Assembly (NCBI GenBank): GCA_963710605.1 | Contig: CAVQBA010000004.1 | Location: 1,088,001-1,152,000 of the forward strand | Source of the DNA: an uncultured cyanobacterium | GTDB taxonomy: Bacteria > Cyanobacteriota > Cyanobacteriia > Cyanobacteriales > Cyanobacteriaceae | DNA length: 64,000 nucleotides | Reading direction: 5' to 3' | Part shown: positions 1 through 64,000 of the stretch, one piece after another | Numbering within the stretch: the first letter of the stretch is position 1 | How the letters are laid out: every line of letters begins with the position of its first letter | The notes under the pieces: model-generated | What the model was told of the DNA's origin: nothing | The model's input: the letters and a program-made list of their open reading frames with translations, nothing else | Database searches by the model: none | Program-made: the position numbers and the translations under genes

Positions 1-33
1 TTAAAATTTATTAACAAAATTAAATTATCGATT

Positions 34-1359
34 ATGTTTTTTCCTAACTTAAATTACCGTCAAAATAGGTGGCGTATTTGTATAACTTGGTTTCTTACAG
101 GTTTACTAACAGCTTTATTAATTAGTTGTGGTACTTCTACATCCTCAAATAGTAACGAAGTTGAGTTTTGGACGATGCAACTTCAACCAAAATTTAACAG
201 TTATTTTCAGTCATTAAATGAAGATTTTGAAACGAGTAATGCAGAAAGTAAAGTACGTTGGGTTGATGTACCTTGGAATGCGATGGAAAGTAAAATATTA
301 ACGGCAGTATCAGCTAAAACTGCTCCTGATGTGGTTAATCTCAATCCTACTTTTGCCACTCAATTAGCTACTCGTAATGCTTGGTTAAACTTAAACACAG
401 AAATTCCGCCTGAAGTACAAGAGCAATATTTACCCAAAATTTGGCAAGCGAATAAATTAGAAGTTTGTCAAAGTGAAACACAATGTGAAGAGACGACTTT
501 TGGCATTCCTTGGTATCTAACCACAACAATAACTGTTTATAATCAAGAATTATTTAATCAAGCTGGTATAAATCAACCACCACAAACTTACCAAGATTTG
601 GCAATTGTAGCTAAGGAGATGAAAGAAAAAACGGGTAAATACGCTTTTTTTGTTCCTTTAGTAACGAATGATTCTAGTGAAGTTTTACAATCTTTTGTGC
701 AGATGGGAGCGAGTTTGGTTGATGAAGCGGGCAAGGCGGCATTTAATTCACCAGAAGGTATTGAAGTATATAATTATTGGGTAAATCTCTACAAACAGGG
801 TTTATTGCCCCCTGAGGTGATGACACAAGGGCATCGTCATGCGATCGAATTATATCAAGCAGGGGAGTTAGCTTTACTTGGCACAGGGGCGGAATTTTTA
901 AAAACTATTGCTAACAATGCACCGACTATTTATGAGCAATCCGCAGTCAGCCAACAAATTACAGGGGAAACAGGTAAAAGAAATGTGGCTGTGATGAATC
1001 TAGTTATTCCTCGTGATACTGATAAAGCTAATGAAGCAATTAAATATGCTTTGTTTGTCACTAATTCAGAAAATCAATTGAATTTTTCAACTGAAGCTAA
1101 TGTTTTACCTTCCCATACTCAGGCGGTAGCTCAATATATTAGTAATCTAGAAGCTGATGATAGTCAAGATTTGTTGACAGAAGCCAGAAAAATTAGTGCT
1201 TTGCAATTAGATAGTGCTGAAGTTTTAATTCCACCGATGAAAGATATTAATCAACTTAAAAAAATTATCTATGAAAGTTTACAAGAAGCGATGTTAGATG
1301 AAAAAACTGTCTCTGAAGCGATCGCGCAAGCTGAGCAAAAATGGAACGAGAATAATTGA
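34..1359 (+). CDS. Sugar ABC transporter substrate-binding lipoprotein
   Basis: Lipobox LISC; family-1 SBP-like motifs (APDVV, GIPWY); 441 aa. Confidence 0.85.
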   Translation: MFFPNLNYRQNRWRICITWFLTGLLTALLISCGTSTSSNSNEVEFWTMQLQPKFNSYFQSLNEDFETSNAESKVRWVDVPWNAMESKILTAVSAKTAPDVVNLNPTFATQLATRNAWLNLNTEIPPEVQEQYLPKIWQANKLEVCQSETQCEETTFGIPWYLTTTITVYNQELFNQAGINQPPQTYQDLAIVAKEMKEKTGKYAFFVPLVTNDSSEVLQSFVQMGASLVDEAGKAAFNSPEGIEVYNYWVNLYKQGLLPPEVMTQGHRHAIELYQAGELALLGTGAEFLKTIANNAPTIYEQSAVSQQITGETGKRNVAVMNLVIPRDTDKANEAIKYALFVTNSENQLNFSTEANVLPSHTQAVAQYISNLEADDSQDLLTEARKISALQLDSAEVLIPPMKDINQLKKIIYESLQEAMLDEKTVSEAIAQAEQKWNENN

Positions 1360-1556
1360 TAATGGACAATTGACAATTGACAATTACGATCGAAATGACT
1401 AGTTTTTTTCTTACACCTCATCTTCAGTATCAGGATTTAGAGGATTTAGTGATTACAGGATTTTGATATTTTTGATTCAATTGTCGATTAGTATATAGCA
1501 ATTATCAGTATCATGAAACACAGACTAATCCCCCGCACATCCCCCTTAGAAAAGGG

Positions 1557-1722
1557 GAGGGCTGTTTCATTCTCGTTAGCCGTAAATAGCTAGAAGCTAT
1601 TACTACAAAACGATCGATTGATTTGGTTACATTGTATTTTTACTATTAGGAAAAAACTGCGATCCATTTACTGCTATTTCTTAGTTCTAAAAATGACAAA
1701 ATTTAAGAATGAATCAGCCCGG
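1557..1722. mobile_element. MITE with (C)AGGGCTGTTTCATT termini (ISAs1-like ends), copy 1
   Basis: Inverted ends agggctgtttcattct / agaatgaatcagccc; 12-bp direct repeat cttagaaaaggg on both sides; internal sequence shared with 30676-30883. Confidence 0.75.
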
Positions 1723-1823
1723 CTTAGAAAAGGGGACTTACTAATCTTAACTGTACTTCTTAACGATGATAAACGCTATGAATTTATTATCAATTTTTTA
1801 ATTTGAGTAAGAAATATCAATGA

Positions 1824-2477
1824 TTAATTAGCAAATAATTGATCCCAGTTTTTCTGGGGGGCATCTGGTTGAGCAACTATCTCTAAAATTTGGTTATTAG
1901 TTTCGGGATGAAAAAGAGATTCCACACAAACTTGAGCGACTTTAGTACGAGGAATTGAGCCTTCAAACAACGTATCTGCACTACTAACAACTATGGGATA
2001 TTGATTGTCTTCGTTTTTCAAACCCGCAGGGCGAACAATTGTATAATTTAAACCACTACTTAGTAAATATTCTTCTGCTTGTTTTTTCCAAAACAAAATT
2101 AAACCAAATAAGTTGAGCGGATGAAAAAACTTAGATACACATAAGGAAGTTACAAAGACAAATTTATCAATTTGCTTATCTTTAGCGACGTTAATTAAAT
2201 TTTTTGTTCCTTCACAATCTACTTTATAGGGGGCGGTCAAATCTATACTAGGAGTTGCTCCTGTTGCACAAATTACAATATTGCAATCGGCGATCGCACT
2301 TGATAAAGATTGAGGTTGCAACACATCCCCTATCACTAATTCGACTTGAGTTGGTAAAACTTCCTTTGCTTTGGTTTCGTCTCTGACTAATGCTCTTACT
2401 TCTATATTACGATCGACTAATTCAGTTACAATCCTTCTTCCTGTTTGCCCCGTTGCACCTGCTACAAATACTTTCAT
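1824..2477 (-). CDS. NAD(P)H-binding atypical SDR (NmrA/Ycf39-like) oxidoreductase
   Basis: N-terminal VAGATGQTG Rossmann motif; YTIVRP. Confidence 0.85.
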   Translation of the reverse strand: MKVFVAGATGQTGRRIVTELVDRNIEVRALVRDETKAKEVLPTQVELVIGDVLQPQSLSSAIADCNIVICATGATPSIDLTAPYKVDCEGTKNLINVAKDKQIDKFVFVTSLCVSKFFHPLNLFGLILFWKKQAEEYLLSSGLNYTIVRPAGLKNEDNQYPIVVSSADTLFEGSIPRTKVAQVCVESLFHPETNNQILEIVAQPDAPQKNWDQLFAN

Positions 2478-2671
2478 TTTTTTGATTAGATTTATTACTG
2501 TATCTCTTTATTTTACAAAACTTTACAATAATTTTACGAAGAGAATAATTACCGATTGTTTACCAATTAGTATTGAATACATAGATATATCTAATTATTA
2601 ATTATTCATTATTCATTATTGATTGTTCGTTATACTGATACAAAAACAAAAACGATATATTTCACCAACTA

Positions 2672-5260
2672 TTGACGATGAACCAAAACTACTATCTTGA
2701 TGCAGAGCCGAAAAAAAGTTTTGAATTACCTGGTGCTACACCTCATTATAATCCCGATCGTTACGGACAGGTTAAACACATCTGTCTTGATTTAGAGTTA
2801 GACATCAAAAAGCAAAGTTTTCAAGGTAGTTGTGCCATTACTCTCACTCCAGTCAGAAAAGATATTAGCAAATTAATATTAGATGCAGTCGATTTAGAAA
2901 TTGAATCGATATTAGTTGACAATATCAGTCAGCCTTTTACTTATGATGGAAATATATTAACGATTAATCTGCTTCAACCTACAACCACAGAAGATATTAC
3001 GATCGATATTTCTTATAGTAAAGAAAATCCTCAAAGAGGTTTATATTTTATCGCCCCTGATGAGAATTATCCTAACAAACCGACTCAAGTATGGACGCAA
3101 GGAGAAGATGAAGACTCTCGTTATTGGTTTCCTTGTTTTGATTACCCTGGGCAATTAGCTACTTCCGAAATTAAAGTAAAAGTACCTTCAGAATATACCG
3201 CTATTTCTAACGGTAGATTAGTAGAAGTAAAAAAAGGCAAACATAACAATACTTACCATTGGTTACAACCTCAAGTACATCCTACTTATTTGATGACTTT
3301 AGCTGTGGGTAAATTTGCGGTGATTGAAGACGAATGGAATGATATACCCGTGACTTATTATGTGGAAAAAGGTAAAGAAACCGAAGCTCAAATTAGTATG
3401 GGCAAAACACCACAAATGATCGAGTTTTTTAGCGAAAAATATGGTTATGCATATCCTTACCCTAAATACGCTCAAGTTTGTGTTGATGATTTTATTTTCG
3501 GTGGGATGGAGAACACTTCTACTACGTTGTTAACCGATCGTTGTTTGTTAGACGAAAAGGCTTCTATTGATAATCGTACAACCGAGAGTTTAGTAGCTCA
3601 TGAGTTAGCCCATCAATGGTTTGGTGATTTAGTAGTTATTAAACATTGGAGTCATGCTTGGATAAAAGAAGGTGCGGCTTCTTATGCTGAGGTACAATGG
3701 ACTGAGCATGAATATGGCGAAGATGAGGCGGCTTATTATTTACTAAGGGAAGCCAGAAGTTATTTACTGGAAGATTCTTCTCGTTATCGTCGTCCGATTG
3801 TAACTAATATTTACCGAGAAGCGATCGAATTATACGATCGACATTTATACGAAAAAGGTGCTTGTGTTTATCACATGATGCGGGGTATCTTAGGTGATGA
3901 GTTATTTGACAAAGCGATTCATACTTTTGTCAATGAGAATGCTCATAAAACCGTTGAGACAATTGATTTATTAAGAGCGATCGAAAAAAGTACTGGTTAT
4001 AATTTATCTCCTTTATTTGACCAATATGTCTTCCGTGGCGGACATCCTGATTTTAGCATTAGTTACAGTTGGGATGCTGATTCTAATCTAGCTTGTGTCA
4101 AAGTTAAACAAACTCAAGCCCAAGAAGAAGACGGTAAATTTAAAGATTTATTTAATCTCAAAGCACCTTTAGGTTTTGGTTATGTCAAAAAAGATAAAAA
4201 AGCGAAGCTAAATACAGTAACCTTAAAACTAAATCAACCTGAGCAAACATTTTATTTTTCCTTAGAAGAAAAACCAGACTTTATTAGTTTTGATGTCGGT
4301 AATTATTGTTTAAAAACTGTAAAATTAGAATACGGTTTTAGTGAATTAAAATCTCAACTTATACATGATCCTGACCCTATATCTCGTATTTATGCGGCGA
4401 TCGCCCTTGGGAAAAAAGGTAACTTAGAAACAATTAAAACCTTTAAAAAAGCTCTCAAAAAAGAAAAATTTTGGGGTGTAAAAGTAGAGATAATTAAACA
4501 GTTAGGAAAAATAAAACTTAATCAAGCAAAAGACGTTTTAATCGCTAATCTCAAAGACAAAAATCATACTGTCAGAAGGGCGGTTGTGGAAGCTTTAACT
4601 AACCACAAAACTATTGAGACTTATGAGGCATTGCACAAAATAGTAACAGATGGTGATGATAGTTATTATGTAGAAGCATCTGCTATCAGAGGTTTGACTA
4701 AAGTTATCACTTCTAATTTAGAAGAAAAGAAAACAGAAACGATCGAATTATTAGCCAAAATTTTAGAGGAAAAAAGTGGTTGGAATGAAATGATTCGCTC
4801 AGGTGCATTACAAGGGTTGAGTCAACTCAAAACCTCACCTGAAGCCGCAGAAATTATCATTAAATACACAAAAGTAGGCACTCCTCAACCATTACGCTTA
4901 AATGCAATTCGTTGTTTAGGTGCAGTGAGTCAAGGGCAAAAACCAGAGCAGTTAACTACCATTCTAGATACTTTCAATTCTTTCCTACCCGAAACTTTCT
5001 TTTTGACTCAAATTTCATTTATTGGCGGTGTATCGCAAATAGAAGACGCTAGAGCGATCGCTCTATTACAAAATTTAGCCGATACCACCCCCGATGGTAG
5101 AGTTAAACGTCGTGCCGAGGAAGCGGTTAATAAAGTCAGAAAGAAACTTAATAAAAATGGTAATTTAGAGGAATTGCAAACCCAACTTGATAAACTAAAA
5201 CAAGAAAATCAAGATTTACAAAGTCGGATTGCGAAGTTAGAAGAAACAGATTCAGGCTAA
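2672..5260 (+). CDS. pepN: M1 family aminopeptidase N with C-terminal HEAT repeats and coiled coil
   Basis: GGMEN and HELAH...E zinc motifs; HEAT-like repeats in C-terminal third. Confidence 0.9.
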   Translation: MTMNQNYYLDAEPKKSFELPGATPHYNPDRYGQVKHICLDLELDIKKQSFQGSCAITLTPVRKDISKLILDAVDLEIESILVDNISQPFTYDGNILTINLLQPTTTEDITIDISYSKENPQRGLYFIAPDENYPNKPTQVWTQGEDEDSRYWFPCFDYPGQLATSEIKVKVPSEYTAISNGRLVEVKKGKHNNTYHWLQPQVHPTYLMTLAVGKFAVIEDEWNDIPVTYYVEKGKETEAQISMGKTPQMIEFFSEKYGYAYPYPKYAQVCVDDFIFGGMENTSTTLLTDRCLLDEKASIDNRTTESLVAHELAHQWFGDLVVIKHWSHAWIKEGAASYAEVQWTEHEYGEDEAAYYLLREARSYLLEDSSRYRRPIVTNIYREAIELYDRHLYEKGACVYHMMRGILGDELFDKAIHTFVNENAHKTVETIDLLRAIEKSTGYNLSPLFDQYVFRGGHPDFSISYSWDADSNLACVKVKQTQAQEEDGKFKDLFNLKAPLGFGYVKKDKKAKLNTVTLKLNQPEQTFYFSLEEKPDFISFDVGNYCLKTVKLEYGFSELKSQLIHDPDPISRIYAAIALGKKGNLETIKTFKKALKKEKFWGVKVEIIKQLGKIKLNQAKDVLIANLKDKNHTVRRAVVEALTNHKTIETYEALHKIVTDGDDSYYVEASAIRGLTKVITSNLEEKKTETIELLAKILEEKSGWNEMIRSGALQGLSQLKTSPEAAEIIIKYTKVGTPQPLRLNAIRCLGAVSQGQKPEQLTTILDTFNSFLPETFFLTQISFIGGVSQIEDARAIALLQNLADTTPDGRVKRRAEEAVNKVRKKLNKNGNLEELQTQLDKLKQENQDLQSRIAKLEETDSG

Positions 5261-5553
5261 CTCATCTGACAATTAGCTATTTTTTTAGAGTTATCTTCAA
5301 TTAATTCTCTGTGATTGAGCCATAGTTGATTTAATTCAGATTGATTTTTTAAAATATAGCTAAATGAATTTATAACTGCACTTTTTATGTCGATTGAATT
5401 CTCCTCTTTGTAAGGGGAGATGCAAGAGGGGTTGGCGAAAGTAGAAGTAATCACAAATTCATTCGGCTATCGCTATTACCTCTAAGATTGTGGTGAAGCA
5501 TAACTAATCACTAAAATACTCAAAATCTTCCATTTTCCGAAGATAAAATCACC

Positions 5554-5568
5554 ATGCGATAATTGCAT
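5554..5568 (+). promoter_or_regulatory. Putative NtcB (LysR) box upstream of nirA
   Basis: ATGCGATAATTGCAT (AT-N11-AT inverted repeat) just upstream of the NtcA box. Confidence 0.6.
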
Positions 5569-5605
5569 CATCCTGATGTATATTATTAACGAAAATTGAA
5601 CTTTA

Positions 5606-5646
5606 GTAGTCCAAGTTACAAAAAATTAGCCTAAGCACTTTATAGT
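5606..5646 (+). promoter_or_regulatory. NtcA-activated promoter of nirA
   Basis: GTA-gtccaagt-TAC at 5606-5619, followed 21 nt later by TATAGT (TAN3T). Confidence 0.8.
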
Positions 5647-5757
5647 CTTAATGGTATGTAGGTAAATCGATCGTTACATATTTACTAAAAAATTAATATT
5701 GAGACATTAATATTCATATAGTTAATTTATTAAAAAAATCAAGAGGTTAGAGAGAGT

Positions 5758-7308
5758 ATGACCGTCGCCAGTGATCAAAAAAAATTTAAAATTAATAAAA
5801 TTGAAAAAATAAAACAAGCCAAACATGGCTTAGATGTCAAAGAAGAAATAGAAAAATTTGCTGAAATTGGTTGGGAAGCGATGGATGAAGATGATTTAGT
5901 TCATCGTTTAAAATGGTTAGGTGTTTTTCATCGCCCTGTAACTCCCGGACAATTTATGTTACGTTTGCGTACACCCAATGGAATATTAAGTAGTGAGCAA
6001 TTACGTGCTTTTGCTGATATCATTCAACGTTACGGTGATGATGGTGCGGCGGATATTACCACACGTCAAAACATTCAATTAAGAGGGATTCACATTGAAG
6101 ATGTTCCCGAAATTTTTGCCAAACTAGACACAGTTGGTATGACTTCGATTCAGTCAGGAATGGATAACGTTCGTAATTTAACAGGTTCTCCAGTAGCAGG
6201 AATTGACCCTGAAGAGTATTTTGATACTAGAGAATTGAATTACAAGTTACAAGACTTGATCACTAATAATGGCAAAGGCAACTACAAATTAAGTGATTTA
6301 CCTCGTAAGTTTAATATAGCGATCGATGGAGCGCCAGACAACTCTATCCATGCTGAATTAAATGACATTGCTTTTATTCCTGCATTTAAAGATGGTGAAT
6401 TTGGTTTTAATGTACTTGTAGGTGGTTTTCTCTCTGCCCAACGTTGTGCTGAAGCAATTCCGATGGGTGTTTGGGTAAATGCTAATGATGAAGTAGTGGA
6501 ATTAGGTTTAGCTATTCTAAAAGTTTATACTGAAAATGGCTTAACTGAAGGATTAAGAGCGAATCGAGGCAAATCTCGTCTGATGTGGTTGATTGATACA
6601 TGGGGAATCGAAAAATTCCGTGATGAGATTGCAACTGAATTAGGATATGAGTTGAAATCGGCGGCAACTAAACACGCCATGACTATGGATAAACGTGATC
6701 ATTTAGGTGTTTATCCTCAAATACAAGACGGTTATAGTTATGTTGGTATTCATGTGCCAGTAGGACATTTACAAGCTGAAGACTTATTTGAAGTAGCTCG
6801 TTTAGCTGAAGTTTATGGTACAAGTGAAATTAGGGCTACCGTTGAGCAGAATTTTATTATTCCTCATGTTGCTAATGATAAAATTGAGGCATTATTAGCT
6901 GAACCTTTATTAGAACGTTTTACGATCGCACCTAATACTTTAAATCGTTCTTTAATCTCTTGTACAGGCTCTCGTTATTGTAATTTTGCCTTAATTGAAA
7001 CCAAACAAAGAGCCGAAAAACTAGCAAGAGAATTAGATGCGGAGTTGAATATACCCGATCGAGTACGTATTCACTGGACAGGTTGCCCAAACTCTTGCGG
7101 ACAGGCTCAAGCAGGTGATATTGGTTTGATGGGTACAAAAGCCAAAAAAGATGGTAAAGTCACCGAAGGGGTAAAACTATTCACAGGTGGAAAAGTTGGT
7201 AAAGAAGCTAGTTTAGGTACTCTCAAAGAAAAAAGTATTGCCTGTGATGATCTTAAACCAATTTTGAAAGATTTACTTATTTCTGAATACGGTGCAACAG
7301 CTAGATAG
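5758..7308 (+). CDS. nirA: Ferredoxin-nitrite reductase
   Basis: ITTRQNIQL, LPRKFN, CTGSRYC and WTGCPNSCGQ siroheme/4Fe-4S motifs. Confidence 0.95.
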   Translation: MTVASDQKKFKINKIEKIKQAKHGLDVKEEIEKFAEIGWEAMDEDDLVHRLKWLGVFHRPVTPGQFMLRLRTPNGILSSEQLRAFADIIQRYGDDGAADITTRQNIQLRGIHIEDVPEIFAKLDTVGMTSIQSGMDNVRNLTGSPVAGIDPEEYFDTRELNYKLQDLITNNGKGNYKLSDLPRKFNIAIDGAPDNSIHAELNDIAFIPAFKDGEFGFNVLVGGFLSAQRCAEAIPMGVWVNANDEVVELGLAILKVYTENGLTEGLRANRGKSRLMWLIDTWGIEKFRDEIATELGYELKSAATKHAMTMDKRDHLGVYPQIQDGYSYVGIHVPVGHLQAEDLFEVARLAEVYGTSEIRATVEQNFIIPHVANDKIEALLAEPLLERFTIAPNTLNRSLISCTGSRYCNFALIETKQRAEKLARELDAELNIPDRVRIHWTGCPNSCGQAQAGDIGLMGTKAKKDGKVTEGVKLFTGGKVGKEASLGTLKEKSIACDDLKPILKDLLISEYGATAR

Positions 7309-7574
7309 TTAAGAGTTAAGAGTTAAGAGTTAAGATTTTAGTTTTTCTTTCTCTTTATCTGTTTAAACCACCCCTAACCCGTTTTTTTAAATACCTTTAC
7401 CTGAGTGAAGACTGAAGTCTTTCTTCATCGGTTTAAACCACCCCTAACCCCTCCTTTAAAGGAGGGGAATTTATTTCGGGAATGTTTTATTTAATAAGCT
7501 TATTATCTGTTATTTGTATAAGTACCGATCGCTATATAATGAGAAGATTAATCAGACCTTTAAGTTAATTATTT

Positions 7575-8510
7575 ATGCGTATTTTGATAATGGGGGGGAC
7601 TCGTTTTATAGGTGTTTCTCTAACTAAAATTTTAGTTGCTCAAGGACACGATGTCGTTCTTTTTAATCGTGGTAACAAATCAGCACCCGTAGAAGGAATT
7701 AGCCAAATACATGGCGATCGAAAAAACGCATCTGAGTTAAAACAGAAGTTAGCAAAAGAAAACTTTGACGTTATCTTTGATAATAATGGTCGAGAATTAG
7801 CCGATACGCAACCATTAGTTGAATTATTTAACGGTAAAATTAAACATTTTGTCTATGTTAGCTCAGCAGGAGTCTATTTACCTTCAGCTCAAATGCCCCA
7901 TATAGAAGGAGATAAAGTCGATCCAAATAGTCGTCATAAAGGTAAATTTGCCACTGAAGATTATTTAAAAGAGCAAAACGTACCATTTACTTCCATTCGC
8001 CCTGTTTATATTTATGGTGCGGGGAATTATAATGATTTAGAAGCGTGGTTTTTCGATCGATTAGTTAGAGATAAACCTATTTTAATCCCTTCAGGTGGTA
8101 TGCACTTTACTCAACTTGGTCATGTTGAAGATTTAGCCCAAGCGATGGCGGCAGTAATTGGTAATGAAAAAGCGATCGGACAAATTTATAACATATCAGG
8201 CGATCGTTATGTTACATTTACCGGATTAGCAAAGTCTTGTGCCGAGGCTGTCGGTAAAAATCCAGACGAGATTGAGATAAAATATTATGAGCCTAAATCC
8301 TTTGATTTTGGTAAGAAAAAAGCCTTCCCCATGAGAGTACAACACTTTTTTGCCGATATAAATAAAGCGAAAAATGAATTAGATTGGCAACCAAAATATG
8401 ATTTAGTTTCTGGCTTAAAAGATTCCTATCAAAATGGTTATCTAGTTGAAGGCGGAGATAAAAAAGAAATTGACTTTAGTTTAGATGAAGAAATTTTAAC
8501 TAAAATATAA
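7575..8510 (+). CDS. NAD-dependent epimerase/dehydratase (CSP41-like)
   Basis: GGTRFIG; DNNGREL; RPVYIYG. Confidence 0.85.
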   Translation: MRILIMGGTRFIGVSLTKILVAQGHDVVLFNRGNKSAPVEGISQIHGDRKNASELKQKLAKENFDVIFDNNGRELADTQPLVELFNGKIKHFVYVSSAGVYLPSAQMPHIEGDKVDPNSRHKGKFATEDYLKEQNVPFTSIRPVYIYGAGNYNDLEAWFFDRLVRDKPILIPSGGMHFTQLGHVEDLAQAMAAVIGNEKAIGQIYNISGDRYVTFTGLAKSCAEAVGKNPDEIEIKYYEPKSFDFGKKKAFPMRVQHFFADINKAKNELDWQPKYDLVSGLKDSYQNGYLVEGGDKKEIDFSLDEEILTKI

Positions 8511-8790
8511 TTGAGACATCGCCTTATATAGTAATTTCAAATAAAAACCAAGCATTTTAATGTAGGGGTGCAAGGTTTGCACCCGTTGGTATAGTCATTT
8601 AAGAAAAGAATTGAGACAGTAATAATAATCTTAAAAATATCACTCAAAAACCCGTCTTAGGTATAAATTACATAACAATAACAATTATCAACTTTCATGG
8701 CTAAATAGGGAACAAGATTGACCTTTTGTTGTTCAATAGAAGTTATAAGCCTGATCAAATTGATTTTTTTATTTAAAAATTATTATCCCC

Positions 8791-10650
8791 ATGAAACTGA
8801 ATACACCATTTAAGTTATTCTTGTTGTGCTTTTTTTTTGCATCCTTTAATGTGGTGATGGAAACGAATTATCCTCAAATAATGGCTCAATCACAGGAAAA
8901 AACGATCGCCTCAAATACTGAATTAAAAATCATTAATCAAGGCAAACAAGTTTTAGTGAATGGTAAAAAAGAAAATTTAGCTTGGATACAGTGGCAAGAA
9001 GGAAAAACTATCCGCACAGGTGTTAGTGACATGGGGGCAGAAGAAGTATTAGGGATTGAGTTACTTGGCTCGATTGTACCTAATGAGCAATCTGTACGTT
9101 GGTTTAATTATAGTAGTACTTTAGATACTAAATTTGCTAATCCTTATCGTTATCTAGATTTAACTAATCTAATTCAAAGCACATCATTACAAGCGGTTGT
9201 AGAAGGGCAATTTTTGAATTTAGATATGCCCTCAACTCAAGTAACCCAAGTTTATGAGCAAAAGTCTTTTGATGGTAATAAAAAAGTTGTTATTGAATTA
9301 GATCAACCTAGTTTCTTTAAAGTCAGTCAAGGAAGAAAACAAGGATATATTATTATTAAAGGTAAATATAACCAACCTGTTTTAGATAATTTATTAGATT
9401 TTAATGATCCTGTCAATAATACTCCTTTAGCTGAAGATGAAGAAGGAGATAAAATTATTGGTAATGAAGAAGAAAATATATCTTTATTTAAAGTTACTCC
9501 TAAAGGTGATGAGGAAACAGTAGTAACCGTTAATTTGCCTTTAGGTAGTAATATGAAAGTCACTTCAACTCATCCTAATTTACTGGTAGTTGATTTAAAA
9601 CTTGATGTTGTTACGCCTAGAGAAATTAGTTGGCATGATGATATTCTTCTTAGTCGTCAATATATTCGCCCACTCAATAATCCTGATATTTTTTTAGTTT
9701 CCGCACTTACTTTAAATACACCAAAAAACAATCTTATTCTCCGTCCAATTTTACCTAATTCAGATACAGTAATTGGTGCTTCGCCACTTAAAACGATGGG
9801 TAGTGATTTAAATATTATTGCTGGAATAAATGGTGGTTTTTTTAATCGTAATAATCGCTTACCTTTGGGTAGTATTAAAGATAATAATAATTGGTTATCA
9901 GGACCTATTTTAAATCGTGGAGTGATTGCTTGGGACGATCAAGGTAATTTTAAAATCGATCGTTTACAGTTAGAAGAAGTAGTTACTATCAATAATTCTC
10001 AACGTTTATTTAATAACTATCTCAATAGCGGTTATGTCCAAAAAGGTACAGCTCGTTATACTTCTGCTTGGGGTGAAAATTACACTAGTTTAAGCGATCG
10101 AGAAACAATTTTAGTCATTAAAAATAATCGAGTATTTGATAAAATTATTAGTAATAAAGCTGGAGATACTTCTGTTCAAATTGAACCAAATAGCTATTTA
10201 TTAGTATTAAGAAAAACGCCTGAATTAGCAGAGACAATTAATATTCAAGACCAAATTGAACTAAATAGTTTTACTTTTCCTCGTGAATTTGCCGATTATC
10301 CTTATATGATGGGTGCAGGACCATTACTGGTGTTAAACCGTCAAGTTGTGTTAGATGGAGAAGCCGAAAAATTTAGTAAGGCTTTTAATCAACAAAAAGC
10401 ATCTCGTAGTGCGATCGCAATTAATCAGCAAGGAGAAGTATTATTAGTAGCTGTTCATAATCGAGTTGGTGGTGCAGGACCTAGTTTAAATGAATTAGCT
10501 AATATACTCTTAGAAATGGGAGCAGTTTCGGCTTTAAATTTAGATGGCGGTAGTTCTACACAAATTTATTTAGGTGGGGAGATAATCGATCGTGCTTCGG
10601 CTACGGCGGCAAGGGTAAACAACGGGATAGGTGTGTTTTTGAAAGAATAA
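8791..10650 (+). CDS. Phosphodiester glycosidase (NAGPA) family secreted protein
   Basis: INGGFF, GAGP, RSAIA and ALNLDGGSS motifs; signal peptide. Confidence 0.85.
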   Translation: MKLNTPFKLFLLCFFFASFNVVMETNYPQIMAQSQEKTIASNTELKIINQGKQVLVNGKKENLAWIQWQEGKTIRTGVSDMGAEEVLGIELLGSIVPNEQSVRWFNYSSTLDTKFANPYRYLDLTNLIQSTSLQAVVEGQFLNLDMPSTQVTQVYEQKSFDGNKKVVIELDQPSFFKVSQGRKQGYIIIKGKYNQPVLDNLLDFNDPVNNTPLAEDEEGDKIIGNEEENISLFKVTPKGDEETVVTVNLPLGSNMKVTSTHPNLLVVDLKLDVVTPREISWHDDILLSRQYIRPLNNPDIFLVSALTLNTPKNNLILRPILPNSDTVIGASPLKTMGSDLNIIAGINGGFFNRNNRLPLGSIKDNNNWLSGPILNRGVIAWDDQGNFKIDRLQLEEVVTINNSQRLFNNYLNSGYVQKGTARYTSAWGENYTSLSDRETILVIKNNRVFDKIISNKAGDTSVQIEPNSYLLVLRKTPELAETINIQDQIELNSFTFPREFADYPYMMGAGPLLVLNRQVVLDGEAEKFSKAFNQQKASRSAIAINQQGEVLLVAVHNRVGGAGPSLNELANILLEMGAVSALNLDGGSSTQIYLGGEIIDRASATAARVNNGIGVFLKE

Positions 10651-10672
10651 AAGTCAAAATTTAAGAACATGA

Positions 10673-10887
10673 CGATCGAGAATATTACCTTACAAACAGT
10701 CATAGCTGACCGAACATGACCAATAATCGGCAAGATTACCTGTTAATTTATGGGATTTTAAAGAAGGAGTAAAAGGGTAATTTTCTAATAAGTCTAATAC
10801 TGCTAGTATCCTATTCTTCAACTGAGAATTCTTTTTTATTACACGTTTAAAAGCCTTTTTGAACTTCTTTTCAACTATTAACTTCAT
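10673..10887 (-). pseudogene. YafQ/RelE-family toxin, frameshifted and 3'-truncated
   Basis: LKSHKLTG...WSCSVSYD; frame breaks and similarity ends at CGATCG 10673-10678. Confidence 0.7.
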
Positions 10888-11108
10888 TCTTCTTCATCTG
10901 CTAATAAATAAGCTTTTACTTCTTCAGCAGTTTTTGGTTTTATCTTACCTTCTTGAAATTATTTAATAGTAGCTTGAGCGTTATTTGCTATTTCTAAACG
11001 TCGTTTTTCAATTCGTCTTTTTTTGATCAAATCAAATAAATAATCTTGATCTTCTAGAGGTAAATTCTCAATAGATTCTATAATTTCCTGAAAAGAGACG
11101 ATCGTCAT
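10884..11108 (-). pseudogene. Antitoxin with internal stop
   Basis: MTIVSFQEIIESIENLPLEDQDYLFDLIKKRRIEKRR...TIK*FQEG...; TAA at 10959-10961; ATGA overlap with the toxin start. Confidence 0.7.
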
Positions 11109-11223
11109 TTTATTGTATCTCCATTTTTAAATAATTTTAATAATTTATTTATTGTTTAGACAAGTTTCACCCAAATCGTTCTTTTAATTATAAATTTGAT
11201 TCTTTTATTTTTACTTAACTAAC

Positions 11224-11406
11224 TTATAATTCGGTTACTTTTTTAATTCCAAAGATAAAATTATCAGAAAACTCTTGATACAAATTCTTCAGATGTTCTT
11301 TTAAATCTTCTAAATCTTCTCCTTGAGTCCAATGTTCGGGATATTTATTCAAATAGCCTAAATATTTCCCATCTTCTTCTTGCCAAAAAGTATATTGTAT
11401 TTTCAT
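11224..11406 (-). CDS. HicB-family antitoxin (orphan)
   Basis: YTFWQEEDGKYLGYL..YP..WTQGEDLEDL pattern. Confidence 0.65.
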   Translation of the reverse strand: MKIQYTFWQEEDGKYLGYLNKYPEHWTQGEDLEDLKEHLKNLYQEFSDNFIFGIKKVTEL

Positions 11407-11467
11407 TATTAACCTAACATTTTCTAATTTAAATAAAATAGACATTACTACTTACCATAAATTTATT

Positions 11468-11507
11468 TTAACGTTTGGTTAGTTTAGTTAAAACTTGAAA
11501 ACGATCG
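11468..11507 (-). repeat. Copy of htpG 3' end ending at CGATCG (distal)
   Basis: 29/31 match to 12801-12831; reads DRFQVLTKLTKR* versus ERSNQVLTKLTKR*. Confidence 0.9.
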
Positions 11508-11556
11508 TAAGTTATAATCAAAGCATTGAATCAAATCAAGCTACATAGTTCTAAAA

Positions 11557-11760
11557 ATGGACACCGTAACATTAAAAGCCCTGATCAAAGAAAGTGTTAG
11601 AGAAGTTTTAAGAGAAGAAAAATTACTTTTAATACAATCTCTGATTCCTCCTGTTAAGCAAGAAGAGATGGAAGAGATAATTAATAAATTAGGAAGCCCT
11701 AAAGATTTTAATGAGGAAGACTTTGTTGATATGACTGATTGGTTAAACAATGAAGATTAG
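11557..11760 (+). CDS. Putative antitoxin
   Basis: Small acidic ORF overlapping a downstream RelE toxin. Confidence 0.65.
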   Translation: MDTVTLKALIKESVREVLREEKLLLIQSLIPPVKQEEMEEIINKLGSPKDFNEEDFVDMTDWLNNED

Positions 11761-12034
11761 ATTTAGTAAACGTGCAGTTAAATTTTTAAACAAATTATCA
11801 ACAAAAGAACAAGCAAAAATTAAACAGAAACTAAGAGATTTAATTTCTGAAATTAACAACAATAACAATATACCTTTTCAAAAATTAAATATCAAAACTC
11901 TTAGTGGAGAATGGAAAGACTATTTGAGAATGAGAATCGGAAAAATGAGAATTATCTTTAAAGTCTATTCTGTTGAGAATGAAATATTTATATATGACAT
12001 AGACTATCGAGGAAATATTTATCAAAAGAATTAA
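11750..12034 (+). CDS. RelE/ParE-family toxin
   Basis: KRAVKFL, LSGEWKDYLRMRIGKMRIIF, RGNIY. Confidence 0.85.
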   Translation: MKIRFSKRAVKFLNKLSTKEQAKIKQKLRDLISEINNNNNIPFQKLNIKTLSGEWKDYLRMRIGKMRIIFKVYSVENEIFIYDIDYRGNIYQKN

Positions 12035-12126
12035 ATTTGTATATAGTAAAAGGGCAAGAAAATTCTTACCCTTACTATTATTTTTGAAGTCTATTAAACT
12101 GAAACACAACCTACTCTGAAAGTATT

Positions 12127-12166
12127 TTAACGTTTGGTTAGTTTAGTTAATACTTGAAAACGATCG
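12127..12166 (-). repeat. Copy of htpG 3' end ending at CGATCG (proximal)
   Basis: 30/31 match to 12801-12831, then aaACGATCG. Confidence 0.9.
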
Positions 12167-12232
12167 TACCTATGATAGTAAGAAGAAAATAATTACGATT
12201 AGAATATACTTAATATCTCAACGAATACTATT

Positions 12233-12436
12233 ATGAATATATCAGTGGAAAACGATCGTCTCAAACAAACCATAAAACAGGCAATGCTAGAGCTATTTCA
12301 AGAAAACAAAGAAGAATTTTCTACATTACTAGCAGAAATTATAGAAGATATTGCCTTATCAAAAGCGATCGTACAGGGAGAAGAAACAGAATTAGTAGAT
12401 AAAGAAACTGTTTTTTCTATCTTGGATAAAGAATAA
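12233..12436 (+). CDS. Putative antitoxin
   Basis: Small acidic ORF, TAATG coupling to the RelE toxin. Confidence 0.7.
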   Translation: MNISVENDRLKQTIKQAMLELFQENKEEFSTLLAEIIEDIALSKAIVQGEETELVDKETVFSILDKE

Positions 12437-12702
12437 TGAAAGTAGAATTTAGAAAAAGTTTTGTCAAAGACTTAAAAAAGATCAAAAACTTCAAATTACA
12501 ACGAAAGATAAAATCAATCATTGAAGAAGTGGAAAATGCAGATAATCTTAAACAAATTAGCAATCTTAAATTTCTCAAAGGAGAAAATAATCATTATCGT
12601 ATTAGAATTGGAGACTACAGAATCGGCATAATTATAGAAAATGATGTTGTTAGATTTGTAAGGTTTTTACATCGCCAAAAAATTTATAAATTTTTTCCCT
12701 AA
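12436..12702 (+). CDS. RelE/ParE-family toxin
   Basis: FVKDLKKI, YRIRIGDYRIG, HRQKIY. Confidence 0.88.
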   Translation: MKVEFRKSFVKDLKKIKNFKLQRKIKSIIEEVENADNLKQISNLKFLKGENNHYRIRIGDYRIGIIIENDVVRFVRFLHRQKIYKFFP

Positions 12703-12765
12703 CTGTCTTTAAATATGATAAAGACGTAGCACATTGACTACGCCTTTAAAAAAATAGTTAAATTA

Positions 12766-12796
12766 CGATCACGCAGTGCCAGCCTTCGGCTGATCG
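12766..12796. repeat. Small hairpin repeat embedded in a HIP1-like site (SDR5-like)
   Basis: cgatc-acgcagtgc-CAGCC-ttc-GGCTG-atcg; GC-rich in an AT-rich context. Confidence 0.5.
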
Positions 12797-12800
12797 TTAA

Positions 12801-14771
12801 TTAACGCTTGGTTAGTTTAGTTAATACTTGATTAGAGCGTTCGACAAAAGCATTCATCCCTTCAGCATCAAAAGCACGTTGTGCCATCAAAGCTAAATCA
12901 TAAACATATTGACACATCATGCCTACTGTTTCTTGAGTAGAAGATTCGCCACCATCTTGAATAATCGCACCCTTATTAAGATTGTAAATATTTTCAATCA
13001 AAGGATGAGCTGTATTAATCATCAAAATATGTTCTTCAGGAAACTGCATCTGTGTTTGTTGCATCATCGCTGTCATCTCTTGGAAACGACGCATCGCCTC
13101 AGGTAACAATACCATCGCCGGAGGTGTTTGTTCTTGCTTATCAGCTTTAAGTGACTGAGTTTTGATATTTACTTTAGGTTTACCGATCGCTTTTTCAAAG
13201 ATGTCTTTAATCTCTTCTGCACGGGTTTTATTCGTGGTAGGATCGACTATTTCACTACTTTTATCTTCTTGAACTAAGTTATCATCTAACTCAGAATCGA
13301 CTCTAGAGAATTTAACATCGGTGTATTCTCTTTCAAGGAAAGGAATGAAGTAGTTAGTATCAATGAATGAATCCATATACAATACTTCGATACCTTGATT
13401 TTTGTATAAATCAACATAAGTACTTTGAGTTTGAGCATTATTACAATAGAAAACTCTGTTTTCGTGGTTTTCTTTGTTACGCTCTAAATACTCATTTAAG
13501 GTAGTATAAGGCTCGGTAATGCTATCTTCGTTATTCACATCTTTCCAAGCGTCATCATCATCAGTTTGTACTTCAACTTTAGGTTTTTCTTCTGTCGCTG
13601 TTTCTGGTTGATAAGTACTACGGAAGATGATTAAGTCTTCTACTTGTTTTTTGAATTTGTCGTCTCTTAAAGAGCCATATTTGACAAATGTACCGACATC
13701 TTCCCAAGAATCGATATATTTCTTCTTATCTTCTTTATACAAAGATTTTAGACGATCGCCTATTTTTTTACTAATGAAATCAGAAATACGACGTACGGTA
13801 CGATGATTTGTTAAAGCACTACGAGAAACATTTAAAGGAATATCAGGGCTATCAATCACACCACGAAGAGGCATCAAAAACTCAGGAATAATCTCTTCAC
13901 AATGATCACTTACAAACACCTGATTACAGAAAAGTTTGATTTGCCCTTTATTAACATCAACATCAGGTTTTAGTTTAGGGAAATATAAAATTCCGTTAAG
14001 TAAAAAAGGATAATCTGTGTTTAAATGTACCCATAGTAAAGGATCTTCTTGAAATGGATAAAGATAACGATAAAACTCTAAATAATCTTCATCAGTCAAA
14101 TCACGAGGAGATTGTTTCCAAGGTGCTTTCTGACGATTAACTTGCTCTTCACCCATCTTGATAGCGACAGGAATAAAATCAGAATATTTTTTGACTAAGC
14201 CTTTAATTCTAGCTTCCTCGGCATATTCTGTTTCCTCATCCATTAAAGTAAGAGTAACAGTTGTGCCAGGAGTAGTACGAGTAGATTCGCTTAATTCAAA
14301 TTCAGGTGAGCCATCACAAGACCAATGAACAGCAGTTGCACCTTCACGATAAGATAAGGTATCAATCTCTACTTGAGTCGCTACCATAAAGGCAGAATAG
14401 AAACCTAAACCGAAGTGTCCGATTAAATCATTAGGTGATTTGCTATATTGAGTGATGAAGTCTTCGGCACTAGAAAAAGCAACTTGGTTGATATATTTTT
14501 TGATTTCGTCGGTTGTCATACCGATACCATTATCAGTAATGGCGAGAGTTTTTTTCTCTTTATCTACAGCGACGGTAATTTCAGGCTCAGGTAAATCTCC
14601 TGTTATTTCTCCGGCTAATGATGCCATCTTCGCTTTGGATATAGCATCGACGGAGTTAGAGATTAATTCTCTTAAAAAGATTTCGTGGTCGGTGTAGAGG
14701 GATTTTTTGATGATGGGAAATATATTTTCAGTATGAATACTAATATTTCCTTTCTCTAAAACGTTGCTCAT
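12801..14771 (-). CDS. htpG: Molecular chaperone HtpG (Hsp90)
   Basis: IFLRELISNS, DNGIGM, IGHFGLGFYSAF, LNVSRS. Confidence 0.97.
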   Translation of the reverse strand: MSNVLEKGNISIHTENIFPIIKKSLYTDHEIFLRELISNSVDAISKAKMASLAGEITGDLPEPEITVAVDKEKKTLAITDNGIGMTTDEIKKYINQVAFSSAEDFITQYSKSPNDLIGHFGLGFYSAFMVATQVEIDTLSYREGATAVHWSCDGSPEFELSESTRTTPGTTVTLTLMDEETEYAEEARIKGLVKKYSDFIPVAIKMGEEQVNRQKAPWKQSPRDLTDEDYLEFYRYLYPFQEDPLLWVHLNTDYPFLLNGILYFPKLKPDVDVNKGQIKLFCNQVFVSDHCEEIIPEFLMPLRGVIDSPDIPLNVSRSALTNHRTVRRISDFISKKIGDRLKSLYKEDKKKYIDSWEDVGTFVKYGSLRDDKFKKQVEDLIIFRSTYQPETATEEKPKVEVQTDDDDAWKDVNNEDSITEPYTTLNEYLERNKENHENRVFYCNNAQTQSTYVDLYKNQGIEVLYMDSFIDTNYFIPFLEREYTDVKFSRVDSELDDNLVQEDKSSEIVDPTTNKTRAEEIKDIFEKAIGKPKVNIKTQSLKADKQEQTPPAMVLLPEAMRRFQEMTAMMQQTQMQFPEEHILMINTAHPLIENIYNLNKGAIIQDGGESSTQETVGMMCQYVYDLALMAQRAFDAEGMNAFVERSNQVLTKLTKR

Positions 14772-15068
14772 AATTTGTATTTTAAGTTATTTATTCTCTT
14801 ATTGACTGTAGGTTAATATTGGAGATTTTACGCTTTTACCATCAATGTCAAATGGGTGCTATCCACATCTAAAATTAATAGTAGTGTTTTTATTCTAATT
14901 TGGCGTAATTTCTCTGAGTTTTTGATTGTTTAACTTTAATGATGTCACATCTAATCTGATGGTATCAAGATGTGGTTTACCGAATTATTATAACTAGTGT
15001 GAAATTAGTTTGAAATTAGTCGTATTTGAGTTTTGGGAATCCTTTTTCTAAAACCTAAAACTTAAAAC

Positions 15069-15551
15069 CTAAGTAATCGCATTAGTTAAACCACAATAAG
15101 CACTGTAGGCTATACCGATCGCATCTACACTATCATCGATCGGTAAATCTGGTAAATCAAATATTTGTTGTAAAACCGTAGCTACTTCTTCTTTATCTGC
15201 TCTACCATTACCCAGATGAGCTTTCCAACTAGCTTGATGAAGAAAAATAGGCGTTAGATTCGCTTCACGATAACAGACTAAACTGATCACTCCCAAAGCT
15301 TGTAAAACGCCTCCTGCGGCTTTGATTTTACGGCTAAAAAAGGGCATTTCGATCGCAACTCGATCGGGTTTAAACTCATCGACGATCGTGATTAAATCTG
15401 TCTCTAACTCCACTAGACGCTTACCTGTAGAATCTTTTTTCTCAGTTTGAATAATGCCATAATCAACCAGACTAGGCGTTTGCGTCTCATCTCCTAATAA
15501 AATCGACCAACCAATAATAGCAAGTCCTGGATCTATTCCTAACCAAATCAT
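15069..15551 (-). CDS. ruvC: Holliday junction resolvase RuvC
   Basis: GIDPG, VAIE, GNGRADKEEV, DDSVDA catalytic motifs. Confidence 0.85.
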   Translation of the reverse strand: MIWLGIDPGLAIIGWSILLGDETQTPSLVDYGIIQTEKKDSTGKRLVELETDLITIVDEFKPDRVAIEMPFFSRKIKAAGGVLQALGVISLVCYREANLTPIFLHQASWKAHLGNGRADKEEVATVLQQIFDLPDLPIDDSVDAIGIAYSAYCGLTNAIT

Positions 15552-15616
15552 ATATAACAATTAATTCTGTGATAGTTGTCACTTTTTTTTCCTTTGAGAT
15601 TTGATCCGTTTTTTAC

Positions 15617-15647
15617 TTGACAAACCCTAGGTATAGTTAGTTATAAT
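15617..15647 (+). promoter_or_regulatory. Possible sigma70 promoter for tRNA-Thr
   Basis: TTGACA-19nt-TATAAT (spacer is long). Confidence 0.4.
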
Positions 15648-15725
15648 ATGTTACTGGTGAGCAATTATTTTGTTGTTGAACATAACATACCCAATAATGC
15701 GTCCCAATAGTATATCTTTACTGTT

Positions 15726-15798
15726 GCCATCTTAGCTCAGTTGGTAGAGCACTTGATTTGTAATCATGAGGTCATCGGTTCGAATCCGATAGATGGCT
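15726..15798 (+). tRNA. trnT: tRNA-Thr(UGU)
   Basis: Acceptor GCCATCT/AGATGGC, D-arm AGCTCAGTTGGTAGAGC, anticodon TGT, GGTTCGAATCC T-loop; CCA not encoded. Confidence 0.92.
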
Positions 15799-15855
15799 TA
15801 TATTTATCGAAAAATCACGAATTTAAAACCCCGAATATCCCCCCTTTCAAAGGGG

Positions 15856-15903
15856 AAGGGCTGTCACCTGAATTCATTTGCTGGTGAATGGAATACGCCC
15901 CGT
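15856..15903. repeat. ~44-48 bp hairpin repeat (AGGGGCTG...GCCCCGT), copy 1
   Basis: Homologous to 44505-44548 and 62100-62143. Confidence 0.7.
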
Positions 15904-16263
15904 CTTTGCACGAGTGCCCCTTGCCCTTTTGATATAATTCCTAATTGACACTGGTTGATAGTTGTTATTGAACTATTATTCACAAATAATACTTTTAGAA
16001 TATTAGTATTGTTCACTTATGAACTTACTTGACTTTCAGGCAATATTACAAAAAAGTTTTCTAGTTTTGAAAAAATTGACCAGAATAAAAATTATTAAAG
16101 TTTTACTATAGTAGAAAATCAATAGGTTAGGATATTTCAAACCGTTTGAATTAAAAAAGGCAGTTGCACTACAATTTTTAGACTAACCCTCTATTTGCTA
16201 TACAACAAAGGATAAAATTTGTTGAGTATGTCAATATAATATCAAGAAAACCTTCTCCAAAGT

Positions 16264-16812
16264 TTGAATCAAATGTCACAAAAGCCTCAACCAGACAATG
16301 AAAAACAATTAGAAAATTTCTTTGCCGTATTAGCTGGTAATAATAGCGATTCTTCACCACAAGAGCAAAAAAAAGCAAATGAGATATCTAATTCTAATGA
16401 GTCCTCATCTAATAACTCACAGAGTCAATCTAAAAAAGAAATACAGACGAATAAAAAAGAAAAAAATAAAGATGTAGAGTTTGAAGTTTTACAACAATTG
16501 TTCGGTAAGTCAGATGTTGATAAATTAAAAGATAGGGTATCTGATTTAGAAATAGAATCAGCAGAGTTAACTAAAGAAAAAGACGAATTAAAAAAGAAAT
16601 ATCAACAATTAAAAAAAGATGTGGAGCAACAAAATCAACTTCTTCAAGAACAAAATAAAGTTTTTGAGCAAGTACTTAAAAACAATTTAACTCAACTTAA
16701 GCAAGATTTGCTGATTGATTTTAATTTAATTCTCGACAAATTTGTCACAGAAAATATCGAAAACGATCAAAAATTCTCGATTAAAGTTGTTGGGCTACGT
16801 AACAAGAATTGA
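16264..16812 (+). CDS. Hypothetical coiled-coil protein
   Basis: Q/K/E-rich heptads, 182 aa. Confidence 0.6.
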   Translation: MNQMSQKPQPDNEKQLENFFAVLAGNNSDSSPQEQKKANEISNSNESSSNNSQSQSKKEIQTNKKEKNKDVEFEVLQQLFGKSDVDKLKDRVSDLEIESAELTKEKDELKKKYQQLKKDVEQQNQLLQEQNKVFEQVLKNNLTQLKQDLLIDFNLILDKFVTENIENDQKFSIKVVGLRNKN

Positions 16813-16859
16813 GATAGAAAAGAATTATGGTGGCTAAGCAATTATTCGGACAGAATTGA

Positions 16860-18878
16860 CTACTTTAACTCAAAAACTACTGCTTGATTCAACCACTGTT
16901 CTTGATTTGGTTTTACATCAGGTGGCACACCTTTACCATCTTCTATTCTAATACGACGACGATCGATTCCTAAGTCTTCTAAACTAGTTTGTACACTTTG
17001 AGCTCTTTTTAAGGATATATTACGAGATTCATTTCTAGAGCGATAACCGAAAATAGTTAATTGTGTATTAGGGAATAATTCCATCTCATCTTTTATCGGA
17101 ATTAGTTTTCCTTCTACATCTCTAGCTGAAACATTAGCTGTATTACGTGAAAAATAAAGTCTTAAAGGTATTTGTACAGGTTTGAAATCGATTTGATTAT
17201 TAATTTGTTTGATACCGTTGATTCTAGCAAAAGAAGCAGTAATATCTTCTAATTCAGTTAGTTGTAATGCTTTTCCTGTTAAGGTTAAAACACCTTTATT
17301 AAAATAAGTTTTAATATCGATACCGTCTATTTGATTAAAAATTTTTAAAACTTCCTCTATTTCTTTTTCTATATCACCTTGATTGAGTGGTAAATCTACA
17401 ACTGATACTTGATTATCAATCGGTAAATCACTAGGATATTTTTGAACAACGGAAGTTAATTTTTGTTTTAAATATTCATTTGGTAATCTACCTAATAAAT
17501 TTATTTTTCCTTCAGTAATATCAACATCTAAGTTATAAACTTTTAAGTCTTCATCTTCTGAAACATTAGCGATTATTTCTTGCTCTACTCTGTAATTTCT
17601 GTATTGCCAATATTGATAAATACCTAATGGTAAACCAATTAATAATAAACCAATTAAAGAGCCACCAACTAACCGACGATTTCTGCGTTTTATTTCTTTA
17701 TTAACTTCAAATTCTAATATTGGTTGTAGCTTATTAGTTAAAGATTCAGGAATAATTGTTTGATCACCTTGAAACATTTTGATTGAAGTTTCGTATTCTT
17801 TTTCTAACTCATCTAATATCTTAGCTAATAATTGTAAAAAATTAGTCGGTGCTTCTCCTTGAGCCATTACAGCTAAATAAGCATTTTCTCCTGAATAAAT
17901 ATTAATTTTATTTTCGTTATATTCGATCGATAAAAATTGTGATTTACGAGTTAATTTATAACTTAAATTACGAATAGAAGATAACATACTTGTGATAACT
18001 TCACTACTTAAAACTTTATGGCTTATATGCTGTTTTTCAGTAATAATTAAATGAGATTTTTTATGAATTAAAAAAACATTATTAACTCGAAAATAATTTG
18101 ATGTTTGTTCTTCTAATTCTTCTGGTGTTAGACTAGTAATTTTTAAATTTTGATTCCCTGTACTCGAATTATCGATTGCATCAGATACTTGACTATTAAC
18201 TTTACGAATAGTACTTGCAATATAATCACCGATGGTTACACCAATTACAGGATAAAGGGCTTCCATTAAGACTTCTGTTTCTTGCTCTATTTGTTCTGTA
18301 ATCGTCTTTCCTTCACCCGGTTTGAATATATTTGCAATCGCACCTTCTCTTTGAGTAATTTTGTCTCTAATCGTTTCTGTCACCGTAGGTAAGAGTAAAT
18401 TAATCAATTCTTGATGATTATAAACTCTTGATTCTAAATCAACTAAAAGCCCTCGTAAACCTTGTATTTCAGTTTCTAAAAATTTGTTTTGAGCATAAGA
18501 TTTCGGCTCAGGTTTGACTAAAGGAATAAAACCTTTACTTTCATTTTGATATAAAGAAGTAGAAACATTATGAGTAGTTTGAATGATACGACTACTATCA
18601 TCTGTATTTGGAGGAGAAATATCAACAGTTTTTATCTCCTCCTTGTAATATACTTCGCCGTTTTCTCCTGTTTCTGTCGGCGAATTTATCACTATTTCTT
18701 GGTTTTGATTTTGAGATTTATTACTCTTTTTGACAGATAAAGATAATTCGGTTTCTTCACTATTTTCTGTGACTAACATATTGGTTAACAAATCAGCTAA
18801 ACCTTGTATTTCTTTTGCTGATTCAGGATTAAAATCACTCTGGGGATGACTATAGTTATCTTCACTCATATGTTGCAT
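16860..18878 (-). CDS. Membrane protein with BON domain(s) and a C-terminal OmpA-like domain
   Basis: Single TM helix; GKINLLGRLP and GVLTLTG (BON-like); ISLKRAQSVQTSLEDLGID (OmpA-like). Confidence 0.7.
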   Translation of the reverse strand: MQHMSEDNYSHPQSDFNPESAKEIQGLADLLTNMLVTENSEETELSLSVKKSNKSQNQNQEIVINSPTETGENGEVYYKEEIKTVDISPPNTDDSSRIIQTTHNVSTSLYQNESKGFIPLVKPEPKSYAQNKFLETEIQGLRGLLVDLESRVYNHQELINLLLPTVTETIRDKITQREGAIANIFKPGEGKTITEQIEQETEVLMEALYPVIGVTIGDYIASTIRKVNSQVSDAIDNSSTGNQNLKITSLTPEELEEQTSNYFRVNNVFLIHKKSHLIITEKQHISHKVLSSEVITSMLSSIRNLSYKLTRKSQFLSIEYNENKINIYSGENAYLAVMAQGEAPTNFLQLLAKILDELEKEYETSIKMFQGDQTIIPESLTNKLQPILEFEVNKEIKRRNRRLVGGSLIGLLLIGLPLGIYQYWQYRNYRVEQEIIANVSEDEDLKVYNLDVDITEGKINLLGRLPNEYLKQKLTSVVQKYPSDLPIDNQVSVVDLPLNQGDIEKEIEEVLKIFNQIDGIDIKTYFNKGVLTLTGKALQLTELEDITASFARINGIKQINNQIDFKPVQIPLRLYFSRNTANVSARDVEGKLIPIKDEMELFPNTQLTIFGYRSRNESRNISLKRAQSVQTSLEDLGIDRRRIRIEDGKGVPPDVKPNQEQWLNQAVVFELK

Positions 18879-19028
18879 TTCATCCTTACTAATTAAATTT
18901 AAATAGACTAAAAGTATTTAACCAAACACCTAATTAACTAACTAAAAGTATTTTCATTAATTAATAATTAATATTTCAAATAGCTAATAGTTTTTTAACT
19001 TTAAAACCATCTGTCAAAAAATATTTAT

Positions 19029-19853
19029 TTATTTATTATCTTCTTGCGTTACTGTATCTGATAAAAAACTTAAACCAGATGAGTTATCATCGTCGCTATC
19101 ATCAGAATTAGAAAAAGAAGAATAACTATTGCTAGCAGTCGAGCTAGTTACTTCTTTTAATTGAGGTACAAATTCTGTTCCTTTTAATCTTAAACCTAAT
19201 TCAAATAAAAATTCAGCTAAATCATCTCTAGCTACTTTACTTTCTGTGAGTAATGAAAAACGAGTATCTAATTCCGAAAAAATTTGCTCTCTCAAACTTA
19301 AAATATCTTCTTGTAATTTTTCTCGACTAGAAAATAAATCATCTCTTAATGTGTCCGTTTTACTTTCAAAATTTTGTTCAATAGAATCAAAAGTTGTACT
19401 TGCTTTTCTGTTTAATCGCTCAATTTGTTGACGAATATCAATTTTTTCTTCATCATTTTTTTGGTTTAAAGATCTAACTTTACTATCTAAACTACTAACT
19501 TCTATTTGTAATTGTTTAAATAGATCAGTTTTGACTTCTTCAGTAGCATTAGAAATACGTTTATTTAACATTTCCATCTTTTGTTGAAGATCAAATTTAT
19601 CTTGCTCATCTTTAAGACTAATCGACTTAATTTTTTTTTCGACATTATCAACAGAGGCGGCAAAATCGCTAGACAAAACTTGCTTTAATTCATCAGTACG
19701 CTCACGAATTTCTTGTTGGGTGACAGATAAATTTTTCTCTAGTTGTTCTAAACGATGCCCCCACTCTCTTAGATAAGAACCAAATAAAATATCTCTAATT
19801 TGATCTACATTACCTAACCGTTCTCTAAGATCGCTATTATTAGTATCATTCAT
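19029..19853 (-). CDS. Long coiled-coil protein upstream of the BON/OmpA gene
   Basis: VDQIRDILFG N-terminus; internal repeat of heptad blocks. Confidence 0.65.
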   Translation of the reverse strand: MNDTNNSDLRERLGNVDQIRDILFGSYLREWGHRLEQLEKNLSVTQQEIRERTDELKQVLSSDFAASVDNVEKKIKSISLKDEQDKFDLQQKMEMLNKRISNATEEVKTDLFKQLQIEVSSLDSKVRSLNQKNDEEKIDIRQQIERLNRKASTTFDSIEQNFESKTDTLRDDLFSSREKLQEDILSLREQIFSELDTRFSLLTESKVARDDLAEFLFELGLRLKGTEFVPQLKEVTSSTASNSYSSFSNSDDSDDDNSSGLSFLSDTVTQEDNK

Positions 19854-20282
19854 AATTATTGTCTAGTAAAATGTAAATTTAGATACAATTTTCGGGTTAT
19901 TTGTACCTTTTCATTTAATCATAAATGAGAATTTGCATAATAACAATTCTCATTTTTAGCTTGATCAATTTCTTTGATAATTACTTGTGTAGTATCATAA
20001 TCGTCACTTTTTTTTGTTAAATATAATACAAAATTGTCAATAAAATATCTTAAATATCTTTTAAAATTCTGATAATAATTTGTTTTAATTATAATTTTTA
20101 CAATATATACAGTAGGTAATAAGATTAATTTTGTCGAAGGCTTCATTATTATTCTGTGACTTAATTGATTGTTATAGTTAGAGAAAAATTAGCAATTTTT
20201 TAGTAAAGTAGATTGACAAATATGTGATTGTGATTGTGATGTTAATATAGTACTTACGCAAAATCAACTCTTAAAAAATAGA

Positions 20283-20846
20283 ATGGTTCAACCAAGTTTG
20301 CATAAGTTAGTTTTTCAAGCGGCTAAAGAAATTTTAGCGGAGGGAAAGTATCCGACAATGGATTTAATTTGTGACAGGTTAAATTTAAATCCTCAACAAA
20401 TAAATGATGGTTTAGATATTTCATCATCGCCAAATAGTAATGAATCAAGTGAGATTCCAAATGCTGAGATTGAAATTTTAGAAGCATTAACTTTAATCAA
20501 TCGCTTACAAGAAGAAGAGATAAATCAAAATACCCAGCAGATAATAGATGAAGTGGAAGTGGAGGTTGAAGAAGAAGAAAACTTTGAGCAACCAAATCAT
20601 AATGAAGAATCGATTGAAGAATTAGTTGAGAAAGTCGATCGAAAAGCTCAGTATATGGCGGCGGCTGAAGCTGTTTTAACTCAAGAACTTTATCGCTATT
20701 ATCGTAATACCCACAAGTTTTCGGTAGCCGATGTCAAACACCAAGTAGAAAATGCTTTACTTGAAACGCAAAGCGATTGGGAAGATGATATCCAAAATTT
20801 TTCACCCGCAGTCATACTCAAAAAATACGGCAAGTCGAGTCGTTAA
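20283..20846 (+). CDS. Hypothetical protein with a KfrA-like N-terminal DNA-binding motif
   Basis: VFQAAKEILAEGKYPTMDLICDRL resembles KfrA_N; acidic remainder. Confidence 0.5.
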   Translation: MVQPSLHKLVFQAAKEILAEGKYPTMDLICDRLNLNPQQINDGLDISSSPNSNESSEIPNAEIEILEALTLINRLQEEEINQNTQQIIDEVEVEVEEEENFEQPNHNEESIEELVEKVDRKAQYMAAAEAVLTQELYRYYRNTHKFSVADVKHQVENALLETQSDWEDDIQNFSPAVILKKYGKSSR

Positions 20847-20851
20847 AGTTA

Positions 20852-21034
20852 TTGTCTAAGGGGGCAACCCTAGAAAGACAAATACTTTTTCATTTATGGC
20901 TTGTTTTTTGTTTAAGTACGGCTGCGACTATGATGATGACTTTAGGGGTGCAAAATCTGCAAAATATTTTCATAATTTCTGTGACATCAAGTAGTTTAGG
21001 ATTAGCTGTTTATGTCAAGACACTAAAAAATTAG
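20852..21034 (+). CDS. Small two-TM hypothetical protein
   Basis: Hydrophobic 60 aa ORF packed between two co-oriented ORFs. Confidence 0.45.
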   Translation: MSKGATLERQILFHLWLVFCLSTAATMMMTLGVQNLQNIFIISVTSSSLGLAVYVKTLKN

Positions 21035-21077
21035 AGATTCAGATCAAAAAGTTTTTTATTTACTAGGAGAAAAATTA

Positions 21078-21599
21078 ATGTTATTTGACAAGAAGTTAAC
21101 CACCGTTGGTAATAAAATAAAATCTAATACATCAGAAATTAATCAGTTATTAGCTACAGTCGAAAATTTACAAGAAGAAAATAAACTTTCTCAAGAGTAT
21201 TTACAGAAATTAGGGGCGGCAGAAAAGGCATCAGAATCTGCTTTAGAACAGCTTAAAACAGCTTTGCTAATGTTGAAGAATATAGATCCTCGTTTGATGG
21301 ATATTGTTAAGCAAGAAGTGGAAAATATTTGTTTACAAGTAGAAAATTCTTCCTCATCTGCCAAAAAATTGAGTAGTAATAGTAATTCTAAAATGAGTAG
21401 TCACAATGCTCAACAAAATTCTAATCAGGAAACAAAGACTAATAAAAAGACCAAAAATAATTCAGTTAAAGATTCGACTCCAATACAGTCAGATAAAAAT
21501 ACGGCTAAAGTTGTTGAGGTAGAGATTCTTGAACCTGATGAAGATTTTAATAGTAAATCTCATTATGAAGCGGTTATGAAAATTCAACAATTACTTTAA
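21078..21599 (+). CDS. Hypothetical coiled-coil protein
   Basis: AGGAGA RBS; heptad-rich N-terminal half. Confidence 0.6.
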   Translation: MLFDKKLTTVGNKIKSNTSEINQLLATVENLQEENKLSQEYLQKLGAAEKASESALEQLKTALLMLKNIDPRLMDIVKQEVENICLQVENSSSSAKKLSSNSNSKMSSHNAQQNSNQETKTNKKTKNNSVKDSTPIQSDKNTAKVVEVEILEPDEDFNSKSHYEAVMKIQQLL

Positions 21600-21684
21600 A
21601 CATTTAAGAGATTAGGTTTTAGGAATTAGGGATTAGCAATTAGTAATTAGCAATGAATAGTTAAAACTGCTTACTCATTACTTC

Positions 21685-23400
21685 TTACTTCTTGTTTGGG
21701 GTAACATCAAGATCGATTTGAAATAGATTACCGATCGGATTTACTAAAAAACCCTCGGGGGCATAATTTTTAGGTAAATATGTTTCAGGAATTGTACTCG
21801 TGTTACCATCTCTCACTGCTGAATAAGTAGGCGAGAGAATTTCTATATCTGCTTCGTTACATTTGTCTTGCATATTTTGATGTAATTCAGAATAGATTAA
21901 TTCCATTTTAGTCGGGTAATTGGTATATACTTTCAATTCATAAGTTACCGAAAAGTCTCCTAAGCCAGTTTGCAACACGAATGGTAAAGGATTTTCTAAA
22001 ACATACTGGGTATTCAAGGCTGAAGTGATTAATGTTTCGTAAACGTTTTCCCAAGGTACATCATATCCTAAGGTGATCACCGCCGTTAAAATGACAGGTC
22101 TTCTCGTTTCTCTAATTGAGGCACTATAGTTGATTATTTCATTGTTTAATAAATTTGAATTAGGAATTGTAATTAAAATATTTTCAAAAGTACGTATCCG
22201 AGTAACTAAAAGTGATTTTTCTTCTATATCACCTAAATGATGAGATAATTTAACTCGATCGCCTATTTGAAAAGCACGAGTATAAATTAAAATAATTCCT
22301 GAGACGGCATTAGAAACTGCATTTGTTGAACCTAAAGAAACTAAAACACCTAATAAAATTGAAATATTTTGAAAAGCGGCTGAGCCAAATCCCGGTAAAT
22401 AAGGAAAAATCATAATCCCACTGACGGCAAAAATTAATAACTCCACGATGATATAAGTTGGTTGAGCCCATTCTGCATAAAACCCGGGAAAAAAAAGTGA
22501 GCCTTTTTCTATCTCATCAAATATAGGTTTGATAAAACGCAAGAAGTAATATGTGATTGCAATAATTATCACAATGATAAATAAATTAGGCAAATAATTG
22601 AGTAAAGCCTGAGCAATTAATGTCAATGAATTCAAACAATAAGCCCAAACTCTCAAGCCGATGTTTTTGGTAGCGGGAAAGAAACCCAAAATTAAAGTAA
22701 TCGCAATAATCACAGAAGTTAAATGTAAAACAAATGTTATATTTTTAGTCGTAATTTGTAAAACATGGATTAACCTTTTAGCACTTAATATTTCTATACC
22801 ACGAATACTAATACCTGAAAGAGTGGGATAAATATTGCTCAGAAAGTTATAAACAAAATTAATGGCAAAGAAAATAATTATCCAAACTAATATCGTGATA
22901 ATTGTATAAACTATTCCTTGTAAGATATTACTTGATTCTCTACTTTGTTGGTAATTTTCAATTCCTTCTTCAATCGTTATTAAATAGTTTTGAATTAAAT
23001 CTTCTTTATCTAATTGAGACGATTCAATATCTTTATCTGTTACCGTCATAATTACCGTTTCTACCGTCAGCCTATCAGCAGAAATAAAAGAAAGATTACC
23101 TTCACTCGTCACTTGAAGTGCATCTACGGTAAATAAAGGATTTTGAGCTAAATTTTGTAATCTTTCACTAATATTTTTAGCTCTTTGTTGGGCAGAAACA
23201 GGACCAAAACCGTTTTCGATTGAAAATAATTCTCGTCCATCTAATATTACAGGATACGATCGATTAGTAATTTCTTCTTCTTGGTTTTGAGATGTATCGT
23301 CAATTGGTGTATCTATTTGTTGAGCAATTGTCTGATGCGAAAATAAGACAAGACAAATAGTAAGTAAAAAAAGTATTAGAATTCGTCTAATTTGTTTCAT
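21685..23400 (-). CDS. MscS-family mechanosensitive channel
   Basis: FQIGDRV, TRIRTFENILITIPNS, LGDFSVTYEL. Confidence 0.9.
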   Translation of the reverse strand: MKQIRRILILFLLTICLVLFSHQTIAQQIDTPIDDTSQNQEEEITNRSYPVILDGRELFSIENGFGPVSAQQRAKNISERLQNLAQNPLFTVDALQVTSEGNLSFISADRLTVETVIMTVTDKDIESSQLDKEDLIQNYLITIEEGIENYQQSRESSNILQGIVYTIITILVWIIIFFAINFVYNFLSNIYPTLSGISIRGIEILSAKRLIHVLQITTKNITFVLHLTSVIIAITLILGFFPATKNIGLRVWAYCLNSLTLIAQALLNYLPNLFIIVIIIAITYYFLRFIKPIFDEIEKGSLFFPGFYAEWAQPTYIIVELLIFAVSGIMIFPYLPGFGSAAFQNISILLGVLVSLGSTNAVSNAVSGIILIYTRAFQIGDRVKLSHHLGDIEEKSLLVTRIRTFENILITIPNSNLLNNEIINYSASIRETRRPVILTAVITLGYDVPWENVYETLITSALNTQYVLENPLPFVLQTGLGDFSVTYELKVYTNYPTKMELIYSELHQNMQDKCNEADIEILSPTYSAVRDGNTSTIPETYLPKNYAPEGFLVNPIGNLFQIDLDVTPNKK

Positions 23401-23613
23401 CTTTTTTTCTAACTAATACAAGTATTGAGAGAAGGACTAATTTTAATGTCCTTGTTAGGGTTATTCTATGAGCATTAAGAAGGGCTGAAGTTCTCATTAC
23501 GAACAAATTTCCCCAAAAGCTAAATAAATAATTGATGATGATTTTAACAGATTGGTTATCAATCAAAATTTATCTGTTTTGGGGAGGTTTTATTAATTAG
23601 TTAAGATTGTGAG

Positions 23614-24823
23614 TTAAGAAACGGTTGTGTTTAAAGCCGCAATACCAGGTAGCACTTTACCTTCGAGTAATTCTAAACTAGCACCACCACCAGTAGAAAT
23701 ATGACTCATTTTATCGGCAACACCAACTTTTTCGACGGCGGAAACTGAATCACCACCACCAATAATGGTTATTGTGCCTTTGTCGGTTAATTGTGCTAAG
23801 GTGTTAGCGATTGCTTCTGTTCCTTTAGCAAATTTTTCAAATTCAAATACACCCATAGCGACCATTCCAAATCACTGTACCACAACCATCAAGAGCATCT
23901 TGGAAGGTTTTGACTGAATCAGGACCAATATCTAAACCCATCCAACCATCAGGAATTTCTTCAACGCTAACAGTTTTGGCATTAGCGTCAGGGGCAAAAT
24001 TATCAGCAACAATTACATCAGTAGGAAGTAAAAATTCAACGCCTTTTTCTTCTGCTTTTTTCATTAATTCTTTAGCTAAATCTAATTTATCTTCTTCAAC
24101 TAAAGATTTACCAACACTTAAACCTTTGGCTTTATAGAATGTAAAAATCATTCCGCCACCAAGAATTAATTTGTCGCATTTTTCTAGTAATGCTTCAATG
24201 ACACCAATTTTACTAGAAACTTTAGAACCACCAATAATAGAGATTAAAGGCTTTTTAGGAGATTCGATCGCTTTTTGTAAGAATTCTAATTCTTTTTCAA
24301 TTAACAAACCAGCAACAGCAGTAGAAAGGTATTTAGTTACCCCTTCAGTAGAAGCATGGGCGCGGTGAGCAGTACCAAAGGCATCATTAACATACAAGTC
24401 GGCATTGCTAGCTAATTTTTTGGCAAATTCAGCATCATTAGCTTCTTCTTCATTATAAAAACGGAGATTTTCGAGTAAAACAACATCGCCATTACTCATT
24501 GCATTAACCGTACTGGTTACTTCATCACCGATACAATCGTCACACTTAACGACTTTTTGCTCTAATAATTCACCTAAACGCTTACCAACAGCAGTTAAAC
24601 GTAATTCTTCTTTTACTTGACCTTTAGGACGACCCATATGGCTACATAAAATTACTTTAGCACCATTTGAGGTTAATTCTTTGATTGTAGGTAACGCCGC
24701 TTTGATACGTGTATCGTCTGAAATAGTACCACTATCCATCGGTACATTGAAATCCACACGCATTAATACTTTTTTACCTTCAAAGTCAGTTTTCTTTAAA
24801 TTGTTAATACTTTTTTTGGTCAT
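23614..24823 (-). CDS. pgk: Phosphoglycerate kinase (one-base frameshift near 23859, likely sequencing error)
   Basis: [24 protein letters not shown] split across frames, STGGGASLE. Confidence 0.95.
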
Positions 24824-24923
24824 GATGATATATCTTGCTATTTGTTAGATAATAAAAATAGGTAAGTAAATTTTTTTACTCTTTTGCCGATTTTACCCGA
24901 CAATGTAACGAGAGGTAAATGTT

Positions 24924-25322
24924 ATGTTCAAAAACGTTCTTTTTCCCATCGATCCGAGTCGAGAAACACAAGATGCGATCGCTATTGTTAGTAGTATCGT
25001 AAAAACTTATAATAGTACGTTATATTTATTGTCTGTAGTTGAACAATCACAAGATAATTCCTCTATGATGACCGATGAAGATAAAGTAGCAAAATTATTA
25101 GCTAGTGCGAAAAATATGTTTGCCGATGAAGAAATTATCGCCGAAACGATCGAACAAGAAGGAATGCCTCCTTTTGTTATCTGTGATGTGGCAGAACAAA
25201 TACAAGCTAATTTGATTATTATGGGTTGTCGAGGCTTAGGTTTAACCCACGAAGGTGTTGATGATAGCGTCACTAATCGTGTTATTAATCTTGCTCCTTG
25301 TCCTGTTTTAGTTGTACCTTAA
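24924..25322 (+). CDS. Universal stress protein
   Basis: VLFPID, IIMGCRG, SVT..V...APCPVLVV. Confidence 0.9.
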   Translation: MFKNVLFPIDPSRETQDAIAIVSSIVKTYNSTLYLLSVVEQSQDNSSMMTDEDKVAKLLASAKNMFADEEIIAETIEQEGMPPFVICDVAEQIQANLIIMGCRGLGLTHEGVDDSVTNRVINLAPCPVLVVP

Positions 25323-25435
25323 TGATTAATAATTAATAATTAAATACATTTAAGCGATCGCTCGAATTACAAATAGTAGGGTGGGTATAACAGCTCACCT
25401 TAGCTCTAATAATAAGTCAATAACTGTCTTGAAGT

Positions 25436-26788
25436 ATGCAAAAAATTCTTGGTTTATTTTCATTGCCTAAAAAATTTTTTTTTCCTCTGGTAATTACTAG
25501 TGCCTTTATTTTTGTAAGTACACCTGTTGTTTTAAGCCAAGAAGTTTTACCTGTACAACAGTCAGATACTCCTGAGCAAACAACGATTAACGACGCTGAA
25601 AATGGACTTTATTTTGCCGATGTTTTAGTTAGAGGCAGACCAATTTTCCAAATAGGTAGTTTATCCTCAGTTAATGCAAGCGATCGAGCTGATATAATTA
25701 ACCGACGTATAGCAGGAATATTAGCACAACCTGATCCTCCCGAACAAGTTGTTGTTAAAACAGATAATCCTCGTAAAATTGCTACTTTGCAAATTAATAA
25801 TCGAGTGATTATGACGGTTACCCAGCAAGATGCAGATGACTTTGGTGTGGAGATAGAAGAGTTAGCTCAAACATGGGCAACACGTCTAGAAAAAGCATTA
25901 CAACGACCACCTTTAGCTGTTGATGTTGGGCAAAGACTTTATGGTACAGTTAGACAATTTATTAATCAAACGATCGATCAATTACCCTCCGTTATTGGTG
26001 CATTTATCGTGGTTATCTTTACTTGGACGACCGCAATTGGTGTTAAAATTGCTGTTTCTACTTGGGCTAAACAAACTGAAGGAGATACCAATACTGAAAT
26101 ATTGATCGCTAGGCTAAGCTATGGCGGTGTCTGGATAGTTGGTGCAGTAATTGCTTTAGGAGTGCTAGGTTTAGATTTTGGGGCTTTATTAGGAGCTTTA
26201 GGTTTGACTAGTGTAGCGATCGGTTTTAGCCTTAAAGATGTCTTAAGTAACTACATCTCTGGGGTTATTTTACTCGCCGCTCGACCATTTAGAATTGATG
26301 ATCAAGTTGTTATTGGTGATTATGAAGGCACAATTACTCAAATACAACTACGAGCCACTACCTTAAAAACTTATGATGGTAGATTAGTTTATATTCCTAA
26401 TCAAGAAATATTTCAAGCTAGTATCACCAACAATACGGCTTCTCCTCGTCGTCGTAGTTCGATCATGGTGGGGATAGACTACGCTGAAGAAATTGATCAA
26501 GCCAAAGAGGTGATTTTAGAAACTTTATACTCGATCGAATTAGTCGAAAAAAAACCCCTTACAGAAGTTTTAGTGACGGAATTAGGAGCAAGTACAGTTA
26601 ATTTAGAAGTGCGTTTTTGGGTTGATTCTCGTCGAGCAGGATTTTTAACCACAACTTCATTAGTTGCTCAAAGAATTAAAGAAGCCTTAGAAAGAGAAAA
26701 TATCGATATGCCAACAGATATTTATACTCTGGTATTACGAGATTCTTCTCTAGTCATCGAACCGAAAACAGAAAACGATGAACAGTGA
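25436..26788 (+). CDS. MscS-family mechanosensitive channel
   Basis: GFSLKDVLSNYISG, PFRIDDQV, VYIPN. Confidence 0.9.
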   Translation: MQKILGLFSLPKKFFFPLVITSAFIFVSTPVVLSQEVLPVQQSDTPEQTTINDAENGLYFADVLVRGRPIFQIGSLSSVNASDRADIINRRIAGILAQPDPPEQVVVKTDNPRKIATLQINNRVIMTVTQQDADDFGVEIEELAQTWATRLEKALQRPPLAVDVGQRLYGTVRQFINQTIDQLPSVIGAFIVVIFTWTTAIGVKIAVSTWAKQTEGDTNTEILIARLSYGGVWIVGAVIALGVLGLDFGALLGALGLTSVAIGFSLKDVLSNYISGVILLAARPFRIDDQVVIGDYEGTITQIQLRATTLKTYDGRLVYIPNQEIFQASITNNTASPRRRSSIMVGIDYAEEIDQAKEVILETLYSIELVEKKPLTEVLVTELGASTVNLEVRFWVDSRRAGFLTTTSLVAQRIKEALERENIDMPTDIYTLVLRDSSLVIEPKTENDEQ

Positions 26789-26879
26789 ATAATTGTCAAC
26801 TATTCCTAATGATAGATGTCTTTATTATCTATCTGGATCAAGATATACCAAGTAAATATTTACAATTATTAATAGAATA

Positions 26880-27968
26880 GTGATTAATTCTGTGCTGTTA
26901 ACATTTTTAAATACAGAATATTTGAGTAATAGAATTCTTGATTATCTAATTGCACTCGGAATTATTTTGGGTGGTATTTTAGGAATTAAAATTTTAAGAA
27001 GATTTATTCTCAAGAGTTTGAAAAAATGGACTAAAAAAACTGTCAGTGGATTAGATGATTCTTTAATTAGAATTTTTGAGCAAACTTTTATTCCTGCTTT
27101 TTATTTAGGCAGTTTTTATTTAGCGATTTCTAATCTTAGTTTACATCCTATATTCAAAGAAACTTTTAATGTTTTCGGGGTTATTATTGCGACTATCATC
27201 GGTATTCGCTTTTTCATCTCTTTAGCCGAATATTTTTTACGTGTTTATGTGGTTAGTCGTGAAAGTAAAAATGATGATTTAGCTCAAAGTATTCATTCTT
27301 TTATCCCTGCGATTAGAACGATTATTTGGGCAATTGGTTTAGTTTTTATTCTCGATAACCTCGGCTTTGATGTTTCTTCGGTTATTGCTACTTTGGGAAT
27401 TGGGGGGGTAGCGATTGCTTTAGCGTCACAAGGTGTATTACAAGATCTGTTTAGTTATTTCTCAATTTTATTTGACCGTCCTTTTGAGTTAGGTGATTTT
27501 ATCATTGTTAGTGATTTTGTCGGTACAGTTGAACACGTTGGTATCAAAACAACTCGTCTCACAAGTTTGGATGGAGAAGCGATTGTCATTGCTAATTCAG
27601 ATTTAATTAATTCTCGGATTCGTAATTATAAACGAATGAAAAAAAGAAGAATAGTTTTTAAAATTGGTGTTACATATCAAACAGATGTTAATCAATTAAA
27701 GAGTATTCCTATTATTATTCAAAATATTGTTGAAAATACTAATAATACAACTTTCGATCGAACTCATTTTAGTACTTATAATGAATTTAGTTTAGATTTT
27801 GAAATAGTCTATTACGTAACAACAAATGACTATAATAAATACATGGATGCACAACAAGAAATTAATCTTAAAATCAAACAAGAATTCGATCGACACAATA
27901 TCAAATTTGCTTATCCTACTCAAGTTAATTATCTTAATAGTTCTTCCTTAGCAAAATCTTTAAATTAA
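26880..27968 (+). CDS. MscS-family mechanosensitive channel
   Basis: IALASQGVLQDLF, DRPFELGD, FAYPTQ. Confidence 0.9.
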   Translation: MINSVLLTFLNTEYLSNRILDYLIALGIILGGILGIKILRRFILKSLKKWTKKTVSGLDDSLIRIFEQTFIPAFYLGSFYLAISNLSLHPIFKETFNVFGVIIATIIGIRFFISLAEYFLRVYVVSRESKNDDLAQSIHSFIPAIRTIIWAIGLVFILDNLGFDVSSVIATLGIGGVAIALASQGVLQDLFSYFSILFDRPFELGDFIIVSDFVGTVEHVGIKTTRLTSLDGEAIVIANSDLINSRIRNYKRMKKRRIVFKIGVTYQTDVNQLKSIPIIIQNIVENTNNTTFDRTHFSTYNEFSLDFEIVYYVTTNDYNKYMDAQQEINLKIKQEFDRHNIKFAYPTQVNYLNSSSLAKSLN

Positions 27969-28381
27969 AATATATATAGTATTTAAATATTAATTATTTA
28001 GATAGTTTATTTTTATTTATAGTTAGTTAAAATAAATACGATTACAATTAACCATCATATTTTGTAGTTAAATTTATTCAATAATATTTATTACTTTTAT
28101 CAGTGATTGCGATCATTAAATCAAGCTCAGATTTTTTATCTAGATTTGAATGAGTATGCTTATTTTTTTTGTCTAAAATAATTGAAATATTCGGCGATCG
28201 CTTTTTGAGAATAACTATTAAAAAAATGTTAAGATAATGTTTAATTATGAACCTTTCATTTTAGTTGCAGTTAATTAAAATATATTGATAGTTTAAATAA
28301 CAAAGTTTTACTAAGCTAGCCTTTACTTTCTTTCCAAATAAATACAATTTATAAATGATAATTCTTCTCAAAAAATAGAAC

Positions 28382-28666
28382 ATGACAAATAATTTTAATA
28401 AAGCCCCGAAAAAATCTAATTTAACACCTAAAAAATATGCCTATTTAAAAGCCGAGGCACAAGCACCATATAAAGGTTTACGTAAATTTATTTATTTTGG
28501 AATAGGTGCTTCTGGTGCAATAGGTGCTTTCATTTTTTTCATCCAAATTCTTGCTCAAAAAACTACTAGTGAAACAATAGGCAACTTTTTTATTCAAATA
28601 GCTGTTATTTCATTAATGGTTTTTTTGTACCGTTTAGAAGATTGGAAAAAAACTGATAAAAATTGA
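28382..28666 (+). CDS. DUF3493-like small membrane protein
   Basis: LKAEAQAPYKGLRKFIY followed by two TM segments. Confidence 0.7.
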   Translation: MTNNFNKAPKKSNLTPKKYAYLKAEAQAPYKGLRKFIYFGIGASGAIGAFIFFIQILAQKTTSETIGNFFIQIAVISLMVFLYRLEDWKKTDKN

Positions 28667-29119
28667 GTGGATTTTTTTTATTGATGGTAATAATCACAAT
28701 GATGTTTTTTTTTAAGCTTAATCACCTGCAAGCCTTTCTAGATATAGATTAAGTAGATAAAACATCAATAATTATTCTTCATGTTATCTCTCAAATATAA
28801 AAAAAATAGGAAATTAATTTAAAATTGTTGTACATTTATATCAGAATTAGTAACACAAATTATCTAATCACAATCTAATTTTTGAGATAATTGCTAGATT
28901 AGTTAGTAATTTTTAACTATTGATTCGAGTAACTTTAAACAAGAATTAGTTGATTTTTTTGTAGTTAATGTCAAAATCGGTAGATAATAACGATTGATTA
29001 ATTCAATCAATTGTATAGTATTAGAGATTTAAGCAAATCAAAGATACAGAAAAGATTGAGACTAAAAACACAATTTGTGTAAACTTTGTTTGTAAAGAAT
29101 AGACAATAAGGAAAAATAA

Positions 29120-30433
<1,314 letters not shown>

Positions 30434-30675
30434 TTAAGATAAATAATCATAGCGGACAGATAACAGCAAATAGCGGACTATATTATTTGTTTGCTCCTTA
30501 ATTTCTCACACTTTTACTCGATATAATTAATCCCTCTATTTTATTTAATCCAATTTAATAAATAGGGGGATTTGCTGTTGAAAAAAATTGGGATTGCTGA
30601 GTTGAGAGTATTAATTATATAGCAGAGAACGAGTTTGTTAAGACACCCAACCACCCTTAACCCTTCCTTAGCAAG

Positions 30676-30883
30676 CAGGGCTTTTTCATTCAAAGGAAGA
30701 AGAAAATAGTTAGAAGCTCAAAATAAATAGCTATAACCTCAAAATAAATAGCTAGAAGCTATTACTACTGGATCGATCGAGAGTGGTTACATTATGTTTT
30801 TACGAAAGCGAAAAAAACTGCGATCCATTTAATGCTATTTCTGGCGTTGTCTAATTTAAAAATTTTACAATGAAACAGCCCTG
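30676..30883. mobile_element. MITE with CAGGGCT...AGCCCTG termini, copy 2
   Basis: TIRs; 12-bp flanking direct repeat (t/c)tccttagcaag; internal tandem duplication ctcaaaataaatagcta. Confidence 0.8.
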
Positions 30884-30938
30884 CTCCTTAGCAAGGAGAG
30901 GAACTTGATTCAACTGTTAAGAGCTAACTTATTTACGA

Positions 30939-32105
30939 CTATAATTCTGCTGTGCGACCTTTTTGAGGGAAAATACCAGAAGGTTTGACCTGCAAAAAAG
31001 CGATAATCAAGATAAATACAAGTACTTTCGCCATACTAGTCGTCGCAAAAAAGTTAATTATATCTAGTACAGGTGTCAAAGATTCTTGAGACATAACCAT
31101 TAAACCCAAAGTACCAGAACCGATTAAGTAAGTCAAAATACCGATCGCTAGAGCGGCAATAACAGAACCTAAAAGATTACCCACACCACCTACTACAACT
31201 ACCATAAAAGCATCTACAATGTAGTTTTGACCAGTATTTGGACCAACTGAACCAAGTAAACTAATCGCCACTCCAGCCACGCCTGCTAACCCCGAACCTA
31301 GAGCAAAAGTCAAAGCATCAACTGTCGCTGTGGGAATACCCAAACAAGAACTCATCGTTCGGTTTTGAGTTACAGCACGAATTTTCAAACCCCAATTTGT
31401 ACCATTGAAAAACCAATAAACACCACCCATACAAATCAAGGTTAAAACAATGATAAATATACGAGCAGTGGGAAATTGAAATGCTCCTAGGGGGACTCCT
31501 CCTCTGAGCCATTCAGGGGCGGTAACATCAACGTTTCTGGCACTAAACCAAGGTTTTGTTAACGCTTCATTATTAGATTGATTAAGTAAAACACCTGTAA
31601 CGATCGCAATTAAACTAGCTAAAGGAAGACAAATTGAGATAAATAAATTTTTGATTTGTAACCAATTAGGGCGACGAGAAAAGAACCACATCGCACCAAA
31701 AAAGAAAGCGGCAAAAACAACAAGTGCGATCGTCATCGACAAATTTACACTACGTACAAACTGACGTAAAATTAAACTAACTCCCCATGTAGCCAAAAGA
31801 GTTTCTAACGGTCTGCCATAAAGAAAACGAATTACCCCTCTTTCTAAAATTATTCCCACGATCGCACCGACGATAAAAGCACAAGGAATAGCGACAATAA
31901 TATAAAGACTAAACCAAGGCTCACCTAAAGGTTTAAATATATTTTGGACGACAAAAGTGGTGTATGCCCCAATCATCATCAATTCTCCGTGAGCAAGATT
32001 AATTACCCCCATCAAACCAAAAACGATCGCTAAACCAAGGGCGGCAATTAGTAAAACTGAACCAATACTAATACCATTTAAAAAGCCTTCAAAAAAAAGT
32101 AGCAT
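30939..32105 (-). CDS. urtB: Urea ABC transporter permease UrtB
   Basis: GLMGVINLAHGELMMIGAY, LYGRPLETLLATWGVSL, IVDAFMVVVVGG. Confidence 0.88.
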   Translation of the reverse strand: MLLFFEGFLNGISIGSVLLIAALGLAIVFGLMGVINLAHGELMMIGAYTTFVVQNIFKPLGEPWFSLYIIVAIPCAFIVGAIVGIILERGVIRFLYGRPLETLLATWGVSLILRQFVRSVNLSMTIALVVFAAFFFGAMWFFSRRPNWLQIKNLFISICLPLASLIAIVTGVLLNQSNNEALTKPWFSARNVDVTAPEWLRGGVPLGAFQFPTARIFIIVLTLICMGGVYWFFNGTNWGLKIRAVTQNRTMSSCLGIPTATVDALTFALGSGLAGVAGVAISLLGSVGPNTGQNYIVDAFMVVVVGGVGNLLGSVIAALAIGILTYLIGSGTLGLMVMSQESLTPVLDIINFFATTSMAKVLVFILIIAFLQVKPSGIFPQKGRTAEL

Positions 32106-32513
32106 TACCTAAAAAAGTTGTAAATTATATTTAATCGATTGATAGATTATCCTCACAAATACTAATTCATTTTGGTCATCATAATCACAATTAATTTTTT
32201 GGCAATCTATAGCGTTTTGAACAGTTGAATACAGTTCCCCATCCTTTAAAGGAGGGGTTAGGGGTGGTAGCTTTGATTTGGAATACAATATTCGGATTAT
32301 ATAAACCGCAGAGGACAGCAGAGGACGCAGAGAGAGGAAAGAAGAGAGAAGTTATGAGTAATAGGGAAGAGGGAAGAGCGAATAGAGAGTAAGAAGTATA
32401 AATTGTCAATTGTAGATTATTTAAGTTGATCACTGTTATCTATTATCTGTTATCTGGTTCGCTGTTACTATAAAATGATTCTATAAACGCTTTACAAAGA
32501 TAAAAAACAAATT

Positions 32514-34562
32514 ATGTTGAAATTAATTAAAGGTAAATTTTGGCAAAAATTAATTTCTCTTCCTTTAGGATTATTTATCACCACATCAGCAATGGCAGTA
32601 ACACCTCCTCGTAACGTAGAAATAACAGAAGAATGTGAAATATTAGTCGTCGGTGCAGGATTAGCAGGGGCGGCAACAGCATACGAAGCCTTACTAATGG
32701 GTAAAATTGTTTGTATGACAGACGTTACCGATTGGGTGGGCGGACAAATTTCTTCACAAGGTACATCAGCACTAGATGAACGATCGACACAACGAAGTGA
32801 ATTATTTTTTCCTCGTGGTTATTTAGAATTAAGAGATAGATTAGAAAAATTTTATGGTGAATTAAACCCTGGGCAATGTTGGGTAAGTGCTTCTTGTTTT
32901 TTACCTAAAGATGCTCACACAGTTTTGTACACACAATTAAAAGATGCCGCTAAAAAAGGTAAAGGTAAATTGAAATGGTATCCTAATACCGTAATCAAAG
33001 ATGTCAATATCCAAACTGTTACCGATGCAGGCACAGGGCAACAAATCGTAGAGGCGATCGCTATTCGACATCAAGCTCAACCCAATACCCCTGCTTTAAA
33101 TACCGAGCCATTATCACAAATAATTGAAGACGCTTATACCTACGCTGATTCTTCAAGGTTACAGAAAAAAATAATTAAATTTGCTCCTGTTAAAAAACAA
33201 TCAAAAGAAAAAGCAAAAACAGATTGGATAGTAGTAGAAGCCACAGAAACAGGCGAATTAATAGGTTTAACTGATATACCTTACAACTTAGGAATCGATC
33301 CTTTATCAGAATTAGAGCCGTCATCTTCAAGTAAAAATGGTAATCCTTATTGTACCCAAGGATTTACTTATACCTTTGCAATGGAGCAAACTGACAAACC
33401 TCAACCACAACCTGAGCCTAGTTTTTACAAGCAACATGAGCCATACTATAGTTACGAATTAGAAAGATTAGCCAATTTTGATTTGGTTTATACCTATCGT
33501 CGTATTTGGAAAGCCGAAGATAGTGAAAAAGAAAAATTCAGAGGGATTGAATTTAGTAAGCCTACTACAGGTGATATCTCCATGCAAAATTGGACATGGG
33601 GAAATGATTACCGCCCTGGTACATCTAAAGATAATTTCATTTATACCAGAAAACAATTAGAACAATCAGGACAATTAAAAACCCACGGCTGGAAAGGCGG
33701 TTTGCGTACTCAAACTTTATTTAAAGGAGAACAACACGCTCTAGGTTATTATCATTGGTTAGTAGCGGGTACAACAGATTCTCAACTAGGTGACGGAGTT
33801 AAAAAACCTCATCCTAACCAAATTTTATTAAAAGGTTTAGATTCACCTATGGGTACAATGCACGGTTTATCTAAATATCCTTATATTCGAGAAGGTAGAA
33901 GAATTATTGGCAGACCAAATTACGCTTACCCCGATGGTTTTATGGTCAACGAAATTGATATTTCTCGGATTAATTATCGAGATGATTATTATCGTCAAAC
34001 ACTCTCTGCTGATCAATATCGTCGCTTACAGGGTTTATTAGCAGGTTTAGAAGGAATTGCTGTCATTGCAGGTCAAGTTGAGCCAGATAGAGCTGTTAAA
34101 CGTAGTCGATCGACTATTTATGCTGACTCGGTTGGGATCGGACATTATGCGATCGATTTTCATCCTTGTATGGTAGAAAGTCCACCTGAAAAAGCAGGCA
34201 ACAAAGAATTTCCCGGAGAAAGAAGAGGGCAAGGACAAGCATATCCATTTCAGATACCTTTATCTGCTCTCATTCCTCAGAAAATAGACAACATGATGGT
34301 TGTCGGTAAAAGTATTGCCACTAGTCATATCGCTTCGGCGGCTTATAGGGTACATTCTTTTGAATGGTCATCTGGTGCGGCAGTGGGTACAACAGCATCT
34401 TTTGTTCTCAACAAAGGTATGTTACCTTATGAATTGACTCAAGGGTTTGCTTTTAGAAATAAACCCCTACAAGAGTTAAAGCAGATATTAGATAGTAATA
34501 ATAATCCCACCAAATTTCCTAATACCTCTATTTTTAATGAGGATTGGGATGATTGGCGATAA
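32514..34562 (+). CDS. Secreted FAD-dependent oxidoreductase
   Basis: VVGAGLAG, WVGGQISSQG, YIREGRR, SHIASAAYRV. Confidence 0.85.
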   Translation: MLKLIKGKFWQKLISLPLGLFITTSAMAVTPPRNVEITEECEILVVGAGLAGAATAYEALLMGKIVCMTDVTDWVGGQISSQGTSALDERSTQRSELFFPRGYLELRDRLEKFYGELNPGQCWVSASCFLPKDAHTVLYTQLKDAAKKGKGKLKWYPNTVIKDVNIQTVTDAGTGQQIVEAIAIRHQAQPNTPALNTEPLSQIIEDAYTYADSSRLQKKIIKFAPVKKQSKEKAKTDWIVVEATETGELIGLTDIPYNLGIDPLSELEPSSSSKNGNPYCTQGFTYTFAMEQTDKPQPQPEPSFYKQHEPYYSYELERLANFDLVYTYRRIWKAEDSEKEKFRGIEFSKPTTGDISMQNWTWGNDYRPGTSKDNFIYTRKQLEQSGQLKTHGWKGGLRTQTLFKGEQHALGYYHWLVAGTTDSQLGDGVKKPHPNQILLKGLDSPMGTMHGLSKYPYIREGRRIIGRPNYAYPDGFMVNEIDISRINYRDDYYRQTLSADQYRRLQGLLAGLEGIAVIAGQVEPDRAVKRSRSTIYADSVGIGHYAIDFHPCMVESPPEKAGNKEFPGERRGQGQAYPFQIPLSALIPQKIDNMMVVGKSIATSHIASAAYRVHSFEWSSGAAVGTTASFVLNKGMLPYELTQGFAFRNKPLQELKQILDSNNNPTKFPNTSIFNEDWDDWR

Positions 34563-34617
34563 ATAGTTGATAGCGGTTAGAAGCCGCAACGACTATAAGT
34601 CGCAAAGCAGGGGGACT

Positions 34618-34780
34618 TATAGTCATTTCAGTTAAGATTGAGACAGTATTAATAATTGTAAAACTGTGAGTCTTAAACCCACCTTGGGTATGAATTGACA
34701 AGGCTAACAGAATCCGTTTAATAAATTAAACTTTAATTTACTAGCATCGAATTGTCTCATTTTTATTTGAAATAACTATA
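34618..34780 (+). mobile_element. ~163-bp MITE with TATAGT(C/T)ATTTCA inverted ends
   Basis: tatagtcatttca...tgaaataactata; related copies near 8590, 34862-34917, 44323, 55657 and 61830-61991. Confidence 0.75.
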
Positions 34781-34955
34781 CTTAAAATAACTGTTACAAA
34801 TTTAGTTTAAATTATTATTAATAACGAGCTATATCGATTTTTTTAATCAATAAAATACCAAAGTTCATGATAATGAACGGATTCTATTAGCCTTGCACGA
34901 TAGTTCAAGGCGGGTTATTACTCCCTACTCCTTATTCCTTACTCATTACTCATTA

Positions 34956-35276
34956 TCATCGATCGTCTCCGTCTCCTTTAATAGTATTATTGGCTTTTCT
35001 ATTTTGTAGCTTATTAATGTTATCAGCCATTACTTGTGCCGGATCTAAACCTAACTCATCACATAGCCTTACCCAATACCATGCAACATCGCCAAGTTCT
35101 TTGCCTAGCTTATCTTTTGCAGTTTCAACATCAAAATCTTGACGAATATATTTTTTTACAACTCCACTAACTTCTCCTGCTTCACTGGCTAAACCGAGAG
35201 TAAGATATTCTAAAAATGTATCTTTGGGGTAAATAGCGGTGGTTCGGGTTAACTCTAAATACTGTTGAATATCCAT
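34956..35276 (-). CDS. MazG-like nucleoside triphosphate pyrophosphohydrolase
   Basis: LGLASEAGEV, KELGDVAWY, NINKLQNR..GDGDDR. Confidence 0.88.
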   Translation of the reverse strand: MDIQQYLELTRTTAIYPKDTFLEYLTLGLASEAGEVSGVVKKYIRQDFDVETAKDKLGKELGDVAWYWVRLCDELGLDPAQVMADNINKLQNRKANNTIKGDGDDR

Positions 35277-35452
35277 ATAATAATTAAAAACTGACAATTG
35301 ATAATTATACCAAAAGCTTTAGCTTCAAATCCATAACTACTTTATTCATAAATTATCTACCTTAAAACAAGATTAAGGAAAATTATTTTACCTAACAAAA
35401 CAAGGTTTAAAAAGTTTATTAATTATTTTTAAATATGAGTAAGTAAACTTAG

Positions 35453-36268
35453 TCATTTTTCAGTTATTAAATAATATTTATTACCAGACTTGTGATAAGA
35501 AATACGATAAATTTCAGGTGAAAATTTAATTGTACTTGTTGCTCTAGATGAAGAAACTTTGACATTTAAAGTACCTAGAGAATCAACACCCATTAAAATA
35601 CCTTTGTTTTCTGAAAATAAAACTGACTGACCACAATTGTAAAGTAAGTTATTATAAGTTTTGACGATCGATTCTATTTCGTTTTGACAATAATTATCAT
35701 AACTTTTTATTAATCCTAAAACAATGATTTTAGCTAGTTTTTCTAGATTATCAATTGGGTTTGTTTTTTGTTGGTTTATCCAATAATTCAAATTAACCCC
35801 AGACGAATTGACATCATTTTGATAATTGATACCAACACCAAAGACAACTTTTTTTATTCTTTGATGAGATATTTTCGTTTCGCACAAAATACCGCCAAGT
35901 TTTTTTTCCGCTAAAATTAAATCGTTTAACCATTTAATCTTCACAGGAATATTAAATTTTTGTAATTGCGAAATAATACCCACTGCACTTAATAAGGTGA
36001 GATGATGAAGATTTTGAACAGGTAAATCAGTGTTTAAATATAAACTTAAATACAATCCTCCTACCCCAGATTCCCATCGGTTTCCTCTTTGCCCTTTTCC
36101 TGCGGTTTGTCGTTTGGCTATTACAAAAAAAGGAGTGTTTATTTTTTGGTTGGTGTTTAAGTGCCATGCTTGATCATTCGTCGAAGTGAGGGTATCGTAA
36201 ATATAACCATCGATCGTATTTAAGGGTAAATATTTAGGTAAATTAAAAGTTAGTTTATTCATGATCAC
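35453..36268 (-). CDS. birA: Biotin-[acetyl-CoA-carboxylase] ligase
   Basis: STND, QTAGKGQRGNRW, IKWLNDL, KLGGILCE. Confidence 0.9.
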   Translation of the reverse strand: MIMNKLTFNLPKYLPLNTIDGYIYDTLTSTNDQAWHLNTNQKINTPFFVIAKRQTAGKGQRGNRWESGVGGLYLSLYLNTDLPVQNLHHLTLLSAVGIISQLQKFNIPVKIKWLNDLILAEKKLGGILCETKISHQRIKKVVFGVGINYQNDVNSSGVNLNYWINQQKTNPIDNLEKLAKIIVLGLIKSYDNYCQNEIESIVKTYNNLLYNCGQSVLFSENKGILMGVDSLGTLNVKVSSSRATSTIKFSPEIYRISYHKSGNKYYLITEK

Positions 36269-36293
36269 ATCATGATTATATTTTATTTTTGAG

Positions 36294-36749
36294 ATGAAAC
36301 AAGAGCCAGAAAATTTAATTGATGTCGATAAAGTTAATCAAACGCCAATGAAAATTAAGTTAATTTATCTTAGTTTATTAGCTTTGGGCATTAAACTAGA
36401 ATCTACCTTTATTCCAACTACCAAATCAGAATTAGATTTAGTGATTGAATATGTAGTAGAGGTTGCTCAAAATAAAGAAGAGCGTATTAGAAGGGCTTGT
36501 TCATTATTAGAACAAATTGATAATTCTGATGATGTGAATTATTATTATGGTATCGTCAAAGATTATTTAGAAAAGTTTTCTGACTTATGTCGCTCGCCTG
36601 ATCAAACTTTAACTAATAACATCGACTTGTCTGTTAATATCCCTCCAGAACAAGAGTTTTCGATCGCAATCAAAACCTTGACAGATTTACTCTTTTATAG
36701 TACCCAATCAGGTAAAAACTACCTTAAGCAACATTTGCAATGTCTGTGA
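36294..36749 (+). CDS. Hypothetical protein (DUF3038-like)
   Basis: C-terminal LTDLLFYS motif. Confidence 0.5.
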   Translation: MKQEPENLIDVDKVNQTPMKIKLIYLSLLALGIKLESTFIPTTKSELDLVIEYVVEVAQNKEERIRRACSLLEQIDNSDDVNYYYGIVKDYLEKFSDLCRSPDQTLTNNIDLSVNIPPEQEFSIAIKTLTDLLFYSTQSGKNYLKQHLQCL

Positions 36750-36754
36750 AACAA

Positions 36755-37288
36755 TTATTTAATCACTTGTACAGCATCTTGTCCATCGATCGATTCTAGA
36801 TAAACCTTAACTTGCTCATCTTTTGCCGTAGGTAGAGTTTTACCGATGAAATCAGGATGAATAGGTAATTGACGATGTCCTCGATCGACTAAAACTAATA
36901 AATTAATCATTTCTGGTCTGCCATAGTCTGTAACGGCATTCAAAGCGGCTCTGATGGTTCTACCACTATAAACCACATCATCTACTAAAATAACAATTTT
37001 ATCGGTTAAATCAACGGGTATAGAGGACTTCTGAGGCGTTCTAGTTTTGATTTGATCTAAATCATCTCGATAAAAAGTAATATCGATCGCCCCGACAGGT
37101 ATTTTTACTTGCTCGATTAATTCAATTTGTTGAGCTAGATAATGAGCTAAAGGTACACCTCTAGTATAAATTCCTAATAAGACAACCTTAGATAAATCAG
37201 CTGCCCTTTCGACAACTTGAGACGCTAAGCGATTTAATGTTCGACGTATTTCTTCTGCTGATAATATTTCGATAATTTGACTGGACAT
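36755..37288 (-). CDS. pyrR: Pyrimidine regulatory protein / uracil phosphoribosyltransferase
   Basis: [27 protein letters not shown]. Confidence 0.95.
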
Positions 37289-37508
37289 TTTTTAATCAAT
37301 CACTTATTAAAAAGATATTTCTGGTCAACAAAGGGCAAAGGGGGAGATTCGGGGCTTTAAACCCTTGATTTTTTGGGAAAAATTACATCGAGATAAAAAA
37401 TTTATTCTGATATCCAATTAATTTTGTTTACCTACTTATAATTAACTTGAAGAAAAAAGAACAAACTTTTAGAGTCAGATAAATTCTCTTTTCTTCATTC
37501 AAAAATAA

Positions 37509-38270
37509 TTATTTGTTATCAACCAATTCGTCTGAATCAGTCTCATTTACAGCGACTAAAACCACAGTAATATTATCCGAACCACCATTATCTTTAGCAG
37601 TTTGTACTAAACTAACAGCCGTTTTATCTAAGTCTTCTTTTTCTTGAAACTTTTGCGTAATTACTTTATCAGTGACTTCTTCGGTTAAACCATCACTACA
37701 AAGCAAAAAGTAATCTCCTGACTTGATATCATCAATAGTTTCAATCTCCATTCCCTCAAACAAATCTCTACGCCCTAAACACTGTGACAAGACGTGTCGG
37801 AAAGGATGATGTTTTGCATCTTCTGGATTAATTTCTCCTGCTTTTATCGCTTGAGAAATCCAAGTATGATCTGCGGTAACTTGCTCTAAATTACCATCAT
37901 AATAACGATAAAGACGAGAGTCACCCACATGAGCACGCCAAGTTTGTTTCTCACGAAAAATAACGACAACTAATGTTGTCCCCATATCTTTCCTTTCAGG
38001 ATGAAGTTGTTGATCTTCTAGAATACCTTCATTAGCTTGATAAATAGCTTTTTCGAGTAAATCATAAGACGAAGTAGGAGCAGTCCAATTTTCTTCAAGA
38101 TAATCTTTTACCACTTCAGTGGCGATTTTACTTGCTTCTTCTCCACCAGCATGACCACCCATACCATCAGCTAGAATAAAAAAGCGACAATCAGGATCTA
38201 TATAGTGATTGTCTTGATTATAAGGTCTAACTAATCCGGGATCTGTTAAACCTGCAGATGCACATTTCAT
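37509..38270 (-). CDS. PP2C-family Ser/Thr phosphatase (PphA-like)
   Basis: ADGMGGH, HVGDSR, CSDGL, GGSDNIT. Confidence 0.92.
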   Translation of the reverse strand: MKCASAGLTDPGLVRPYNQDNHYIDPDCRFFILADGMGGHAGGEEASKIATEVVKDYLEENWTAPTSSYDLLEKAIYQANEGILEDQQLHPERKDMGTTLVVVIFREKQTWRAHVGDSRLYRYYDGNLEQVTADHTWISQAIKAGEINPEDAKHHPFRHVLSQCLGRRDLFEGMEIETIDDIKSGDYFLLCSDGLTEEVTDKVITQKFQEKEDLDKTAVSLVQTAKDNGGSDNITVVLVAVNETDSDELVDNK

Positions 38271-38302
38271 AAAATCAATCTAAATTTATTAATAGTGGTG
38301 AA

Positions 38303-40066
38303 TTAGAGTTTACGATCTAATTTGTCTAATTTTCGTAACAAACGGAATAGAGAAAAAGCAGGTAACATACTTATTACGAAAACACCAATGGCTAATTCCC
38401 ATAATCCATTAACAACTAGTATAGTACCAGATAAAATCAATGCACCAACAAATAAACTATAGTTTGTTGCCATTTGCATACCCACAATTTTACGTAAAAG
38501 ACGTTCAGATTCTAGTGAACGAACTCGTAAACGAATATCTCCTCTATCTATTTTGTCTATTGTATCTTCTAGACGTTTAGGTAAACTTAACGCACTACTA
38601 CTAACTTTAACTGCTTGACGACTGATTTCGTCTAAGAAAGATTGACCGCCACCGTTTTTAGTATAATCATTCATAACTTCTAGGGCATAGGGTTGAGCTA
38701 CTTGCATAAAATTAAATTCTGGATCTAAACCTTTGCCGACTCCTTCTAGGGTAGAAAATGCACGCATAACAAAAGTAAACGTAGCAGGAAAACGGAAAGG
38801 TTGATCGTAGGCAATTTCAAATAAATCTTCACTTATTTTATTAATTGATTGGTCTTCAAATGGTTTATCCATGAAATTGTCTAACATGAATTGAACCGAT
38901 CGTCTAACAGGGCCGGGGTCGTCAGTTATTTTGAGAGCTTCTAAATCAACTAAAGCATCCACAACTCGATCGGCGTTTTTTTCAGTAATCCCAAATAACA
39001 TTTCCATCAATTTTTCTTTGACGTTACTTTTTAATTGCCCCATCATGCCAAAATCATAAAAAATTAAAGCTCCATCAGCGGCAACGGCTAAATTACCCGG
39101 ATGTGGATCGGCATGAAAAAATCCGTCGTTAAGTAATTGTTGTAAATATGCTTTTGCACCTAGACGAGCTAAGACTTTACGTTCTAAACCAGCTACTTCG
39201 ATCGCTTCATAGTTACTAATCTTAATTCCGGGCATATATTCTAAGGTTAACACCGAAGGAGAGCTATAACGCCAGTAAATTTTAGGTACTTTAACCCATT
39301 CAGCAGAGCGAAAATTACGACGAAAAATATCGGCGTTACGTCCTTCATTAAGATAATCTGTTTCTTCCCAGAGGATACGACTACATTCATCATAAATACC
39401 CAACCAATCTTTCCCTTTTCCCCATTCAGGGTGACGTTGAAAATAACGGGTAATTTGTTTTAGTATTCCTAAATCGATCGTAAAAAGTTGTGGTAAACCC
39501 GGACGTTGAATTTTGACGACAACTTCTTCTCCTGATTTTAACTGTGCTCTATGTACTTGACCTAAACTAGCCGCGGCAATGGGTGTAGGATCAAAAGTTA
39601 GGAATAGTTGTTCTAAGGATTTGCCAAAATCTTTTTCAATAATCGCCGCTCCTCTTTCAAAACTAAACGCTGGTACTCTATCTTGTAATTTGGATAACTC
39701 TTCAACGTATTCGATCGGAAATAAATCGGCACGAGTTGAAAAAAGTTGCCCAACTTTGATGAAAGTAGGACCTAGTTCGAGTAAATTTTCTCTAATCCAT
39801 TGAGCTTGTAAACGACGACGGATTATTCTTTTTTCTTCGGTATAACCATTGAAATAAGTCCATTTTTTGCCATTACGCCAAAGTTTGAATAAAAGAGTAA
39901 AAACAAAAACCCAAATATCAATTCTTCGTCGTAAACCAGAATAATGACCTCGATTCCAACGATAGCTATTTTTTCCAGCTCTAGGTTTAGTTGTCATTAC
40001 CTTAGGTGTTGGAAAATTAGGTTCGGATTCAGGATAGTTGTTAGAGTTAGGGTATGCTGTTGACAC
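38303..40066 (-). CDS. ABC1/UbiB-family atypical kinase
   Basis: LGPTFIKVGQ, AAASLGQVH, FFHADPHPGN, DFGM. Confidence 0.93.
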   Translation of the reverse strand: MSTAYPNSNNYPESEPNFPTPKVMTTKPRAGKNSYRWNRGHYSGLRRRIDIWVFVFTLLFKLWRNGKKWTYFNGYTEEKRIIRRRLQAQWIRENLLELGPTFIKVGQLFSTRADLFPIEYVEELSKLQDRVPAFSFERGAAIIEKDFGKSLEQLFLTFDPTPIAAASLGQVHRAQLKSGEEVVVKIQRPGLPQLFTIDLGILKQITRYFQRHPEWGKGKDWLGIYDECSRILWEETDYLNEGRNADIFRRNFRSAEWVKVPKIYWRYSSPSVLTLEYMPGIKISNYEAIEVAGLERKVLARLGAKAYLQQLLNDGFFHADPHPGNLAVAADGALIFYDFGMMGQLKSNVKEKLMEMLFGITEKNADRVVDALVDLEALKITDDPGPVRRSVQFMLDNFMDKPFEDQSINKISEDLFEIAYDQPFRFPATFTFVMRAFSTLEGVGKGLDPEFNFMQVAQPYALEVMNDYTKNGGGQSFLDEISRQAVKVSSSALSLPKRLEDTIDKIDRGDIRLRVRSLESERLLRKIVGMQMATNYSLFVGALILSGTILVVNGLWELAIGVFVISMLPAFSLFRLLRKLDKLDRKL

Positions 40067-40141
40067 GGAGAAAATATCTTATATATTTTATTAAAAGATT
40101 GATTAAGGTTTTATAAAAAGAGATTAATAATCAAATAGGAA

Positions 40142-40462
40142 TTAATTATTTTGTCGATAACTGGTTAGTTCTGCTTTTAAACGAGCAATCTCGTGTCTTA
40201 ACTCGTCTAATGACTCTTGAGGGTCAATTATTACGTTTGTTTTGACAAGTGCTGAACTCGTATTGGTAGTTGTTGATTGTTCTTTACTCATTTGAGCTCT
40301 TAATTTCACTTCTTGAGTAAATTCTTGTAGTCGTTGCTTTGTTTCTGCATCAAATTTACCAATGTCACTTAGTAAATTAGTTAAATTATCTTCTAGTTTT
40401 TCACCAACTACTTCAGCTAGTGCCTTACTAATAAAGAATGCTTCATTGATAGGATTACTCAT
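40142..40462 (-). CDS. Conserved cyanobacterial hypothetical protein upstream of the ABC1 kinase
   Basis: AFFISKALAE...DIGKFDAE; C-terminal coiled coil. Confidence 0.7.
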   Translation of the reverse strand: MSNPINEAFFISKALAEVVGEKLEDNLTNLLSDIGKFDAETKQRLQEFTQEVKLRAQMSKEQSTTTNTSSALVKTNVIIDPQESLDELRHEIARLKAELTSYRQNN

Positions 40463-41050
40463 TACTGCAATATTTCTTAATGCTTTTGTTACAAATTATA
40501 TCTTGATTTTCAGGCTTTACCTGAACTTCAAATAATATTTATTTGATTAGTTTATCGATATTACTATTGTAGTCCTTACGAGCCAAGACTTTGAGATTTA
40601 AATGAATGTATTACAATTCACAAGGTCAAGGAAATCAGTACTTCAAAAGTTAAATTAAAGATTATTTAAGTGATTTTGTTTTCCTTATTAATTAGATAAT
40701 AACTATTTTATAAAGCTAATTTAATCTATGTAAAAATAAAGCTTTAAAAGTCGAAATTCAATATATACATGGTTATTGAGAATTGAATTGATTATTAACT
40801 ATTAATTATTAACTATTTTAAATATTATTTTTCAACTCAAGTTTTGAAAGTTTAAATCATAGCAACTGAGTCACGAATAGTCACTAAAATTGCTTAATAT
40901 AACTTTAACTTAATTCAGTAAGTAATATTGTTGGCTGAAATTATTTACTTTTGACTATTATTTGTCTTGAAGACGAGTATATTATTGATTGAAAGTTAAT
41001 TAATTATCAGTTTGGATTTATCAAAAATTTTGGGTTTAAAACCCCCTCGT

Positions 41051-41452
41051 TCACGAGGGCTTTCGTTGGTTTTGAATATACTTTTTAAGGGTTTCTAGTG
41101 AAGCACCCCCACAAGAAGATACGAAGTAACTCGGACTCCACAAAGCGGATCTTCCCCTTGGTTTTCTAAAGCCCTGCTGTCCATATCTACGACTGGAAAC
41201 TCCTTTTAATGAATTTACCATCACAGATATTGATAGCTTCGGTGGGTATTCAATCATTACATGGATATGATCGTTTTCCCCATTAAATTCTAATACTTTA
41301 AAATTCATTGATTCTGCTACCTCATTAAACGATTTTTCAATCGCTTTCAAAGATTCACTCGTCAGTATTTTCTCTCTATATTTTGTTACACATACCAAAT
41401 GAGTATAAAGGCTTGAAACACTATTTCTTTCTCTCCTTAATTTACTGTACAT
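41051..41452 (-). CDS. tnpA: IS200/IS605 Y1 (HUH) transposase
   Basis: HLVCVTKYR, DHIH, LWSPSYF, YIQNQ. Confidence 0.95.
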   Translation of the reverse strand: MYSKLRRERNSVSSLYTHLVCVTKYREKILTSESLKAIEKSFNEVAESMNFKVLEFNGENDHIHVMIEYPPKLSISVMVNSLKGVSSRRYGQQGFRKPRGRSALWSPSYFVSSCGGASLETLKKYIQNQRKPS

Positions 41453-41502
41453 TTTACATACCTATTGAGTATAATTAATACAGACCAATTTAATTTTAAC
41501 AT

Positions 41503-42717
41503 GTGAAACAGCGGTATAAATATAGAATTTATCCTACAGATACACAAAAGCAATTGTTAGCTCAACTATTTGGCTGTTGTAGAGTTGTCTTCAATGACGC
41601 TGTAGCTCTTTGTCAACAGAGATATAAACAAGGTGAGAAGAAGCCAAATAATGGAGAATTAAGCAAAAAGTTGATTACTCAAGCAAAGAAGACAGAGAAA
41701 CGAAAATGGTTAAAAAATGTTTCTTCTGTGCCATTGCAACAAAGCCTAAGAGATTTTGAGCAAGCATTTTCAAACTTCTTTAAATCTGTTACAGGTAAGG
41801 TTCAAGGGAAACTAGTTAAACCGCCCAAGTTTAAAAAACGTCATTGCCGACAGACAGCTAAGTTTACAAATAATGCTTTTAAAGTAGGTCAACATAAAGT
41901 TTATCTGGCAAAAATAGGCACAGTGAAGATTGTCTGGTCTAGACAGTTACCAAGTCAACCATCATCGGTGACAGTTATAAAAGATAGTGCTGATAGATAT
42001 TTCCTTTCTTTTGTTGTCGAAACTTTTCCTGAAAAATTGCCAGATAATGGTAAATCAGTGGGGATCGATTTAGGGATTGAAACCTTTGCAACTATGAGTA
42101 ATGGGGAAAAAGTTAAATCTCCTAAGCCATTAAAGAAAAGACTCAAAAAATTAAGAAGATGTCAACGTAACTTGGCTCGTAAGCCTCAAGGTAGTAATCG
42201 CCGTTACAAGGCTAGAAAGAGACTAGCTAAAGTACATGGTTCTATTAAAGACACTCGAACTGATTTTCTCCACAAATTAAGTACTGACATTATTCGTGAG
42301 AACCAAACAATAGTATTAGAGGACTTAAATGTAAGTGGTATGGTGAAGAATCGCAAGTTAGCTAAAGCGATAAGCGATATGGGGTGGAGACAATTCAGAA
42401 CCATGTTAGAAGCAAAAGCCCAAATGTACGGGCGTGATTTTAGAGTAATCGATCGATGGACTCCAACCTCGCAAGTCTGTTCAACTTGTGGCTTCAATGG
42501 AGGCAAAAAAGAGCTTAATGTCAGACAGTGGAAATGTATCAATTGTGGTGCAGTTCACGATCGAGATGTTAATGCAGCAATAAATATAAAAGTCGCTGGT
42601 GGGCAATCAGAGACTGTAAAAAACGGACGTGGAGGAAAGGTAAGACCTTCTCAAAAAAAGGCACATTCCAATGAAGCGTCAACCACCCAACAATATACTC
42701 AACTGAGTTTATTTTAG
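41503..42717 (+). CDS. tnpB: RNA-guided endonuclease TnpB
   Basis: YKYRIYP; RuvC GIDLG / VLEDL / DRDVNAA; CSTCG..CINCG zinc ribbon. Confidence 0.95.
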   Translation: MKQRYKYRIYPTDTQKQLLAQLFGCCRVVFNDAVALCQQRYKQGEKKPNNGELSKKLITQAKKTEKRKWLKNVSSVPLQQSLRDFEQAFSNFFKSVTGKVQGKLVKPPKFKKRHCRQTAKFTNNAFKVGQHKVYLAKIGTVKIVWSRQLPSQPSSVTVIKDSADRYFLSFVVETFPEKLPDNGKSVGIDLGIETFATMSNGEKVKSPKPLKKRLKKLRRCQRNLARKPQGSNRRYKARKRLAKVHGSIKDTRTDFLHKLSTDIIRENQTIVLEDLNVSGMVKNRKLAKAISDMGWRQFRTMLEAKAQMYGRDFRVIDRWTPTSQVCSTCGFNGGKKELNVRQWKCINCGAVHDRDVNAAINIKVAGGQSETVKNGRGGKVRPSQKKAHSNEASTTQQYTQLSLF

Positions 42718-42807
42718 GAATCCTCGTGCGTTCACGCCGAGGAGGATGTCAAGTAATTAAAGTTAGGTTATTATAATAGATTAAACAAAAAAAACGAGGA
42801 AAAAAAA

Positions 42808-44063
42808 TTGAGTCGTAGCTATTTATTTACCTCAGAATCAGTAACTGAAGGACATCCAGACAAAATCTGTGATCAAATTTCAGATACTATTCTCGACGCT
42901 TTATTAACCGAAGACTCCACTAGTAGAGTGGCGGCGGAAGTAGTTGTAAATACTGGTTTAGTGTTGATTACGGGGGAAATATCATCAAAAGCCAAGATTA
43001 ATTATATTGATTTAGCGAGAAAAAAAATCGCTGATATTGGTTACACTGATAGTGGTAATGGTTTTTCTGCCGCTAGTTGCTCAGTATTAGTTGCATTAGA
43101 TGAACAATCACCAGATATCGCCCAAGGTGTAGATCAAGCCAAAGAACAAAGAGATTTACTTAGCGAAGATGAATTAGACGCTATTGGGGCAGGAGACCAA
43201 GGTATTATGTTTGGTTTTGCCTGTAATGAGACACCTGAACTAATGCCTTTACCGATTAGTTTGGCTCATCGCTTGTCTCGCCGTTTGAGTGCGGTGAGAA
43301 AATCAGGAGAATTACCTTATTTAGGGCCAGATGGTAAAACTCAAGTAACGATCGCTTATGAAGATGATCAACCTGTAGGTATTGATACGATTTTGATTTC
43401 AACACAACATAGCGAAACGATCGGGGATATTACTGATAACGAGCAAATACAAGCTCTACTCAAAGAAAAAATCCAAGAGTTAGTGATTGATAATGTTTTT
43501 CAAGACGAACCAATTAAACCAACACAAAAAACTCGTTTTTTATTAAATCCTACAGGTAAATTTGTTATTGGTGGGCTCAAGGAGATTCTGGTTTAACTGG
43601 ACGCAAAATAATTATCGATACCTATGGCGGTTATTCTCGTCATGGTGGTGGTGCATTCTCGGGCAAAGATCCCACTAAAGTCGATCGTAGTGGCTCTTAT
43701 GCCTGTCGTTATGTAGCTAAAAATATAGTTGCCGCTGGTTTAGCGACTAAATGTGAAGTACAGCTTAGTTATGCTATTGGTGTTGCTCAGCCTGTAAGTA
43801 TTTTGATTGAAACATTTGGTACTGCAACTATTAGTGAAGATAATTTACTTAATTTAGTTAAAAATAATTTTGATTTACGTCCTGCCGGTATTATTCAAAT
43901 GCTTGGATTATCATCTTTACCTGCTCAACGAAATGGACGTTTTTATCAGGATGTTGCCGCTTACGGACATTTTGGTAGAACTGATTTAGACTTGCCTTGG
44001 GAACGTACAGATAAGGTTGATTTACTTAAAAATGAGGCTCAACAAACTTTAGCGACTGTTTAA
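42808..44063 (+). CDS. metK: S-adenosylmethionine synthetase (one-base deletion near 43577, likely error)
   Basis: [19 protein letters not shown](P)[10 protein letters not shown] split across frames, AYGHFGR. Confidence 0.95.
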
Positions 44064-44504
44064 GTGTAAAAGTTATTAATAATTTTGGATGTGCTTTTGA
44101 GAACAAAAAAAAGAAGCGATTGTCACTTTAAAAATTTAATTTATAGTGATTAACTATAACTACTCTTACAGCTTATAGCTTATAGCTTATAGCAAGAGTG
44201 GTTATAAGGTAAAAAAGTGAGAAAATTTTCCTTACTTAAATTATAGGCTTGTAGTAAGGGCTTTAGCCCTTGTATTCATGAATTATGAGAGTGCTTTTTC
44301 TATTTTAGTCAACTATCGTACTTAACCCGCCTTGAACTATCGTGCAAGGCTAATAGAATTCGTTCATTGTCATGAACTTTTAAATACAACTTAAAAGTTT
44401 GATTTATTATGGTTATTTCAATTGAGTTATAAATCAAAGTAAAATATAGTAGTAAAAGAGTTGTTTTGAACATTTGAATGCAGTTTCCCCTCCTTTGAAG
44501 GAGG

Positions 44505-44548
44505 AGGGGCTGTCATCTGAATTTATTTCAGATGCTTGTAAGCCCCGT
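44505..44548. repeat. ~44-bp hairpin repeat, copy 2, inserted in a REP-like palindrome
   Basis: Interrupts cccctcctttgaaggagg|gggttaggggtggt. Confidence 0.7.
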
Positions 44549-44573
44549 GGGTTAGGGGTGGTAGAGGATATGT

Positions 44574-46710
44574 TCACCGTTCGATCGTTAAACCCCATCC
44601 ACGTAATACTTCCGCTACGCTCCAAGCCTGAGCAAAACAACCTCTGGGAATAAAAGGAGTATCTCCATCAAAAATTTCGCTAATACTTCCAATACAACCA
44701 TCTGTTAAATGATTCTCGATCGGTAAAAGAAAACTACGAGCTAACTCAGGATTTTTATATACTTGTAAATGAGCTTGAACAAAATGACCGATTAACCAAC
44801 TCCAAGTAGTACCTTGGTGATAACTGACATCCCGTTGTAATCGATTTCCGCCATAAATTCCGATATAGTTAGGATTATCGACATCAAGCGATCGCAATCC
44901 ATAAGAAGTTAATAATTTTTGTCCGACTCGATCGACGATCGTTTTCTGTTGTAATGGTTCTAAAAGCGAATCATATTTATCTAAATTCAAGCAAGGTAAA
45001 GAAACAGCAAAAATTTGATTGGGACGAAAACTAGAGTCATTACCATCAGGAGAATCAATTACATCGTAGCAGTAACCCCCTGCTTGATACCAAAACCGAG
45101 AGAAATTCGATCGTGTTTTATTTGCCATTTGCTGATATTTAGTTGCAGACTTACCTAAAACATCGGCAAAATATTGCATACAAACTAAAGCATTGTACCA
45201 AAGTGCATTAATTTCTACAGGTTTACCAATACGAGGTGTAACTACCAAATCTCCAACTTTGGCATCCATCCAAGTCAATTGTACTCCTTCAACACCTGCA
45301 TAAAGTAAACCATCATCATCAATCTGAATGTTATAACGAGTACCTTTAATGTGATGATTAATAATATCGGCTAATAAAGGAAATAATTCGGTAAGAAATT
45401 CTTTATCTTCAGTGGCAACGTAGTAGCTTCGGATTGCTTCAAAATACCAAAGAGTCGCATCTACAGTATTATATTCTGGTACTTCACCTACATCGGGAAA
45501 TACATTGGGTAACATTCCCTTATCTAGATATTTGAGCAAAAGTAGAAAGTATTGTTTTAGCAAGATCGTAACGTCCACAAGATATAGTTAATCCTGGTAA
45601 ACTAATCATCGTATCTCTACCCCAATCGGTAAACCAAGGATAACCTGCAACGATCGTTTTACCTTCAGGGTTACCGGTTAAGGGACGATCGACAATAAAT
45701 TGGTCGGCGGCTAAAACCAAATGTTCGAGCCAGTTAGGTAGATTTGAAAGTTGATTGGTAGTACGAAAAAGATTAATTAATTCTTGCTCTTTTGCTCTTT
45801 TTTTCTCTTGGCTTTTTTCCCCTATCGTTTTTCTTCCCCAACATTTACGAAATTCACTCCCACTCCACCGATCTAAAGTACTAGCAATGATGGTTAAAGA
45901 ATCTCCAGGCTGTAAAATACAATTTCCCGTTGCCGCCAGTAAATTATCTTCAACAGCATTCAAACCCCGATATTCTTCTACTGCTAAAGCAAAATTTCGA
46001 TACCAAGTATTATTGATTTCCCAATTAAAATTATTACCAAACCATTTTGGCGTAATTGCCGAGAGATATAAATCTTTAGCGTCAAGAAAAGCCTTAATTC
46101 TTAAACTATAAATGCCTCCCCCATCTAATTTCTCTTGAGAGGAGAGGGAATCTATTGTTTCTGGTGGGCGAAGAGGAATTGCCGTAGAATCAATAGTATA
46201 TTTTTCCTGTATATTGTTTAGATCGTTACTACCGTGGTGATTGCGATAATTAACTAATGCTTTAAGGGATAAAGTTAAAGGCTGACTACCTCGCTTAAAG
46301 TAATAACGAATATAAGTTGTGTTTTCTCCCTGTTGCATCCAAATACGTTTTTCTAACAGCCCATCAGCAAAGGCAAAATTCCAAACTGGAGTCGTTCCTT
46401 CTAAATGAAAACTTTCTATATTTAGGTATCCTTGAGGTGCGATCGTACCATCAGCCCAATGGTTGGTATAGAGATCGTAATTTTGACCGTCGTAATTAAC
46501 AATCTCATCAAGTTTGGTTAAGAGTAAAGTTCTGGCTACAGGAGGCTCTAATGCACCAATCAGTAAGCCGTGATAGCATCTTGTTAATACACCTGCGATC
46601 GTCCCCGAAGCATAACCACCAATACCATTGGTAACTAACCATTCACGCGATCGAGCTACATCAAAGTTACTACATACTTCTCGTCCAAACTTGAGATTTG
46701 TTGTTTGCAT
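44574..46710 (-). CDS. Amylo-alpha-1,6-glucosidase / glycogen debranching enzyme (frameshift near 45534)
   Basis: EWLVTNGIGGY, AGYPWFTDWGRD, TWMDAK, YHQG, QAWS. Confidence 0.88.
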
Positions 46711-47027
46711 TTTATCATCGAATCGATCGTTGTCAGTTAAAATTATAGCAACACAAAAATAATTGGTTAAGACGTATTTTCTCTGTGTACAACCCCTCGT
46801 GTTTCTCCCCTTATAAAGAGGAGACTTTAATCGATAAATGCGGAAGTAATTGCCTTACTGCTATATTATTACAAACCAAAGAAAACTTGCAACAGTTTAT
46901 GTTAATAAGTCCCCCACTCTCCTACCCCCCTTTTGTAAGGGGGGACTAAGGGAGGATCAAGAAGATGCAAAATAGGCAGAGGGGTCGGGGATTTAGGGGG
47001 ATCTAAATTTAGGGTACTTTTTTAGTC

Positions 47028-48440
47028 TTAATTAACTACAGACAATTCTCTAATATCAGATACCTTACCGTTAATTGCCGCCGCAACCACCATAGCAGGA
47101 CTCATCAATAAAGTACGCCCTTGTGCTGAGCCTTGACGACCTTTAAAGTTACGATTAGAAGAAGATGCACTAATTTGGCTTCCTTGTAACTTATCAGGAT
47201 TCATCGCCAAACACATAGAACAACCAGGCTCTCGCCATTCGAAACCTGCTTCGGTAAAGATGTGATGTAAACCTTCTGCTTCGGCTTGTTTTTTCACTCT
47301 TTCTGAACCCGGCACGATAAAAGCCTTGACATTTTGAGCAACTTGATGTCCTTTAGCAAACTTTGCCGCTTCTCTCAAATCGCTGATTCTGCCATTAGTA
47401 CAACTACCAACAAAGCAAACATCGATCGGTATATCTTTAATTTGAGCACCGGGAGTTAATTGCATATATTCAAAAGCTTGAACGGCAATTTGTTTATCAT
47501 TTTCAGCTAATTTGTCGATAACGGGTAAAGATTCGTTGATACCGATACCTTGTTCTGGTGTAATACCCCATGTAATAGTAGGTTCAATGTCACTGGCATT
47601 GAATGTAACAACATCATCATATTCAGCGGACTCATCGCTACGAATACTTTGCCACCAAGTTACGGCTTTATCCCATGCTTCGCCTTGAGGAGCAAAATCT
47701 CTTCCTTTGAGGTAATCATAAGTGATTTGGTCTGGATTGATATAACCGCATCTTGCCCCACCTTCGATCGACATATTACAAACGGTCATTCTTTCTTCCA
47801 TACTCATCTTGTCAAAGGTTGTACCGCTATATTCATAAGCGTAACCAACACCACCTTTGACTCCTAATTTTCTGATGATATGTAAAATGACATCTTTAGC
47901 ATAAACACCCTCAGGTAAATCGCCATTAACTTCAATTTTTCTGACTTTCAATTTAGCTAAAGAGAGAGTTTGTGAGACTAATACATCTCTTACTTGAGAA
48001 GTACCAATACCAAAAGCGATCGCTCCAAATGCACCATGAGTGGAGGTATGGGAGTCACCACAAGCGATCGTCATCCCCGGTTGAGTTAAACCTTGTTCGG
48101 GGGCAATTACATGGACAATACCTTGATTACCTGAATTGGTATTATAAAATTTGATGCCGTATTCTTGGGTATTATTTTCTAATGCTTGCATCATCTCTTC
48201 TGCTAATGTATCGGCAAAAGGACGAGATTGATCTTCTGTCGGAACGATATGATCTACTGTAGCTACTGTACGTTGAGGATATAATACTTCTAATTTTCGT
48301 TCCCGAATCATCGCAAATGCTTGAGGGCTGGTGACTTCGTGAATCAAATGTAATCCGATAAAAAGTTGAGTTTGTCCTGAAGGTAATGTACCTACTGTAT
48401 GCAAATCCCAGACTTTATCGAATAGTGTTCCTTTACTCAT
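47028..48440 (-). CDS. leuC: 3-isopropylmalate dehydratase large subunit
   Basis: [38 protein letters not shown]. Confidence 0.97.
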
Positions 48441-48629
48441 ATTATTTCAACTTTAAAAATATAATCTATTATCTCTATCGATCGAGCGATCTTTATTATC
48501 TGTTAGAAACGATGATTTAACCAATTATAATAACAAATTATTAACAATTGACGACGGATATTTAATAGTTGATAATTATTTTTCTTTTAGAATATTTAAA
48601 GCGATAATTTGTCAACATATATTTTTAAA

Positions 48630-48860
48630 ATGCCAAACAACAAGTGGAAATTAGAAGGATACGATACCTTCGATCGTGAATCTTATCCTCTCGTAGGTGA
48701 ATTTGAGACAGAAGCAGATGCAATTACGGCGGCTAAGTCTCGTTTAGCTGATTTAGAGCAAACACAACCATCTTCGTCTAGCGGTGGTCAACAAGATGGA
48801 ATTCAAGATCGAGTTTATGTTATTCGACGAGATCAAACAAGATTTAGAGTTATGCCCTAA
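48630..48860 (+). CDS. Small hypothetical protein (cassette cargo)
   Basis: 77-codon ORF; WKLEGYDTFD, GIQDRVY. Confidence 0.6.
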   Translation: MPNNKWKLEGYDTFDRESYPLVGEFETEADAITAAKSRLADLEQTQPSSSSGGQQDGIQDRVYVIRRDQTRFRVMP

Positions 48861-48924
48861 CTCTGAGGAAAATAAAAATGATAGTAATCAACGACATACA
48901 GTTAGCTAACTTATTGTCTAAAAA

Positions 48925-49428
48925 ATGAGCGTCCTTAGTGATATTCAAAAATGGTATGCTTCAAATTGCGACGGTGAATGGGAACACAGTTACGGTATTT
49001 CGATCGATACTCTTGATAATCCAGGTTGGTCTATTACGGTTAATCTTAAAGATACAAATTTGGAAGACAAAAATTTTGAGCCTTTTAAGAACAGGGTTTC
49101 CGAAGATAGATGGATTTCTTGTTTAGTAAAAGACAATAAGTTTAGGGGTGCAGGAGACGAAACGAAACTTGAGGAAATTTTAAAAGTATTTTTAGATTGG
49201 GCAAAAAACATTAACGAAGATTGGTTAAAATCATCGACTCAGCTTTGTGAGGAAGAATTACAATTTTTAGAAGATGCAGAATTTATAAATTTACTTGGCG
49301 AAGAGATTGGTACGGAGCTTTGTAAAAGTGAAGGTTGTATACGTAAACGAATAGAGAATAGTGTAATGTGTCGCCGTCATCATTTTGAAATGGTTAAGGA
49401 GCGTTCATTTCCCGATAGTATCAGCTAA
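48925..49428 (+). CDS. Immunity protein 53 (Imm53)-like with C-terminal Cys/His extension
   Basis: WYASNCDGEWEHSYGISIDTLDNPGW signature. Confidence 0.8.
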   Translation: MSVLSDIQKWYASNCDGEWEHSYGISIDTLDNPGWSITVNLKDTNLEDKNFEPFKNRVSEDRWISCLVKDNKFRGAGDETKLEEILKVFLDWAKNINEDWLKSSTQLCEEELQFLEDAEFINLLGEEIGTELCKSEGCIRKRIENSVMCRRHHFEMVKERSFPDSIS

Positions 49429-49513
49429 CAAGTTAATAGAGGGACTAACAAAACAGCTACTTTGTCAATTTTTAAGATTTACTATGAATGCTTACCTCAA
49501 CTATTATTTATTA

Positions 49514-49616
49514 GTAATTCATTAACTTTTCAACGATCGACCACACTTTAATTAAATGACTTTGTTGCAAACCATTAATCCTCTATAAATATTTAAACTC
49601 TACAACAATCAATCGC
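49514..49616 (-). repeat. Decayed copy A of the glycosyltransferase 3' end
   Basis: acgatcgaccacactttaattaaatgac...aaatatttaaactctac aligns to about 58035-58139. Confidence 0.8.
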
Positions 49617-49741
49617 TCCAATTATATTGACAAAATGTTAGTTATAAAGAGAAGAAGACGGGGTAAATATAATCCAACAAGTGAGATAAAATTAAGCATA
49701 ATGTAAATAAGTATATATCGAACAAATGTCGATCTAGATTC

Positions 49742-50848
49742 ATGAGAGTTGTTCTTACTCAATTTTGCGGTCAAAGAATTTTAAGGTACTGTATTTTGAT
49801 TCGTATAGAAGCTAGTAATGTTTGTACTCAAATTTGGACATTATCTACTTTCGATCCTTACAGAGAAATCTATATTTGGCTGGGAAAAATTCGGGATTCT
49901 CAGCTACCTGCAAGAATGATAATTGATGAGGAAGGTAGAGGAGTAGAACTTTTTGCCGAGAGAATAAACAGTGAATTAGTCAACTTTTATATAAAGCCAT
50001 GGGCTTCTAATAATAACGATCGGACACATCTGAATACTACGCTTAAAAGCGATGAATTAGTAAGTGCTTTTTGCAACGGAATTCTTGAGTTTCTAGGAAA
50101 TAATTACTGTTTACCAGAGTGGTCTAATATTGATAATCTTAGCAACTTGAACTGGAGAGCATTACTTCAGCCTAGAAATCATGCCGATCGCAAATGGGAA
50201 ACACGACTGGCTATTTATCAAGGAAAATATCGTAAAATTCCGAATTCTGAGCGTAAATGTCTGGAGAAATCTTTAACGATAGATCGGCAATGGCTAATTG
50301 TTCTATACTATGCTCTTGAGAAAGTTGCTTTGCTTGGATGTTCTGGGCAGACATACGAATCCTATGGATTTATGAGCCTTTATCAAAATCTTCTTGTGGA
50401 TCTTATTTTAAACGAAATAGATTCAGATTGGTACGAAGAACGAGAGACGGAAATTGAACAAGGGTTTACAGATCTTGTTAAAATATTTAATCGTAGTCGA
50501 AATCCTGAACGCATACGTCTTGAAATTCAGGCTAGGTTATCAACTTTAAAGTTAGGTCAACTTGTTGATGGTAGAGTTTGTCAAATAAAGCCATACGGTG
50601 TATTTGTTGATATCGGAGGACTCCGTGCATTGTTAAGTACCTCTACAATTTCTCAATTGCCGATCGAATCGCCAGATCTGGTTTTTCAAAATGGTGACTG
50701 GGTTAGAGCAATAATTGTATGGATGGATATTGAAAAAAGAAGAGTATTACTTTCAACAAGTGATTTAGAGCCAGAACAAGGTGATATGTTGTGCAATCCC
50801 TTACACGTTTATCAAAGAGCAGAAGAAATGGCAAATAGATATAATTAA
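49742..50848 (+). CDS. Unknown N-terminal domain fused to an S1 RNA-binding domain
   Basis: C-terminal GRVCQIKPYGVFVDIGG...LSTSDLEPEQGDM...AEEMA resembles the last S1 repeat of cyanobacterial ribosomal protein S1. Confidence 0.75.
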   Translation: MRVVLTQFCGQRILRYCILIRIEASNVCTQIWTLSTFDPYREIYIWLGKIRDSQLPARMIIDEEGRGVELFAERINSELVNFYIKPWASNNNDRTHLNTTLKSDELVSAFCNGILEFLGNNYCLPEWSNIDNLSNLNWRALLQPRNHADRKWETRLAIYQGKYRKIPNSERKCLEKSLTIDRQWLIVLYYALEKVALLGCSGQTYESYGFMSLYQNLLVDLILNEIDSDWYEERETEIEQGFTDLVKIFNRSRNPERIRLEIQARLSTLKLGQLVDGRVCQIKPYGVFVDIGGLRALLSTSTISQLPIESPDLVFQNGDWVRAIIVWMDIEKRRVLLSTSDLEPEQGDMLCNPLHVYQRAEEMANRYN

Positions 50849-50958
50849 AATGTACTATCAAGGTTATCAAACAAATAAAGTACGATCGAGTTAAAAACAT
50901 TTGTTGGAAAGTAGTTACAATAAATAAAGTATGTTTTGATAATTTGAGTGAGGTAAGC

Positions 50959-51177
50959 ATGAGTGAGTTACTAGAACGTGCAATTGCTAAGTTGCAAAAC
51001 TTGCCTGAAAGTGAGCAGAACGCCATCGCTTCGATCGTTCTGGAGGAAATTGAAGATGAACGGCGTTGGGATGAGTCATTTTCCAGTTCCCCTGATATTC
51101 TTGCTAAACTCGCCGCTTCGGCAATGGTTGAATATCACGCTGGTGAAACCCAAGAACTTGACTCAGAAAAACTGTGA
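50959..51177 (+). CDS. Putative antitoxin
   Basis: GAGG RBS; acidic; GTGA overlap with the toxin. Confidence 0.7.
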   Translation: MSELLERAIAKLQNLPESEQNAIASIVLEEIEDERRWDESFSSSPDILAKLAASAMVEYHAGETQELDSEKL

Positions 51178-51443
51178 ACTCACGTACTACTGCCCAATTT
51201 CGTAAATTGTTTGCTGATTTACCCAAACAAGCTCAACAGCAAGCCCGTACCGCTTATAGTCAGTTCCAGAAAGATCCTAGCTATCCAAGCCTGCGTTTTA
51301 AAAAAGTTCATCCAGAACTTCCAATCTTTTCTGCTCGCATTAGTAAAAATTACCGAGCGGTTGGTCAGTTAGAGGTAGATACAATGATTTGGTTTTGGAT
51401 TGGTTCGCACGCTGAATACGACAGTTTGTTAAAGCAAATGTAG
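51174..51443 (+). CDS. ParE/RelE-like toxin
   Basis: YPSLRFKKV, SARISKNYRA, WFWIGSHAEY. Confidence 0.8.
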   Translation: MNSRTTAQFRKLFADLPKQAQQQARTAYSQFQKDPSYPSLRFKKVHPELPIFSARISKNYRAVGQLEVDTMIWFWIGSHAEYDSLLKQM

Positions 51444-51459
51444 AAATCCAGCATCATAA

Positions 51460-51697
51460 TTAATTATTCATTAACTTCTGACCGATCGACCATACTTTAA
51501 CCAAATGACCTTGTAACAAAGCCTAATACCCGCAAATATTTAAACCCTACGATATCTGAATCGAGTTTTAAGGTAGTTTGTAAAGCTTTTTCACCTTTTT
51601 CGCTCAAACCAATCATAAAGATCAAGAAAGCTCAAATAAGCGTGATTATAGGCATTGTTTGGATATAAACTAACTAGTTTTTTAGCAGTAGCGATCG
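51460..51697 (-). repeat. Copy B of the glycosyltransferase 3' end (~240 bp) ending at CGATCG
   Basis: Aligns to about 58034-58272 with small indels; ends at CGATCG 51692-51697, matching CGATCG 58267-58272. Confidence 0.92.
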
Positions 51698-51754
51698 ATC
51701 GATTTTTTGTTGTCTAGTCAAGTAAATTTATCAATACATATTTTTAGGATAGTT

Positions 51755-52897
51755 TTAAGCGTCTTGGTCAGTAGGTTTTGGTAGATCGAAGTAAAAAGTA
51801 CTACCTCGACCCAAATCCGACTCAACACCAAGTTTTCCATCATGTTGTTCGACAATTCGCTGACATAATGCTAACCCGATACCGCTACCTTCGGCTCGTT
51901 GTTCGCCCCCTCGGACAAATAGTTGAAAAATTTTCTCTTGCTCTTCAGGCAAAATACCAGGGCCATTATCTGTAAGCCGAACTAGATAGCGATCGTTTTT
52001 TAATTCACAATAAACCATAACAACAGGCGTTGACGTTTGATTATGAACGATGGCGTTTTTAATCAAATTACTCACCAGATTTTCTAATAGTTTAGCATTA
52101 CCTTTTACTATAGGAAGGTTACTCCAATCGATCGAGGCTTGATGGGTATCGATCGTATTTTGCAATCCATTTACCGCTTGCTCGACGACAAGATTCAGAT
52201 CGACAGGTTCAAATTTAAGATTGCGTCGGGATTTAAGTTTGCCATATTCTAATAAGGCGTTTAGCGTTTGGTTCATTTTACGAGAAGTCTGCAAGCCCAT
52301 TTGCACGATTTTTTGGTTACGGCTTTCTAGTTCGCTTTCTTGGAGTAAATCTAAACTAACTGTGACCACGTTAAGCGGGTTACGTAGTTCGTGAGCCACC
52401 GTATGGCTAAAATTTTCTAGCTCTCGATTGCTTTCGTGAAGCCTTTCGAGTGTATCTCGCAGTTGAAACTGACGCTGACGATTGCTCAAACAAACTTGTA
52501 CGATGGAAGTAAATTCATGACGCTGGAGCGGTGTTTCTAACAGGGTGACGCCGCGTTGATGTCGGGCAGATTGTAACATCGTCATACAGGTAGAAAAATG
52601 GCGACAATTTTTGAGTAAAAAAATTAGAGGAATATCAGACCAATCAGGCTGTTTGTTCAAGCACTCCGCTAGTCGATCGAAATTATTGTCGATCGCAAGC
52701 ACTTCTTCGGTAATAATTACCAAGCTGACTTCTGCACGAATAGCAGTTATTACCGTCTCGATCGAATCCGTAGCCATACAGTCTATTTCTTCAATTTCAA
52801 GCAGTTGTCTTACCGCCTTAGCATTGTGAGCCAACTTAGTTGAAATCACAACAGTATCCGCAGAAAGTTGGGAAGAATCGTTAAATTTAGAGATCAT
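51755..52897 (-). CDS. Sensor histidine kinase with a degenerate receiver-like N-terminus
   Basis: AHELRNPL H-box, NLIKNA, DNGPG, GIGL; QPDWSDIPLI. Confidence 0.88.
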   Translation of the reverse strand: MISKFNDSSQLSADTVVISTKLAHNAKAVRQLLEIEEIDCMATDSIETVITAIRAEVSLVIITEEVLAIDNNFDRLAECLNKQPDWSDIPLIFLLKNCRHFSTCMTMLQSARHQRGVTLLETPLQRHEFTSIVQVCLSNRQRQFQLRDTLERLHESNRELENFSHTVAHELRNPLNVVTVSLDLLQESELESRNQKIVQMGLQTSRKMNQTLNALLEYGKLKSRRNLKFEPVDLNLVVEQAVNGLQNTIDTHQASIDWSNLPIVKGNAKLLENLVSNLIKNAIVHNQTSTPVVMVYCELKNDRYLVRLTDNGPGILPEEQEKIFQLFVRGGEQRAEGSGIGLALCQRIVEQHDGKLGVESDLGRGSTFYFDLPKPTDQDA

Positions 52898-54404
52898 TTT
52901 CTATCAATTTTGTCGGTTCGCCAATATATTTAGGAATACCAGAAAGTATGCCCGAAAATTGTTCGAGGGGATCGCCAATATGGATGCCATTCGCATCGAA
53001 CCTAATTTCGCGAATCCCCTTTTCGTGAGCACCGTAGCGTTTTTTGTACACCCCGATCGCTTTATGTATAGCTCCTTTAGCTTCAAAATGCCGTAGTAAC
53101 AATACAGAATCAGCTAAGTAACTAATATCAACACTCCCCTCTAATCGATCGCCAATCACCCCGTGTTGTGCCACCACTAACAGAGTCAAGACATTTTGCC
53201 GATTGAGCATAATTAACAGATCGTGCATTAGGGTGACGAGCTTTTCGTTGCTTGGCATAGAATTAGCGTAGCCCGTCAAGCTATCAATTAAAACAATCTT
53301 AGCTCCCCATTCTTTTACATCCTCATTGATTTGAGCCCTAAATTTACCTGGGTTGCTGTTACTTAAGCCTAATTCACGAATCCGAATTTGGTCTGGATAA
53401 TCCTGCGGATTTAAGCCAATATCAAGTCCTTCAGATCGTTTGAGGAAAGTACTTGCAAGTTCATCAAACAGAAAAACACTAGCTTTTCCACCTTGACTGA
53501 TGAAGTTATGAATAAACAAACTAGCAAGAGTCGTTTTCCCCGTACCAGAAGGCCCAATTAATAAAGATGAAGTTCCCGTAAGTAGATAGCCGCCAATAAG
53601 TTTATCAAAAGAATCGATACCGCTTGACATGGGCTGATAAGATTCTTTATCATCATTAGGAGTCTGAGAAATTAGATGAGGAGCTTGATGCTGAATATGA
53701 TAAATGTTCATACCTTGGCTGGTAATTTCCATATCGTGAATTCCTGACTGAAAATTACTGCCTCGGAGTTTGGATACTTGCAGATACCGGTAATCTTGAC
53801 TGTAAGTAGTCGTCACTCTCGACAGGTTAATTACACCGTGGGCGATGGAAACTAGTTCGCAATCGCCAGGAGCCAGCTTTTGGTCGTCTGTCAACATGAT
53901 GGTGATGTTACGATTGTGCATATAGTCCCGCAGTAATAGTAAATTACGTCGATAAACTAACTTATCATTAGCTAACATCCGTAAATAGGCAATACTGTCA
54001 AATATTACACGTCGGGGCTTTACCGCTTCGATGACTTCTATAAATTGAGTCATTGTTGTTTCTAACTCAAGATCGGAGGTATCGAAAATGGTCTGCTGTT
54101 GTTCTGTTGCTTCTAGTGCTTGTAACTTACCAAATTCTTCAAAAACGATACCATCAGGATCGATACCCACCGAAGTGGCTGTCTGTTTTATGCTTTGTAC
54201 CCTTTGAGATAAGGCAATGCACAATACTTTTTCATCTGCCTCTACTCCCGATCGTAAAAAATGTAATCCCAGAATTGTTTTTCCTGTTCCCGGCTCACCA
54301 TTGACAACATAAATTTCTCCTTCAGGAAGACCGCCACAAATTATGTCATCAAGGGAGGCAATCCCTGTAGAAATTCTTACTAAAGAGCTAGAGGCATCTT
54401 TCAT
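52887..54404 (-). CDS. KaiC-like / RAD55-family double-domain ATPase
   Basis: Two Walker A motifs GEPGTGKT and GPSGTGKT; KLRGS; DISYLAD. Confidence 0.85.
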   Translation of the reverse strand: MKDASSSLVRISTGIASLDDIICGGLPEGEIYVVNGEPGTGKTILGLHFLRSGVEADEKVLCIALSQRVQSIKQTATSVGIDPDGIVFEEFGKLQALEATEQQQTIFDTSDLELETTMTQFIEVIEAVKPRRVIFDSIAYLRMLANDKLVYRRNLLLLRDYMHNRNITIMLTDDQKLAPGDCELVSIAHGVINLSRVTTTYSQDYRYLQVSKLRGSNFQSGIHDMEITSQGMNIYHIQHQAPHLISQTPNDDKESYQPMSSGIDSFDKLIGGYLLTGTSSLLIGPSGTGKTTLASLFIHNFISQGGKASVFLFDELASTFLKRSEGLDIGLNPQDYPDQIRIRELGLSNSNPGKFRAQINEDVKEWGAKIVLIDSLTGYANSMPSNEKLVTLMHDLLIMLNRQNVLTLLVVAQHGVIGDRLEGSVDISYLADSVLLLRHFEAKGAIHKAIGVYKKRYGAHEKGIREIRFDANGIHIGDPLEQFSGILSGIPKYIGEPTKLIENDL

Positions 54405-54644
54405 TAAATAATTGGTTTTTGTTTAATTGAATACTATCTCTACATATATTAACAGAAGTCAAACTAGACTCAGACAAATGTTTGCCGTATTTTTTTTAGA
54501 TACCTTTGTTTGCGGGTATATCGTCGGCAACTAATATTTATCAAAAGTTTGAGCTTTATTAAAAAAATTTGGGCTATTTTCTAAACGATAATGGCTAATA
54601 TCGTTCCGAGGAATATAATATAAGTAAAAACAAGTGACGAGGTA

Positions 54645-55091
54645 ATGGCGAAACTCTACTACCGTGGTATGGCACAGCAAGATGGTAAATCAAAAATAGG
54701 TAGAAGTGCCAGACTATTAGGAATTAGACTTAACATCGATATAAACGTTGAGCAAATACCAATAGGTTATCTTGACAAGCAAGGATATTTGTTACCAGAG
54801 TCATAGCGTCAGATTTCAGAAAAACTAGTAACCGTTGCTATTAAAGAGAATAAGGGAATGTCTGTGTCTTTATCGATCGACAGTTTACCTGCATTTCGTA
54901 AACCTGCCAAATTTGGCGGAAAGGGAAAAGATACTCTTTGGCAAATTGATGACAGCTATATCATAAAAGATTTACAGGCTGTTCAAGATAGCCCGACACA
55001 CGTTAGCATTATGCCAAGAGTTACAATGACTTTAGAAAGGTACGAGACAGCATTGGCAAATACCCAAAATTATTGGCAAAAAGTTGACTAG
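54645..55091 (+). pseudogene. Putative Tse2/ADP-ribosyltransferase-like toxin with an internal TAG
   Basis: MAKLYYRGM...GMSVS...THVSIMP; TAG at 54804-54806; GAGG RBS. Confidence 0.5.
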
Positions 55092-55112
55092 TAAAATATA
55101 CGAAAATAGGAG

Positions 55113-55649
55113 GTGGCAAAAATGGCATGGATATTTAGTTTATCAGCAGAATGTGGTTGCGATCGAATCAACGCAGATAAATTTGCTCAACATTTTGAGG
55201 GAATGTCATTGTTGCTATCAAACGATCGTCAGTACAAATGTCTTACGGACATATTCCAAGACATAGAAGAAAATTGGTGGTGTCGAGTTTTACCAAGTAA
55301 TCTTAGTGAAGTGGGAATAGAAGCCAATGAAAGTGCTTATTTAATGACAGAGTTAGGTATTTCACTTTATCAGTCTCTACGATTTGCGACAACCTTTCGT
55401 TATGCACTAGTTGGTGTTGAAGTGGATGAATTTAGAACTTACAGCGAACTGATTGAAGATTCTGCTAATTTATCTATACCAGGATTAGTTTTGAATAAGA
55501 CACTTGCAATAGATTTAGAAATATTATCAGCTTTTCGAGCCTTTAGTTCTAATTATGTTTGGCAACCTTACGCAGGAGAAATCTACAATCCACTCATGAC
55601 ATACCCAAATTTAAAAAATAAGTTGAATGAATTGTTAGCTGTAATTTAA
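55113..55649 (+). CDS. Hypothetical protein, probable immunity/antitoxin partner
   Basis: AGGAGG RBS; lies immediately downstream of the toxin-like ORF. Confidence 0.6.
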   Translation: MAKMAWIFSLSAECGCDRINADKFAQHFEGMSLLLSNDRQYKCLTDIFQDIEENWWCRVLPSNLSEVGIEANESAYLMTELGISLYQSLRFATTFRYALVGVEVDEFRTYSELIEDSANLSIPGLVLNKTLAIDLEILSAFRAFSSNYVWQPYAGEIYNPLMTYPNLKNKLNELLAVI

Positions 55650-55656
55650 TTTAAGT

Positions 55657-55958
55657 TATAGTTGTTTAAATTAAGTTTTCTTGGTCGGCGTTCGGTGTCT
55701 TGGTGAGCGTTCGGTGTCTTGGTGAGCGTTCGGGTCTTGTCGAGCGTTACGGTGTCTTGTTCGCGTGGTGTCTGGTGAGCATTCGCTTGCGTCTTACGCT
55801 CCTGAGCGGGTTCTCACCGCTTGCGACTTGCCGTATCGAAAGCGGGTCTGACCGTTTGAGACAGTATAAAAATAGTAGAAAAAAACATAAAACCCGCCTT
55901 GCAATCAATTGTCAAGGCTAACAGATACCGTTTAATAAATTAAACTAAAAGAAAATAT
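55657..55958 (+). mobile_element. MITE (34618 family) carrying a nested GC-rich insertion
   Basis: Matches the reverse complement of 61830-61991 once 55679-55853 is removed. Confidence 0.75.
55679..55853. repeat. GC-rich tandem repeat (~19-bp unit gtgtcttggtgagcgttcg)
   Basis: About 5-6 degenerating units; GTTT on both flanks. Confidence 0.75.
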
Positions 55959-55964
55959 AATTGT

Positions 55965-56030
55965 ATTCGGATTATCAGCGCACCAGAGGCAACTAAAAAT
56001 GAGCGGAGGTTTTACGAAGATGGAAAATAA
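55965..56030 (+). pseudogene. C-terminal remnant of a BrnT toxin
   Basis: IRIISAPEATKNERRFYEDGK* overlapping the next gene. Confidence 0.7.
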
Positions 56031-56241
56031 TCATGAGCTAGAAGATGATTTAAGACCTGAATATGACTTTAGCAAGATGCAAGGTGGTATTAGGGGAAAA
56101 TATGTCGATCGCTATCAGGCAGGAACAAACATCGTATTACTCGAAGCTGATGTTGCTCAAGTGTTTGCGACAAGTGACGAGGTTAATAAGGCACTTCGAT
56201 TACTTATGCAAATAGCCCAAAGGCAGAAGCCTAATACCTAA
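56020..56241 (+). CDS. BrnA-like antitoxin
   Basis: DLRPEYDFS..GIRGKY, LEADVAQVF..VNKALR. Confidence 0.7.
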   Translation: MENNHELEDDLRPEYDFSKMQGGIRGKYVDRYQAGTNIVLLEADVAQVFATSDEVNKALRLLMQIAQRQKPNT

Positions 56242-56374
56242 TTATTCATCAACTTTTGACCGATCGACCATACTTTAACTAAATGCCCCTGTAACAAAGC
56301 ACTTATACCTTCTAAATATTTGAACTTTACGACATTTGGATATAAACTAACTCATTTTTTAGTAGTAACGATCG
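56238..56374 (-). repeat. Copy C of the glycosyltransferase 3' end with a 102-nt internal deletion, ending at CGATCG
   Basis: Aligns to about 58036-58137 plus 58240-58272. Confidence 0.92.
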
Positions 56375-56475
56375 ATACCGTAGATGTTGCACGGATATAT
56401 TCAAAAACATAGAAGAAAATTGAATGACTACGCAAGTTAGAATACAAGGGTAATCTTTGAAACGAGGTTAAGCTA

Positions 56476-56751
56476 ATGGTAATTCGAGAGCCACGCTATA
56501 GCAAAGAGGAATTCGCCCAGCGAGGTGATTATCTCTATGAAAATCAGGTAAAACATCAAGTTGAGGCGGGAAATGATGGCAAAATTGTAGCGATCGATAT
56601 CGAAACAGGAGCTTTTGAGGTAGCTGAGACACCGATGGTAGCAGTCGATCGATTGTACGAACGTGAACCCGATGCTCAACCTTGGGTAATTCGGATTGGA
56701 CATCGAGCAGTCTTTCGTTTTGGTAGTCGTAGTCTGAGGAAGCCTGTATGA
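56476..56751 (+). CDS. Small protein typically paired with clan AA proteases (DUF5678-like)
   Basis: GKIVAIDIETG...PDAQPWVIRIG; ATGA overlap with the protease. Confidence 0.65.
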   Translation: MVIREPRYSKEEFAQRGDYLYENQVKHQVEAGNDGKIVAIDIETGAFEVAETPMVAVDRLYEREPDAQPWVIRIGHRAVFRFGSRSLRKPV

Positions 56752-57122
56752 TGTTCGGTGTGGTCAATAATAATTGTGAAGCGGTCGTCAAAGTTGCTGT
56801 AGGGCGTATCGGTTCACCTAAAAGAATCGTTGATGCAGTTATTGATACAGGATTTACTGGCTTTTTGTCTTTACCACTTTCTATGATTAGGGAGCTTGAC
56901 TTGCCTTGGCATTATAGAGATATTGGTACATTAGGCGACGGGAGTGAAGTCGTATTTGAAATCTATAAAGGGGCTGTAATTTGGGATGGTCAGAATAAGA
57001 TTATTGATGTGGCGGCTTCGGATGCAGAGCCACTAGTGGGAATGAGTTTGTTTTATGGGTTTAAGCTTGAAATCGAGGCTGTTGAAGGTGGTATTGTCAC
57101 GATCGAAGCTTTGAATAAGTAG
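56748..57122 (+). CDS. Clan AA (retropepsin-like) aspartic protease
   Basis: AVIDTGFTG catalytic motif; PLVGMSL. Confidence 0.85.
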   Translation: MMFGVVNNNCEAVVKVAVGRIGSPKRIVDAVIDTGFTGFLSLPLSMIRELDLPWHYRDIGTLGDGSEVVFEIYKGAVIWDGQNKIIDVAASDAEPLVGMSLFYGFKLEIEAVEGGIVTIEALNK

Positions 57123-57476
57123 CAAAAGACGATTGGTGAGGCTTAATCTAACCATCATTTAGCGATTGACTACTAATTAAAAATTTTGTTGATGTTGGGT
57201 TTCATGCTTCAACCGTTCCCTACTACTGCACCAGAACTTTTCTCTATCTTGTAAAAACAGTACTATAGATCTCTTTTTCTTTTTCCATCATGAATAATGA
57301 TTTTGAAACTTAACCAAATCAACAACCATTCATTCGTTTTTGTTAAATCTTACGCCTAACTTTATATCAGAAAAAGGAGCAAACATTATCTTGCAATTGT
57401 GGTATCATATGCTCATTGATAGACTATTGTACTGCAATTGTGGTCTAATTATAAGTTGGATGCTCAATAATTAATC

Positions 57477-57800
57477 ATGTTTATTAATCCAATGTGGGAC
57501 ACTGAGAGCCAAAGAATTGGTAAAATGAAATGTTCTCCACTCGCATATAATCTACATATTATTTCGGATTTAATCGGTTTGGTTTCTATGCTTGTATTAT
57601 TTGGAGGCTTTGTATCATTTCTTCATACAAATTGGAAATATTCAATAATATTAATTCTTTACTCTTTTATTTCTGCTTTTCTTGGAAATTTACTTTACAG
57701 ATATTCTTGGAAAATTATAGAGAGGAAAGGTTTTGAATATGATTATGAAAATTGTATTTGTTATTGGTATGAGAATGGAGAAATAAAATCTTACAAATAA
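57477..57800 (+). CDS. Small two-TM hypothetical protein
   Basis: Two hydrophobic segments; RKGFEYDY tail. Confidence 0.6.
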   Translation: MFINPMWDTESQRIGKMKCSPLAYNLHIISDLIGLVSMLVLFGGFVSFLHTNWKYSIILILYSFISAFLGNLLYRYSWKIIERKGFEYDYENCICYWYENGEIKSYK

Positions 57801-57817
57801 ATCTGAAGAAGAATGAT

Positions 57818-57901
57818 AATGACCTTGTAACAAAGCACTAATCCCCTCCAAATATTTAAACTCTACGACATCTGGATCGAGTTTTAAGGCAGGTTGCAAA
57901 G
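57818..57901 (-). repeat. Copy D of the glycosyltransferase 3' region
   Basis: Encodes LQPALKLDPDVVEFKYLEGISALLQGH, identical to the gene, with 4 synonymous changes. Confidence 0.93.
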
Positions 57902-58030
57902 TCCGAACGTCAATCTTGTAGGGTGCGTTTTCTACTGTAACTTATACTACTCTACTGATAAATTTCTGGAAACGCACCACACTTACAAACCTCTAAAAGT
58001 AAGCCGTTACAGTTTAAGCTTAATATTTAA

Positions 58031-60565
58031 TTATGAATTATTGATTAATTTTTGACCGATCGACCATACTTTAACTAAATGCCCCTGTAACAAAGCACTA
58101 ATACCCTCTAAATATTTAAACTCTACGACATCTGGATCGAGTTTTAAGGCAGGTTGCAAAGCTTTTTCGCCTTTTTCGCCATTCCAATCATAAAGATAAA
58201 GAAAGCTCAAGTAACCGTGGTTATAGGCATTGTTTGGATATAAGCTAACTAATTTTTTAGCTGTGACGATCGCAGGTTCTACTTTTTGTTGTAAAACTTG
58301 AGACAATAATAATGTATAAAGATAATCAGAATTATTTTCGGTTTGCAGTCGATGTAGTAAGGTTTTTTCGGTTACTTTTAAATAGGCTTGATCGGGATCG
58401 TATTGATTAATTCTACCAACTGTTGCAAAAACAGGCTCTAACCCTTCTATTCCTTCACCTAAAGCAGGGGCAAGACGATTAATTTCACTGACTAAATCTA
58501 ATTCTCTTTGAGCAACGGGAGAAGTTATATTTTGCTCGACTATAATTTGTGTTGGCGGTATGGTTAAAGGTTTTGTTTTTCCTGTTGTTTTATTTAATAA
58601 TTGTGCTTCTAAAATATAGTTACCGTCGGGTATATTTTCAGGAATAAACATCGCTGTATTTTCGATTACTTGAAAATCTTTATTTAATTCATTTTTAGCT
58701 AAGTTATCAAAATATAAATTACTCATTCCTAAACTGTGGTCATGAGTCCATTTTATCGTTTTATTTTCTGATGAATACCATGTCAATAAAACGATCGTTT
58801 CTTCTAATTCTTGAGCTGTTCCAGTCCATTTATAAGTAATATCAACTGTCTTATTTTGACTTACTTGTGAAGGAAAAATAACCTCATTTAATTCTAAATT
58901 GCTATTAGTTGAATTAAGAGGATTAACAATAGTTTGTAACTGCTGTCTTTGATATAGTTGCAAATAACTTTCGTCGGGTAAAAGCCATTTATCTAGTAAA
59001 CTAAAATCACCACCATTTTCGACTAAATCAACTGTCATTTTCTGTGCGTCGGGAATCGAACCTTGTTCGCCTGTTTTCGTCAGAAACCAATCTAAAGCAT
59101 TGACATCTTGAGGTACTTCTTTTTCTCTTACTCCGACTTGTCTGCCATATACTTGTTGCGAATCGGGAATCGAGCCATAAAAAGAAACGTTTGATTGATT
59201 GATTTTACTAGTAGAGGGCAAAACCCCGATATTCATTCTCAGATAAGGATTAGTTTGTTTTGCTTTTTCGACTAATTCAGGTACAGCCCATTGTTTTCCT
59301 GTATAAGGATAATTTTCCATTTTTGGGCTGAGTTTATTAGTAATAAAACTTCCTCCTAAAGGGAAAAGATTGAGTAACATTAAAATCAAAGCGATCGATA
59401 CTGTTACTATTTTGAACCACTTCTTTTTTTCTCCTCGATAACTATAAATTAAAGCACTAACTATTAAGGTACAAATAGGTAGTAAGGGCAAAATATAACG
59501 AGCATCTTTATTAATATTTAAAGACGATAATAAGTATCCACCTAAGATAAAAGTTATTAACCAGAAAGTAATAGTTTTAATTTTGTTTTCTGGTAGAGTA
59601 TTTTGATAAAAGTTTTTTTGCAAATATAACCAAATATTTTTAGTTTTGACTGAAGAGTTTTTAAAATATTTAATTGCTAAATAGATAAGACAAAAAAGAC
59701 TAACTAATAATAAAAATGAGGATAATAAGTAAGGAGAAACCTCAGCATAAAATGTCCATGCTTTAAGAGTATTTAAACTAGGATCGCCTTCAATGATAGC
59801 AGAATCGATCGTCGCTCTTTTTCCTGAAGTAAAAATGACTAACCAATTAGTACGATACCAAGGATAAAAAAGGATAATTGCTGACAATGACATTAAAATT
59901 ATTTGCCCGACTCTATGCCATTTTCGTTGCCAAATTGAAAAGATACAAACAAAAAGAAAAGGAAAAAAGAGAAAAAAAGCAAATGTTTGTTTGAGTAACA
60001 ATCCTAAACCGAAAGAAATACCTGTTAATAGACTTAGCCACCACGAAGATTTACCTTGACTGAAATACCAATAACTCAGACAAGTAAAACTAAAAGTAAT
60101 CATGACAGTGAGAGGATAATCTAATAAAAATTCTCGCCGAAAATAATATAACCCTGGTATTAAAGGAATTAAGACACAAGCGAGTAAAGCTATTCGTTGG
60201 TTAAAAAATAATTTACCTAGATAAAAAATACTGAAAATTAGTAATAAACTAAAACCCGAAAAAACTAAATTACCGCTACTCAAACTAGGGGGTAAGATAT
60301 GAAAACACAAACCCGTAATGATATAAATCAACGGTGGAATTTTATTTGAAAGTAACCAAAACTCACGCCACGATGATAAATCAAAAATATCGAGATTGAC
60401 TAACCCTTCTTTGTAACCCATCACCCCATTAAGGTAGTCAGCGGGATCCCATGATGGTACGCTATTATCTAAACTAAACCAAACTCGATCGATTATTAAA
60501 CCAATTAGCCAAATCGATATTAGGATTAAAATAGGGTTCGTTTTTTTGATTATATTTGCTGACAT
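58031..60565 (-). CDS. GT39/ArnT-like lipid-carrier glycosyltransferase with C-terminal TPR-like repeats
   Basis: PSWDPADY, KIPPL, LLDYP, LLKQT, KDARYILP; multiple TM helices; TPR-like tail. Confidence 0.85.
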   Translation of the reverse strand: MSANIIKKTNPILILISIWLIGLIIDRVWFSLDNSVPSWDPADYLNGVMGYKEGLVNLDIFDLSSWREFWLLSNKIPPLIYIITGLCFHILPPSLSSGNLVFSGFSLLLIFSIFYLGKLFFNQRIALLACVLIPLIPGLYYFRREFLLDYPLTVMITFSFTCLSYWYFSQGKSSWWLSLLTGISFGLGLLLKQTFAFFLFFPFLFVCIFSIWQRKWHRVGQIILMSLSAIILFYPWYRTNWLVIFTSGKRATIDSAIIEGDPSLNTLKAWTFYAEVSPYLLSSFLLLVSLFCLIYLAIKYFKNSSVKTKNIWLYLQKNFYQNTLPENKIKTITFWLITFILGGYLLSSLNINKDARYILPLLPICTLIVSALIYSYRGEKKKWFKIVTVSIALILMLLNLFPLGGSFITNKLSPKMENYPYTGKQWAVPELVEKAKQTNPYLRMNIGVLPSTSKINQSNVSFYGSIPDSQQVYGRQVGVREKEVPQDVNALDWFLTKTGEQGSIPDAQKMTVDLVENGGDFSLLDKWLLPDESYLQLYQRQQLQTIVNPLNSTNSNLELNEVIFPSQVSQNKTVDITYKWTGTAQELEETIVLLTWYSSENKTIKWTHDHSLGMSNLYFDNLAKNELNKDFQVIENTAMFIPENIPDGNYILEAQLLNKTTGKTKPLTIPPTQIIVEQNITSPVAQRELDLVSEINRLAPALGEGIEGLEPVFATVGRINQYDPDQAYLKVTEKTLLHRLQTENNSDYLYTLLLSQVLQQKVEPAIVTAKKLVSLYPNNAYNHGYLSFLYLYDWNGEKGEKALQPALKLDPDVVEFKYLEGISALLQGHLVKVWSIGQKLINNS

Positions 60566-60593
60566 ATAGAGAGTAGAAAAATATTCATTAATT

Positions 60594-61807
60594 ATGACAA
60601 AAAAAATTGCCATTATTGGGGCAGGAATAGCAGGTTTAACTATCGGTAAGAATTTACAGGCAGAAGGTTTTGAGGTTAATATTTTTGATAAAGGACGGGG
60701 TGTTGGTGGTAGAATGTCCAGCAGAAGAACAAATTGGGGTTATCTTGACCACGGTTGTCAATATTTTACCGCCAAAGATTCTTTATTTGCTAGTTTTATT
60801 CAGGAAAATGACGAACTTGTTCAAGTTTGGCAAGGAAAGTTTGCACGTTGGCAAGATGGTAATTATACACCTTTAGAGATTGCGACAATGAATCTCTCAA
60901 TCCCCTTCAATTCCCCCGTAAATCCCCTTAACCCAATCCCCCCCAGTAACTCAATCCTCCCTCAATCCTCCTTTAGTAAATCAATCCCCCCTCAATCCTC
61001 CTTTAGTAAACCAATCCCCCCAATCCCCCACAACGTAGCAATGCTACGTCTCTACAAAGGGGGGAGGAAAATTTAGATAAATTAAACAAAACAGGTGTAA
61101 CAAGATTAAATAAAAATGTTATTACTCATTCTCGTTACGTGCCGACGAAGGCGATGAATAATCTGTGTAAATCGATCGCTACAACACTTGATGTTAAATT
61201 ACAAACTAGAATTGTCAATCTGACTAAAAATCAGAAGAAATGGACTTTAACTGATGAAAATGCTAATCAATATAGTGGTTATGATTGGTTAATTGTCACT
61301 GCACCACCTGCCCAAACGCAAGATTTGTTAACAAGTCATACTGTCATTGCTGAAGAGATAGCCCAGATAAAAATGCTTCCTAATTTTACTTTGATGTTAA
61401 CTTTAGCTGAGGAGATGAATCTTCCTTTTGATGGCATCGAATTACAACACCCGATTTTAGGTTGGATTGCCGTCAATAATAGCAAACCTTCACGAGGAGA
61501 AAAAACAAGTATTGTGATTCAATCTAACTTTACTTGGGCGACTGATAATCTGGAAAACAATCGAGATACTATTACGCAACAATTACAAAATAGTGCTAGT
61601 GAAATTATGGATATAGATTTGGATAAATGTCTGTATAAATCATTACATTTATGGCGTTATGCAATACCTGCACAGAAGAATGAGGCTGGTTGTTATATCG
61701 ATCGTGAAAATGCGATCGGTGTTTGTGGAGATTGGTGTATCGGCGGTAAAGTAGAAGCGGCTTTTAATAGTGCTAATTTATTAACAGATTCGATCGTCGA
61801 TCGTTAA
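60594..61807 (+). pseudogene. Renalase-like NAD/FAD-dependent oxidoreductase interrupted by a repeat-derived insertion and frameshift
   Basis: IIGAGIAG, GGRMSSRR, DHGCQYF in the 5' part; HLWRYA, GDWCIGGKVEAA in the 3' part; C-rich repeats at about 60890-61070. Confidence 0.8.
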
Positions 61808-61829
61808 GTACAAACTCTAAACATCTGGA

Positions 61830-61991
61830 AATAACTATTAAAATAAGAATGAGATAATTGCAGGATATTTTCTTTGAGTTTAATTTATTAAACGGTATCT
61901 TATTAGCCTTGTCAATTCATTGCAAGGCGGGTTTTAGATTCTTCTTTTTACTGTTATTTATACTCTCTCAAACTTAATTTAAACAACTATA
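61830..61991 (-). mobile_element. MITE (34618 family)
   Basis: Shares aaacccgccttgcaatgaattgacaaggcta core and tatagtt end. Confidence 0.7.
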
Positions 61992-62099
61992 ACTATTAAA
62001 ATGAGGGCTAAAGCCCTGACTACAAACTCTCTTTCTTCCTCTCTTCTCTCTGCGTACTCTGCGTACTCGTCTTGAAAAGTTGTTCATGGGGGAGAGCCA

Positions 62100-62143
62100 A
62101 GGGGCTGACACCTGAATTCATTTCAGGTGCTTGTACGCCCCGT
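62100..62143. repeat. ~44-bp hairpin repeat, copy 3
   Basis: aggggctgacacctgaattcatttcaggtgcttgtacgccccgt, nested in another repeat (gggggagagcc|ccaagacc). Confidence 0.7.
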
Positions 62144-62305
62144 CCAAGACCACACTTTTCGCTGCGGTTAAAATAATAAAGATCGTAAATGTCATAACCC
62201 GAAAATTTTTTTAAAAGAAGAATAAAAAGTTTAGATTTAATTAAGGTGATTATAATTAAAAAATAAACATTAATTATCTAGACTAAGATCGATCGTATTT
62301 TAATT

Positions 62306-62620
62306 ATGGCAACCAAAAAACAATTTACCAGTTTTCAAGATATGCTTGATGGTTCAGATTTACCTGTCTTAGTTGATTTTTATGCTACATGGTGTGGTCC
62401 TTGTCAGATGATGGCTCAAATATTACAACAAGTAGCACAGCAAACAAAAGGAAAAGTATCGATCGTCAAAATAGATACAGATAAATATCCTGAGATAGCA
62501 TCACAAAACCAAATTCAAGCCTTACCAACTTTGGTTGTTTTCAAAAATGGTAAACCTGTAAAACGAATTGAAGGAGTTGTACAAGCACCCCAATTGATTG
62601 CTGATTTACAAAATATCTAA
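62306..62620 (+). CDS. Thioredoxin
   Basis: VDFYATWCGPC. Confidence 0.95.
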   Translation: MATKKQFTSFQDMLDGSDLPVLVDFYATWCGPCQMMAQILQQVAQQTKGKVSIVKIDTDKYPEIASQNQIQALPTLVVFKNGKPVKRIEGVVQAPQLIADLQNI

Positions 62621-62707
62621 TAAACAATTAATAATTGAACATACTTATTTATAATTAACTTTTGAGGTGTTTGCCTCCTAACTTCTAACTTTTGACTTTT
62701 AACTCTT

Positions 62708-63311
62708 ATGGATACATTCTCAGCAATCAAAGAAAGACGATCGGTTAAACATTATGATTCTAGTCATCAAATGACTGATCAAGAAATTAAAGACTTGATG
62801 GGATATACTCTTTTATCTCCTACCTCTTTTAATATGCAAAATTGGCGTTTTTTGGTAGTGAAAGACCAAGAAATAAAAGATCAACTAAAAGCGGCTTCTT
62901 GGAATCAATCTCAAGTAGGTGATGCATCGATCGTAATTTTGCTTTGTGGTGATTTAAACTCATGGGCAAAAGAGCCACAAAGATACTTGGCGTAATACCC
63001 CAGAAAAAGTTCAATCGCAAATGGTGCCAATGATTGGCGGTTTCTATAAAGAGAACGAACAATTACAAAGAGATGAAGCAATGCGATCGGTAGGTATGGC
63101 AGGGCAAACTATTATGTTAGCGGCTAAGGCAATGGATTATGATACTTGTGCAATGATTGGTTTTGATCCTAAAAAGGTAGCCCAGATAGTTAATTTACCT
63201 GATGATTACGTTTTAGGGATGATGATTGTGGTGGGTAAGGCGGCTCAACCTGCGAATCCTCGCTCTGGGCAATTAGATATGTCTGAGGTTGTTTCTTTTG
63301 ATAAATTTTAA
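62708..63311 (+). CDS. Nitroreductase family protein (frameshift near 62987)
   Basis: RRSVK, SPTSFNMQNWRF; continues RYWRNTPEKVQSQMVPMI...CAMIGFD. Confidence 0.85.
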
Positions 63312-63419
63312 TGCTTGATTGATTAGTTTTAATTAAAACGTTTTTTAAACAACCTTTGTTTTTAATTGTGTTTAGGGCAATTAGATATTATATTAAGGAT
63401 AAAAACTATAGTTCGATTT

Positions 63420-63878
63420 ATGCGGAAGAAAGAATTTAGATTAGGGGAAATGTTTAAAGATTGAAATTTTCTAAAGGTTATTCATATCACGGAAAATATA
63501 GTTTCTAAAATACTATCGATCGCCCTTGTAATAATTATATTCGTTTCTATTTTTGAATTAGTAATCGTATTAGCACGAGATTTATTGACGATTGAACCAT
63601 CTGGTTTTTTTAATATTACTTTGATTGAGATTTTTGGTTTTTTCCTTAATATTTTAATTGCCTTAGAACTACTAGAAAATATCACAGTTTACCTTAAAAA
63701 ACATATAGTTCAATTGGAATTAGTTTTGACAACTGCTTTGATAGCTGTAGCTAGAAAAATTATTATTTTTGATACTAATAAGTACGAAAAAATGGATTTA
63801 ATTGCTTTAGGTGTTGCCACAATTTGTTTAGCGGCAAGTTATTGGTTAGTTCGTTATAGTCATCAGAAAAAACCTTAA
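63420..63878 (+). CDS. Phosphate-starvation-inducible PsiE family protein (in-frame TGA at 63462-63464)
   Basis: LIALELLENI, TALIAVARKIII; upstream in-frame hydrophobic segment. Confidence 0.7.
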
Positions 63879-64000
63879 AAGTAAAAAGTGGAAAGTATTG
63901 ATTATCAATTATCAATTGCTATGTATTTTTCAAGAATATTTAATACTTGTGTACGATTAAAAGGTTTTAAAATGTAGTCTGTCGCACCAAGACTATAACT

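Follow-up and report, generated by a model that had tools for sequence, protein, structure and literature searches.

Toxin–antitoxin cassettes bounded by copies of the htpG 3' end in a cyanobacterial genome: a possible recurrent insertion hot spot

In the genome of an uncultured cyanobacterium (Cyanobacteriaceae; GCA_963710605.1, contig CAVQBA010000004.1, 1,088,001-1,152,000, forward strand), the 3' end of htpG recurs among small toxin-antitoxin (TA) operons downstream of the gene, which raises the question of how addiction-type cassettes come to be lined up behind a housekeeping gene and bounded by pieces of it. The whole 64,000-nt stretch is called the window here, and its source genome, of 3,930,250 bases, is labelled G000. 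The features are collected in Table 1. The htpG product matches the Pfam families HSP90 (192 bits) and HATPase_c in a profile search, and its C-terminal 299 aa are 72-84% identical to htpG of 17 family relatives.

Table 1. Features of the htpG locus and of a second locus (positions within the window)
Feature	Position	Strand	Remarks
htpG (Hsp90-family chaperone), intact, donor of copied 3' end	12801..14771	-	ORF of 656 aa
Working htpG tail	12801..12831	-	10 final codons, stop and one base of the codon before; 31 nt
Terminator-like hairpin	12719..12748	-	between htpG stop and pair-2 toxin gene end; sole such site in 10600-12900
TA pair 2, convergent with htpG	12233..12702	+	RelB-like antitoxin 12233-12436; RelE/ParE-fold toxin 12436-12702
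Tail copy 2	12127-12157	-	30/31 identity to htpG; plus junction with CGATCG, 12158-12168
TA pair 1	11557..12034	+	antitoxin 11557-11760; RelE/ParE-fold toxin 11750-12034
Tail copy 1	11468-11498	-	29/31 identity to htpG; plus same junction, 11499-11509
Older cassette, 73-aa ORF	11224..11445	-	no Pfam family
Oldest cassette, decayed	10690..11108	-	antitoxin fragment 10959-11108; YafQ/RelE toxin fragment 10690-10887
PMT-family glycosyltransferase gene, 3' end copied downstream	58031..60613	-	860 aa; Pfam PMT, PMT_2
Four copies of the 860-aa gene's 3' end	49504..57901	-	57818-57901, 56240-56374, 51456-51713, 49504-49607

Both tail copies, first noticed in a sequence-only reading, were recovered by a pattern search allowing up to three mismatches, which gave three matches in the window (100 dinucleotide shuffles: mean 0.00, maximum 0) and only those three places in the whole genome; the 31-nt tail, which could have been a dispersed repeat, is therefore not one, and occurs nowhere outside the htpG locus. 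The copies are oriented as htpG and differ from it at AAG>AAA and GTA>GTT, both synonymous, as had been claimed. Translated from CGATCG they read DRFQVLTKLTKR up to the stop, and htpG itself ends in ERSNQVLTKLTKR and its stop. They share AAA where htpG has AAG, and 11464-11509 and 12123-12168 are identical at 45 of 46 positions, a stretch that spans the tail and a junction of 11-12 extra bases (gene strand TACGATCGTTTT) common to both copies and absent from present htpG. The evidence supports their identification as displaced htpG 3' ends bounding TA cassettes. The terminator-like hairpin, one site against 0.6 expected in the same interval, is by itself not significant.

Each tail copy is followed on the + strand by an intact, overlapping antitoxin and RelE/ParE toxin pair, and older, decayed TA genes lie further out; both statements of the initial reading are upheld by open reading frames, Pfam profiles and fragment lengths. 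The ORFs of pair 2 overlap by one base and match RelB_like_antitoxin (PF25734, 56.2 bits) and ParE_toxin (PF05016, 41.8 bits), and homologues of its antitoxin, 53-63% identical, occur at other loci in five family relatives. The toxin of pair 1 also matches PF05016 (29.8 bits against a cut-off of 23). Since the antitoxins of the two pairs show no relationship (no alignment at E<=100) and the toxins are 40% identical, over 68 residues only, the pairs are not diverged duplicates of one another. The 73-aa ORF, which may be HicB-like, and the oldest cassette complete the array; the antitoxin and YafQ genes of the latter are judged decayed because they are shortened, the antitoxin to 49 aa against 74-75 aa in homologues of relatives, and the YafQ/RelE fragment to 65 aa covering profile positions 2-65 of 88 (PF15738, 34.6 bits). 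A RelE/StbE pair of a Gloeothece verrucosa PCC 7822 plasmid also resembles the oldest cassette (74% identity).

The arrangement recurs in relatives. A degenerate tail pattern, searched in 20 family genomes, gave extra tails only in G000, G017, G009 (three tails in total each) and G004 (two), all on the gene strand and at most about 3.1 kb downstream of htpG; the reversed-pattern control over the same 20 genomes gave one match. Tail copies thus lie just downstream of htpG in 3 of 19 family relatives, which are non-independent samples, the three coming from two other genera, and a metagenome contig (L089-L091) carries htpG with three tail copies. The array architecture is observed here and recurs in three genera and one metagenome relative. 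Relatives hold one to three copies, spaced by small, mostly TA cassettes that are single small operons (ParE/RelE pairs, RelB-like or Unstab_antitox antitoxins, DUF4926), with tail-to-tail spacings of 674 and 659 nt here, 722 nt in G004 and 636 and 487 nt in G017. Each genome carries a different set of cassettes, and the different TA genes predicted downstream of htpG in relatives were seen in several. Some cassettes are shared all the same: pair 1 has a counterpart in G004 between htpG and its tail copy, with 74.5% DNA identity over 479 nt, and a further match in G009 (toxin identities 67% and 62%, respectively). The oldest cassette (81%) and the 73-aa ORF (80%, to positions 5681-5886) have counterparts on the metagenome contig, where the latter also directly follows a tail copy and the order of the YafQ pair and the 73-aa ORF is reversed. 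Across genomes the shortest repeat is 31 nt and the longest about 318 nt, and in relatives the repeats extend through the htpG terminator; the copies start 31, 31, 33, 38, about 49, 56, 57, 58, about 59 and 274 nt before the end of the stop. Old copies are eroded, the non-gene arm beside the tail is not conserved between genera, and between gene and copy in G004 and G009 there are two concerted and no orthologous differences. Judged from sequence comparison, recombination between tail repeats appears to be ongoing.

The reading that we favour, although we would put it at no better than an even chance, is that the htpG 3' end is a recurrent insertion hot spot which TA cassettes entered serially, by insertion with long target duplication. 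Small, self-contained TA units of about 0.5-0.8 kb would have been inserted one after another, each insertion stranding a second tail copy on the far side of the insert, and, with a complete tail still behind the gene body, htpG would stay intact. Joining would probably be carried out by the host's own recombination, with no dedicated integrase, one joint falling at CGATCG, which would act as short homology or break point. Once present, tail repeats could serve as portable homology for RecA-type recombination. Cassettes would then be gained, exchanged, reordered or lost when a crossover with a donor array is out of register, when an excised circle re-inserts, or by gene conversion. TA pairs rather than other genes would persist because they are addictive. 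The variable repeat length points to a long variable target duplication and not to a fixed att core. Among the observations against the proposal are two on the joints. The junction TACGATCGTTTT is identical in both copies, and independent illegitimate joints should not repeat it, so that either a site carried by the cassettes or a subsequent 46-nt duplication of a junction already present is needed. Moreover, the copies' CGATCG is one base off that of related alleles, and htpG of G000 itself has CGCTCT at that place.

The closest published parallel concerns restriction-modification (RM) systems. Furuta, Abe and Kobayashi (2010, PMC2853133) report insertions of RM genes that lack mobility genes and are accompanied by target duplications, long and variable, which often cover a start or stop codon; their cases include Microcystis. 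A 2013 review from the same school (PMC3874152), in the passage concerned, ascribes insertion with long target duplication to RM systems only. As so described, those insertions share with the present ones an addiction-type unit without transposase or integrase, direct repeats of target sequence longer than 30 bp, and a repeat that is single-copy elsewhere and often placed over a start or stop codon, so that the neighbouring gene survives. They differ in that the inserts here are type II TA pairs, iterated at one site into an array, at a hot spot common to several genera and with repeat edges coinciding with the core of the HIP1 motif. The htpG array would thus extend this mode of insertion to TA cassettes instead of RM genes, iterated at one hot spot.

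Equally relevant is whether the process reaches beyond htpG. The claim that the same genome-wide process acts at an unrelated gene stands in part: the PMT-type gene has four copies of its 3' end (80-95% identity by blastn), one of which, with its end at 56374, begins precisely at a CGATCG that the gene also has, and an excess of CGATCG at repeat edges also speaks for it, but gene 3' ends are not favoured. Between the PMT-gene copies lie a ParE-like pair, Imm53, a Tse2-like fragment, KaiC with a histidine kinase, and an S1-domain protein. Genome-wide, partial tail copies lying downstream of the gene gave 20 matches in 15 genes, against 23 matches in 23 genes for head copies upstream of genes, the mirror-image control; tail copies being no commoner than head copies, the process is not special to gene 3' ends. 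Duplicated flanking sequence occurs at 8 of 48 toxin loci and at 73 of 1500 random loci, among the former a VapBC pair with a repeat beginning at GCGATCGC and a ParE locus with a repeat that runs from one CGATCG to 4 nt past a second. Flanking of addiction-type cassettes by duplicated target sequence is a general feature.

Site-specific integration is the strongest of the alternatives, though rather unlikely. The cassettes would be satellites without an integrase, or remnants of integrative elements, and would belong to the CIME or tycheposon type, with an attP carrying the last 31-60 nt of htpG, a recombinase encoded elsewhere and acting in trans, and tandem accretion as at tRNA genes. CIMEs are integrase-less derivatives of integrative elements at the 3' ends of tRNA or protein genes, and the tycheposons of Prochlorococcus are reportedly integrative elements that accrete at gene 3' ends; in both, as at htpG, direct repeats of a gene 3' end bound serial inserts, the incoming copy restores the gene, and relics pile up. 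A conserved gene that remains intact while its 3' end recurs as tandem direct repeats fits this account, as do the identical 12-nt non-gene arm of both G000 copies, which a cassette-borne P arm predicts, and two tight breakpoint classes across genera (-31 to -38 and -49 to -59). Integrase (PF00589) has eight matches in the genome, which could supply a tyrosine recombinase, but all lie elsewhere and none in the 64-kb window; the 95 ORFs lying no more than 3.6 kb downstream of htpG in 20 relatives likewise included none, so that the htpG site yielded no integrase in the 21 genomes examined. Further at odds with a fixed site are the range of repeat lengths, terminator included, the differing non-gene arms of different genera, and similar flanking duplications at unrelated sequences and gene 5' ends, and the units, 0.5-0.8 kb rather than several kb, are uniformly of single-operon size, unlike random deletion relics. 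Chromosomal integron arrays and CALINs, in which TA cassettes are plentiful in Vibrio, offer a related comparison, sharing ordered small, mostly single-operon cassettes with a repeated site between them, prominent TA genes and an order shuffled between relatives. Unlike integron arrays, however, the htpG array has no IntI gene nearby and no attC-like fold at its repeats (z between -1.18 and +1.14), the site repeated in it is coding sequence, from the 3' end of a housekeeping gene, and its cassettes face the gene, presumably with their own promoters.

A purely local origin is less probable still. Under this account a single old tail duplication was followed by unequal crossing-over between genome copies, cyanobacteria being polyploid, and by gene conversion, and cassettes were later swapped by ordinary double crossover with relatives, with no special insertion and no role for CGATCG. 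The copies are indeed closer to each other (45/46, with AAA shared) than to htpG (29-30/31), the two concerted changes against none in G004 and G009 agree with gene conversion, and vertical descent fits the divergence both of pair 1, close to that of htpG (77.6%), and of the older cassettes (80-81%, with htpG at 80.3%). Even so, pairs 1 and 2 are not diverged duplicates, every genome has its own cassette content, and the first duplication, the genome-wide CGATCG excess at repeat edges and the excess of flanking repeats at toxin loci are left without explanation.

CGATCG is the core of HIP1, an abundant palindrome of cyanobacterial genomes whose function is debated and which reportedly promoted excision (Robinson et al. 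1997). It occurs here 8449 times against 338 expected, every 465 nt on average, and GCGATCGC occurs 708 times. At htpG, the expectation that related alleles carry CGATCG at this place held for 9 of 20 relatives, 34-39 nt before the end of the stop, but the D-R codons (GAT CGT) foreseen there were found in none of the 20 nor in the metagenome relative: the motif reads CGA TCG (R-S) and lies one base out of register (CGATCG+AAY+CAA in alleles against CGATCG+TTTT+CAA in the copies). Four of ten tail copies start inside CGATCG or 0-3 nt after it, and the homology breakpoints of G009 and G017 fall within or right after the R-S site; five of ten form a second cluster at -49 to -59 without CGATCG, which could reflect common descent or a defined site. 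Recent work proposes that HIP1 acts in transformation, in a Chi-like or DNA-uptake role (bioRxiv 10.1101/2024.09.10.611283, PMC13756078). The published HIP1 studies deal with transformation efficiency, motif spacing or test-construct deletion, whereas the present data concern natural insertion and duplication joints, of which a literature search found no published report at HIP1. No site lacking the inserts but sharing the outer flank was found, which leaves each insertion event without direct documentation.

Genome-wide, joints tend toward CGATCG. With dispersed families removed, 82 low-copy local direct-repeat pairs of this genome (164 edges) have a shared CGATCG lying 0-5 nt inward of the edge in 10 cases, where 2.12 are expected (about 4.7 times), an enrichment based on one genome and 10-15 events, and interiors hold 6 against 8.81 expected. 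The view that the association is a by-product of a frequent, conserved motif, which in diverged repeats could anchor alignment ends, with the hot spot being merely harmless post-stop insertion, is the least probable of all: it can point to the motif's frequency, to BLAST end points alone without excess within 0-2 nt (14 vs 12.7; 22 vs 20.0), to 4 of 13 edge-motif repeat pairs belonging to dispersed families of 6-47 copies, and to 1.6 Mb of G004, where 31 repeat pairs, too few to be informative, gave 1 edge event against 0.36 expected, but without those families CGATCG comes first at edges among 206 hexamers of equal frequency, the excess peaks among the youngest repeats (6 of 34 edges and 0 interior positions where a pair is 95% or more identical), and the break of three htpG copies, independent and from three genera, falls at what is, in the relatives examined, the sole CGATCG of the gene's last 900 nt.

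The 3' end of htpG is a conserved hot spot at which toxin-antitoxin (TA) cassettes have probably been stacked by insertion with long target duplication, with joints linked to CGATCG, the core of the hyper-abundant cyanobacterial palindrome HIP1; the stacking probably proceeded without a dedicated recombinase. In the window, the final 31 nt of the gene, stop codon included (the tail), are repeated twice in the same orientation. Allowing up to three mismatches, the tail pattern finds three matches in the window and none in 100 dinucleotide shuffles, and across the whole genome of 3,930,250 bases it returns the same three sites only, all at the htpG locus; the dispersed genome-wide repeat that the sequence-only reading had named as a finding against itself is therefore not present. 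The copies differ from the gene by AAG>AAA and GTA>GTT, both synonymous, and both translate from CGATCG as DRFQVLTKLTKR followed by a stop. That reading had described the copies with their identities, their silent mismatches and their course from CGATCG to the stop, and the window, shuffle and genome searches, together with translation, bear it out in every detail. On the gene strand, the 12 nt TACGATCGTTTT precede both copies and are absent from the gene. Because tail and junction (the CGATCG-containing stretch shared beside both copies) match at 45/46 positions, and because both copies have AAA where the gene has AAG, the two copies are sisters, with the gene tail as outgroup. The units are spaced 674 and 659 nt from start to start, and the direct repeat measures 31 nt around pair 2 (30/31 identical) and 46 nt around pair 1 (45/46).

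Parts of the htpG locus in the window, in the order met on walking outward from the htpG stop codon
Feature	Position	Strand	Remarks
htpG	12801-14771	-	656 aa; Pfam HSP90 and HATPase_c
Hairpin	12719-12748		First after the htpG stop
TA pair 2	12233-12436 and 12436-12702		RelB-like antitoxin and ParE/RelE toxin
Junction and tail copy 2	12127-12157 (tail)		30/31 identical to the gene tail
TA pair 1	11557-11760 and 11750-12034		
Junction and tail copy 1	11468-11498 (tail)		29/31 identical to the gene tail
73-aa ORF	11224-11445		Beyond tail copy 1
Truncated antitoxin and truncated YafQ toxin			49 aa and 65 aa (profile positions 2-65 of 88); beyond the 73-aa ORF
NAGPA gene			Convergent; outer flank of the array

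Pairs 1 and 2 are intact and face htpG. With a RelE/ParE-fold toxin preceded by a small overlapping antitoxin gene (overlaps of 11 nt and 1 nt), both are predicted to be type II TA systems; the two toxins score 29.8 and 41.8 bits against PF05016 (cut-off 23), and PF25734 is matched at 56.2 bits. The Pfam families found in 10690-12702 are toxin or antitoxin families only, apart from a weak sub-threshold HAAS match (18.7 bits, cut-off 27). Since the antitoxins have no detectable similarity to each other and the toxins share 40% identity over 68 residues, the units are different cassettes and not diverged duplicates. ORFs and Pfam matches agree with the earlier proposal of an antitoxin-RelE pair beside each copy and decayed TA genes further out. 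Among these older cassettes (10641-11467), no decayed tail copy was detected, the best local alignment scoring 22 against a shuffle maximum of 28.

The decayed outermost pair (10696-11094) has 74% DNA identity to a RelE/StbE pair on the conjugative plasmid NC_014502.1 of Gloeothece verrucosa PCC 7822, a match hinting that cassettes may be exchanged between plasmids and chromosome; in a plasmid search with the whole array, this oldest pair was the sole match, and no cassette-plus-tail unit was found on any plasmid. For the pair-1 toxin, a search of genome contigs gave two distant matches (30-37% identity) in unrelated MAGs, and an order-wide search gave a homologue in 27 of 201 genomes, beside htpG only in the related genomes G004 and G009. 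At the 26 other loci of this toxin, a direct repeat of at least 22 nt flanks three, two of which look dispersed and palindromic, compared with one of 29 controls, and a general flanking-repeat signature for the toxin family was rejected on this result.

Comparison with relatives indicates that the region downstream of htpG is a long-lived, variable cassette site. A degenerate last-ten-codon pattern, whose reversed control gave one match in all, was run over 20 family genomes: it is single-copy in 11, has zero matches in five, and reveals extra tails only in the window's genome (three tails in all), G017 (three), G009 (three) and G004 (two), which represent three of six genera. Every extra tail lies on the gene strand, no further than about 3.1 kb downstream of the gene. 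Nothing can be learned from the one other genome in the window's own genus, which is 67% complete and lacks an htpG match. A metagenome contig scan added a relative (L089-L091) whose htpG, with 80.3% DNA identity, is followed by three tail copies. At the protein level, among 39 related genomes with an htpG match, extra matches occur in G009 only (two, overlapping) and represent a degenerated copy of the C-terminal part of htpG, located downstream at a distance of about 2 kb.

The genes between the copies in relatives are small, and many are TA or TA-accompanying genes (ParE/RelE pairs, RelB-like antitoxins, DUF4926). A homologue of pair 1 lies between htpG and the tail copy in G004 (74.5% identity over 479 nt, same orientation), and the same homologue is present in G009 with its toxin gene disrupted. 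Relative to G004, an insertion of ~150 nt splits this toxin gene (oriented ~490-640 of the G009 locus), and the adjoining antitoxin gene is 99% identical between the two genomes. The pair after the G004 tail copy is the first pair after htpG in G017; the YafQ pair and the 73-aa ORF recur in L089-L091 at 80-81% identity in reversed order; and two further relatives, G015 and G007, carry lone antitoxin genes downstream of htpG. Gene order there is otherwise not conserved across the 20 relatives, and both contents and order differ between genomes, as anticipated in the prediction that relatives would carry different TA pairs. The NAGPA gene of the outer flank adjoins htpG in no relative, so no true empty site can be aligned.

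The breakpoints of the ten tail copies, counted from the end of the htpG stop codon, are varied: copies start at -31 (both in the window), -33 (first copy of G017), -38 (second copy of G009), about -49, -58 and about -59 (L089-L091), -56 (second copy of G017), -57 (G004, with a further fragment at -137..-110 that marks an internal deletion) and -274 (first copy of G009). With starts from 31 to 274 nt before the stop end, a fixed att core common to all inserts is absent. Repeats in the relatives extend beyond the stop codon by as much as 60 nt, taking in the htpG terminator, and their length reaches about 318 nt in G009, a tenfold variation across copies; the G004 copy corresponds to the long one of G009 with a part deleted, from which it follows that old copies erode. 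Four of the ten copies start inside, or at most three bases after, a CGATCG at -39..-34 (codons R-S), which is the sole one in the last 900 nt of htpG in G009, G004 and G017 and stands at the same place in L089-L091. This motif is present in nine of 20 relatives, contrary to the absence from all related alleles that would have spoken against the sequence-only reading; the D-R alleles predicted there, by contrast, occur in none of the 20 relatives, nor in the metagenome relative. At the R-S position, the present htpG of the window has CGC TCT, and the CGATCG of its copies is shifted by one base relative to that of the related alleles (CGATCG TTTT CAA versus CGATCG AAY CAA).

Known cassette systems resemble this arrangement to different degrees. 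Integrons and CALIN have IntI beside the array and attC sites that fold, as imperfect palindromes, in single strands, whereas the window has no match to the tyrosine recombinase family PF00589 (the genome's eight lie elsewhere) and the htpG repeats do not fold in this manner, single-stranded folds of the three sites on both strands giving z values of -1.18 to +1.14 against shuffles. Site-specific integrative arrays carry an integrase in or next to some members as well as a fixed att core, and neither was found at htpG; in 20 relatives, the 3.6 kb downstream of htpG contain 95 ORFs in total, none of them with an integrase domain, and transposase domains occur only in G006. Closer is the insertion mode described by Furuta et al. 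2010 (PMC2853133) for restriction-modification (RM) genes without mobility genes, with repeats in which a start or stop codon is frequently included and a mechanism given as unknown; a review from the same group (PMC3874152) ascribes insertion with long target duplication to RM systems only. The htpG array shares repeats of more than 30 bp that are not dispersed and inserts of less than 20 kb without a mobility gene, but RM homologues are required in that scheme and the htpG inserts are RelE/ParE-type TA pairs. Since they are TA pairs with no restriction and modification genes, the array probably represents the same insertion mode with another class of cargo.

Mechanistically, host recombination would do the joining, one joint falling at or beside CGATCG, which would serve as short homology or as a break site. 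Tail repeats would afterwards act as portable homology: if a donor's distal tail paired with the working tail of the recipient and the gene bodies aligned in register, a double crossover would add one cassette plus tail, and excised circles could re-enter through a single crossover. Between gene and copy, G004 and G009 display two concerted and no orthologous differences, a hint that exchange between repeats may be continuing in these genomes. The identical junctions of the two window copies can possibly be explained if pair 1 entered a previously displaced tail and duplicated 46 nt in doing so, in which case pair 2 would be the older arrival. It is also possible that the junction travels with the cassettes, as would be expected from a site-specific system or from exchange among the arrays of one population. 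The same question arises from the second group of breakpoints (-49 to -59). As a dispersed cassette end, the junction was rejected: CTTGAAAACGATCGTA, with at most one mismatch, matches four sites, of which only the two at the htpG locus are exact and adjoined by a tail. A promoter reading of the junction likewise failed, with 10 promoter-like sites against 12.3 expected. Among public sequencing runs, one held part of the stretch (share 0.16), in two short exact contigs (11903-12112 and 12795-13053) possibly from the source sample; they contain neither joints nor polymorphism and are thus uninformative on mobility.

For insertion by host recombination, the link of joints to HIP1 must be weighed against the density of the motif. 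The genome is HIP1-rich, with 8449 copies of CGATCG (2.15 per kb) versus 338 expected and 708 copies of GCGATCGC versus 9 expected, and at such density proximity alone means little. Repeat edges were therefore scored across the genome, using local direct repeats of at least 36 nt, at least 85% identical and with copies at most 12 kb apart, and counting a motif when present in both copies 0-5 nt inside the edge; CGATCG was ranked among the 206 hexamers with at least 3000 genomic copies. It ranks second over all 143 pairs (15 of 286 edges versus 3.69 expected) and first over the 82 low-copy pairs with at most four genomic copies (10 of 164 edges versus 2.12), where the next four ranks are held by hexamers overlapping the motif; among the 17 pairs at least 95% identical, it lies at 6 of 34 edges and at none of the interior offsets. 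In low-copy repeat interiors it occurs 6 times versus 8.81 expected, and all frequent hexamers pooled reach 0.59 of expectation at low-copy edges. Raw BLAST end points show no CGATCG excess within 0-2 nt (14 versus 12.7; 22 versus 20.0), dispersed families (6-47 copies) account for 4 of the 13 motif-positive repeat pairs, and a replication in 1.6 Mb of G004, where data are few, gave 31 repeat pairs and one edge event versus 0.36 expected. On this evidence, a link of CGATCG to duplication edges in the window's genome is probable. Two dispersed short repeat families of this genome (C5:207568-207732, 47 copies; C7:121527-121681, 17 copies) have ends 2-3 nt beyond CGATCG; they are possibly miniature mobile elements for which the motif serves as terminus or as insertion target.

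Robinson et al. reportedly described HIP1-promoted excision in 1997, and Akiyama et al. are said to have described plasmid recombination in 1998. Later studies state that methylated HIP1 sites raise transformation efficiency and propose Chi-like or uptake-signal roles (bioRxiv 10.1101/2024.09.10.611283; PMC13756078; PMC5861425). In a literature search that left subscription-only papers and supplements outside its scope, neither TA cassettes bounded by gene-end copies nor natural duplication joints at HIP1 were found described. Two questions meet at htpG, namely by what route TA modules lacking any mobility gene spread and become established in chromosomes, and what HIP1 does. In a small space, the locus preserves a natural record of insertion after insertion at a single point in several genera, with joints readable base by base; it extends insertion with long target duplication from RM to TA genes and renders TA mobility testable, and the CGATCG excess at young low-copy duplication edges does the same for the proposed idea of HIP1 as a recombination signal. 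A bolder and, in our judgement, rather unlikely reading would make CGATCG itself the physical joint in an integron-like system of DNA capture that works without a recombinase, in which breaks or short-homology pairing at the methylated palindrome splice CGATCG-bounded DNA in at gene ends with target duplication, and the gene-end repeats then become portable sites for cassette gain, shuffling and loss. Were it true, HIP1 would have a definite function in the assembly of accessory-gene arrays, and the piling up of addiction modules behind conserved genes such as htpG would be explained.

Beyond htpG, the proposal of a genome-wide process stood in part. The second locus named with it was confirmed: downstream of a PMT-type gene for 860 aa (58031-60613) stand four copies of that gene's 3' end (84 to 264 nt), one beginning exactly at a shared CGATCG, and between them lie a ParE-like pair, Imm53, a Tse2-like fragment, KaiC with a kinase, and others. 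Toxin loci are also flanked by repeats more often than random loci: of 48 toxin genes scored in the genome (21 ParE/RelE, 6 PIN, 21 HicA), eight lie between low-copy direct repeats (24 nt or longer) found within 2.5 kb, versus 73 of 1500 random loci. Pairs 1 and 2 at htpG account for two of these eight, and another two have a repeat in common. Special targeting of gene 3' ends was dropped, since tail copies downstream (20 matches in 15 genes) are no commoner than the mirror control of gene heads upstream (23 in 23), neither the exact-seed scan nor its blastn version giving an excess; the head-copy cases, too, enclose addiction-type genes (VapBC, HicAB). Overall, the interpretation from sequence is partly supported, holding for the copies, the TA pairs and the second locus and failing for the D-R allele and for genome-wide 3'-end targeting.

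In the second array, a 505-aa KaiC-like ATPase with a double domain and a 380-aa histidine kinase form one cassette (51755-54404) between two 3'-end copies of the 860-aa gene. A 77-aa ORF at 54858-55649 matches the C-terminal part of the Tse2 ADP-ribosyltransferase toxin family only (44.4 bits) and is followed by a 178-aa ORF without family, possibly its immunity gene; together with the Imm53 immunity gene at 48925-49428, the Tse2-like ORF suggests polymorphic-toxin relics.

Similar arrangements occur elsewhere in this genome. A VapBC-like pair (C6:468206-469436; PIN toxin C6:468538-468903) has a 228-nt flanking direct repeat (92.5% identical; 90 nt in the head-query scan before refinement) that begins at GCGATCGC and spans the 5' end of the adjacent gene, and a HicAB pair with a DNA methyltransferase lies behind a 98-nt duplication. 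The 49-nt repeat (95.9%) flanking a ParE-family toxin locus (C7:309384-311114) starts at CGATCG and ends 4 nt past another. At C4:589519-591513, a 444-aa gene and a 52-nt repeat of its tail (84.6%) enclose a 180-aa ORF, which we take to resemble a REP-associated tyrosine transposase. In the related genome G012, a homologue of pair 2 belongs to another cassette array (locus L077, C17:28621-31818, positions 41-2306), in which small gene pairs are set apart by a repeat of ~60-150 nt centred on GCGATCG. A 307-nt direct repeat (93%), taking in the 3' part of the 80-aa gene upstream, lies on either side of the homologue, whose toxin gene is truncated at the joint.

What the first reader, a model, noticed from the sequence alone, without database searches (positions are those of the whole stretch)
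48479..58272. Cassette stack punctuated by four copies of the neighbouring core gene's 3' end, with HIP1-core breakpoints
Seen: downstream of the glycosyltransferase (58031-60565, minus strand) are four same-orientation copies of its 3' region: D 57818-57901, C 56238-56374, B 51460-51697 and A about 49514-49616. Between them lie small, unrelated modules: membrane ORF, aspartic protease pair, BrnT/A, ART-like toxin plus partner, KaiC-like ATPase plus kinase, ParE TA, S1 fusion and Imm53. B and C start (on the gene strand) exactly at the gene's internal CGATCG (58267-58272). A ends at a degenerate GATCG-like site and D ends next to CGAACG. Divergence rises with distance (D about 4/84, C about 8/100, B with indels, A most decayed). 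No integrase is encoded in the window. Inference: each cassette arrived attached to an allelic gene end. It entered by homologous recombination inside the gene plus a second crossover at CGATCG, leaving the displaced old 3' end behind. This would be a polarized, integron-like record of acquisitions.
Basis: partly seen in the sequence, partly recalled or inferred. Interest (0 to 1): 0.92.

Follow-up and report, generated by a model that had tools for sequence, protein, structure and literature searches.

The report
Stacked cassettes between gene-end fossils
Behind a conserved cyanobacterial glycosyltransferase gene lie four decaying copies of that gene's own tail with small accessory gene modules between them, which looks like a layered record of DNA imports that each brought a relative's gene tail and were often joined at the very abundant CGATCG palindrome.

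Summary
Four same-strand copies of the 3' end of the PMT-family glycosyltransferase (58031-60613, minus) lie downstream of it. They occur nowhere else in the 3.93-Mb genome.

- **Allelic origin:** differences from the gene are mostly synonymous (pooled pN/pS 0.23). This rejects local duplication followed by neutral decay.
- **Polarity:** stops and indels increase with distance from the gene.
- **CGATCG joints:** copy C starts exactly at the gene's CGATCG. Copy B starts at a doubled CGATCG. Copies A and D lie 3 nt from one-mismatch variants.
- **Genome-wide support:** at least four other genes show the same layout of intact gene, cargo and displaced allelic end, with no recombinase in the cargo. 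Within-gene breakpoints of such fragments lie within 10 nt of CGATCG in 12 of 46 cases (null 0.055, p=5e-6). Outer breakpoints do not (3 of 20).

Best reading: serial, integrase-free, homology-anchored insertions joined at or near CGATCG. A rival I cannot exclude is whole-gene tandem insertion followed by CGATCG-to-CGATCG deletion.

No close strains or reads were available. A test on 0.8 Mb of a relative was underpowered. Two earlier scan notes report similar scars in other cyanobacteria.

The parts
58031..60613 (-). Intact PMT/PMT_2-family glycosyltransferase gene (860 aa). Its last ~260 nt are the sequence that is repeated downstream. CGATCG sites at 58057 and 58267, plus four more upstream.
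   Evidence: A match was found in 34 of 41 genomes searched, G000 included.
58267..58272 (.). Internal CGATCG of the gene, where copies B and C begin.
57902..58030 (-). 129-nt unique spacer between the gene's stop codon and copy D. It contains an imperfect inverted repeat (GGTGCGTTT ... AAACGCACC).
   Evidence: Sequence read. No other genomic match. No terminator-like site by the scan.
57818..57901 (-). Copy D, an internal 84-nt piece matching gene 58161-58078. It has 4 differences, all synonymous, and none in the first 52 nt. It lacks the stop-codon end.
56375..57817 (.). Module 1. It holds a 107-aa hydrophobic ORF (57477-57800, +), a clan AA aspartic protease (56748-57122, +) with an overlapping 91-aa partner (56476-56751, +), and a 48-nt fragment of an o178-like gene (56375-56422) abutting copy C.
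   Evidence: (family D5)
56240..56374 (-). Copy C. It starts exactly at CGATCG (56369-56374), carries an in-frame 102-nt deletion relative to the gene and one stop codon, and ends 5 nt before the stop-codon position.
51714..56239 (.). Module 2:
- 80-aa ORF (55999-56241, +)
- MITE-like dispersed repeat (55654-55961)
- 178-aa ORF of no family (55113-55649, +)
- truncated Tse2-like ADP-ribosyltransferase fragment (54858-55091, +)
- KaiC-like double ATPase (52887-54404, -), overlapping a histidine kinase (51755-52897, -)
51456..51713 (-). Copy B, the longest copy (matches gene 58292/58273-58030). CGATCGATCG at 51692-51701. 86% identity, 4 indels, 1 stop.
49608..51455 (.). Module 3: ParE-like toxin (51174-51443, +), a 77-aa upstream partner (50944-51177, +), and a 368-aa protein with a C-terminal S1 domain (49742-50848, +).
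   Evidence: A full-length homologue of the S1 protein was found in 1 of 40 relatives (52% identity).
49504..49607 (-). Copy A, the most decayed copy (83/104 identical, 2 stops in 30 codons). It matches gene 58130-58027.
48441..49503 (.). Module 4: Imm53-family protein (48925-49428, +) and an 83-aa ORF (48609-48860, +). It is bounded by the start of leuC-like aconitase-family gene 47028-48440 (-).

Best explanation
The stack is a layered scar of at least three or four successive, integrase-free insertions behind one conserved gene.

**Proposed mechanism.** Each time, DNA from a related CGATCG-rich cyanobacterium carried its own version of the glycosyltransferase's 3' end followed by different downstream genes. 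It was anchored by homology in the gene. Its far end was joined illegitimately to the resident gene at or next to a CGATCG (the HIP1 core). The gene stays intact with the imported tail. The cargo follows the stop codon. The resident tail, from the joint to its stop codon, is pushed downstream, where it decays. Repetition puts the newest layer next to the gene and the oldest next to leuC.

**Shown**
- The copies and their order.
- Their allelic (purifying-selection) type of divergence.
- The decay gradient.
- A chimeric joint at CGATCG.
- Genome-wide enrichment of within-gene breakpoints at CGATCG.
- Absence of recombinase genes in these cargos.

**Inferred**
- The homologous left crossover.
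- That each module travelled with the copy upstream of it.
- The route of entry (natural transformation or other).
- Whether CGATCG acts as mere microhomology or as a preferred break or recombination site.
For: 1. **Copies.** Four same-strand copies occur only at this locus.
2. **Synonymous bias.** D has 4 synonymous and 0 non-synonymous changes. The pooled PMT copies give Sd 32.5/109.6 and Nd 29.5/433.4, so pN/pS is 0.23. P=3.9e-8 against neutrality, and P=7.8e-4 against the 0.55 expected if one copy decayed neutrally after a local duplication.
3. **Decay gradient.** Lesions and dN/dS rise with distance from the gene.
4. **End of homology.** In A, B and C homology stops at the stop codon: A and B run 4 and 1 nt past it, C ends 5 nt before it. 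This is as expected if the alleles had different downstream neighbours.
5. **Start of homology.** C starts exactly at the gene's CGATCG and B starts at a doubled CGATCG. The flank 5' of C (56375-56422) is 77% identical to an internal piece of the 178-aa ORF that also starts at that ORF's own CGATCG. Two unrelated sequences are therefore fused at the hexamer (family D5).
6. **Other loci.** The same architecture is present at an OmpR-type regulator (cargo MazEF), a GGDEF sensor, an enolase-superfamily gene (cargo helicase-methyltransferase) and a LysR regulator. Their pN/pS is 0.25 pooled.
7. **Genome-wide breakpoints.** In 33 intact-gene/fragment pairs, 15 of 66 fragment boundaries lie within 10 nt of CGATCG. 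Fifty-one control hexamers of similar abundance give mean 3.3 and maximum 8. Inner boundaries score 12/46 (p=5e-6) and outer boundaries 3/20 (p=0.09).
8. **Donor type.** Cargo modules carry CGATCG at 2.1-2.9 per kb, like the genome's 2.15 per kb. The donors were therefore CGATCG-rich relatives.
9. **No recombinase nearby.** No tyrosine or serine recombinase, XisH or HNH match lies in the window or in the other four loci.
10. **Literature.**
   - HIP1-flanked deletion at smtB, read as illegitimate recombination (passage of PMC13756078).
   - HIP1 or its core linked to site-specific or illegitimate recombination (passages of PMC4390886).
   - HIP1 in homology arms raises transformation and recombination (abstract of bioRxiv 10.1101/2024.09.10.611283).
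Against: - **Perfect sites are few here.** Only two of the four copies at this locus (B, C) begin at a perfect CGATCG, and both use the same site. A, D and the response-regulator locus do not.
- **B is ambiguous.** A 10-nt match 20 nt upstream of the site may mean B's homology starts before the CGATCG.
- **D fits poorly.** It is an internal 84-nt piece that lacks the stop-codon end, so it needs an extra deletion or a different event.
- **The joint is not exactly on the site.** Homology at many joints runs 0-7 nt past the hexamer.
- **No donor configuration was found.** None of 14 orthologous loci in relatives carries any of the cargo next to the gene, or any downstream copy of the gene end.
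- **No population evidence.** No close strain, metagenome contig or read set was available to show presence/absence polymorphism.
- **No replication.** The genome-wide test on 0.8 Mb of relative G010 gave 1 of 6 inner boundaries near CGATCG (p=0.27).
- **Later conversion is possible.** Long identical blocks inside some pairs show later gene conversion, which can blur divergence-based arguments.
- **Pair set is heterogeneous.** The 33 pairs were chosen by automatic rules and include some paralogue-like repeats.
Confidence: 0.5

Rival explanations
1. Tandem import followed by trimming. A larger piece carrying a complete allelic gene plus cargo, or a circle integrating by a single Campbell-type crossover, first created two long gene copies. 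The redundant one was then cut back by deletions between CGATCG sites. The CGATCG joints would be deletion scars, not insertion joints.
For: - HIP1-to-HIP1 deletion is the one HIP1-linked rearrangement with experimental precedent (smtB; passage of PMC13756078; Robinson 1997 as cited in PMC4390886).
- The chimeric PMT|CGATCG|o178-like joint fits a deletion between two CGATCG sites equally well.
- Both 3' fragments downstream and 5' fragments upstream of intact genes exist in the genome.
- Copy C has a further internal deletion and D is trimmed on both sides, so deletions do act here.
Against: - No longer intermediate was seen among the pairs: no fragment reaches far into the 5' part of its gene at the PMT locus.
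- B and C would both have to be trimmed to the same one of six CGATCG sites in the gene.
- A way to bring in a whole second copy is still needed.
Confidence: 0.2
2. Decayed integrative islands or satellites. Each layer was an element that integrated site-specifically into the gene's 3' end, carrying a replacement end in its attP as tRNA- or gene-end-targeting islands do. It used an integrase that is now lost or supplied in trans. The copies would be attL/attR remnants of tandem accretion.
For: - The layout (intact gene, cargo, direct repeat of the gene end, tandem repeats with the newest next to the gene) is what serial integrase-mediated integration gives. This rests on recalled knowledge of tRNA and gene-end islands, ICE/CIME accretion and tycheposons.
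- B and C share one start point.
- The genome encodes 8 tyrosine recombinase matches elsewhere.
Against: - No recombinase lies in the window, or in the cargo of the four other loci with the same layout.
- Targets are many unrelated genes, and the layers are 0.3-4.8 kb of unrelated small modules with no shared element backbone.
- The repeats differ along their whole length and show no identical core.
- The common denominator of the breakpoints is the genome's generic CGATCG, not a specific att sequence.
Confidence: 0.08
3. Nuclease-driven homing with co-conversion. A selfish cassette encoding or exploiting an endonuclease cut cassette-free alleles near the gene end. Repair copied the cassette plus the donor's gene tail, as proposed for mobile endonuclease ORFs that bring a foreign gene C-terminus.
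For: - Earlier scan notes describe HNH and xisHI cassettes between duplicated gene ends with HIP1 breakpoints in other cyanobacteria (unchecked AI notes).
- Breakpoints cluster next to one short palindrome, as expected if a CGATCG-recognising nuclease makes the break.
Against: - No HNH or XisH match lies in the window or in the other four loci.
- No nuclease family was found in any stack ORF by Pfam, NCBIfam or PADLOC.
- The two intact C5-methyltransferase genes belong to HinP1I-like and Eco47II-like systems, not to a CGATCG system.
- Classical homing replaces sequence and does not leave the displaced end behind.
Confidence: 0.07
4. Local duplication of the gene's end (replication slippage or unequal crossing-over) followed by neutral decay, with unrelated insertions landing between the copies.
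For: - The copies are short, direct and clustered.
- D lies only 129 nt from the gene, and its first 52 nt are identical to it.
Against: - Differences are strongly synonymous-biased in the PMT copies and in four other loci (P=7.8e-4 and 2.4e-7 against omega 0.55).
- dS of 0.28-0.55 with few disabling lesions in D and C means most divergence arose while both versions were functional.
Confidence: 0.03
5. Assembly artefact: collapsed or chimeric assembly of strain variants of the gene end.
For: - The genome is a 7-contig assembly with 84.9% estimated completeness.
- No reads could be laid on it.
Against: - The copies are 80-95% identical, 84-264 nt long and separated by 0.13-4.5 kb of unique sequence inside a 1.42-Mb contig.
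- The same architecture recurs at several loci on other contigs.
Confidence: 0.02

Closest known systems
Homology-facilitated illegitimate recombination (HFIR) in naturally transformable bacteria (Acinetobacter, Pseudomonas stutzeri, pneumococcus; recalled, not read here)
   Same: One end of the incoming DNA is anchored by homology and the other is joined at a short, G+C-rich microhomology. No element-encoded recombinase is needed. Foreign genes are added next to the anchor.
   Different: - Here the illegitimate joint falls inside the anchor gene upstream of its end, so the resident end is duplicated and kept.
- The joints prefer one specific, hyper-abundant palindrome.
- The events are stacked four deep at one gene.
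- I found no report of this in cyanobacteria in the held library.
Campbell-type insertion-duplication by single crossover of a circular molecule
   Same: It gives an intact gene, an insert, and a direct repeat of the homologous fragment. The fragment's 5' limit is set by what the circle carried.
   Different: - It needs a circular donor carrying exactly a CGATCG-to-stop fragment.
- The cargo shows no replicon or vector-like backbone.
- It would give uniformly allelic repeats, whereas D has a 52-nt identical block followed by 4 changes.
HIP1-associated rearrangements: smtB deletion in Synechococcus PCC 6301 (Gupta 1993), HIP1-promoted excision (Robinson 1997), plasmid recombination in PCC 7002 (Akiyama 1998). 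Known to me only through passages of PMC13756078 and PMC4390886.
   Same: Breakpoints lie on HIP1 or its CGATCG core. Elhai 2015 notes that the evidence could rest on CGATCG as well as on the octamer.
   Different: - Those are single deletions or plasmid events.
- Here there is a genome-wide footprint at partial gene duplicates around imported cargo.
- This genome carries the hexamer 8449 times but the octamer only 708 times.
Integrase-mediated islands in the 3' end of tRNA or protein genes, and their tandem accretion (ICE/CIME at fda, tycheposons of Prochlorococcus; recalled)
   Same: The element supplies a replacement gene end. Displaced ends accumulate as direct repeats. The newest layer lies next to the intact gene. 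Cargo is made of small accessory and conflict genes.
   Different: No integrase in cis at any of five loci, no shared element backbone, many different target genes, and generic CGATCG breakpoints.
Orphan C-terminal modules downstream of rhs/cdiA polymorphic toxin genes (recalled)
   Same: Serial displacement of a gene's 3' end by recombination, leaving an ordered array of old ends plus small partner genes. An Imm53 gene and a Tse2-like fragment are present in the stack.
   Different: - The displaced part here is the conserved end of a housekeeping-type glycosyltransferase, not a variable toxin domain.
- The cargo genes are not fused to the gene and mostly lie on the opposite strand.
Mobile integrons
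   Same: A polar array of small, unrelated, mostly promoter-less cassettes next to a fixed platform.
   Different: No IntI, no attI or attC, the cassettes are not uniformly oriented, and the punctuation consists of copies of the neighbouring gene's end.

Membership tests
Integron | IntI-type tyrosine recombinase gene adjacent to the array | tested here: not met
   Six-frame PF00589 search of the whole genome gave 8 matches, none in C4:1088001-1152000. The nearest is at C4:640093.
Integron | attC-type structured recombination sites between cassettes | tested here: not met
   The punctuation marks are copies of the glycosyltransferase coding end. No Rfam family reaches its gathering score in 46000-61000.
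Integrase-mediated genomic island at a gene 3' end (attL/attR) | Site-specific recombinase encoded at one edge of the island | tested here: not met
   No PF00589 or PF00239 match in the window or within the four other loci. Cargo ORFs have other families or none.
Integrase-mediated genomic island at a gene 3' end (attL/attR) | Direct repeats of the target gene's 3' end flanking the island, with the gene kept intact | tested here: met
Integrase-mediated genomic island at a gene 3' end (attL/attR) | Excision as a circle, or an empty site in relatives | not testable with these tools
   No runs were listed and no close relatives were found.
Homology-facilitated illegitimate recombination | One junction homologous to a resident gene, with donor-type (allelic) sequence beyond it | tested here: met
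   The gene end and the displaced ends differ in an allelic, synonymous-biased way. The crossover itself is not visible.
Homology-facilitated illegitimate recombination | The other junction lies at a short microhomology between unrelated sequences | tested here: met
   Chimeric joint PMT end|CGATCG|o178-like fragment. Genome-wide, 12 of 46 inner boundaries lie within 10 nt of CGATCG. This is not met at copies A and D, which have only one-mismatch sites.
Homology-facilitated illegitimate recombination | Dependence on DNA uptake and RecA | not testable with these tools
   Needs transformation experiments.
Polymorphic toxin (rhs/cdiA) orphan array | The displaced 3' ends encode variable toxin domains, each followed by a cognate immunity gene | tested here: not met
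   The displaced ends are the conserved C-terminal region of a PMT-family glycosyltransferase.
Campbell-type insertion-duplication | Both repeats chimeric around one crossover, giving even allelic divergence along the repeat | tested here: inconclusive
   Mismatch maps are uneven. D has 52 identical nt followed by 4 changes in 32 nt, and mosaic blocks occur at other loci. Later gene conversion could cause this.

The most novel reading that the evidence does not exclude
CGATCG, the methylated core of the cyanobacterial HIP1 palindrome, is a preferred break-and-join point for incoming DNA. Together with one-sided homology in a neighbouring conserved gene, it forms a general, recombinase-free route by which cyanobacteria add accessory cassettes. 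Every event leaves a displaced allelic gene end, so such stacks are readable, time-ordered logs of horizontal acquisitions. The hyper-abundance of the motif would then be tied to gene exchange.
Probability: 0.3. Interest if true: 0.85.

Novelty: new variant of a known kind. Interest (0 to 1): 0.68.

Why it matters
The function of HIP1 and its CGATCG core has been open for about thirty years. Recent work links it to transformation efficiency and suggests a Chi-like or uptake-signal role (abstracts of bioRxiv 10.1101/2024.09.10.611283 and PMC13756078).

Natural scars in which imported cargo is joined to resident genes at this hexamer would be evolutionary evidence that the motif takes part in recombination during gene acquisition. 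They point to a simple experiment: a diverged gene end plus a marker, with and without CGATCG and with and without its methylation.

The finding also suggests a practical reading aid. Displaced gene-end fossils mark integrase-free insertions, give their relative order, and carry a sample of the donor's allele. Island-finding methods that look for integrases or tRNA genes would miss such insertions.

Tried and rejected
- **Sequencing runs:** none was listed for 48450-58300, so coverage, variants and misassembly could not be checked.
- **Metagenome contigs:** a scan with the glycosyltransferase protein gave 48 pattern matches, none a relative.
- **Relatives:**
  - The best orthologue is 61% identical. 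The same-genus genome is 67% complete and has only a 33% match.
  - None of 14 orthologous loci (6-20 kb) has a downstream copy of its gene end.
  - Apart from the gene's two upstream neighbours, found in one locus, only weak histidine-kinase matches turned up; leuC and the other cargo ORFs were not found.
  - Flank conservation within genera is 7 of 24 pairs upstream and 4 of 24 downstream. There is no specific hotspot signal.
- **Replication:** 0.8 Mb of relative G010 (CGATCG 2.0 per kb) gave 6 pairs, one of them a spurious self-alignment. One of 6 inner and 0 of 6 outer boundaries lay near CGATCG (p=0.27). This is underpowered and neither supports nor refutes.
- **Doubled CGATCGATCG:** seen at 2 of about 15 joints against about 0.5 expected. 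Not significant.
- **CGATCG-specific restriction system:**
  - The two intact C5 methyltransferases sit beside HinP1I-like and Eco47II-like nucleases.
  - A third is split by a frameshift, and its specificity is unknown.
- **Repeat unit:** Pfam finds no TPR in the C-terminal 360 aa. The TPR-like look of the 34-codon unit missing from copy C is only my reading of the sequence.
- **Other searches that found nothing:** PADLOC gave no defence-system assignment for 10 stack proteins. There is no tRNA, tmRNA or Rfam family at the locus. No terminator-like site lies in the spacer.
- **Cargo distribution:**
  - The S1-fusion protein has one full-length homologue in 40 relatives.
  - The KaiC-like protein has 32-35% homologues in 5 genomes of other families.
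  - The cargo is therefore patchy, and none lies next to a PMT orthologue.
- **Literature:** searches found no paper in the held library describing gene-end fossils joined at HIP1/CGATCG. Supplements were not consulted.

Full report
**1. What is there**

The window is G000:C4:1088001-1152000, from a 3.93-Mb, 33% G+C, 7-contig genome. ORF 58031-60613 (minus, 860 aa) matches Pfam PMT and PMT_2. A match to it was found in 34 of 41 genomes searched, G000 included.

Repeat finding, BLAST and pairwise alignment agree on four same-strand copies of its last ~260 nt:
- **D:** 57901-57818 matches gene 58161-58078 (80/84).
- **C:** 56374-56335 matches gene 58272-58233 (35/40). It continues as 56341-56240, matching gene 58137-58036 (94/102). 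This leaves a 102-nt in-frame gap at an ATCCARA microhomology.
- **B:** 51713/51698-51456 matches gene 58292/58273-58030 (86%, four small indels).
- **A:** 49607-49504 matches gene 58130-58027 (83/104).

The gene end matches nothing else in the genome.

Between the copies lie four modules:
- **Module 1:** a hydrophobic 107-aa ORF, and a clan AA aspartic protease with a small partner.
- **Module 2:**
  - an 80-aa ORF
  - a MITE-like dispersed repeat
  - a 178-aa ORF of no family
  - a truncated Tse2-like fragment
  - a KaiC-like ATPase with a histidine kinase
- **Module 3:** a ParE-like pair and an S1-domain fusion protein.
- **Module 4:** Imm53 and a small ORF.

A leuC-like gene follows at 47028-48440.

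There is no tRNA, Rfam family, tyrosine or serine recombinase, XisH or HNH match at the locus.

**2. Are the copies alleles or local duplicates?**

In the gene's reading frame the differences are mostly synonymous.

| Copy | Synonymous / non-synonymous or dN/dS | Disabling lesions |
|---|---|---|
| D | 4 / 0 | none |
| C | dN/dS 0.07-0.12 | one stop |
| B | dN/dS 0.21 | four indels and one stop |
| A | dN/dS 0.34 | two stops in 30 codons |

Pooled, 30 of 62 changes are non-synonymous. Neutrality predicts a share of 0.80 (P=3.9e-8). A local duplication in which one copy decays neutrally predicts 0.69 (P=7.8e-4). With dS of 0.28-0.55, most divergence arose while both versions were under purifying selection, that is, in different lineages.

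Lesions and dN/dS rise with distance from the gene. This fits the newest layer lying next to the gene. The numbers are small.

**3. Breakpoints**

Homology in A, B and C ends at the stop codon: A and B run 4 and 1 nt past it, and C ends 5 nt before it. This is expected if each allele had different downstream neighbours.

At the 5' side:
- C starts exactly on the gene's CGATCG (58267-58272).
- B starts at CGATCGATCG, unless a 10-nt match 20 nt further upstream is real.
- A and D lie 3 nt from one-mismatch variants. The null probability of lying within 3 nt of a site with at most one mismatch is 0.046.

The 48 nt just 5' of C (56375-56422) are 77% identical to an internal stretch of the 178-aa ORF, which also begins at that ORF's own CGATCG (family D5). 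Two unrelated sequences are therefore fused at the hexamer.

**4. Is this locus special?**

It is not, and that is the most informative result. A scan of the whole genome looked for ORFs with a nearby same-strand copy of part of themselves. It found the same layout at four other genes, all with synonymous-biased divergence (pooled pN/pS 0.25; P=2.4e-7 against 0.55):
- an OmpR-type regulator (cargo MazEF plus an unknown ORF)
- a GGDEF sensor (cargo one unknown ORF)
- an enolase-superfamily gene (cargo DUF4379 plus a helicase-methyltransferase)
- a LysR regulator (cargo an FG-GAP protein)

Mirror-image cases also exist, in which a 5' fragment is displaced upstream. None of these cargos holds a recombinase, and none of the genome's 8 tyrosine and 1 serine recombinase matches lies near them.

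CGATCG is the fourth most frequent hexamer of this AT-rich genome. It occurs 8449 times (2.15 per kb), whereas the full HIP1 octamer occurs 708 times.

Automatic rules selected 33 unique intact-gene/fragment pairs. The rules dropped repeats with more than five genomic matches, repeats within one ORF, and pairs of similar-length ORFs.
- 15 of 66 fragment boundaries lie within 10 nt of CGATCG. Fifty-one control hexamers with 5000-14000 copies give mean 3.3, sd 1.7 and maximum 8.
- Split by position, boundaries inside the gene score 12 of 46 (null 0.055, p=5e-6).
- Boundaries beyond the gene ends score 3 of 20 (p=0.09).

The outer boundaries serve as a built-in control against alignment-end artefacts. 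One search prints every joint. Homology usually ends 0-7 nt outside the hexamer.

Against the idea, the response-regulator locus and copies A and D are not at perfect sites.

**5. Donors**

Cargo modules have CGATCG at 2.1-2.9 per kb, like the genome. The DNA therefore came from organisms with the same motif bias, consistent with allelic gene ends.

The cargo genes are patchy among relatives:
- The S1 fusion has a full-length homologue in 1 of 40 relatives.
- The KaiC-like protein has 32-35% homologues in 5 genomes of other families.

**6. Mechanism**

The best-supported model is one-sided homologous anchoring in the gene, plus an illegitimate or site-preferring joint at or near CGATCG, repeated several times. 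It explains the following:
- the intact gene
- cargo starting at the stop codon
- displaced ends starting at CGATCG
- allelic divergence
- polarity
- many different target genes
- the lack of recombinases

I cannot separate it from tandem import followed by CGATCG-to-CGATCG deletion. That rival has the only experimental precedent, the smtB deletion (passage of PMC13756078; passages of PMC4390886).

Other readings are disfavoured but not excluded; the evidence is set out under the rival explanations:
- integrase-mediated accretion
- nuclease-driven homing
- local duplication
- misassembly

**7. What could not be done**

No close strain, metagenome contig or read set was available. Polymorphism of layers and assembly correctness are therefore untested.

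Fourteen orthologous loci in relatives (at most 61% identity) have no such copies. Their flanks are too rearranged to inform: 7 of 24 pairs are conserved upstream and 4 of 24 downstream.

A replication on 0.8 Mb of relative G010 gave only 6 pairs and 1 of 6 inner boundaries near CGATCG (p=0.27).

**8. Relation to what is known**

- HFIR and Campbell-type insertion-duplication (recalled) are the closest mechanisms.
- HIP1-linked deletion and plasmid recombination are the closest motif-specific precedents. I know them only through the passages cited above.
- Recent work proposes HIP1 as a Chi-like or uptake signal (abstracts).
- My searches of the held library found no description of stacked gene-end fossils joined at the HIP1 core.
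- Two earlier, unchecked notes of this scan report single scars of the same kind in other cyanobacteria (e1-2769767, e1-3730377). The scan has therefore met this before on other DNA.

What this window adds is a four-deep ordered stack, the dN/dS evidence and a genome-wide breakpoint statistic.

**Verdict.** This is a real feature. It is a new variant of known recombination routes. It is of good interest because it bears on the HIP1 question, but its mechanism and generality are not yet established.

Noticed in passing
window 55654-55961: MITE-like dispersed repeat with well over 100 partial copies on all seven contigs. The 73-aa 'ORF' at 55700-55921 lies inside it and is probably not a gene.
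   Followed up: partly
G000 C2:201131-204667; C4:899778-903770; C6:128727-134803; C4:1328613-1333075: Four more loci with an intact gene, integrase-free cargo and a displaced allelic 3' end. The genes are an OmpR-type regulator with MazEF cargo, a GGDEF sensor, an enolase-superfamily gene with a DUF4379 plus helicase-methyltransferase cargo, and a LysR regulator with an FG-GAP protein cargo. Three of the four have the fragment's start at CGATCG.
   Followed up: yes
G000 C1:291141/292611; C7:167846/174792; C5:263092/273270: Mirror-image cases in which a 5' fragment of a gene is displaced upstream of the intact gene, with 1.2-10 kb between the copies. The fragments have CGATCG 3-6 nt from the inner breakpoint. 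The C7 pair has a 230-nt perfectly identical block between diverged flanks, suggesting gene conversion.
   Followed up: partly
G000 C4:906410-907368 (locus L037): A cytosine-5 DNA methyltransferase split into two frames at 907165. The N-terminal motifs sit at the end of a 382-aa ORF and the rest in a 231-aa ORF. Its specificity is unknown. The other two C5 methyltransferases are paired with HinP1I-like and Eco47II-like nucleases.
   Followed up: partly
window 60594-61807: The gene upstream of the glycosyltransferase, an FAD amine-oxidase type, is read as two ORFs: 160 aa with the NAD-binding part and 222 aa with the Amino_oxidase C-terminal part. A 30-nt tandem repeat lies at 60945-61004, just before the break. 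In relative G010 the two parts are 22 nt apart.
   Followed up: no
whole genome G000: CGATCG is the fourth most frequent hexamer (8449 copies) in a 33% G+C genome, while GCGATCGC occurs only 708 times. The flanks are A/T-biased, with TCGATCGA at 1206 copies. The iterated unit here is therefore the hexamer core and not canonical HIP1.
   Followed up: partly
locus L022 2488-2696 and 5347-5554 (G005:C2): In a relative, a 209-nt direct repeat (96.7% identical) starts 13 nt after the orthologous glycosyltransferase's stop. It recurs 2.65 kb on, just upstream of an 801-aa ORF, with three opposite-strand genes between. There is no CGATCG at its ends.
   Followed up: partly
window 45520-46710: A 396-aa ORF has the glycogen-debranching N-terminal domain but only the first 60 positions of the 367-position GDE_C profile. 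The gene may be truncated or frameshifted.
   Followed up: no

Follow-up and report, generated by a model that had tools for sequence, protein, structure and literature searches.

For thirty years, the function of HIP1 and of its core CGATCG has been under debate, to which natural HIP-site joints with two visible parents contribute rare evidence. In the stretch of 64,000 nucleotides from an uncultured cyanobacterium that was analyzed here (the window, from whose first letter positions are counted), a single CGATCG at 56369-56374 lies between the remains of a glycosyltransferase gene and those of a gene for a protein of 178 amino acids. The original prediction had called this a direct footprint of recombination at the HIP1 core. 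This raises the questions whether the joint is a real recombination scar and whether a mechanism specific for HIP sites is needed to explain it.

For HIP1, several kinds of recombination have been described. In Synechococcus PCC 6301, a HIP1-flanked excision of 352 bp in smtB was explained by illegitimate recombination between HIP1 repeats (Gupta 1993, as reported in PMC13756078), and by its title a further study found similar rates of HIP1-promoted excision for E. coli and Synechococcus (Robinson 1997, cited in PMC4390886). As far as these reports go, the excision precedent points to ordinary short-repeat recombination and not to a cyanobacterial machine. A site-specific recombination at HIP1 in PCC 7002 is cited as well (Akiyama 1998, cited in PMC4390886), and, as pointed out by Elhai (2015), the evidence for site-specific recombination fits CGATCG as well as the octamer. 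Furthermore, HIP1 in the homology arms is described to raise transformation, an effect termed “reminiscent of Chi” (Kamoku & Nielsen, preprint), and recent work ties HIP1 and its core to transformation and recombination, with methylated HIP1 possibly exerting a Chi-like effect in transformation.

In the genome studied here, the iterated word is the hexamer core CGATCG. It occurs 8449 times in 3.93 Mb (33% G+C), which is 25 times the expectation and makes it the fourth commonest hexamer and thereby a frequent source of microhomology. The octamer GCGATCGC has only 708 occurrences in the genome. The features that meet at the joint, together with their relatives in the window, are the following.

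58031-60613, minus strand: PMT/PMT_2-type glycosyltransferase (GT) gene, 860 aa, with CGATCG at 58267-58272
56240-56374, minus strand: copy C of the GT 3' end, a pseudogene fragment, 92.2% / 87.5% identical to the gene
56369-56374, strand not applicable: joint CGATCG; the crossover can be placed only within about 56366-56376
56375-56384, plus strand: unassigned 10 nt ATACCGTAGA, which belong to neither parent and are in register with three variable codons of the 178-aa family
56385-56422, plus strand: relic of a gene of the 178-aa family, 38 nt with codons for C.TDIF..IEEN, the only clearly homologous part of the right arm
55113-55649, plus strand: resident 178-aa gene, intact, encoding a putative immunity/antitoxin partner of a Tse2-like toxin

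Left of the joint, the predicted origin from copy C was confirmed by pairwise alignment. Here, 35 of the 40 positions of 56335-56374 are identical to 58233-58272 of the GT gene, and 56240-56341 share 92% (92.2%) with 58036-58137. The right arm aligns without gaps to the 178-aa gene, as had been predicted, with 43/56 identical positions between 56367-56422 and 55221-55276 and 36/52 past CGATCG, and the peptides NDRYRRCCTDIFKNIEEN and NDRQYKCLTDIFQDIEEN had been read correctly. This right-arm similarity is significant. In a search of the whole 3.93-Mb genome with a 66-nt query, 26 matches were obtained at E ≤ 10, and besides the query itself solely the resident 178-aa gene was below E 0.01 (E 5.2e-6, 91% over 32 nt). 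The local alignment score of the right arm is 49, and none of 2000 shuffles reached it (maximum 30). With an HMM built from 38 family members, only one of the 149,240 six-frame pieces of the genome scored better than the 25-codon piece 56346-56420, whose E-value of 0.76 is insignificant alone. The homology stops sharply at 56422, and an extension of the relic over the following 53 nt (56423-56475) is insignificant, its score being reached by 217 of 2000 shuffles.

In the joint region, the chimera reads TAACGATCGAT, GT copy D (51459-51723, see below) TAGCGATCGAT, the GT gene TGACGATCGCA and the resident 178-aa gene AAACGATCGTC. A single CGATCG is retained between the GT-tail homology and the 178-aa-gene homology. 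On the GT side, CGATCG is found at the homologous place in the GT gene (58267-58272) as well as in copy D, and in the resident 178-aa gene it lies at 55223-55228 within the N-D-R codons, in the same register as at the joint. The claim that both parts are in register holds for the spacing relative to CGATCG, but not for the reading, since the coding strands are opposite (copy C minus, relic plus). For the same reason, a fusion of two genes, as originally proposed, is not what is present. The stop-to-stop frame over the joint comprises 25 codons, no ORF of at least 40 aa crosses it, and at positions where the 178-aa family has Q without exception and D almost without exception, the relic carries K and N, a sign of decay. 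Both parts are thus dead fragments.

Together with the 10 nt beside CGATCG, the relic comprises 48 nt. Of these 10 nt, 3 match the resident 178-aa gene, and about the same level of matching is seen by eye, not as a computed count, to GT copy D and to the mainstream allele L045. The codons beneath them are among the more variable ones of the family, with an entropy of 1.3–2.4 bits in columns 35–39 and 41 vs. a median of 0.64. In copy C, a second short-repeat deletion has removed about 100 nt between the two blocks, at T(T/C)TGGAT, which shows the segment to be decaying through events of this kind. Read from the sequence, the joint is a real recombination scar that kept one CGATCG between two dead gene fragments. 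A promoter-like TCGATA-18-TATATT at 56372-56401 spans the joint and is directed towards the 91-aa gene described below, which lies 75 nt downstream, but such sites are not above the level in shuffles in this region (5 vs. 8.5).

The resident 178-aa gene starts 21 nt downstream of a further gene.

54645-55091, plus strand: Tse2-like ADP-ribosyltransferase toxin gene, interrupted by one in-frame TAG (54804-54806)

This is the sole locus of the genome with a match to PF18648, the family of the Tse2 ADP-ribosyltransferase toxin. The part at 54858-55091 scores 44.4 bits vs. a Pfam cut-off of 26.6, and 53.4 bits are reached if the gene is read through its one TAG. The intact toxin homologue L044 scores 54.5 bits and covers profile positions 6–127 of 137. 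In the window, the reading frame of the toxin is broken by the TAG while the 178-aa partner gene is intact. The 178-aa family is present in 11 of the 61 genomes searched, including that of the window, and 233 tblastn-confirmed loci were found in genome contigs; all 80 loci listed are cyanobacterial. The family motif LSN..Q.C.TD.FQDIEENWWC covers the relic. Among these 80 loci, 70 had a placeable gene start and 67 of them an upstream ORF, which in 48 of the 67 was a toxin-sized ORF (at least 149 aa) directly upstream of the family gene. Going by this gene order, it is most likely that the 178-aa protein serves the Tse2-like toxin as its immunity or antitoxin partner.

The protein itself matched no Pfam, NCBIfam or PADLOC family, a PADLOC search of the small cargo proteins of the locus gave no match either, and the plasmid collection held no match to the 178-aa protein. 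Against the sequences of solved structures, nothing was found below E 0.3. A confident AF2 model of the protein (pLDDT 84.5) gave no Foldseek hit in the PDB at E ≤ 1e-3. In a wide VIA-align search, the best Z of 5.2, obtained for a T6SS protein from P. aeruginosa (7drg_B, rmsd 4.2 over 147 aligned residues), is at background level and tied with many small alpha/beta folds.

If a second member of this family once lay at the joint, its donor allele should be sought among the relatives. The BLAST search that had been proposed for it covered 80 family loci from named genomes and 8 loci from relatives, and no allele with the Y-R-R codons was among them. The family motif could be placed in 49 of the 80 loci, and 0 of these 49 foreign alleles carry CGATCG at that codon; the usual reading in other genomes is AAT GGT CGC (N-G-R). 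The statement that both parents carry CGATCG is therefore correct for the GT gene, copy D and the resident 178-aa gene, but it is not borne out by the alleles of other genomes. Accordingly, the two parents may have shared less than ACGATCG (TCG), and it is conceivable that only the GT side contributed the CGATCG seen in the chimera.

That the same cassette family was acquired twice, as the original prediction had it, is moderately supported. Between the relic and the resident gene, 7 of the 10 positions beside CGATCG are mismatched vs. 6 of the 38 thereafter (Fisher p 0.0018). The relic is thus no recent copy of the resident gene. A copy truncated at birth could not have diverged by selection at these 10 positions, and the remainder of a second duplicated unit is gone, so that a second, once-complete cassette is moderately favored by the sequence comparison over a duplication of the resident gene. 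In its conserved part, the relic matches foreign alleles from other genera (33/36 and 35/39) at least as well as the resident gene (29/32), a difference that is too small to decide. The divergence of the relic after the first 10 nt (6/38) does not differ from that of copy C from the GT gene (13/142, p 0.24). Exact-match scans of metagenome contigs for the state before the event gave 0 matches to a 26-mer of the right arm and 0 matches to a 24-mer of the GT tail. A genome of the same genus holds only a 34%-identical GT homologue, which lies at a contig end.

The left arm belongs to a larger structure. The GT gene, whose domains are above the cut-off for PF02366 (54.5 bits) and PF13231 (46.7 bits; PMT/ArnT-like), is accompanied at lower positions of the window by displaced copies of its own 3' end, so that five direct copies, including copy C, extend over about 9 kb (49508-58300).

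58031-58300, minus strand: copy A, the 3' end of the gene itself, used as reference
57818-57901, minus strand: copy B, 95.2% identical to the gene
51459-51723, minus strand: copy D, 86.6% identical to the gene, with frame breaks, CGATCG kept at the homologous place
49508-49607, minus strand: copy E, 80.0% identical to the gene, with an internal stop
Left of copy E: cargo with an Imm53-family gene
Between copies E and D: cargo with an S1-domain ORF and a ParE-like toxin with its partner gene
Between copies D and C: cargo with a histidine kinase, a KaiC-like ATPase, the Tse2-like pair and an 80-aa gene
Between copies C and B: cargo with the relic, a 91-aa/124-aa pair and a 107-aa membrane protein
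56476-57122, plus strand: the 91-aa gene and the 124-aa clan-AA aspartic-protease-like gene, right of the relic

The identity of the copies to the GT gene drops with distance, and the copy-to-copy identities are lower still. By sequence comparison, this gradient fits GT-tail fragments that would have been split off one evolving gene at successive times. By hand translation, a stop codon near the position of that of the gene is kept in copies C, D, and E. Copies A and C have only about 19 nt in common past the stop, and beyond this distance the flanks of the five copies show no mutual homology. The inner ends of the copies all differ (58130, 58161, 58272, and about 58300 in the coordinates of the reference), and there is no single core. 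On the far side of the relic, homology to the same 91-aa/124-aa pair in another genome begins at about 56462.

Neither a tRNA nor an Rfam family was detected in the array, none of the 8 matches of the genome to the tyrosine recombinase family PF00589 lies within the window, and the scanned ORFs of the locus include no recombinase. Five relatives of the same family that possess the GT gene (58–60% amino acid identity) have no GT-tail copies in their 16-kb loci. The stack is hence lineage-specific and was not built by an obvious integrase. We infer that it records repeated insertions beside the GT stop codon, which were followed by deletional decay. Such a stack of displaced tails is a readable record of the growth and decay of a toxin/immunity island in which no integrase takes part, and is more instructive than the joint itself. 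A more far-reaching proposal would be that cargo was repeatedly captured beside the GT stop, free of any integrase, by transformation-type recombination that was anchored in the GT gene and had its far joint preferentially at methylated CGATCG. If this were true, a role of the HIP core in recombination would have left a natural fossil in the joint at 56369-56374; we regard this proposal as decidedly doubtful.

Two further observations concern the same region. Between copy B and the GT stop lies a spacer of 129 nt. At 57922-57978, it contains a perfect inverted repeat of 9 bp (GGTGCGTTT ... AAACGCACC, with about 40 nt between the arms), of which no second copy was found in the genome. The S1-domain ORF at 49742-50848 encodes 368 aa, of which the last ~105 residues resemble a part of ribosomal protein S1 (NF005639 positions 187–292, 95.8 bits, far below the cut-off) while no family is assigned to the N-terminal 260 residues; this ORF, too, may be chimeric.

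How much weight the position of the joint at CGATCG can bear was assessed by controls. Exact matches of the GT tail (300 nt) to the 1.8 kb next to it contain CGATCG in 8 of 165 cases for lengths of at least 6 nt and in 4 of 54 cases for at least 7 nt, and those to the 178-aa gene alone in 4 of 48. Any mechanism that uses short repeats would hence land on CGATCG about 5–8% of the time. Genome-wide, the ends of low-copy repeats are not enriched at CGATCG in a crude test (36/2044 vs. a mean of 34.7 in shifted controls), and all HSP ends taken together lie at CGATCG less often than in the controls. For local low-copy repeats, 16 of 544 ends are at CGATCG vs. a control mean of 8.9 (range 3–13), these ends coming in non-independent pairs. 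A census of indel events between repeat copies, which is crude and redundant, revealed CGATCG microhomology in 0 of 83. By eye, only the joint at 56369-56374 lies at CGATCG among the approximately nine boundaries of the five GT copies.

A second chimeric joint with the same topology is present in the genome at C4:1332592, where the tails of a Glt-symporter-like gene and a LysR gene directly adjoin. Here, a 61-nt copy of the symporter tail and a 484-nt copy of the LysR tail (C4:1332532-1333075, i.e., L131:5532-6075) meet with 1 nt of microhomology. The two units contain two FG-GAP genes, and one of them contains a DUF4915 gene. The locus looks like a tandem duplication. Overall, one of the three joints with both parents known in the genome uses CGATCG. 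This is compatible with a mild preference and no demonstration of one.

Taken together, the joint is probably explained by illegitimate recombination via a short homology, the shared ACGATCG, within a decaying accessory island, and no dedicated HIP machinery would be needed. In this scenario, two direct copies of the 7-mer ACGATCG would have recombined and left one CGATCG. The first copy would have been located in a GT 3' end that was displaced and without function, and the second in the N-D-R codons of a second immunity-type gene of the 178-aa family. The event was most likely a deletion rather than one that gave the joint of a duplication or of an insertion. Lost in it would have been a second Tse2-like toxin gene together with the first ~38 codons of the partner gene, as well as that part of GT copy C that lay upstream, and a later further deletion would have cut the relic at 56422. 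This topology, a CGATCG in the donor allele and the order of events are what we infer from the remaining pieces, and a single joint cannot establish a mechanism. From the original prediction, a genuine joint that keeps one CGATCG stands. Its HIP-specific part is not supported, given the microhomology share of 5–8%, the repeat ends, the indel census and the second joint with its 1 nt. What the joint at 56369-56374 does document is that such joints exist where the iterated word is the hexamer core, and following the controls no HIP-specific mechanism is needed for it.

A preferred or enzymatically targeted crossover at CGATCG, be it by a specific nuclease that cuts and rejoins, by Chi-like stimulation or by a site-specific system, is unlikely in our judgment. 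It would account for a joint that lies exactly at CGATCG and in register in both available parents. The one of three joints vs. the expected 5–8%, the local repeat ends above their control range and the literature on PCC 7002 and on the Chi-like effect in transformation, as far as it is reported above, also speak for it. However, neither the genome-wide repeat ends nor all HSP ends exceed their controls, the indel events use CGATCG in no case, eight or so of the boundaries of the GT copies lie elsewhere and the joint at C4:1332592 has a single nucleotide of microhomology. A Chi-like role would not put the joint at the site itself, and for a site-specific system, no PF00589 match lies in the window and no recombinase is among the scanned ORFs. 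Equally improbable is a tandem duplication in situ that would need no second acquisition, i.e., an unequal exchange between the CGATCG of the resident 178-aa gene and that of the GT gene, which duplicated 55229-56374, after which the rest of the second unit was replaced. One event would then give copy C, the truncated gene copy, their orientation and their register. Both parents are present with their CGATCG, the divergence of the relic's 38 conserved nt does not differ significantly from that of copy C (p 0.24), and the LysR/symporter 3' ends provide a clear joint of this topology elsewhere in the genome. The 7 mismatches among the 10 nt beside CGATCG argue against it, since a copy truncated at birth could not diverge there by selection, and so do the missing remainder of the second unit right of 56422 and the unequal spacings of the repeats (1146 vs. 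1898 nt).

It is also conceivable that the register is a coincidence or that filler sequence is involved. The true crossover would then lie 10 nt further right, at TGT(T/C)G, or the donor had AATGGTCG, and CGATCG would stem from the GT side only. By eye, neither parent is matched by the 10 nt that follow CGATCG, and a TGTTG also occurs in GT copy D at precisely this distance (10 nt) past its own CGATCG, and the foreign alleles with their 0/49 would agree with this. On the other hand, the resident allele has CGATCG in exactly the same register, for which the density of the word gives a chance of about 1 in 465 per position, a figure that is raised by any mutation pressure creating CGATCG. This explanation is very unlikely. 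An assembly artefact, in which reads were mis-joined in a repeat-rich region, has a next to negligible probability. Several housekeeping genes in the window look split, which hints at indel errors, but such errors do not make a diverged relic of 48 nt flanked by diverged repeat copies, and copies that differ by 5–20% are not collapsed repeats. The genes concerned are metK (42808-44063), a glycogen-debranching-enzyme gene (44574-46710) and an FAD-oxidoreductase gene (60594-61807), each consisting of two ORFs, which are either frameshifts of the organism or indel errors of the assembly. The genome is 84.9% complete and comprises 7 contigs.

The preferred reading, a short-homology deletion, can be set against known systems. 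Like in the smtB excision, one iterated palindrome is kept at the joint, the palindrome is present at the parental breakpoint on the GT side and, for the 178-aa side, in the resident paralogue, and the reading is illegitimate recombination between short repeats. In contrast to smtB, the repeat is the hexamer core CGATCG (8449 vs. 708 of the octamer), the event is ancient and natural and not selected in the laboratory, and one parent is known only through a paralogue. During transformation of Acinetobacter and pneumococcus, homology-facilitated illegitimate recombination anchors one end by homology, and the other end is joined by 3–8 nt of microhomology. With the GT gene as the anchor, such a process would explain the duplicated GT 3' ends as well as the short-repeat joint between cargo and GT tail. 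It too needs a later deletion right of the relic, and transformation is a candidate only.

Islands that are built by integrases at the 3' ends of tRNA or protein genes carry att duplications. The stack resembles them in that direct repeats of a gene 3' end bracket accessory cargo, with the older copies further out. It differs from them by the lack of an integrase in the window and of a tRNA, and by inner copy boundaries that are not the same. Furthermore, orphan immunity genes and displaced modules adjoin polymorphic toxin loci of the Rhs/CDI type. Here as well, a toxin-immunity pair, with the toxin inactivated and the partner intact, has a piece of a second immunity-type gene next to it, and the island holds further immunity or antitoxin genes (Imm53, ParE-like). 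Unlike in Rhs/CDI loci, the repeated block is an unrelated glycosyltransferase tail and not the tail of the toxin gene, and the toxin is a small, stand-alone Tse2-like protein of ~148 aa.

Other repeats and elements were seen alongside. At C2:201575-204667 (L132:1576-4668), a second copy (90%) of the final 253 nt of an OmpR-type response-regulator gene lies 2.6 kb downstream, with a MazF/PemK toxin gene and two other ORFs in between; as seen for the GT copies, the homology of this tail copy goes exactly up to the stop codon. Within the window, a G+C-rich degenerate tandem repeat with units like GGTGAGCGTTCGGTGTCTT extends over 55680-55800, and it is followed at 55854-55961 by a dispersed repeat of ~100 nt, which has at least 9 other copies in the genome at 85–90% identity and shorter matches in relatives. 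An IS200/IS605-type element at 41051-42717 carries divergent genes for a Y1 transposase and TnpB (OrfB_IS605, Cas12f-like TNB). Outside the window, the indel census revealed insertions of 2.3–2.65 kb inside AGTAAGG/GAGTAAG heptamer arrays at several loci (C4:1074366-1077000 and the C7:489738 region), which may represent a mobile element that targets heptamer repeats.

Follow-up and report, generated by a model that had tools for sequence, protein, structure and literature searches.

Four relics of a GT39 gene end point to stepwise growth of a flexible island in an uncultured cyanobacterium

Introduction

Downstream of a GT39-family glycosyltransferase gene, the genome of an uncultured cyanobacterium carries an 84-base copy of that gene's own end, and the copy differs from the gene at synonymous sites only. 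What kind of event leaves such a fragment behind, does its silent divergence mark it as an allele of other origin, and is the copy or the end now in use the newcomer? Here, we analysed the window around the copy (the whole stretch of DNA, 64,000 nucleotides long, whose numbering is used throughout) together with the rest of the assembly, related genomes and one public sequencing run.

Results

All copies of the gene end lie between the GT39 gene and leuC

The live gene gave Pfam matches to PMT (1.6e-14) and PMT_2 (5.1e-12), and its residues 600-860 are 57-61% identical to homologues named GT39 in Geminocystis and Cyanobacterium; over the same residues protein P0001 is 95% identical to it and has the same C-terminal residues. 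A search of the 3.93-Mb assembly with the last 260 bases of the gene returned six matches, all of them in the window, which local alignment resolved into the live end and four relics; the five gene-end copies of the assembly are thus all found here (Table 1). The relics, called B, A, D and E in order of their distance from the gene, all lie downstream of the live gene and in its orientation, within the 9.6-kb interval from leuC to GT39, which holds them with accessory genes in between. The initial annotation of the window had described relic B and missed the three older copies.

Table 1. Positions of the live gene end, its relics, the segments between them and similar loci elsewhere in the genome (a contig is named where the position lies outside the window numbering).
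Feature	Position (strand)	Content or matching part of the live gene	Remark
Live gene	58031..60613 (-)	860-aa GT39/PMT-family glycosyltransferase, TPR-like part C-terminal	From the ORF list
Sequence copied in the relics	58030-58292 (-)	Final 263 bases of the live gene	
Spacer, live stop codon to relic B	57902..58030 (-)	129 bases	Unique in the genome
Relic B	57818..57901 (-)	Gene 58078-58161, 80/84 bases identical, no gap	Truncated at each end
Cassette between relics A and B	56375..57817 (+)	ORFs of 91 aa (56476-56751), 124 aa (56748-57122) and 107 aa (57477-57800)	
Relic A	56240..56374 (-)	56240-56341 matches gene 58036-58137 (94/102); 56335-56374 matches gene 58233-58272 (88%)	
Cassette between relics D and A	51714..56239 (.)	Histidine kinase 51755-52897 (-); KaiC-like ATPase 52887-54404 (-); putative Tse2-like toxin gene in two pieces, 54645-54806 and 54858-55091 (+); 178-aa ORF 55113-55649 (+); dispersed repeat 55654-55961; 80-aa ORF 55999-56241 (+)	Kinase and ATPase from Pfam; toxin from Pfam, second piece only
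Relic D	51456..51713 (-)	Gene 58030-58292, 86-88% identical	Single-base gaps
Cassette between relics E and D	49608..51455 (+)	368-aa protein 49742-50848; 77-aa ORF 50944-51177; ParE-like toxin 51174-51443	
Relic E	49504..49607 (-)	Gene 58027-58130, 83/104 identical	Several in-frame stops
Innermost segment	48441..49503 (+)	83-aa ORF 48609-48860; Imm53 immunity-family protein 48925-49428	Imm53: Pfam 3.2e-33
leuC	47028-48440 (-)	Core gene, far border of the island	Pfam Aconitase 1.4e-171
Displaced 3' ends of three other genes	C2:201575-201827 / 204420-204667; C4:901667-902213 / 899778-900323; C6:129215-129806 / 134213-134803		
Candidate displaced 5' ends, examples	C1:291141-291449 / 292611-292919; C5:300157-300397 / 303044-303287; C7:167846-168199 / 174792-175145		

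Relic B and its four synonymous differences

The match of relic B to the gene has E-values of 4.7e-32 (whole-assembly search) and 1e-30 and is therefore not due to chance. It comprises 27 complete codons of the live gene (58159-58079 on the minus strand, peptide LQPALKLDPDVVEFKYLEGISALLQGH) with a partial codon on each side. Four differences were found (live gene/copy): TTA/TTG at 58109, GGT/GGG at 58103, CAG/CAA at 58085 and GGG/GGT at 58082. The initial annotation had counted four third-position, synonymous changes over 27 codons, and this count was exact, all four being found again. If mutations fell at random, four synonymous changes out of four would have a probability of 0.002 with uniform rates and 0.004 with transitions weighted twofold, and four third positions one of 0.012. 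With n = 4 this bias is suggestive rather than strong, and a fairer null would probably be milder, since the live gene, on which selection acts, accumulates half of the divergence. All four differences lie within the 32 bases nearest the stop of the gene, and the remaining 52 bases are identical (P = 0.021 for a pre-named block of 32 bases).

Relic B does not include the last 15 codons of the gene and continues into the antisense of the 107-aa ORF. Either the gene once had a foreign 42-residue tail at this point, or the 15 codons were lost in a later trimming deletion like the one inside relic A. A 69-aa ORF at 57690-57899 consists of relic B and, beyond it, antisense sequence of the adjacent gene; this frame and similar ones should not be annotated as genes. 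From relic B to the live copy the net insert amounts to 260 bases. The spacer behind the live stop codon was considered as a small hairpin mobile element and rejected as such: it has no other genomic copy and no terminator-like site, and it folds no better than shuffled sequences (z = +0.90, 165/200 shuffles folding equally well).

Three older relics with graded decay

Relic A carries an in-frame TGA and an internal deletion of 95 bases between two ATCCA motifs. In relics A, D and E the stop lies one codon before that of the live gene, with Met replacing Ile, and all three end a few bases from the stop codon (58027-58036) with different genes next to them; B ends at 58078. On the gene side the edges of the relics differ, lying at 58130 (E), 58292 (D), 58272 (A) and 58161 (B). 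Identity to the live end drops with distance from it, being 95, 92, 88 and 80% for B, A, D and E, and the differences private to one relic rise in the same order, from 1/84 in B to 8/142 in A, 20/252 in D and 14/97 in E (1.2, 5.6, 7.9 and 14.4%). Judged by this decay, B appears to be the youngest of the four relics and E the oldest, an order that insertion of each new piece directly beside the gene would produce. We also considered the relics as silent cassettes that vary the tail of the protein; this was rejected, as they encode the same peptide or carry stops.

Accessory genes of the island

The cargo between the relics is mixed, with a ParE-like pair, a kinase together with a KaiC-like ATPase, Imm53 and others, and it has no second copy in the genome save a dispersed repeat and one paralogue of 76%. 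The genes between leuC and relic E are, from their position, presumably the earliest neighbours of the gene end. In the cassette between E and D, for which NCBIfam was also run, Pfam matched S1 (3e-12) in the C-terminal part of 49742-50848 and ParE_like (5e-12). The final 106 residues of this 368-aa protein resemble positions 187-292 of the 318 of a cyanobacterial ribosomal protein S1 model (2.2e-27, a match far below the cut-off), and its residues 1-260 gave no match at all.

In the cassette between D and A, ORF 54858-55091 resembles the C-terminal half of the Tse2 ADP-ribosyltransferase toxin family (3.3e-11) and ORF 54645-54806 has no match; as adjacent small ORFs, the two may be one broken gene, and the 178-aa ORF behind them could be the immunity gene of the Tse2-like toxin. 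The dispersed repeat in this cassette belongs to a family of about 100 bases that also occurs at 61865-61973 and 34638-34732 and has more than 100 genomic copies on all contigs (75-93% identity). It looks like a miniature mobile element, with one copy within the island. Pfam gave no match for the three ORFs between A and B; the 124-aa ORF is clan AA aspartic-protease-like, by a TIGR03698 match (7.4e-14) below the cut-off of the model. This cassette opens with a 56-base fragment (56367-56422) that abuts relic A and is 77% identical to an inner part of ORF 55113-55649. PADLOC, run on the cassettes, reported no defence system and only weak ATPase-type matches to the KaiC-like protein, and the base composition has no sharp edge at the island.

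Recombinases were searched for in six frames: the tyrosine recombinase family PF00589 has eight matches in the genome and none in the window, and the serine recombinase family PF00239 has one, outside the window. Pfam found no recombinase domain among the 17 ORFs scanned, ARAGORN no tRNA or tmRNA gene in 44000-64000, and Rfam no match in 47000-61500. The genome encodes ComEC (5.2e-54, an open frame of 719 aa) and DprA (2.5e-77); of 14 control genomes, 10 and 11 match these families as well, which gives their presence here little weight.

Some observations concern the surroundings of the island. Divergent from the GT39 gene lies an ORF for an FAD/NAD-binding oxidoreductase (60594-61076), which at 160 aa may be truncated and ends in a 30-base tandem repeat (60945-61000). 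About 6 kb beyond leuC, outside the island, is a 404-aa ORF (41503-42717) whose translation, inspected by eye, resembles a TnpB of the IS200/IS605 type. Two core-looking genes appear split, one at 42808-44063 and one at 44574-46710 (overlapping ORFs 45520-46710 and 44574-45578 on one strand); the first pair presumably encodes S-adenosylmethionine synthetase. The splits may be assembly frameshift errors. With such apparent frame breaks nearby, the single-base gaps in the relics, as in D, may likewise be sequencing errors; the substitution counts are independent of gaps.

Shared differences favour third codon positions, private ones do not

Across the four relics, 52 unique sites vary against the live gene and 23 of them are third positions (p = 0.066), so that the bias towards synonymous sites, which the initial annotation had proposed to test over all copies together, is not significant in the pooled set. 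The pooled sites are a mixture, and the third-position signal lies entirely in the shared ones. Nine sites are shared by at least two relics, and eight of these are third positions; the ninth lies in a codon that is a stop in D and E (and also A) and serine in the live gene. By codon position, the 43 private sites divide as 18/10/15 (p = 0.47). The concentration of shared sites at third positions, next to unbiased private ones, suggests that the former represent allelic variation filtered by selection and the latter neutral decay.

The shared states alternate along the stack. At 58085/58082, relics E, D and B read CAA-GGT, and relic A and the live gene read CAG-GGG; at 58103, GGG is found in E and B only and GGT in the others; and at 58106, GAA is found in A only. 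One lineage mutating in place would need repeated reversals to produce this alternation, which together with the stacking order suggests that the live end switched haplotype several times. Gene conversion between A and the live gene, which are identical over 58050-58099, combined with one parallel change could mimic the same pattern.

Of the four variants of relic B, three are found again further down the stack (those at 58085 and 58082 in both D and E, that at 58103 in E), and only 58109 is private. Its variants are thus allele-like rather than random decay, and the initial reading of the copy as a displaced orthologous gene end is supported. The further proposal that the copy is a foreign allele is partly supported, by this allele-like character; as to direction, either B or the live end may be the immigrant. 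Since relic B has the haplotype of the older relics, it may be the previous resident end and the live end the newcomer.

Relic variants in a related strain, and searches among relatives

Related DNA was found in one public run, X1 (word share 0.07), in which most cassettes are uncovered; with this coverage, its assembled contigs gave no joint at the repeats. A 787-base contig of X1 aligns to 58063-58728 with 36 differences, 29 of them listed, and 25 of the 29 listed are third positions. Several relic variants are live in this strain: that of A at 58106, those of A and D at 58244 and 58265, and that of D at 58252. They make up four of the seven listed differences in the range covered by the relics, and a fifth falls on 58262, a site that varies in the relics, with another base. 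Relic variants therefore exist as live alleles in a related population.

The distribution of differences along the contig is uneven: none is listed in 58107-58225 and 28 are in the next 337 bases (8.3%; P = 3e-5 for the gap). The match ends at 58063, within the last 11 codons of the gene, and the remaining 121 bases of the contig fit nowhere in 47000-61500; the X1 strain seems to have yet another tail or neighbour at this gene end. The difference-free tract and the end of the match at 58063 point to the gene end as a recombination zone. At the sites of relic B, X1 has the live state at 58109, and the other three sites fall within the last 43 aligned bases, beyond the listed part, where the seven unlisted differences may lie. 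A live allele with the four variants of relic B was found neither among the listed differences of X1 nor in metagenome_contigs or genome_contigs.

In metagenome_contigs, a pattern with N at each third codon position gave no match; a protein query with the last 200 residues produced 457 pattern matches there and the whole protein 20 in genome_contigs, and not one of these was confirmed. Neither collection, in which records of this genome or a very close one may be missing, yielded a donor sequence or a strain with a shorter array. The same-genus genome G001 (67% complete) gave only a paralogue of 33% identity. The gene end is present in 9 of 40 other genomes, in one copy each and at 70-75% identity, and the nine regions downstream of it in these related genera (up to 20 kb, two of them shorter where the contig ended) contain no gene-end relic; two repeats that were found in relatives (L021 and L024) lie past the stop codon. 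These regions thus give no sign of the hot spot, and with leuC outside all nine of them, synteny gives no ancestral state.

Similar scars at other genes of the same genome

A genome-wide screen for direct repeats revealed a like arrangement at three other genes (an OmpR-type regulator, a GGDEF sensor and an enolase-superfamily enzyme): a second copy of the 3' end lies 1.9-5 kb downstream, beyond inserted DNA, and the repeats are 90-93% identical. Third positions account for 14/20, 22/44 and 19/34 of the differences at the three loci. The insert on C6 carries a DUF4379 protein and a helicase-methyltransferase. The mirror screen gave eight candidates for displaced 5' ends upstream of their genes, identified at the level of the screen only, and some of these have an excess of third-position differences (12/21, 9/12). 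None of the three 3'-end loci or the eight candidate 5'-end loci is near any of the eight integrase matches of the genome. That many genes would be affected, and at either end, agrees with host homologous recombination that uses the gene as its anchor.

Discussion

The origin of the four relics is, in our view, probably a series of insertions anchored by homology in the end of the GT39 gene and carried out by a host homologous route. The 9.6-kb flexible island between the GT39 gene and leuC would then have grown by four or more steps. In each of them, DNA with a working gene end and new accessory genes, which may have come from related strains, would have recombined with the resident gene within its last 84-263 bases; the gene would have kept an intact end, and the previous end, pushed downstream and released from selection, would have decayed. 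One side may have been joined by host homologous recombination, and the other either by an illegitimate joint, as in homology-facilitated illegitimate recombination, or through Campbell-type integration, one crossover with a circularised fragment. The initial annotation had invoked transformation-driven allele replacement; what the relics demonstrate, as far as sequence can, is additive insertion that retained the previous end, four times over, with an allele change at the anchor. The bias of the shared sites, the haplotype alternation and the live alleles of X1 together suggest that the gene end was repeatedly replaced by other alleles as cassettes were added. Against this account weigh the non-significant pooled third-position test, the searches that turned up neither a donor nor a shorter array, the nine downstream regions of related genera free of relics and the 15 codons missing from relic B.

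Direct repeats of a gene end on either side of each insert would also be left by site-specific integration, in which case the cassettes would be decayed or cargo-only elements with an attachment site that mimics the 3' end of the gene, and the recombinase would be encoded elsewhere or lost. The stop-codon ends of three of the four relics would suit an attP that restores its target gene, the analogous icd/icdC locus has the same signature, stacked elements with partial target copies and degenerated remnants are reported for tycheposons in 10.1101/2020.12.28.424599, and the genome does have eight tyrosine-recombinase matches elsewhere. We nevertheless consider this account unlikely: neither the window in six frames nor the 17 ORFs contain a recombinase or a remnant of one, the gene-side edges of the relics differ, so that no common core is evident, and the same scar at three 3'-end and eight candidate 5'-end loci, in unrelated genes and with no integrase nearby, fits a general process. 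An assembly artefact, with strain variants of one gene end stitched in tandem, is hardly credible. The assembly has seven contigs and a marker completeness of 84.9%, and neighbouring core genes appear split into two frames, but every relic is flanked by unique sequence with intact genes and is truncated at points of its own, and the relics show graded decay including in-frame stops, which the stitching of coexisting strain variants would not yield.

It is also conceivable that each insertion copied the resident end without any foreign allele, the live copy then changing synonymously and the relics drifting. For relic B alone this would work: its single private change falls at a third position by chance in one case out of three, and the other three differences, which are found in older relics, can be changes of the live lineage that selection restricted to synonymous sites. 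The private differences, with no codon bias, agree with it as well. Relic A, which is older than B by both position and private decay, agrees with the live gene at 58103, 58085 and 58082, and at 58106 it has a variant that X1 carries in its live gene; gene conversion and parallel changes would be required to accommodate these, which makes duplication in place rather improbable. Since the cassettes have no other copy in the genome, their DNA would have been imported in any case.

The scar left by the serial insertion that we favour is of a known kind. Where prophage e14 or phage 21 occupies the 3' end of icd in E. coli, the working 3' end of the live gene likewise comes from the inserted DNA and the old end lies dead on the far side, as the pseudogene icdC. 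Between icd and icdC of E. coli K-12 across e14 (NC_000913), 12/165 bases differ, 11 of them at third positions and 10 synonymously. The icd/icdC locus is described in PMC13626634, which cites Hill et al. 1989. Whereas e14 is one prophage of 15 kb with intE and xisE, the island stacks four relics, its inserts measure 0.26-4.5 kb and no recombinase lies in it. The displacement arrays of Rhs, CDI and T6SS loci are similar in that modules recombine in a conserved part and drive the old 3' end downstream, so that a stack in order of age arises with no integrase involved. Arrays of this type were reportedly the subject of work by Jackson et al. in 2009. Their displaced ends are different toxin tips, each with an immunity gene, whereas the ends in the GT39 array encode the same glycosyltransferase peptide and variation lies in the cargo that follows the gene. 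For T6SS immunity arrays, Kirchberger et al. 2017 (PMC5361080) propose homology-facilitated illegitimate recombination, in which one homologous anchor lets non-homologous DNA be added (PMC3240628, PMC5361080). That is an experimentally defined process, whereas for the GT39 island the illegitimate joint and the uptake of DNA by transformation are putative. The tycheposon islands of Prochlorococcus (10.1101/2020.12.28.424599) share repeated integration at one site, with newer elements pushing older ones inwards and leaving partial target copies; as described there, they use tRNA or tmRNA targets and tyrosine recombinases, and the GT39 island has neither. The GT39 scar therefore works like those of e14, Rhs/T6SS loci and tycheposons, without the recombinase, toxin tips or tRNA target that define them.

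Scars of this type have been described before, so the locus is an instructive example and not a new principle. It stands out by how deep its stack is and how cleanly shared and private differences separate. It offers an exceptionally clear view of island growth: four ordered layers lie between the core genes leuC and GT39, the decay of each relic gives the relative age of its layer, and from the shared variants one can read which anchor allele was in use at that stage. It helps to separate selection-filtered allelic variation from pseudogene decay, two things that are often confused, and it illustrates that accessory genes for toxin-antitoxin, immunity and signalling functions can stack without a visible integrase. 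More tentatively, it is possible that this lineage builds its flexible islands largely without integrases, from imported DNA that is anchored at the 3' or 5' end of a core gene and added rather than swapped, each addition leaving a relic. If this were true, one genome would hold at least four such 3'-end loci and about eight candidate 5'-end loci, and from such stacks acquisitions, together with allele turnover in the anchor genes, could be read and dated layer by layer.
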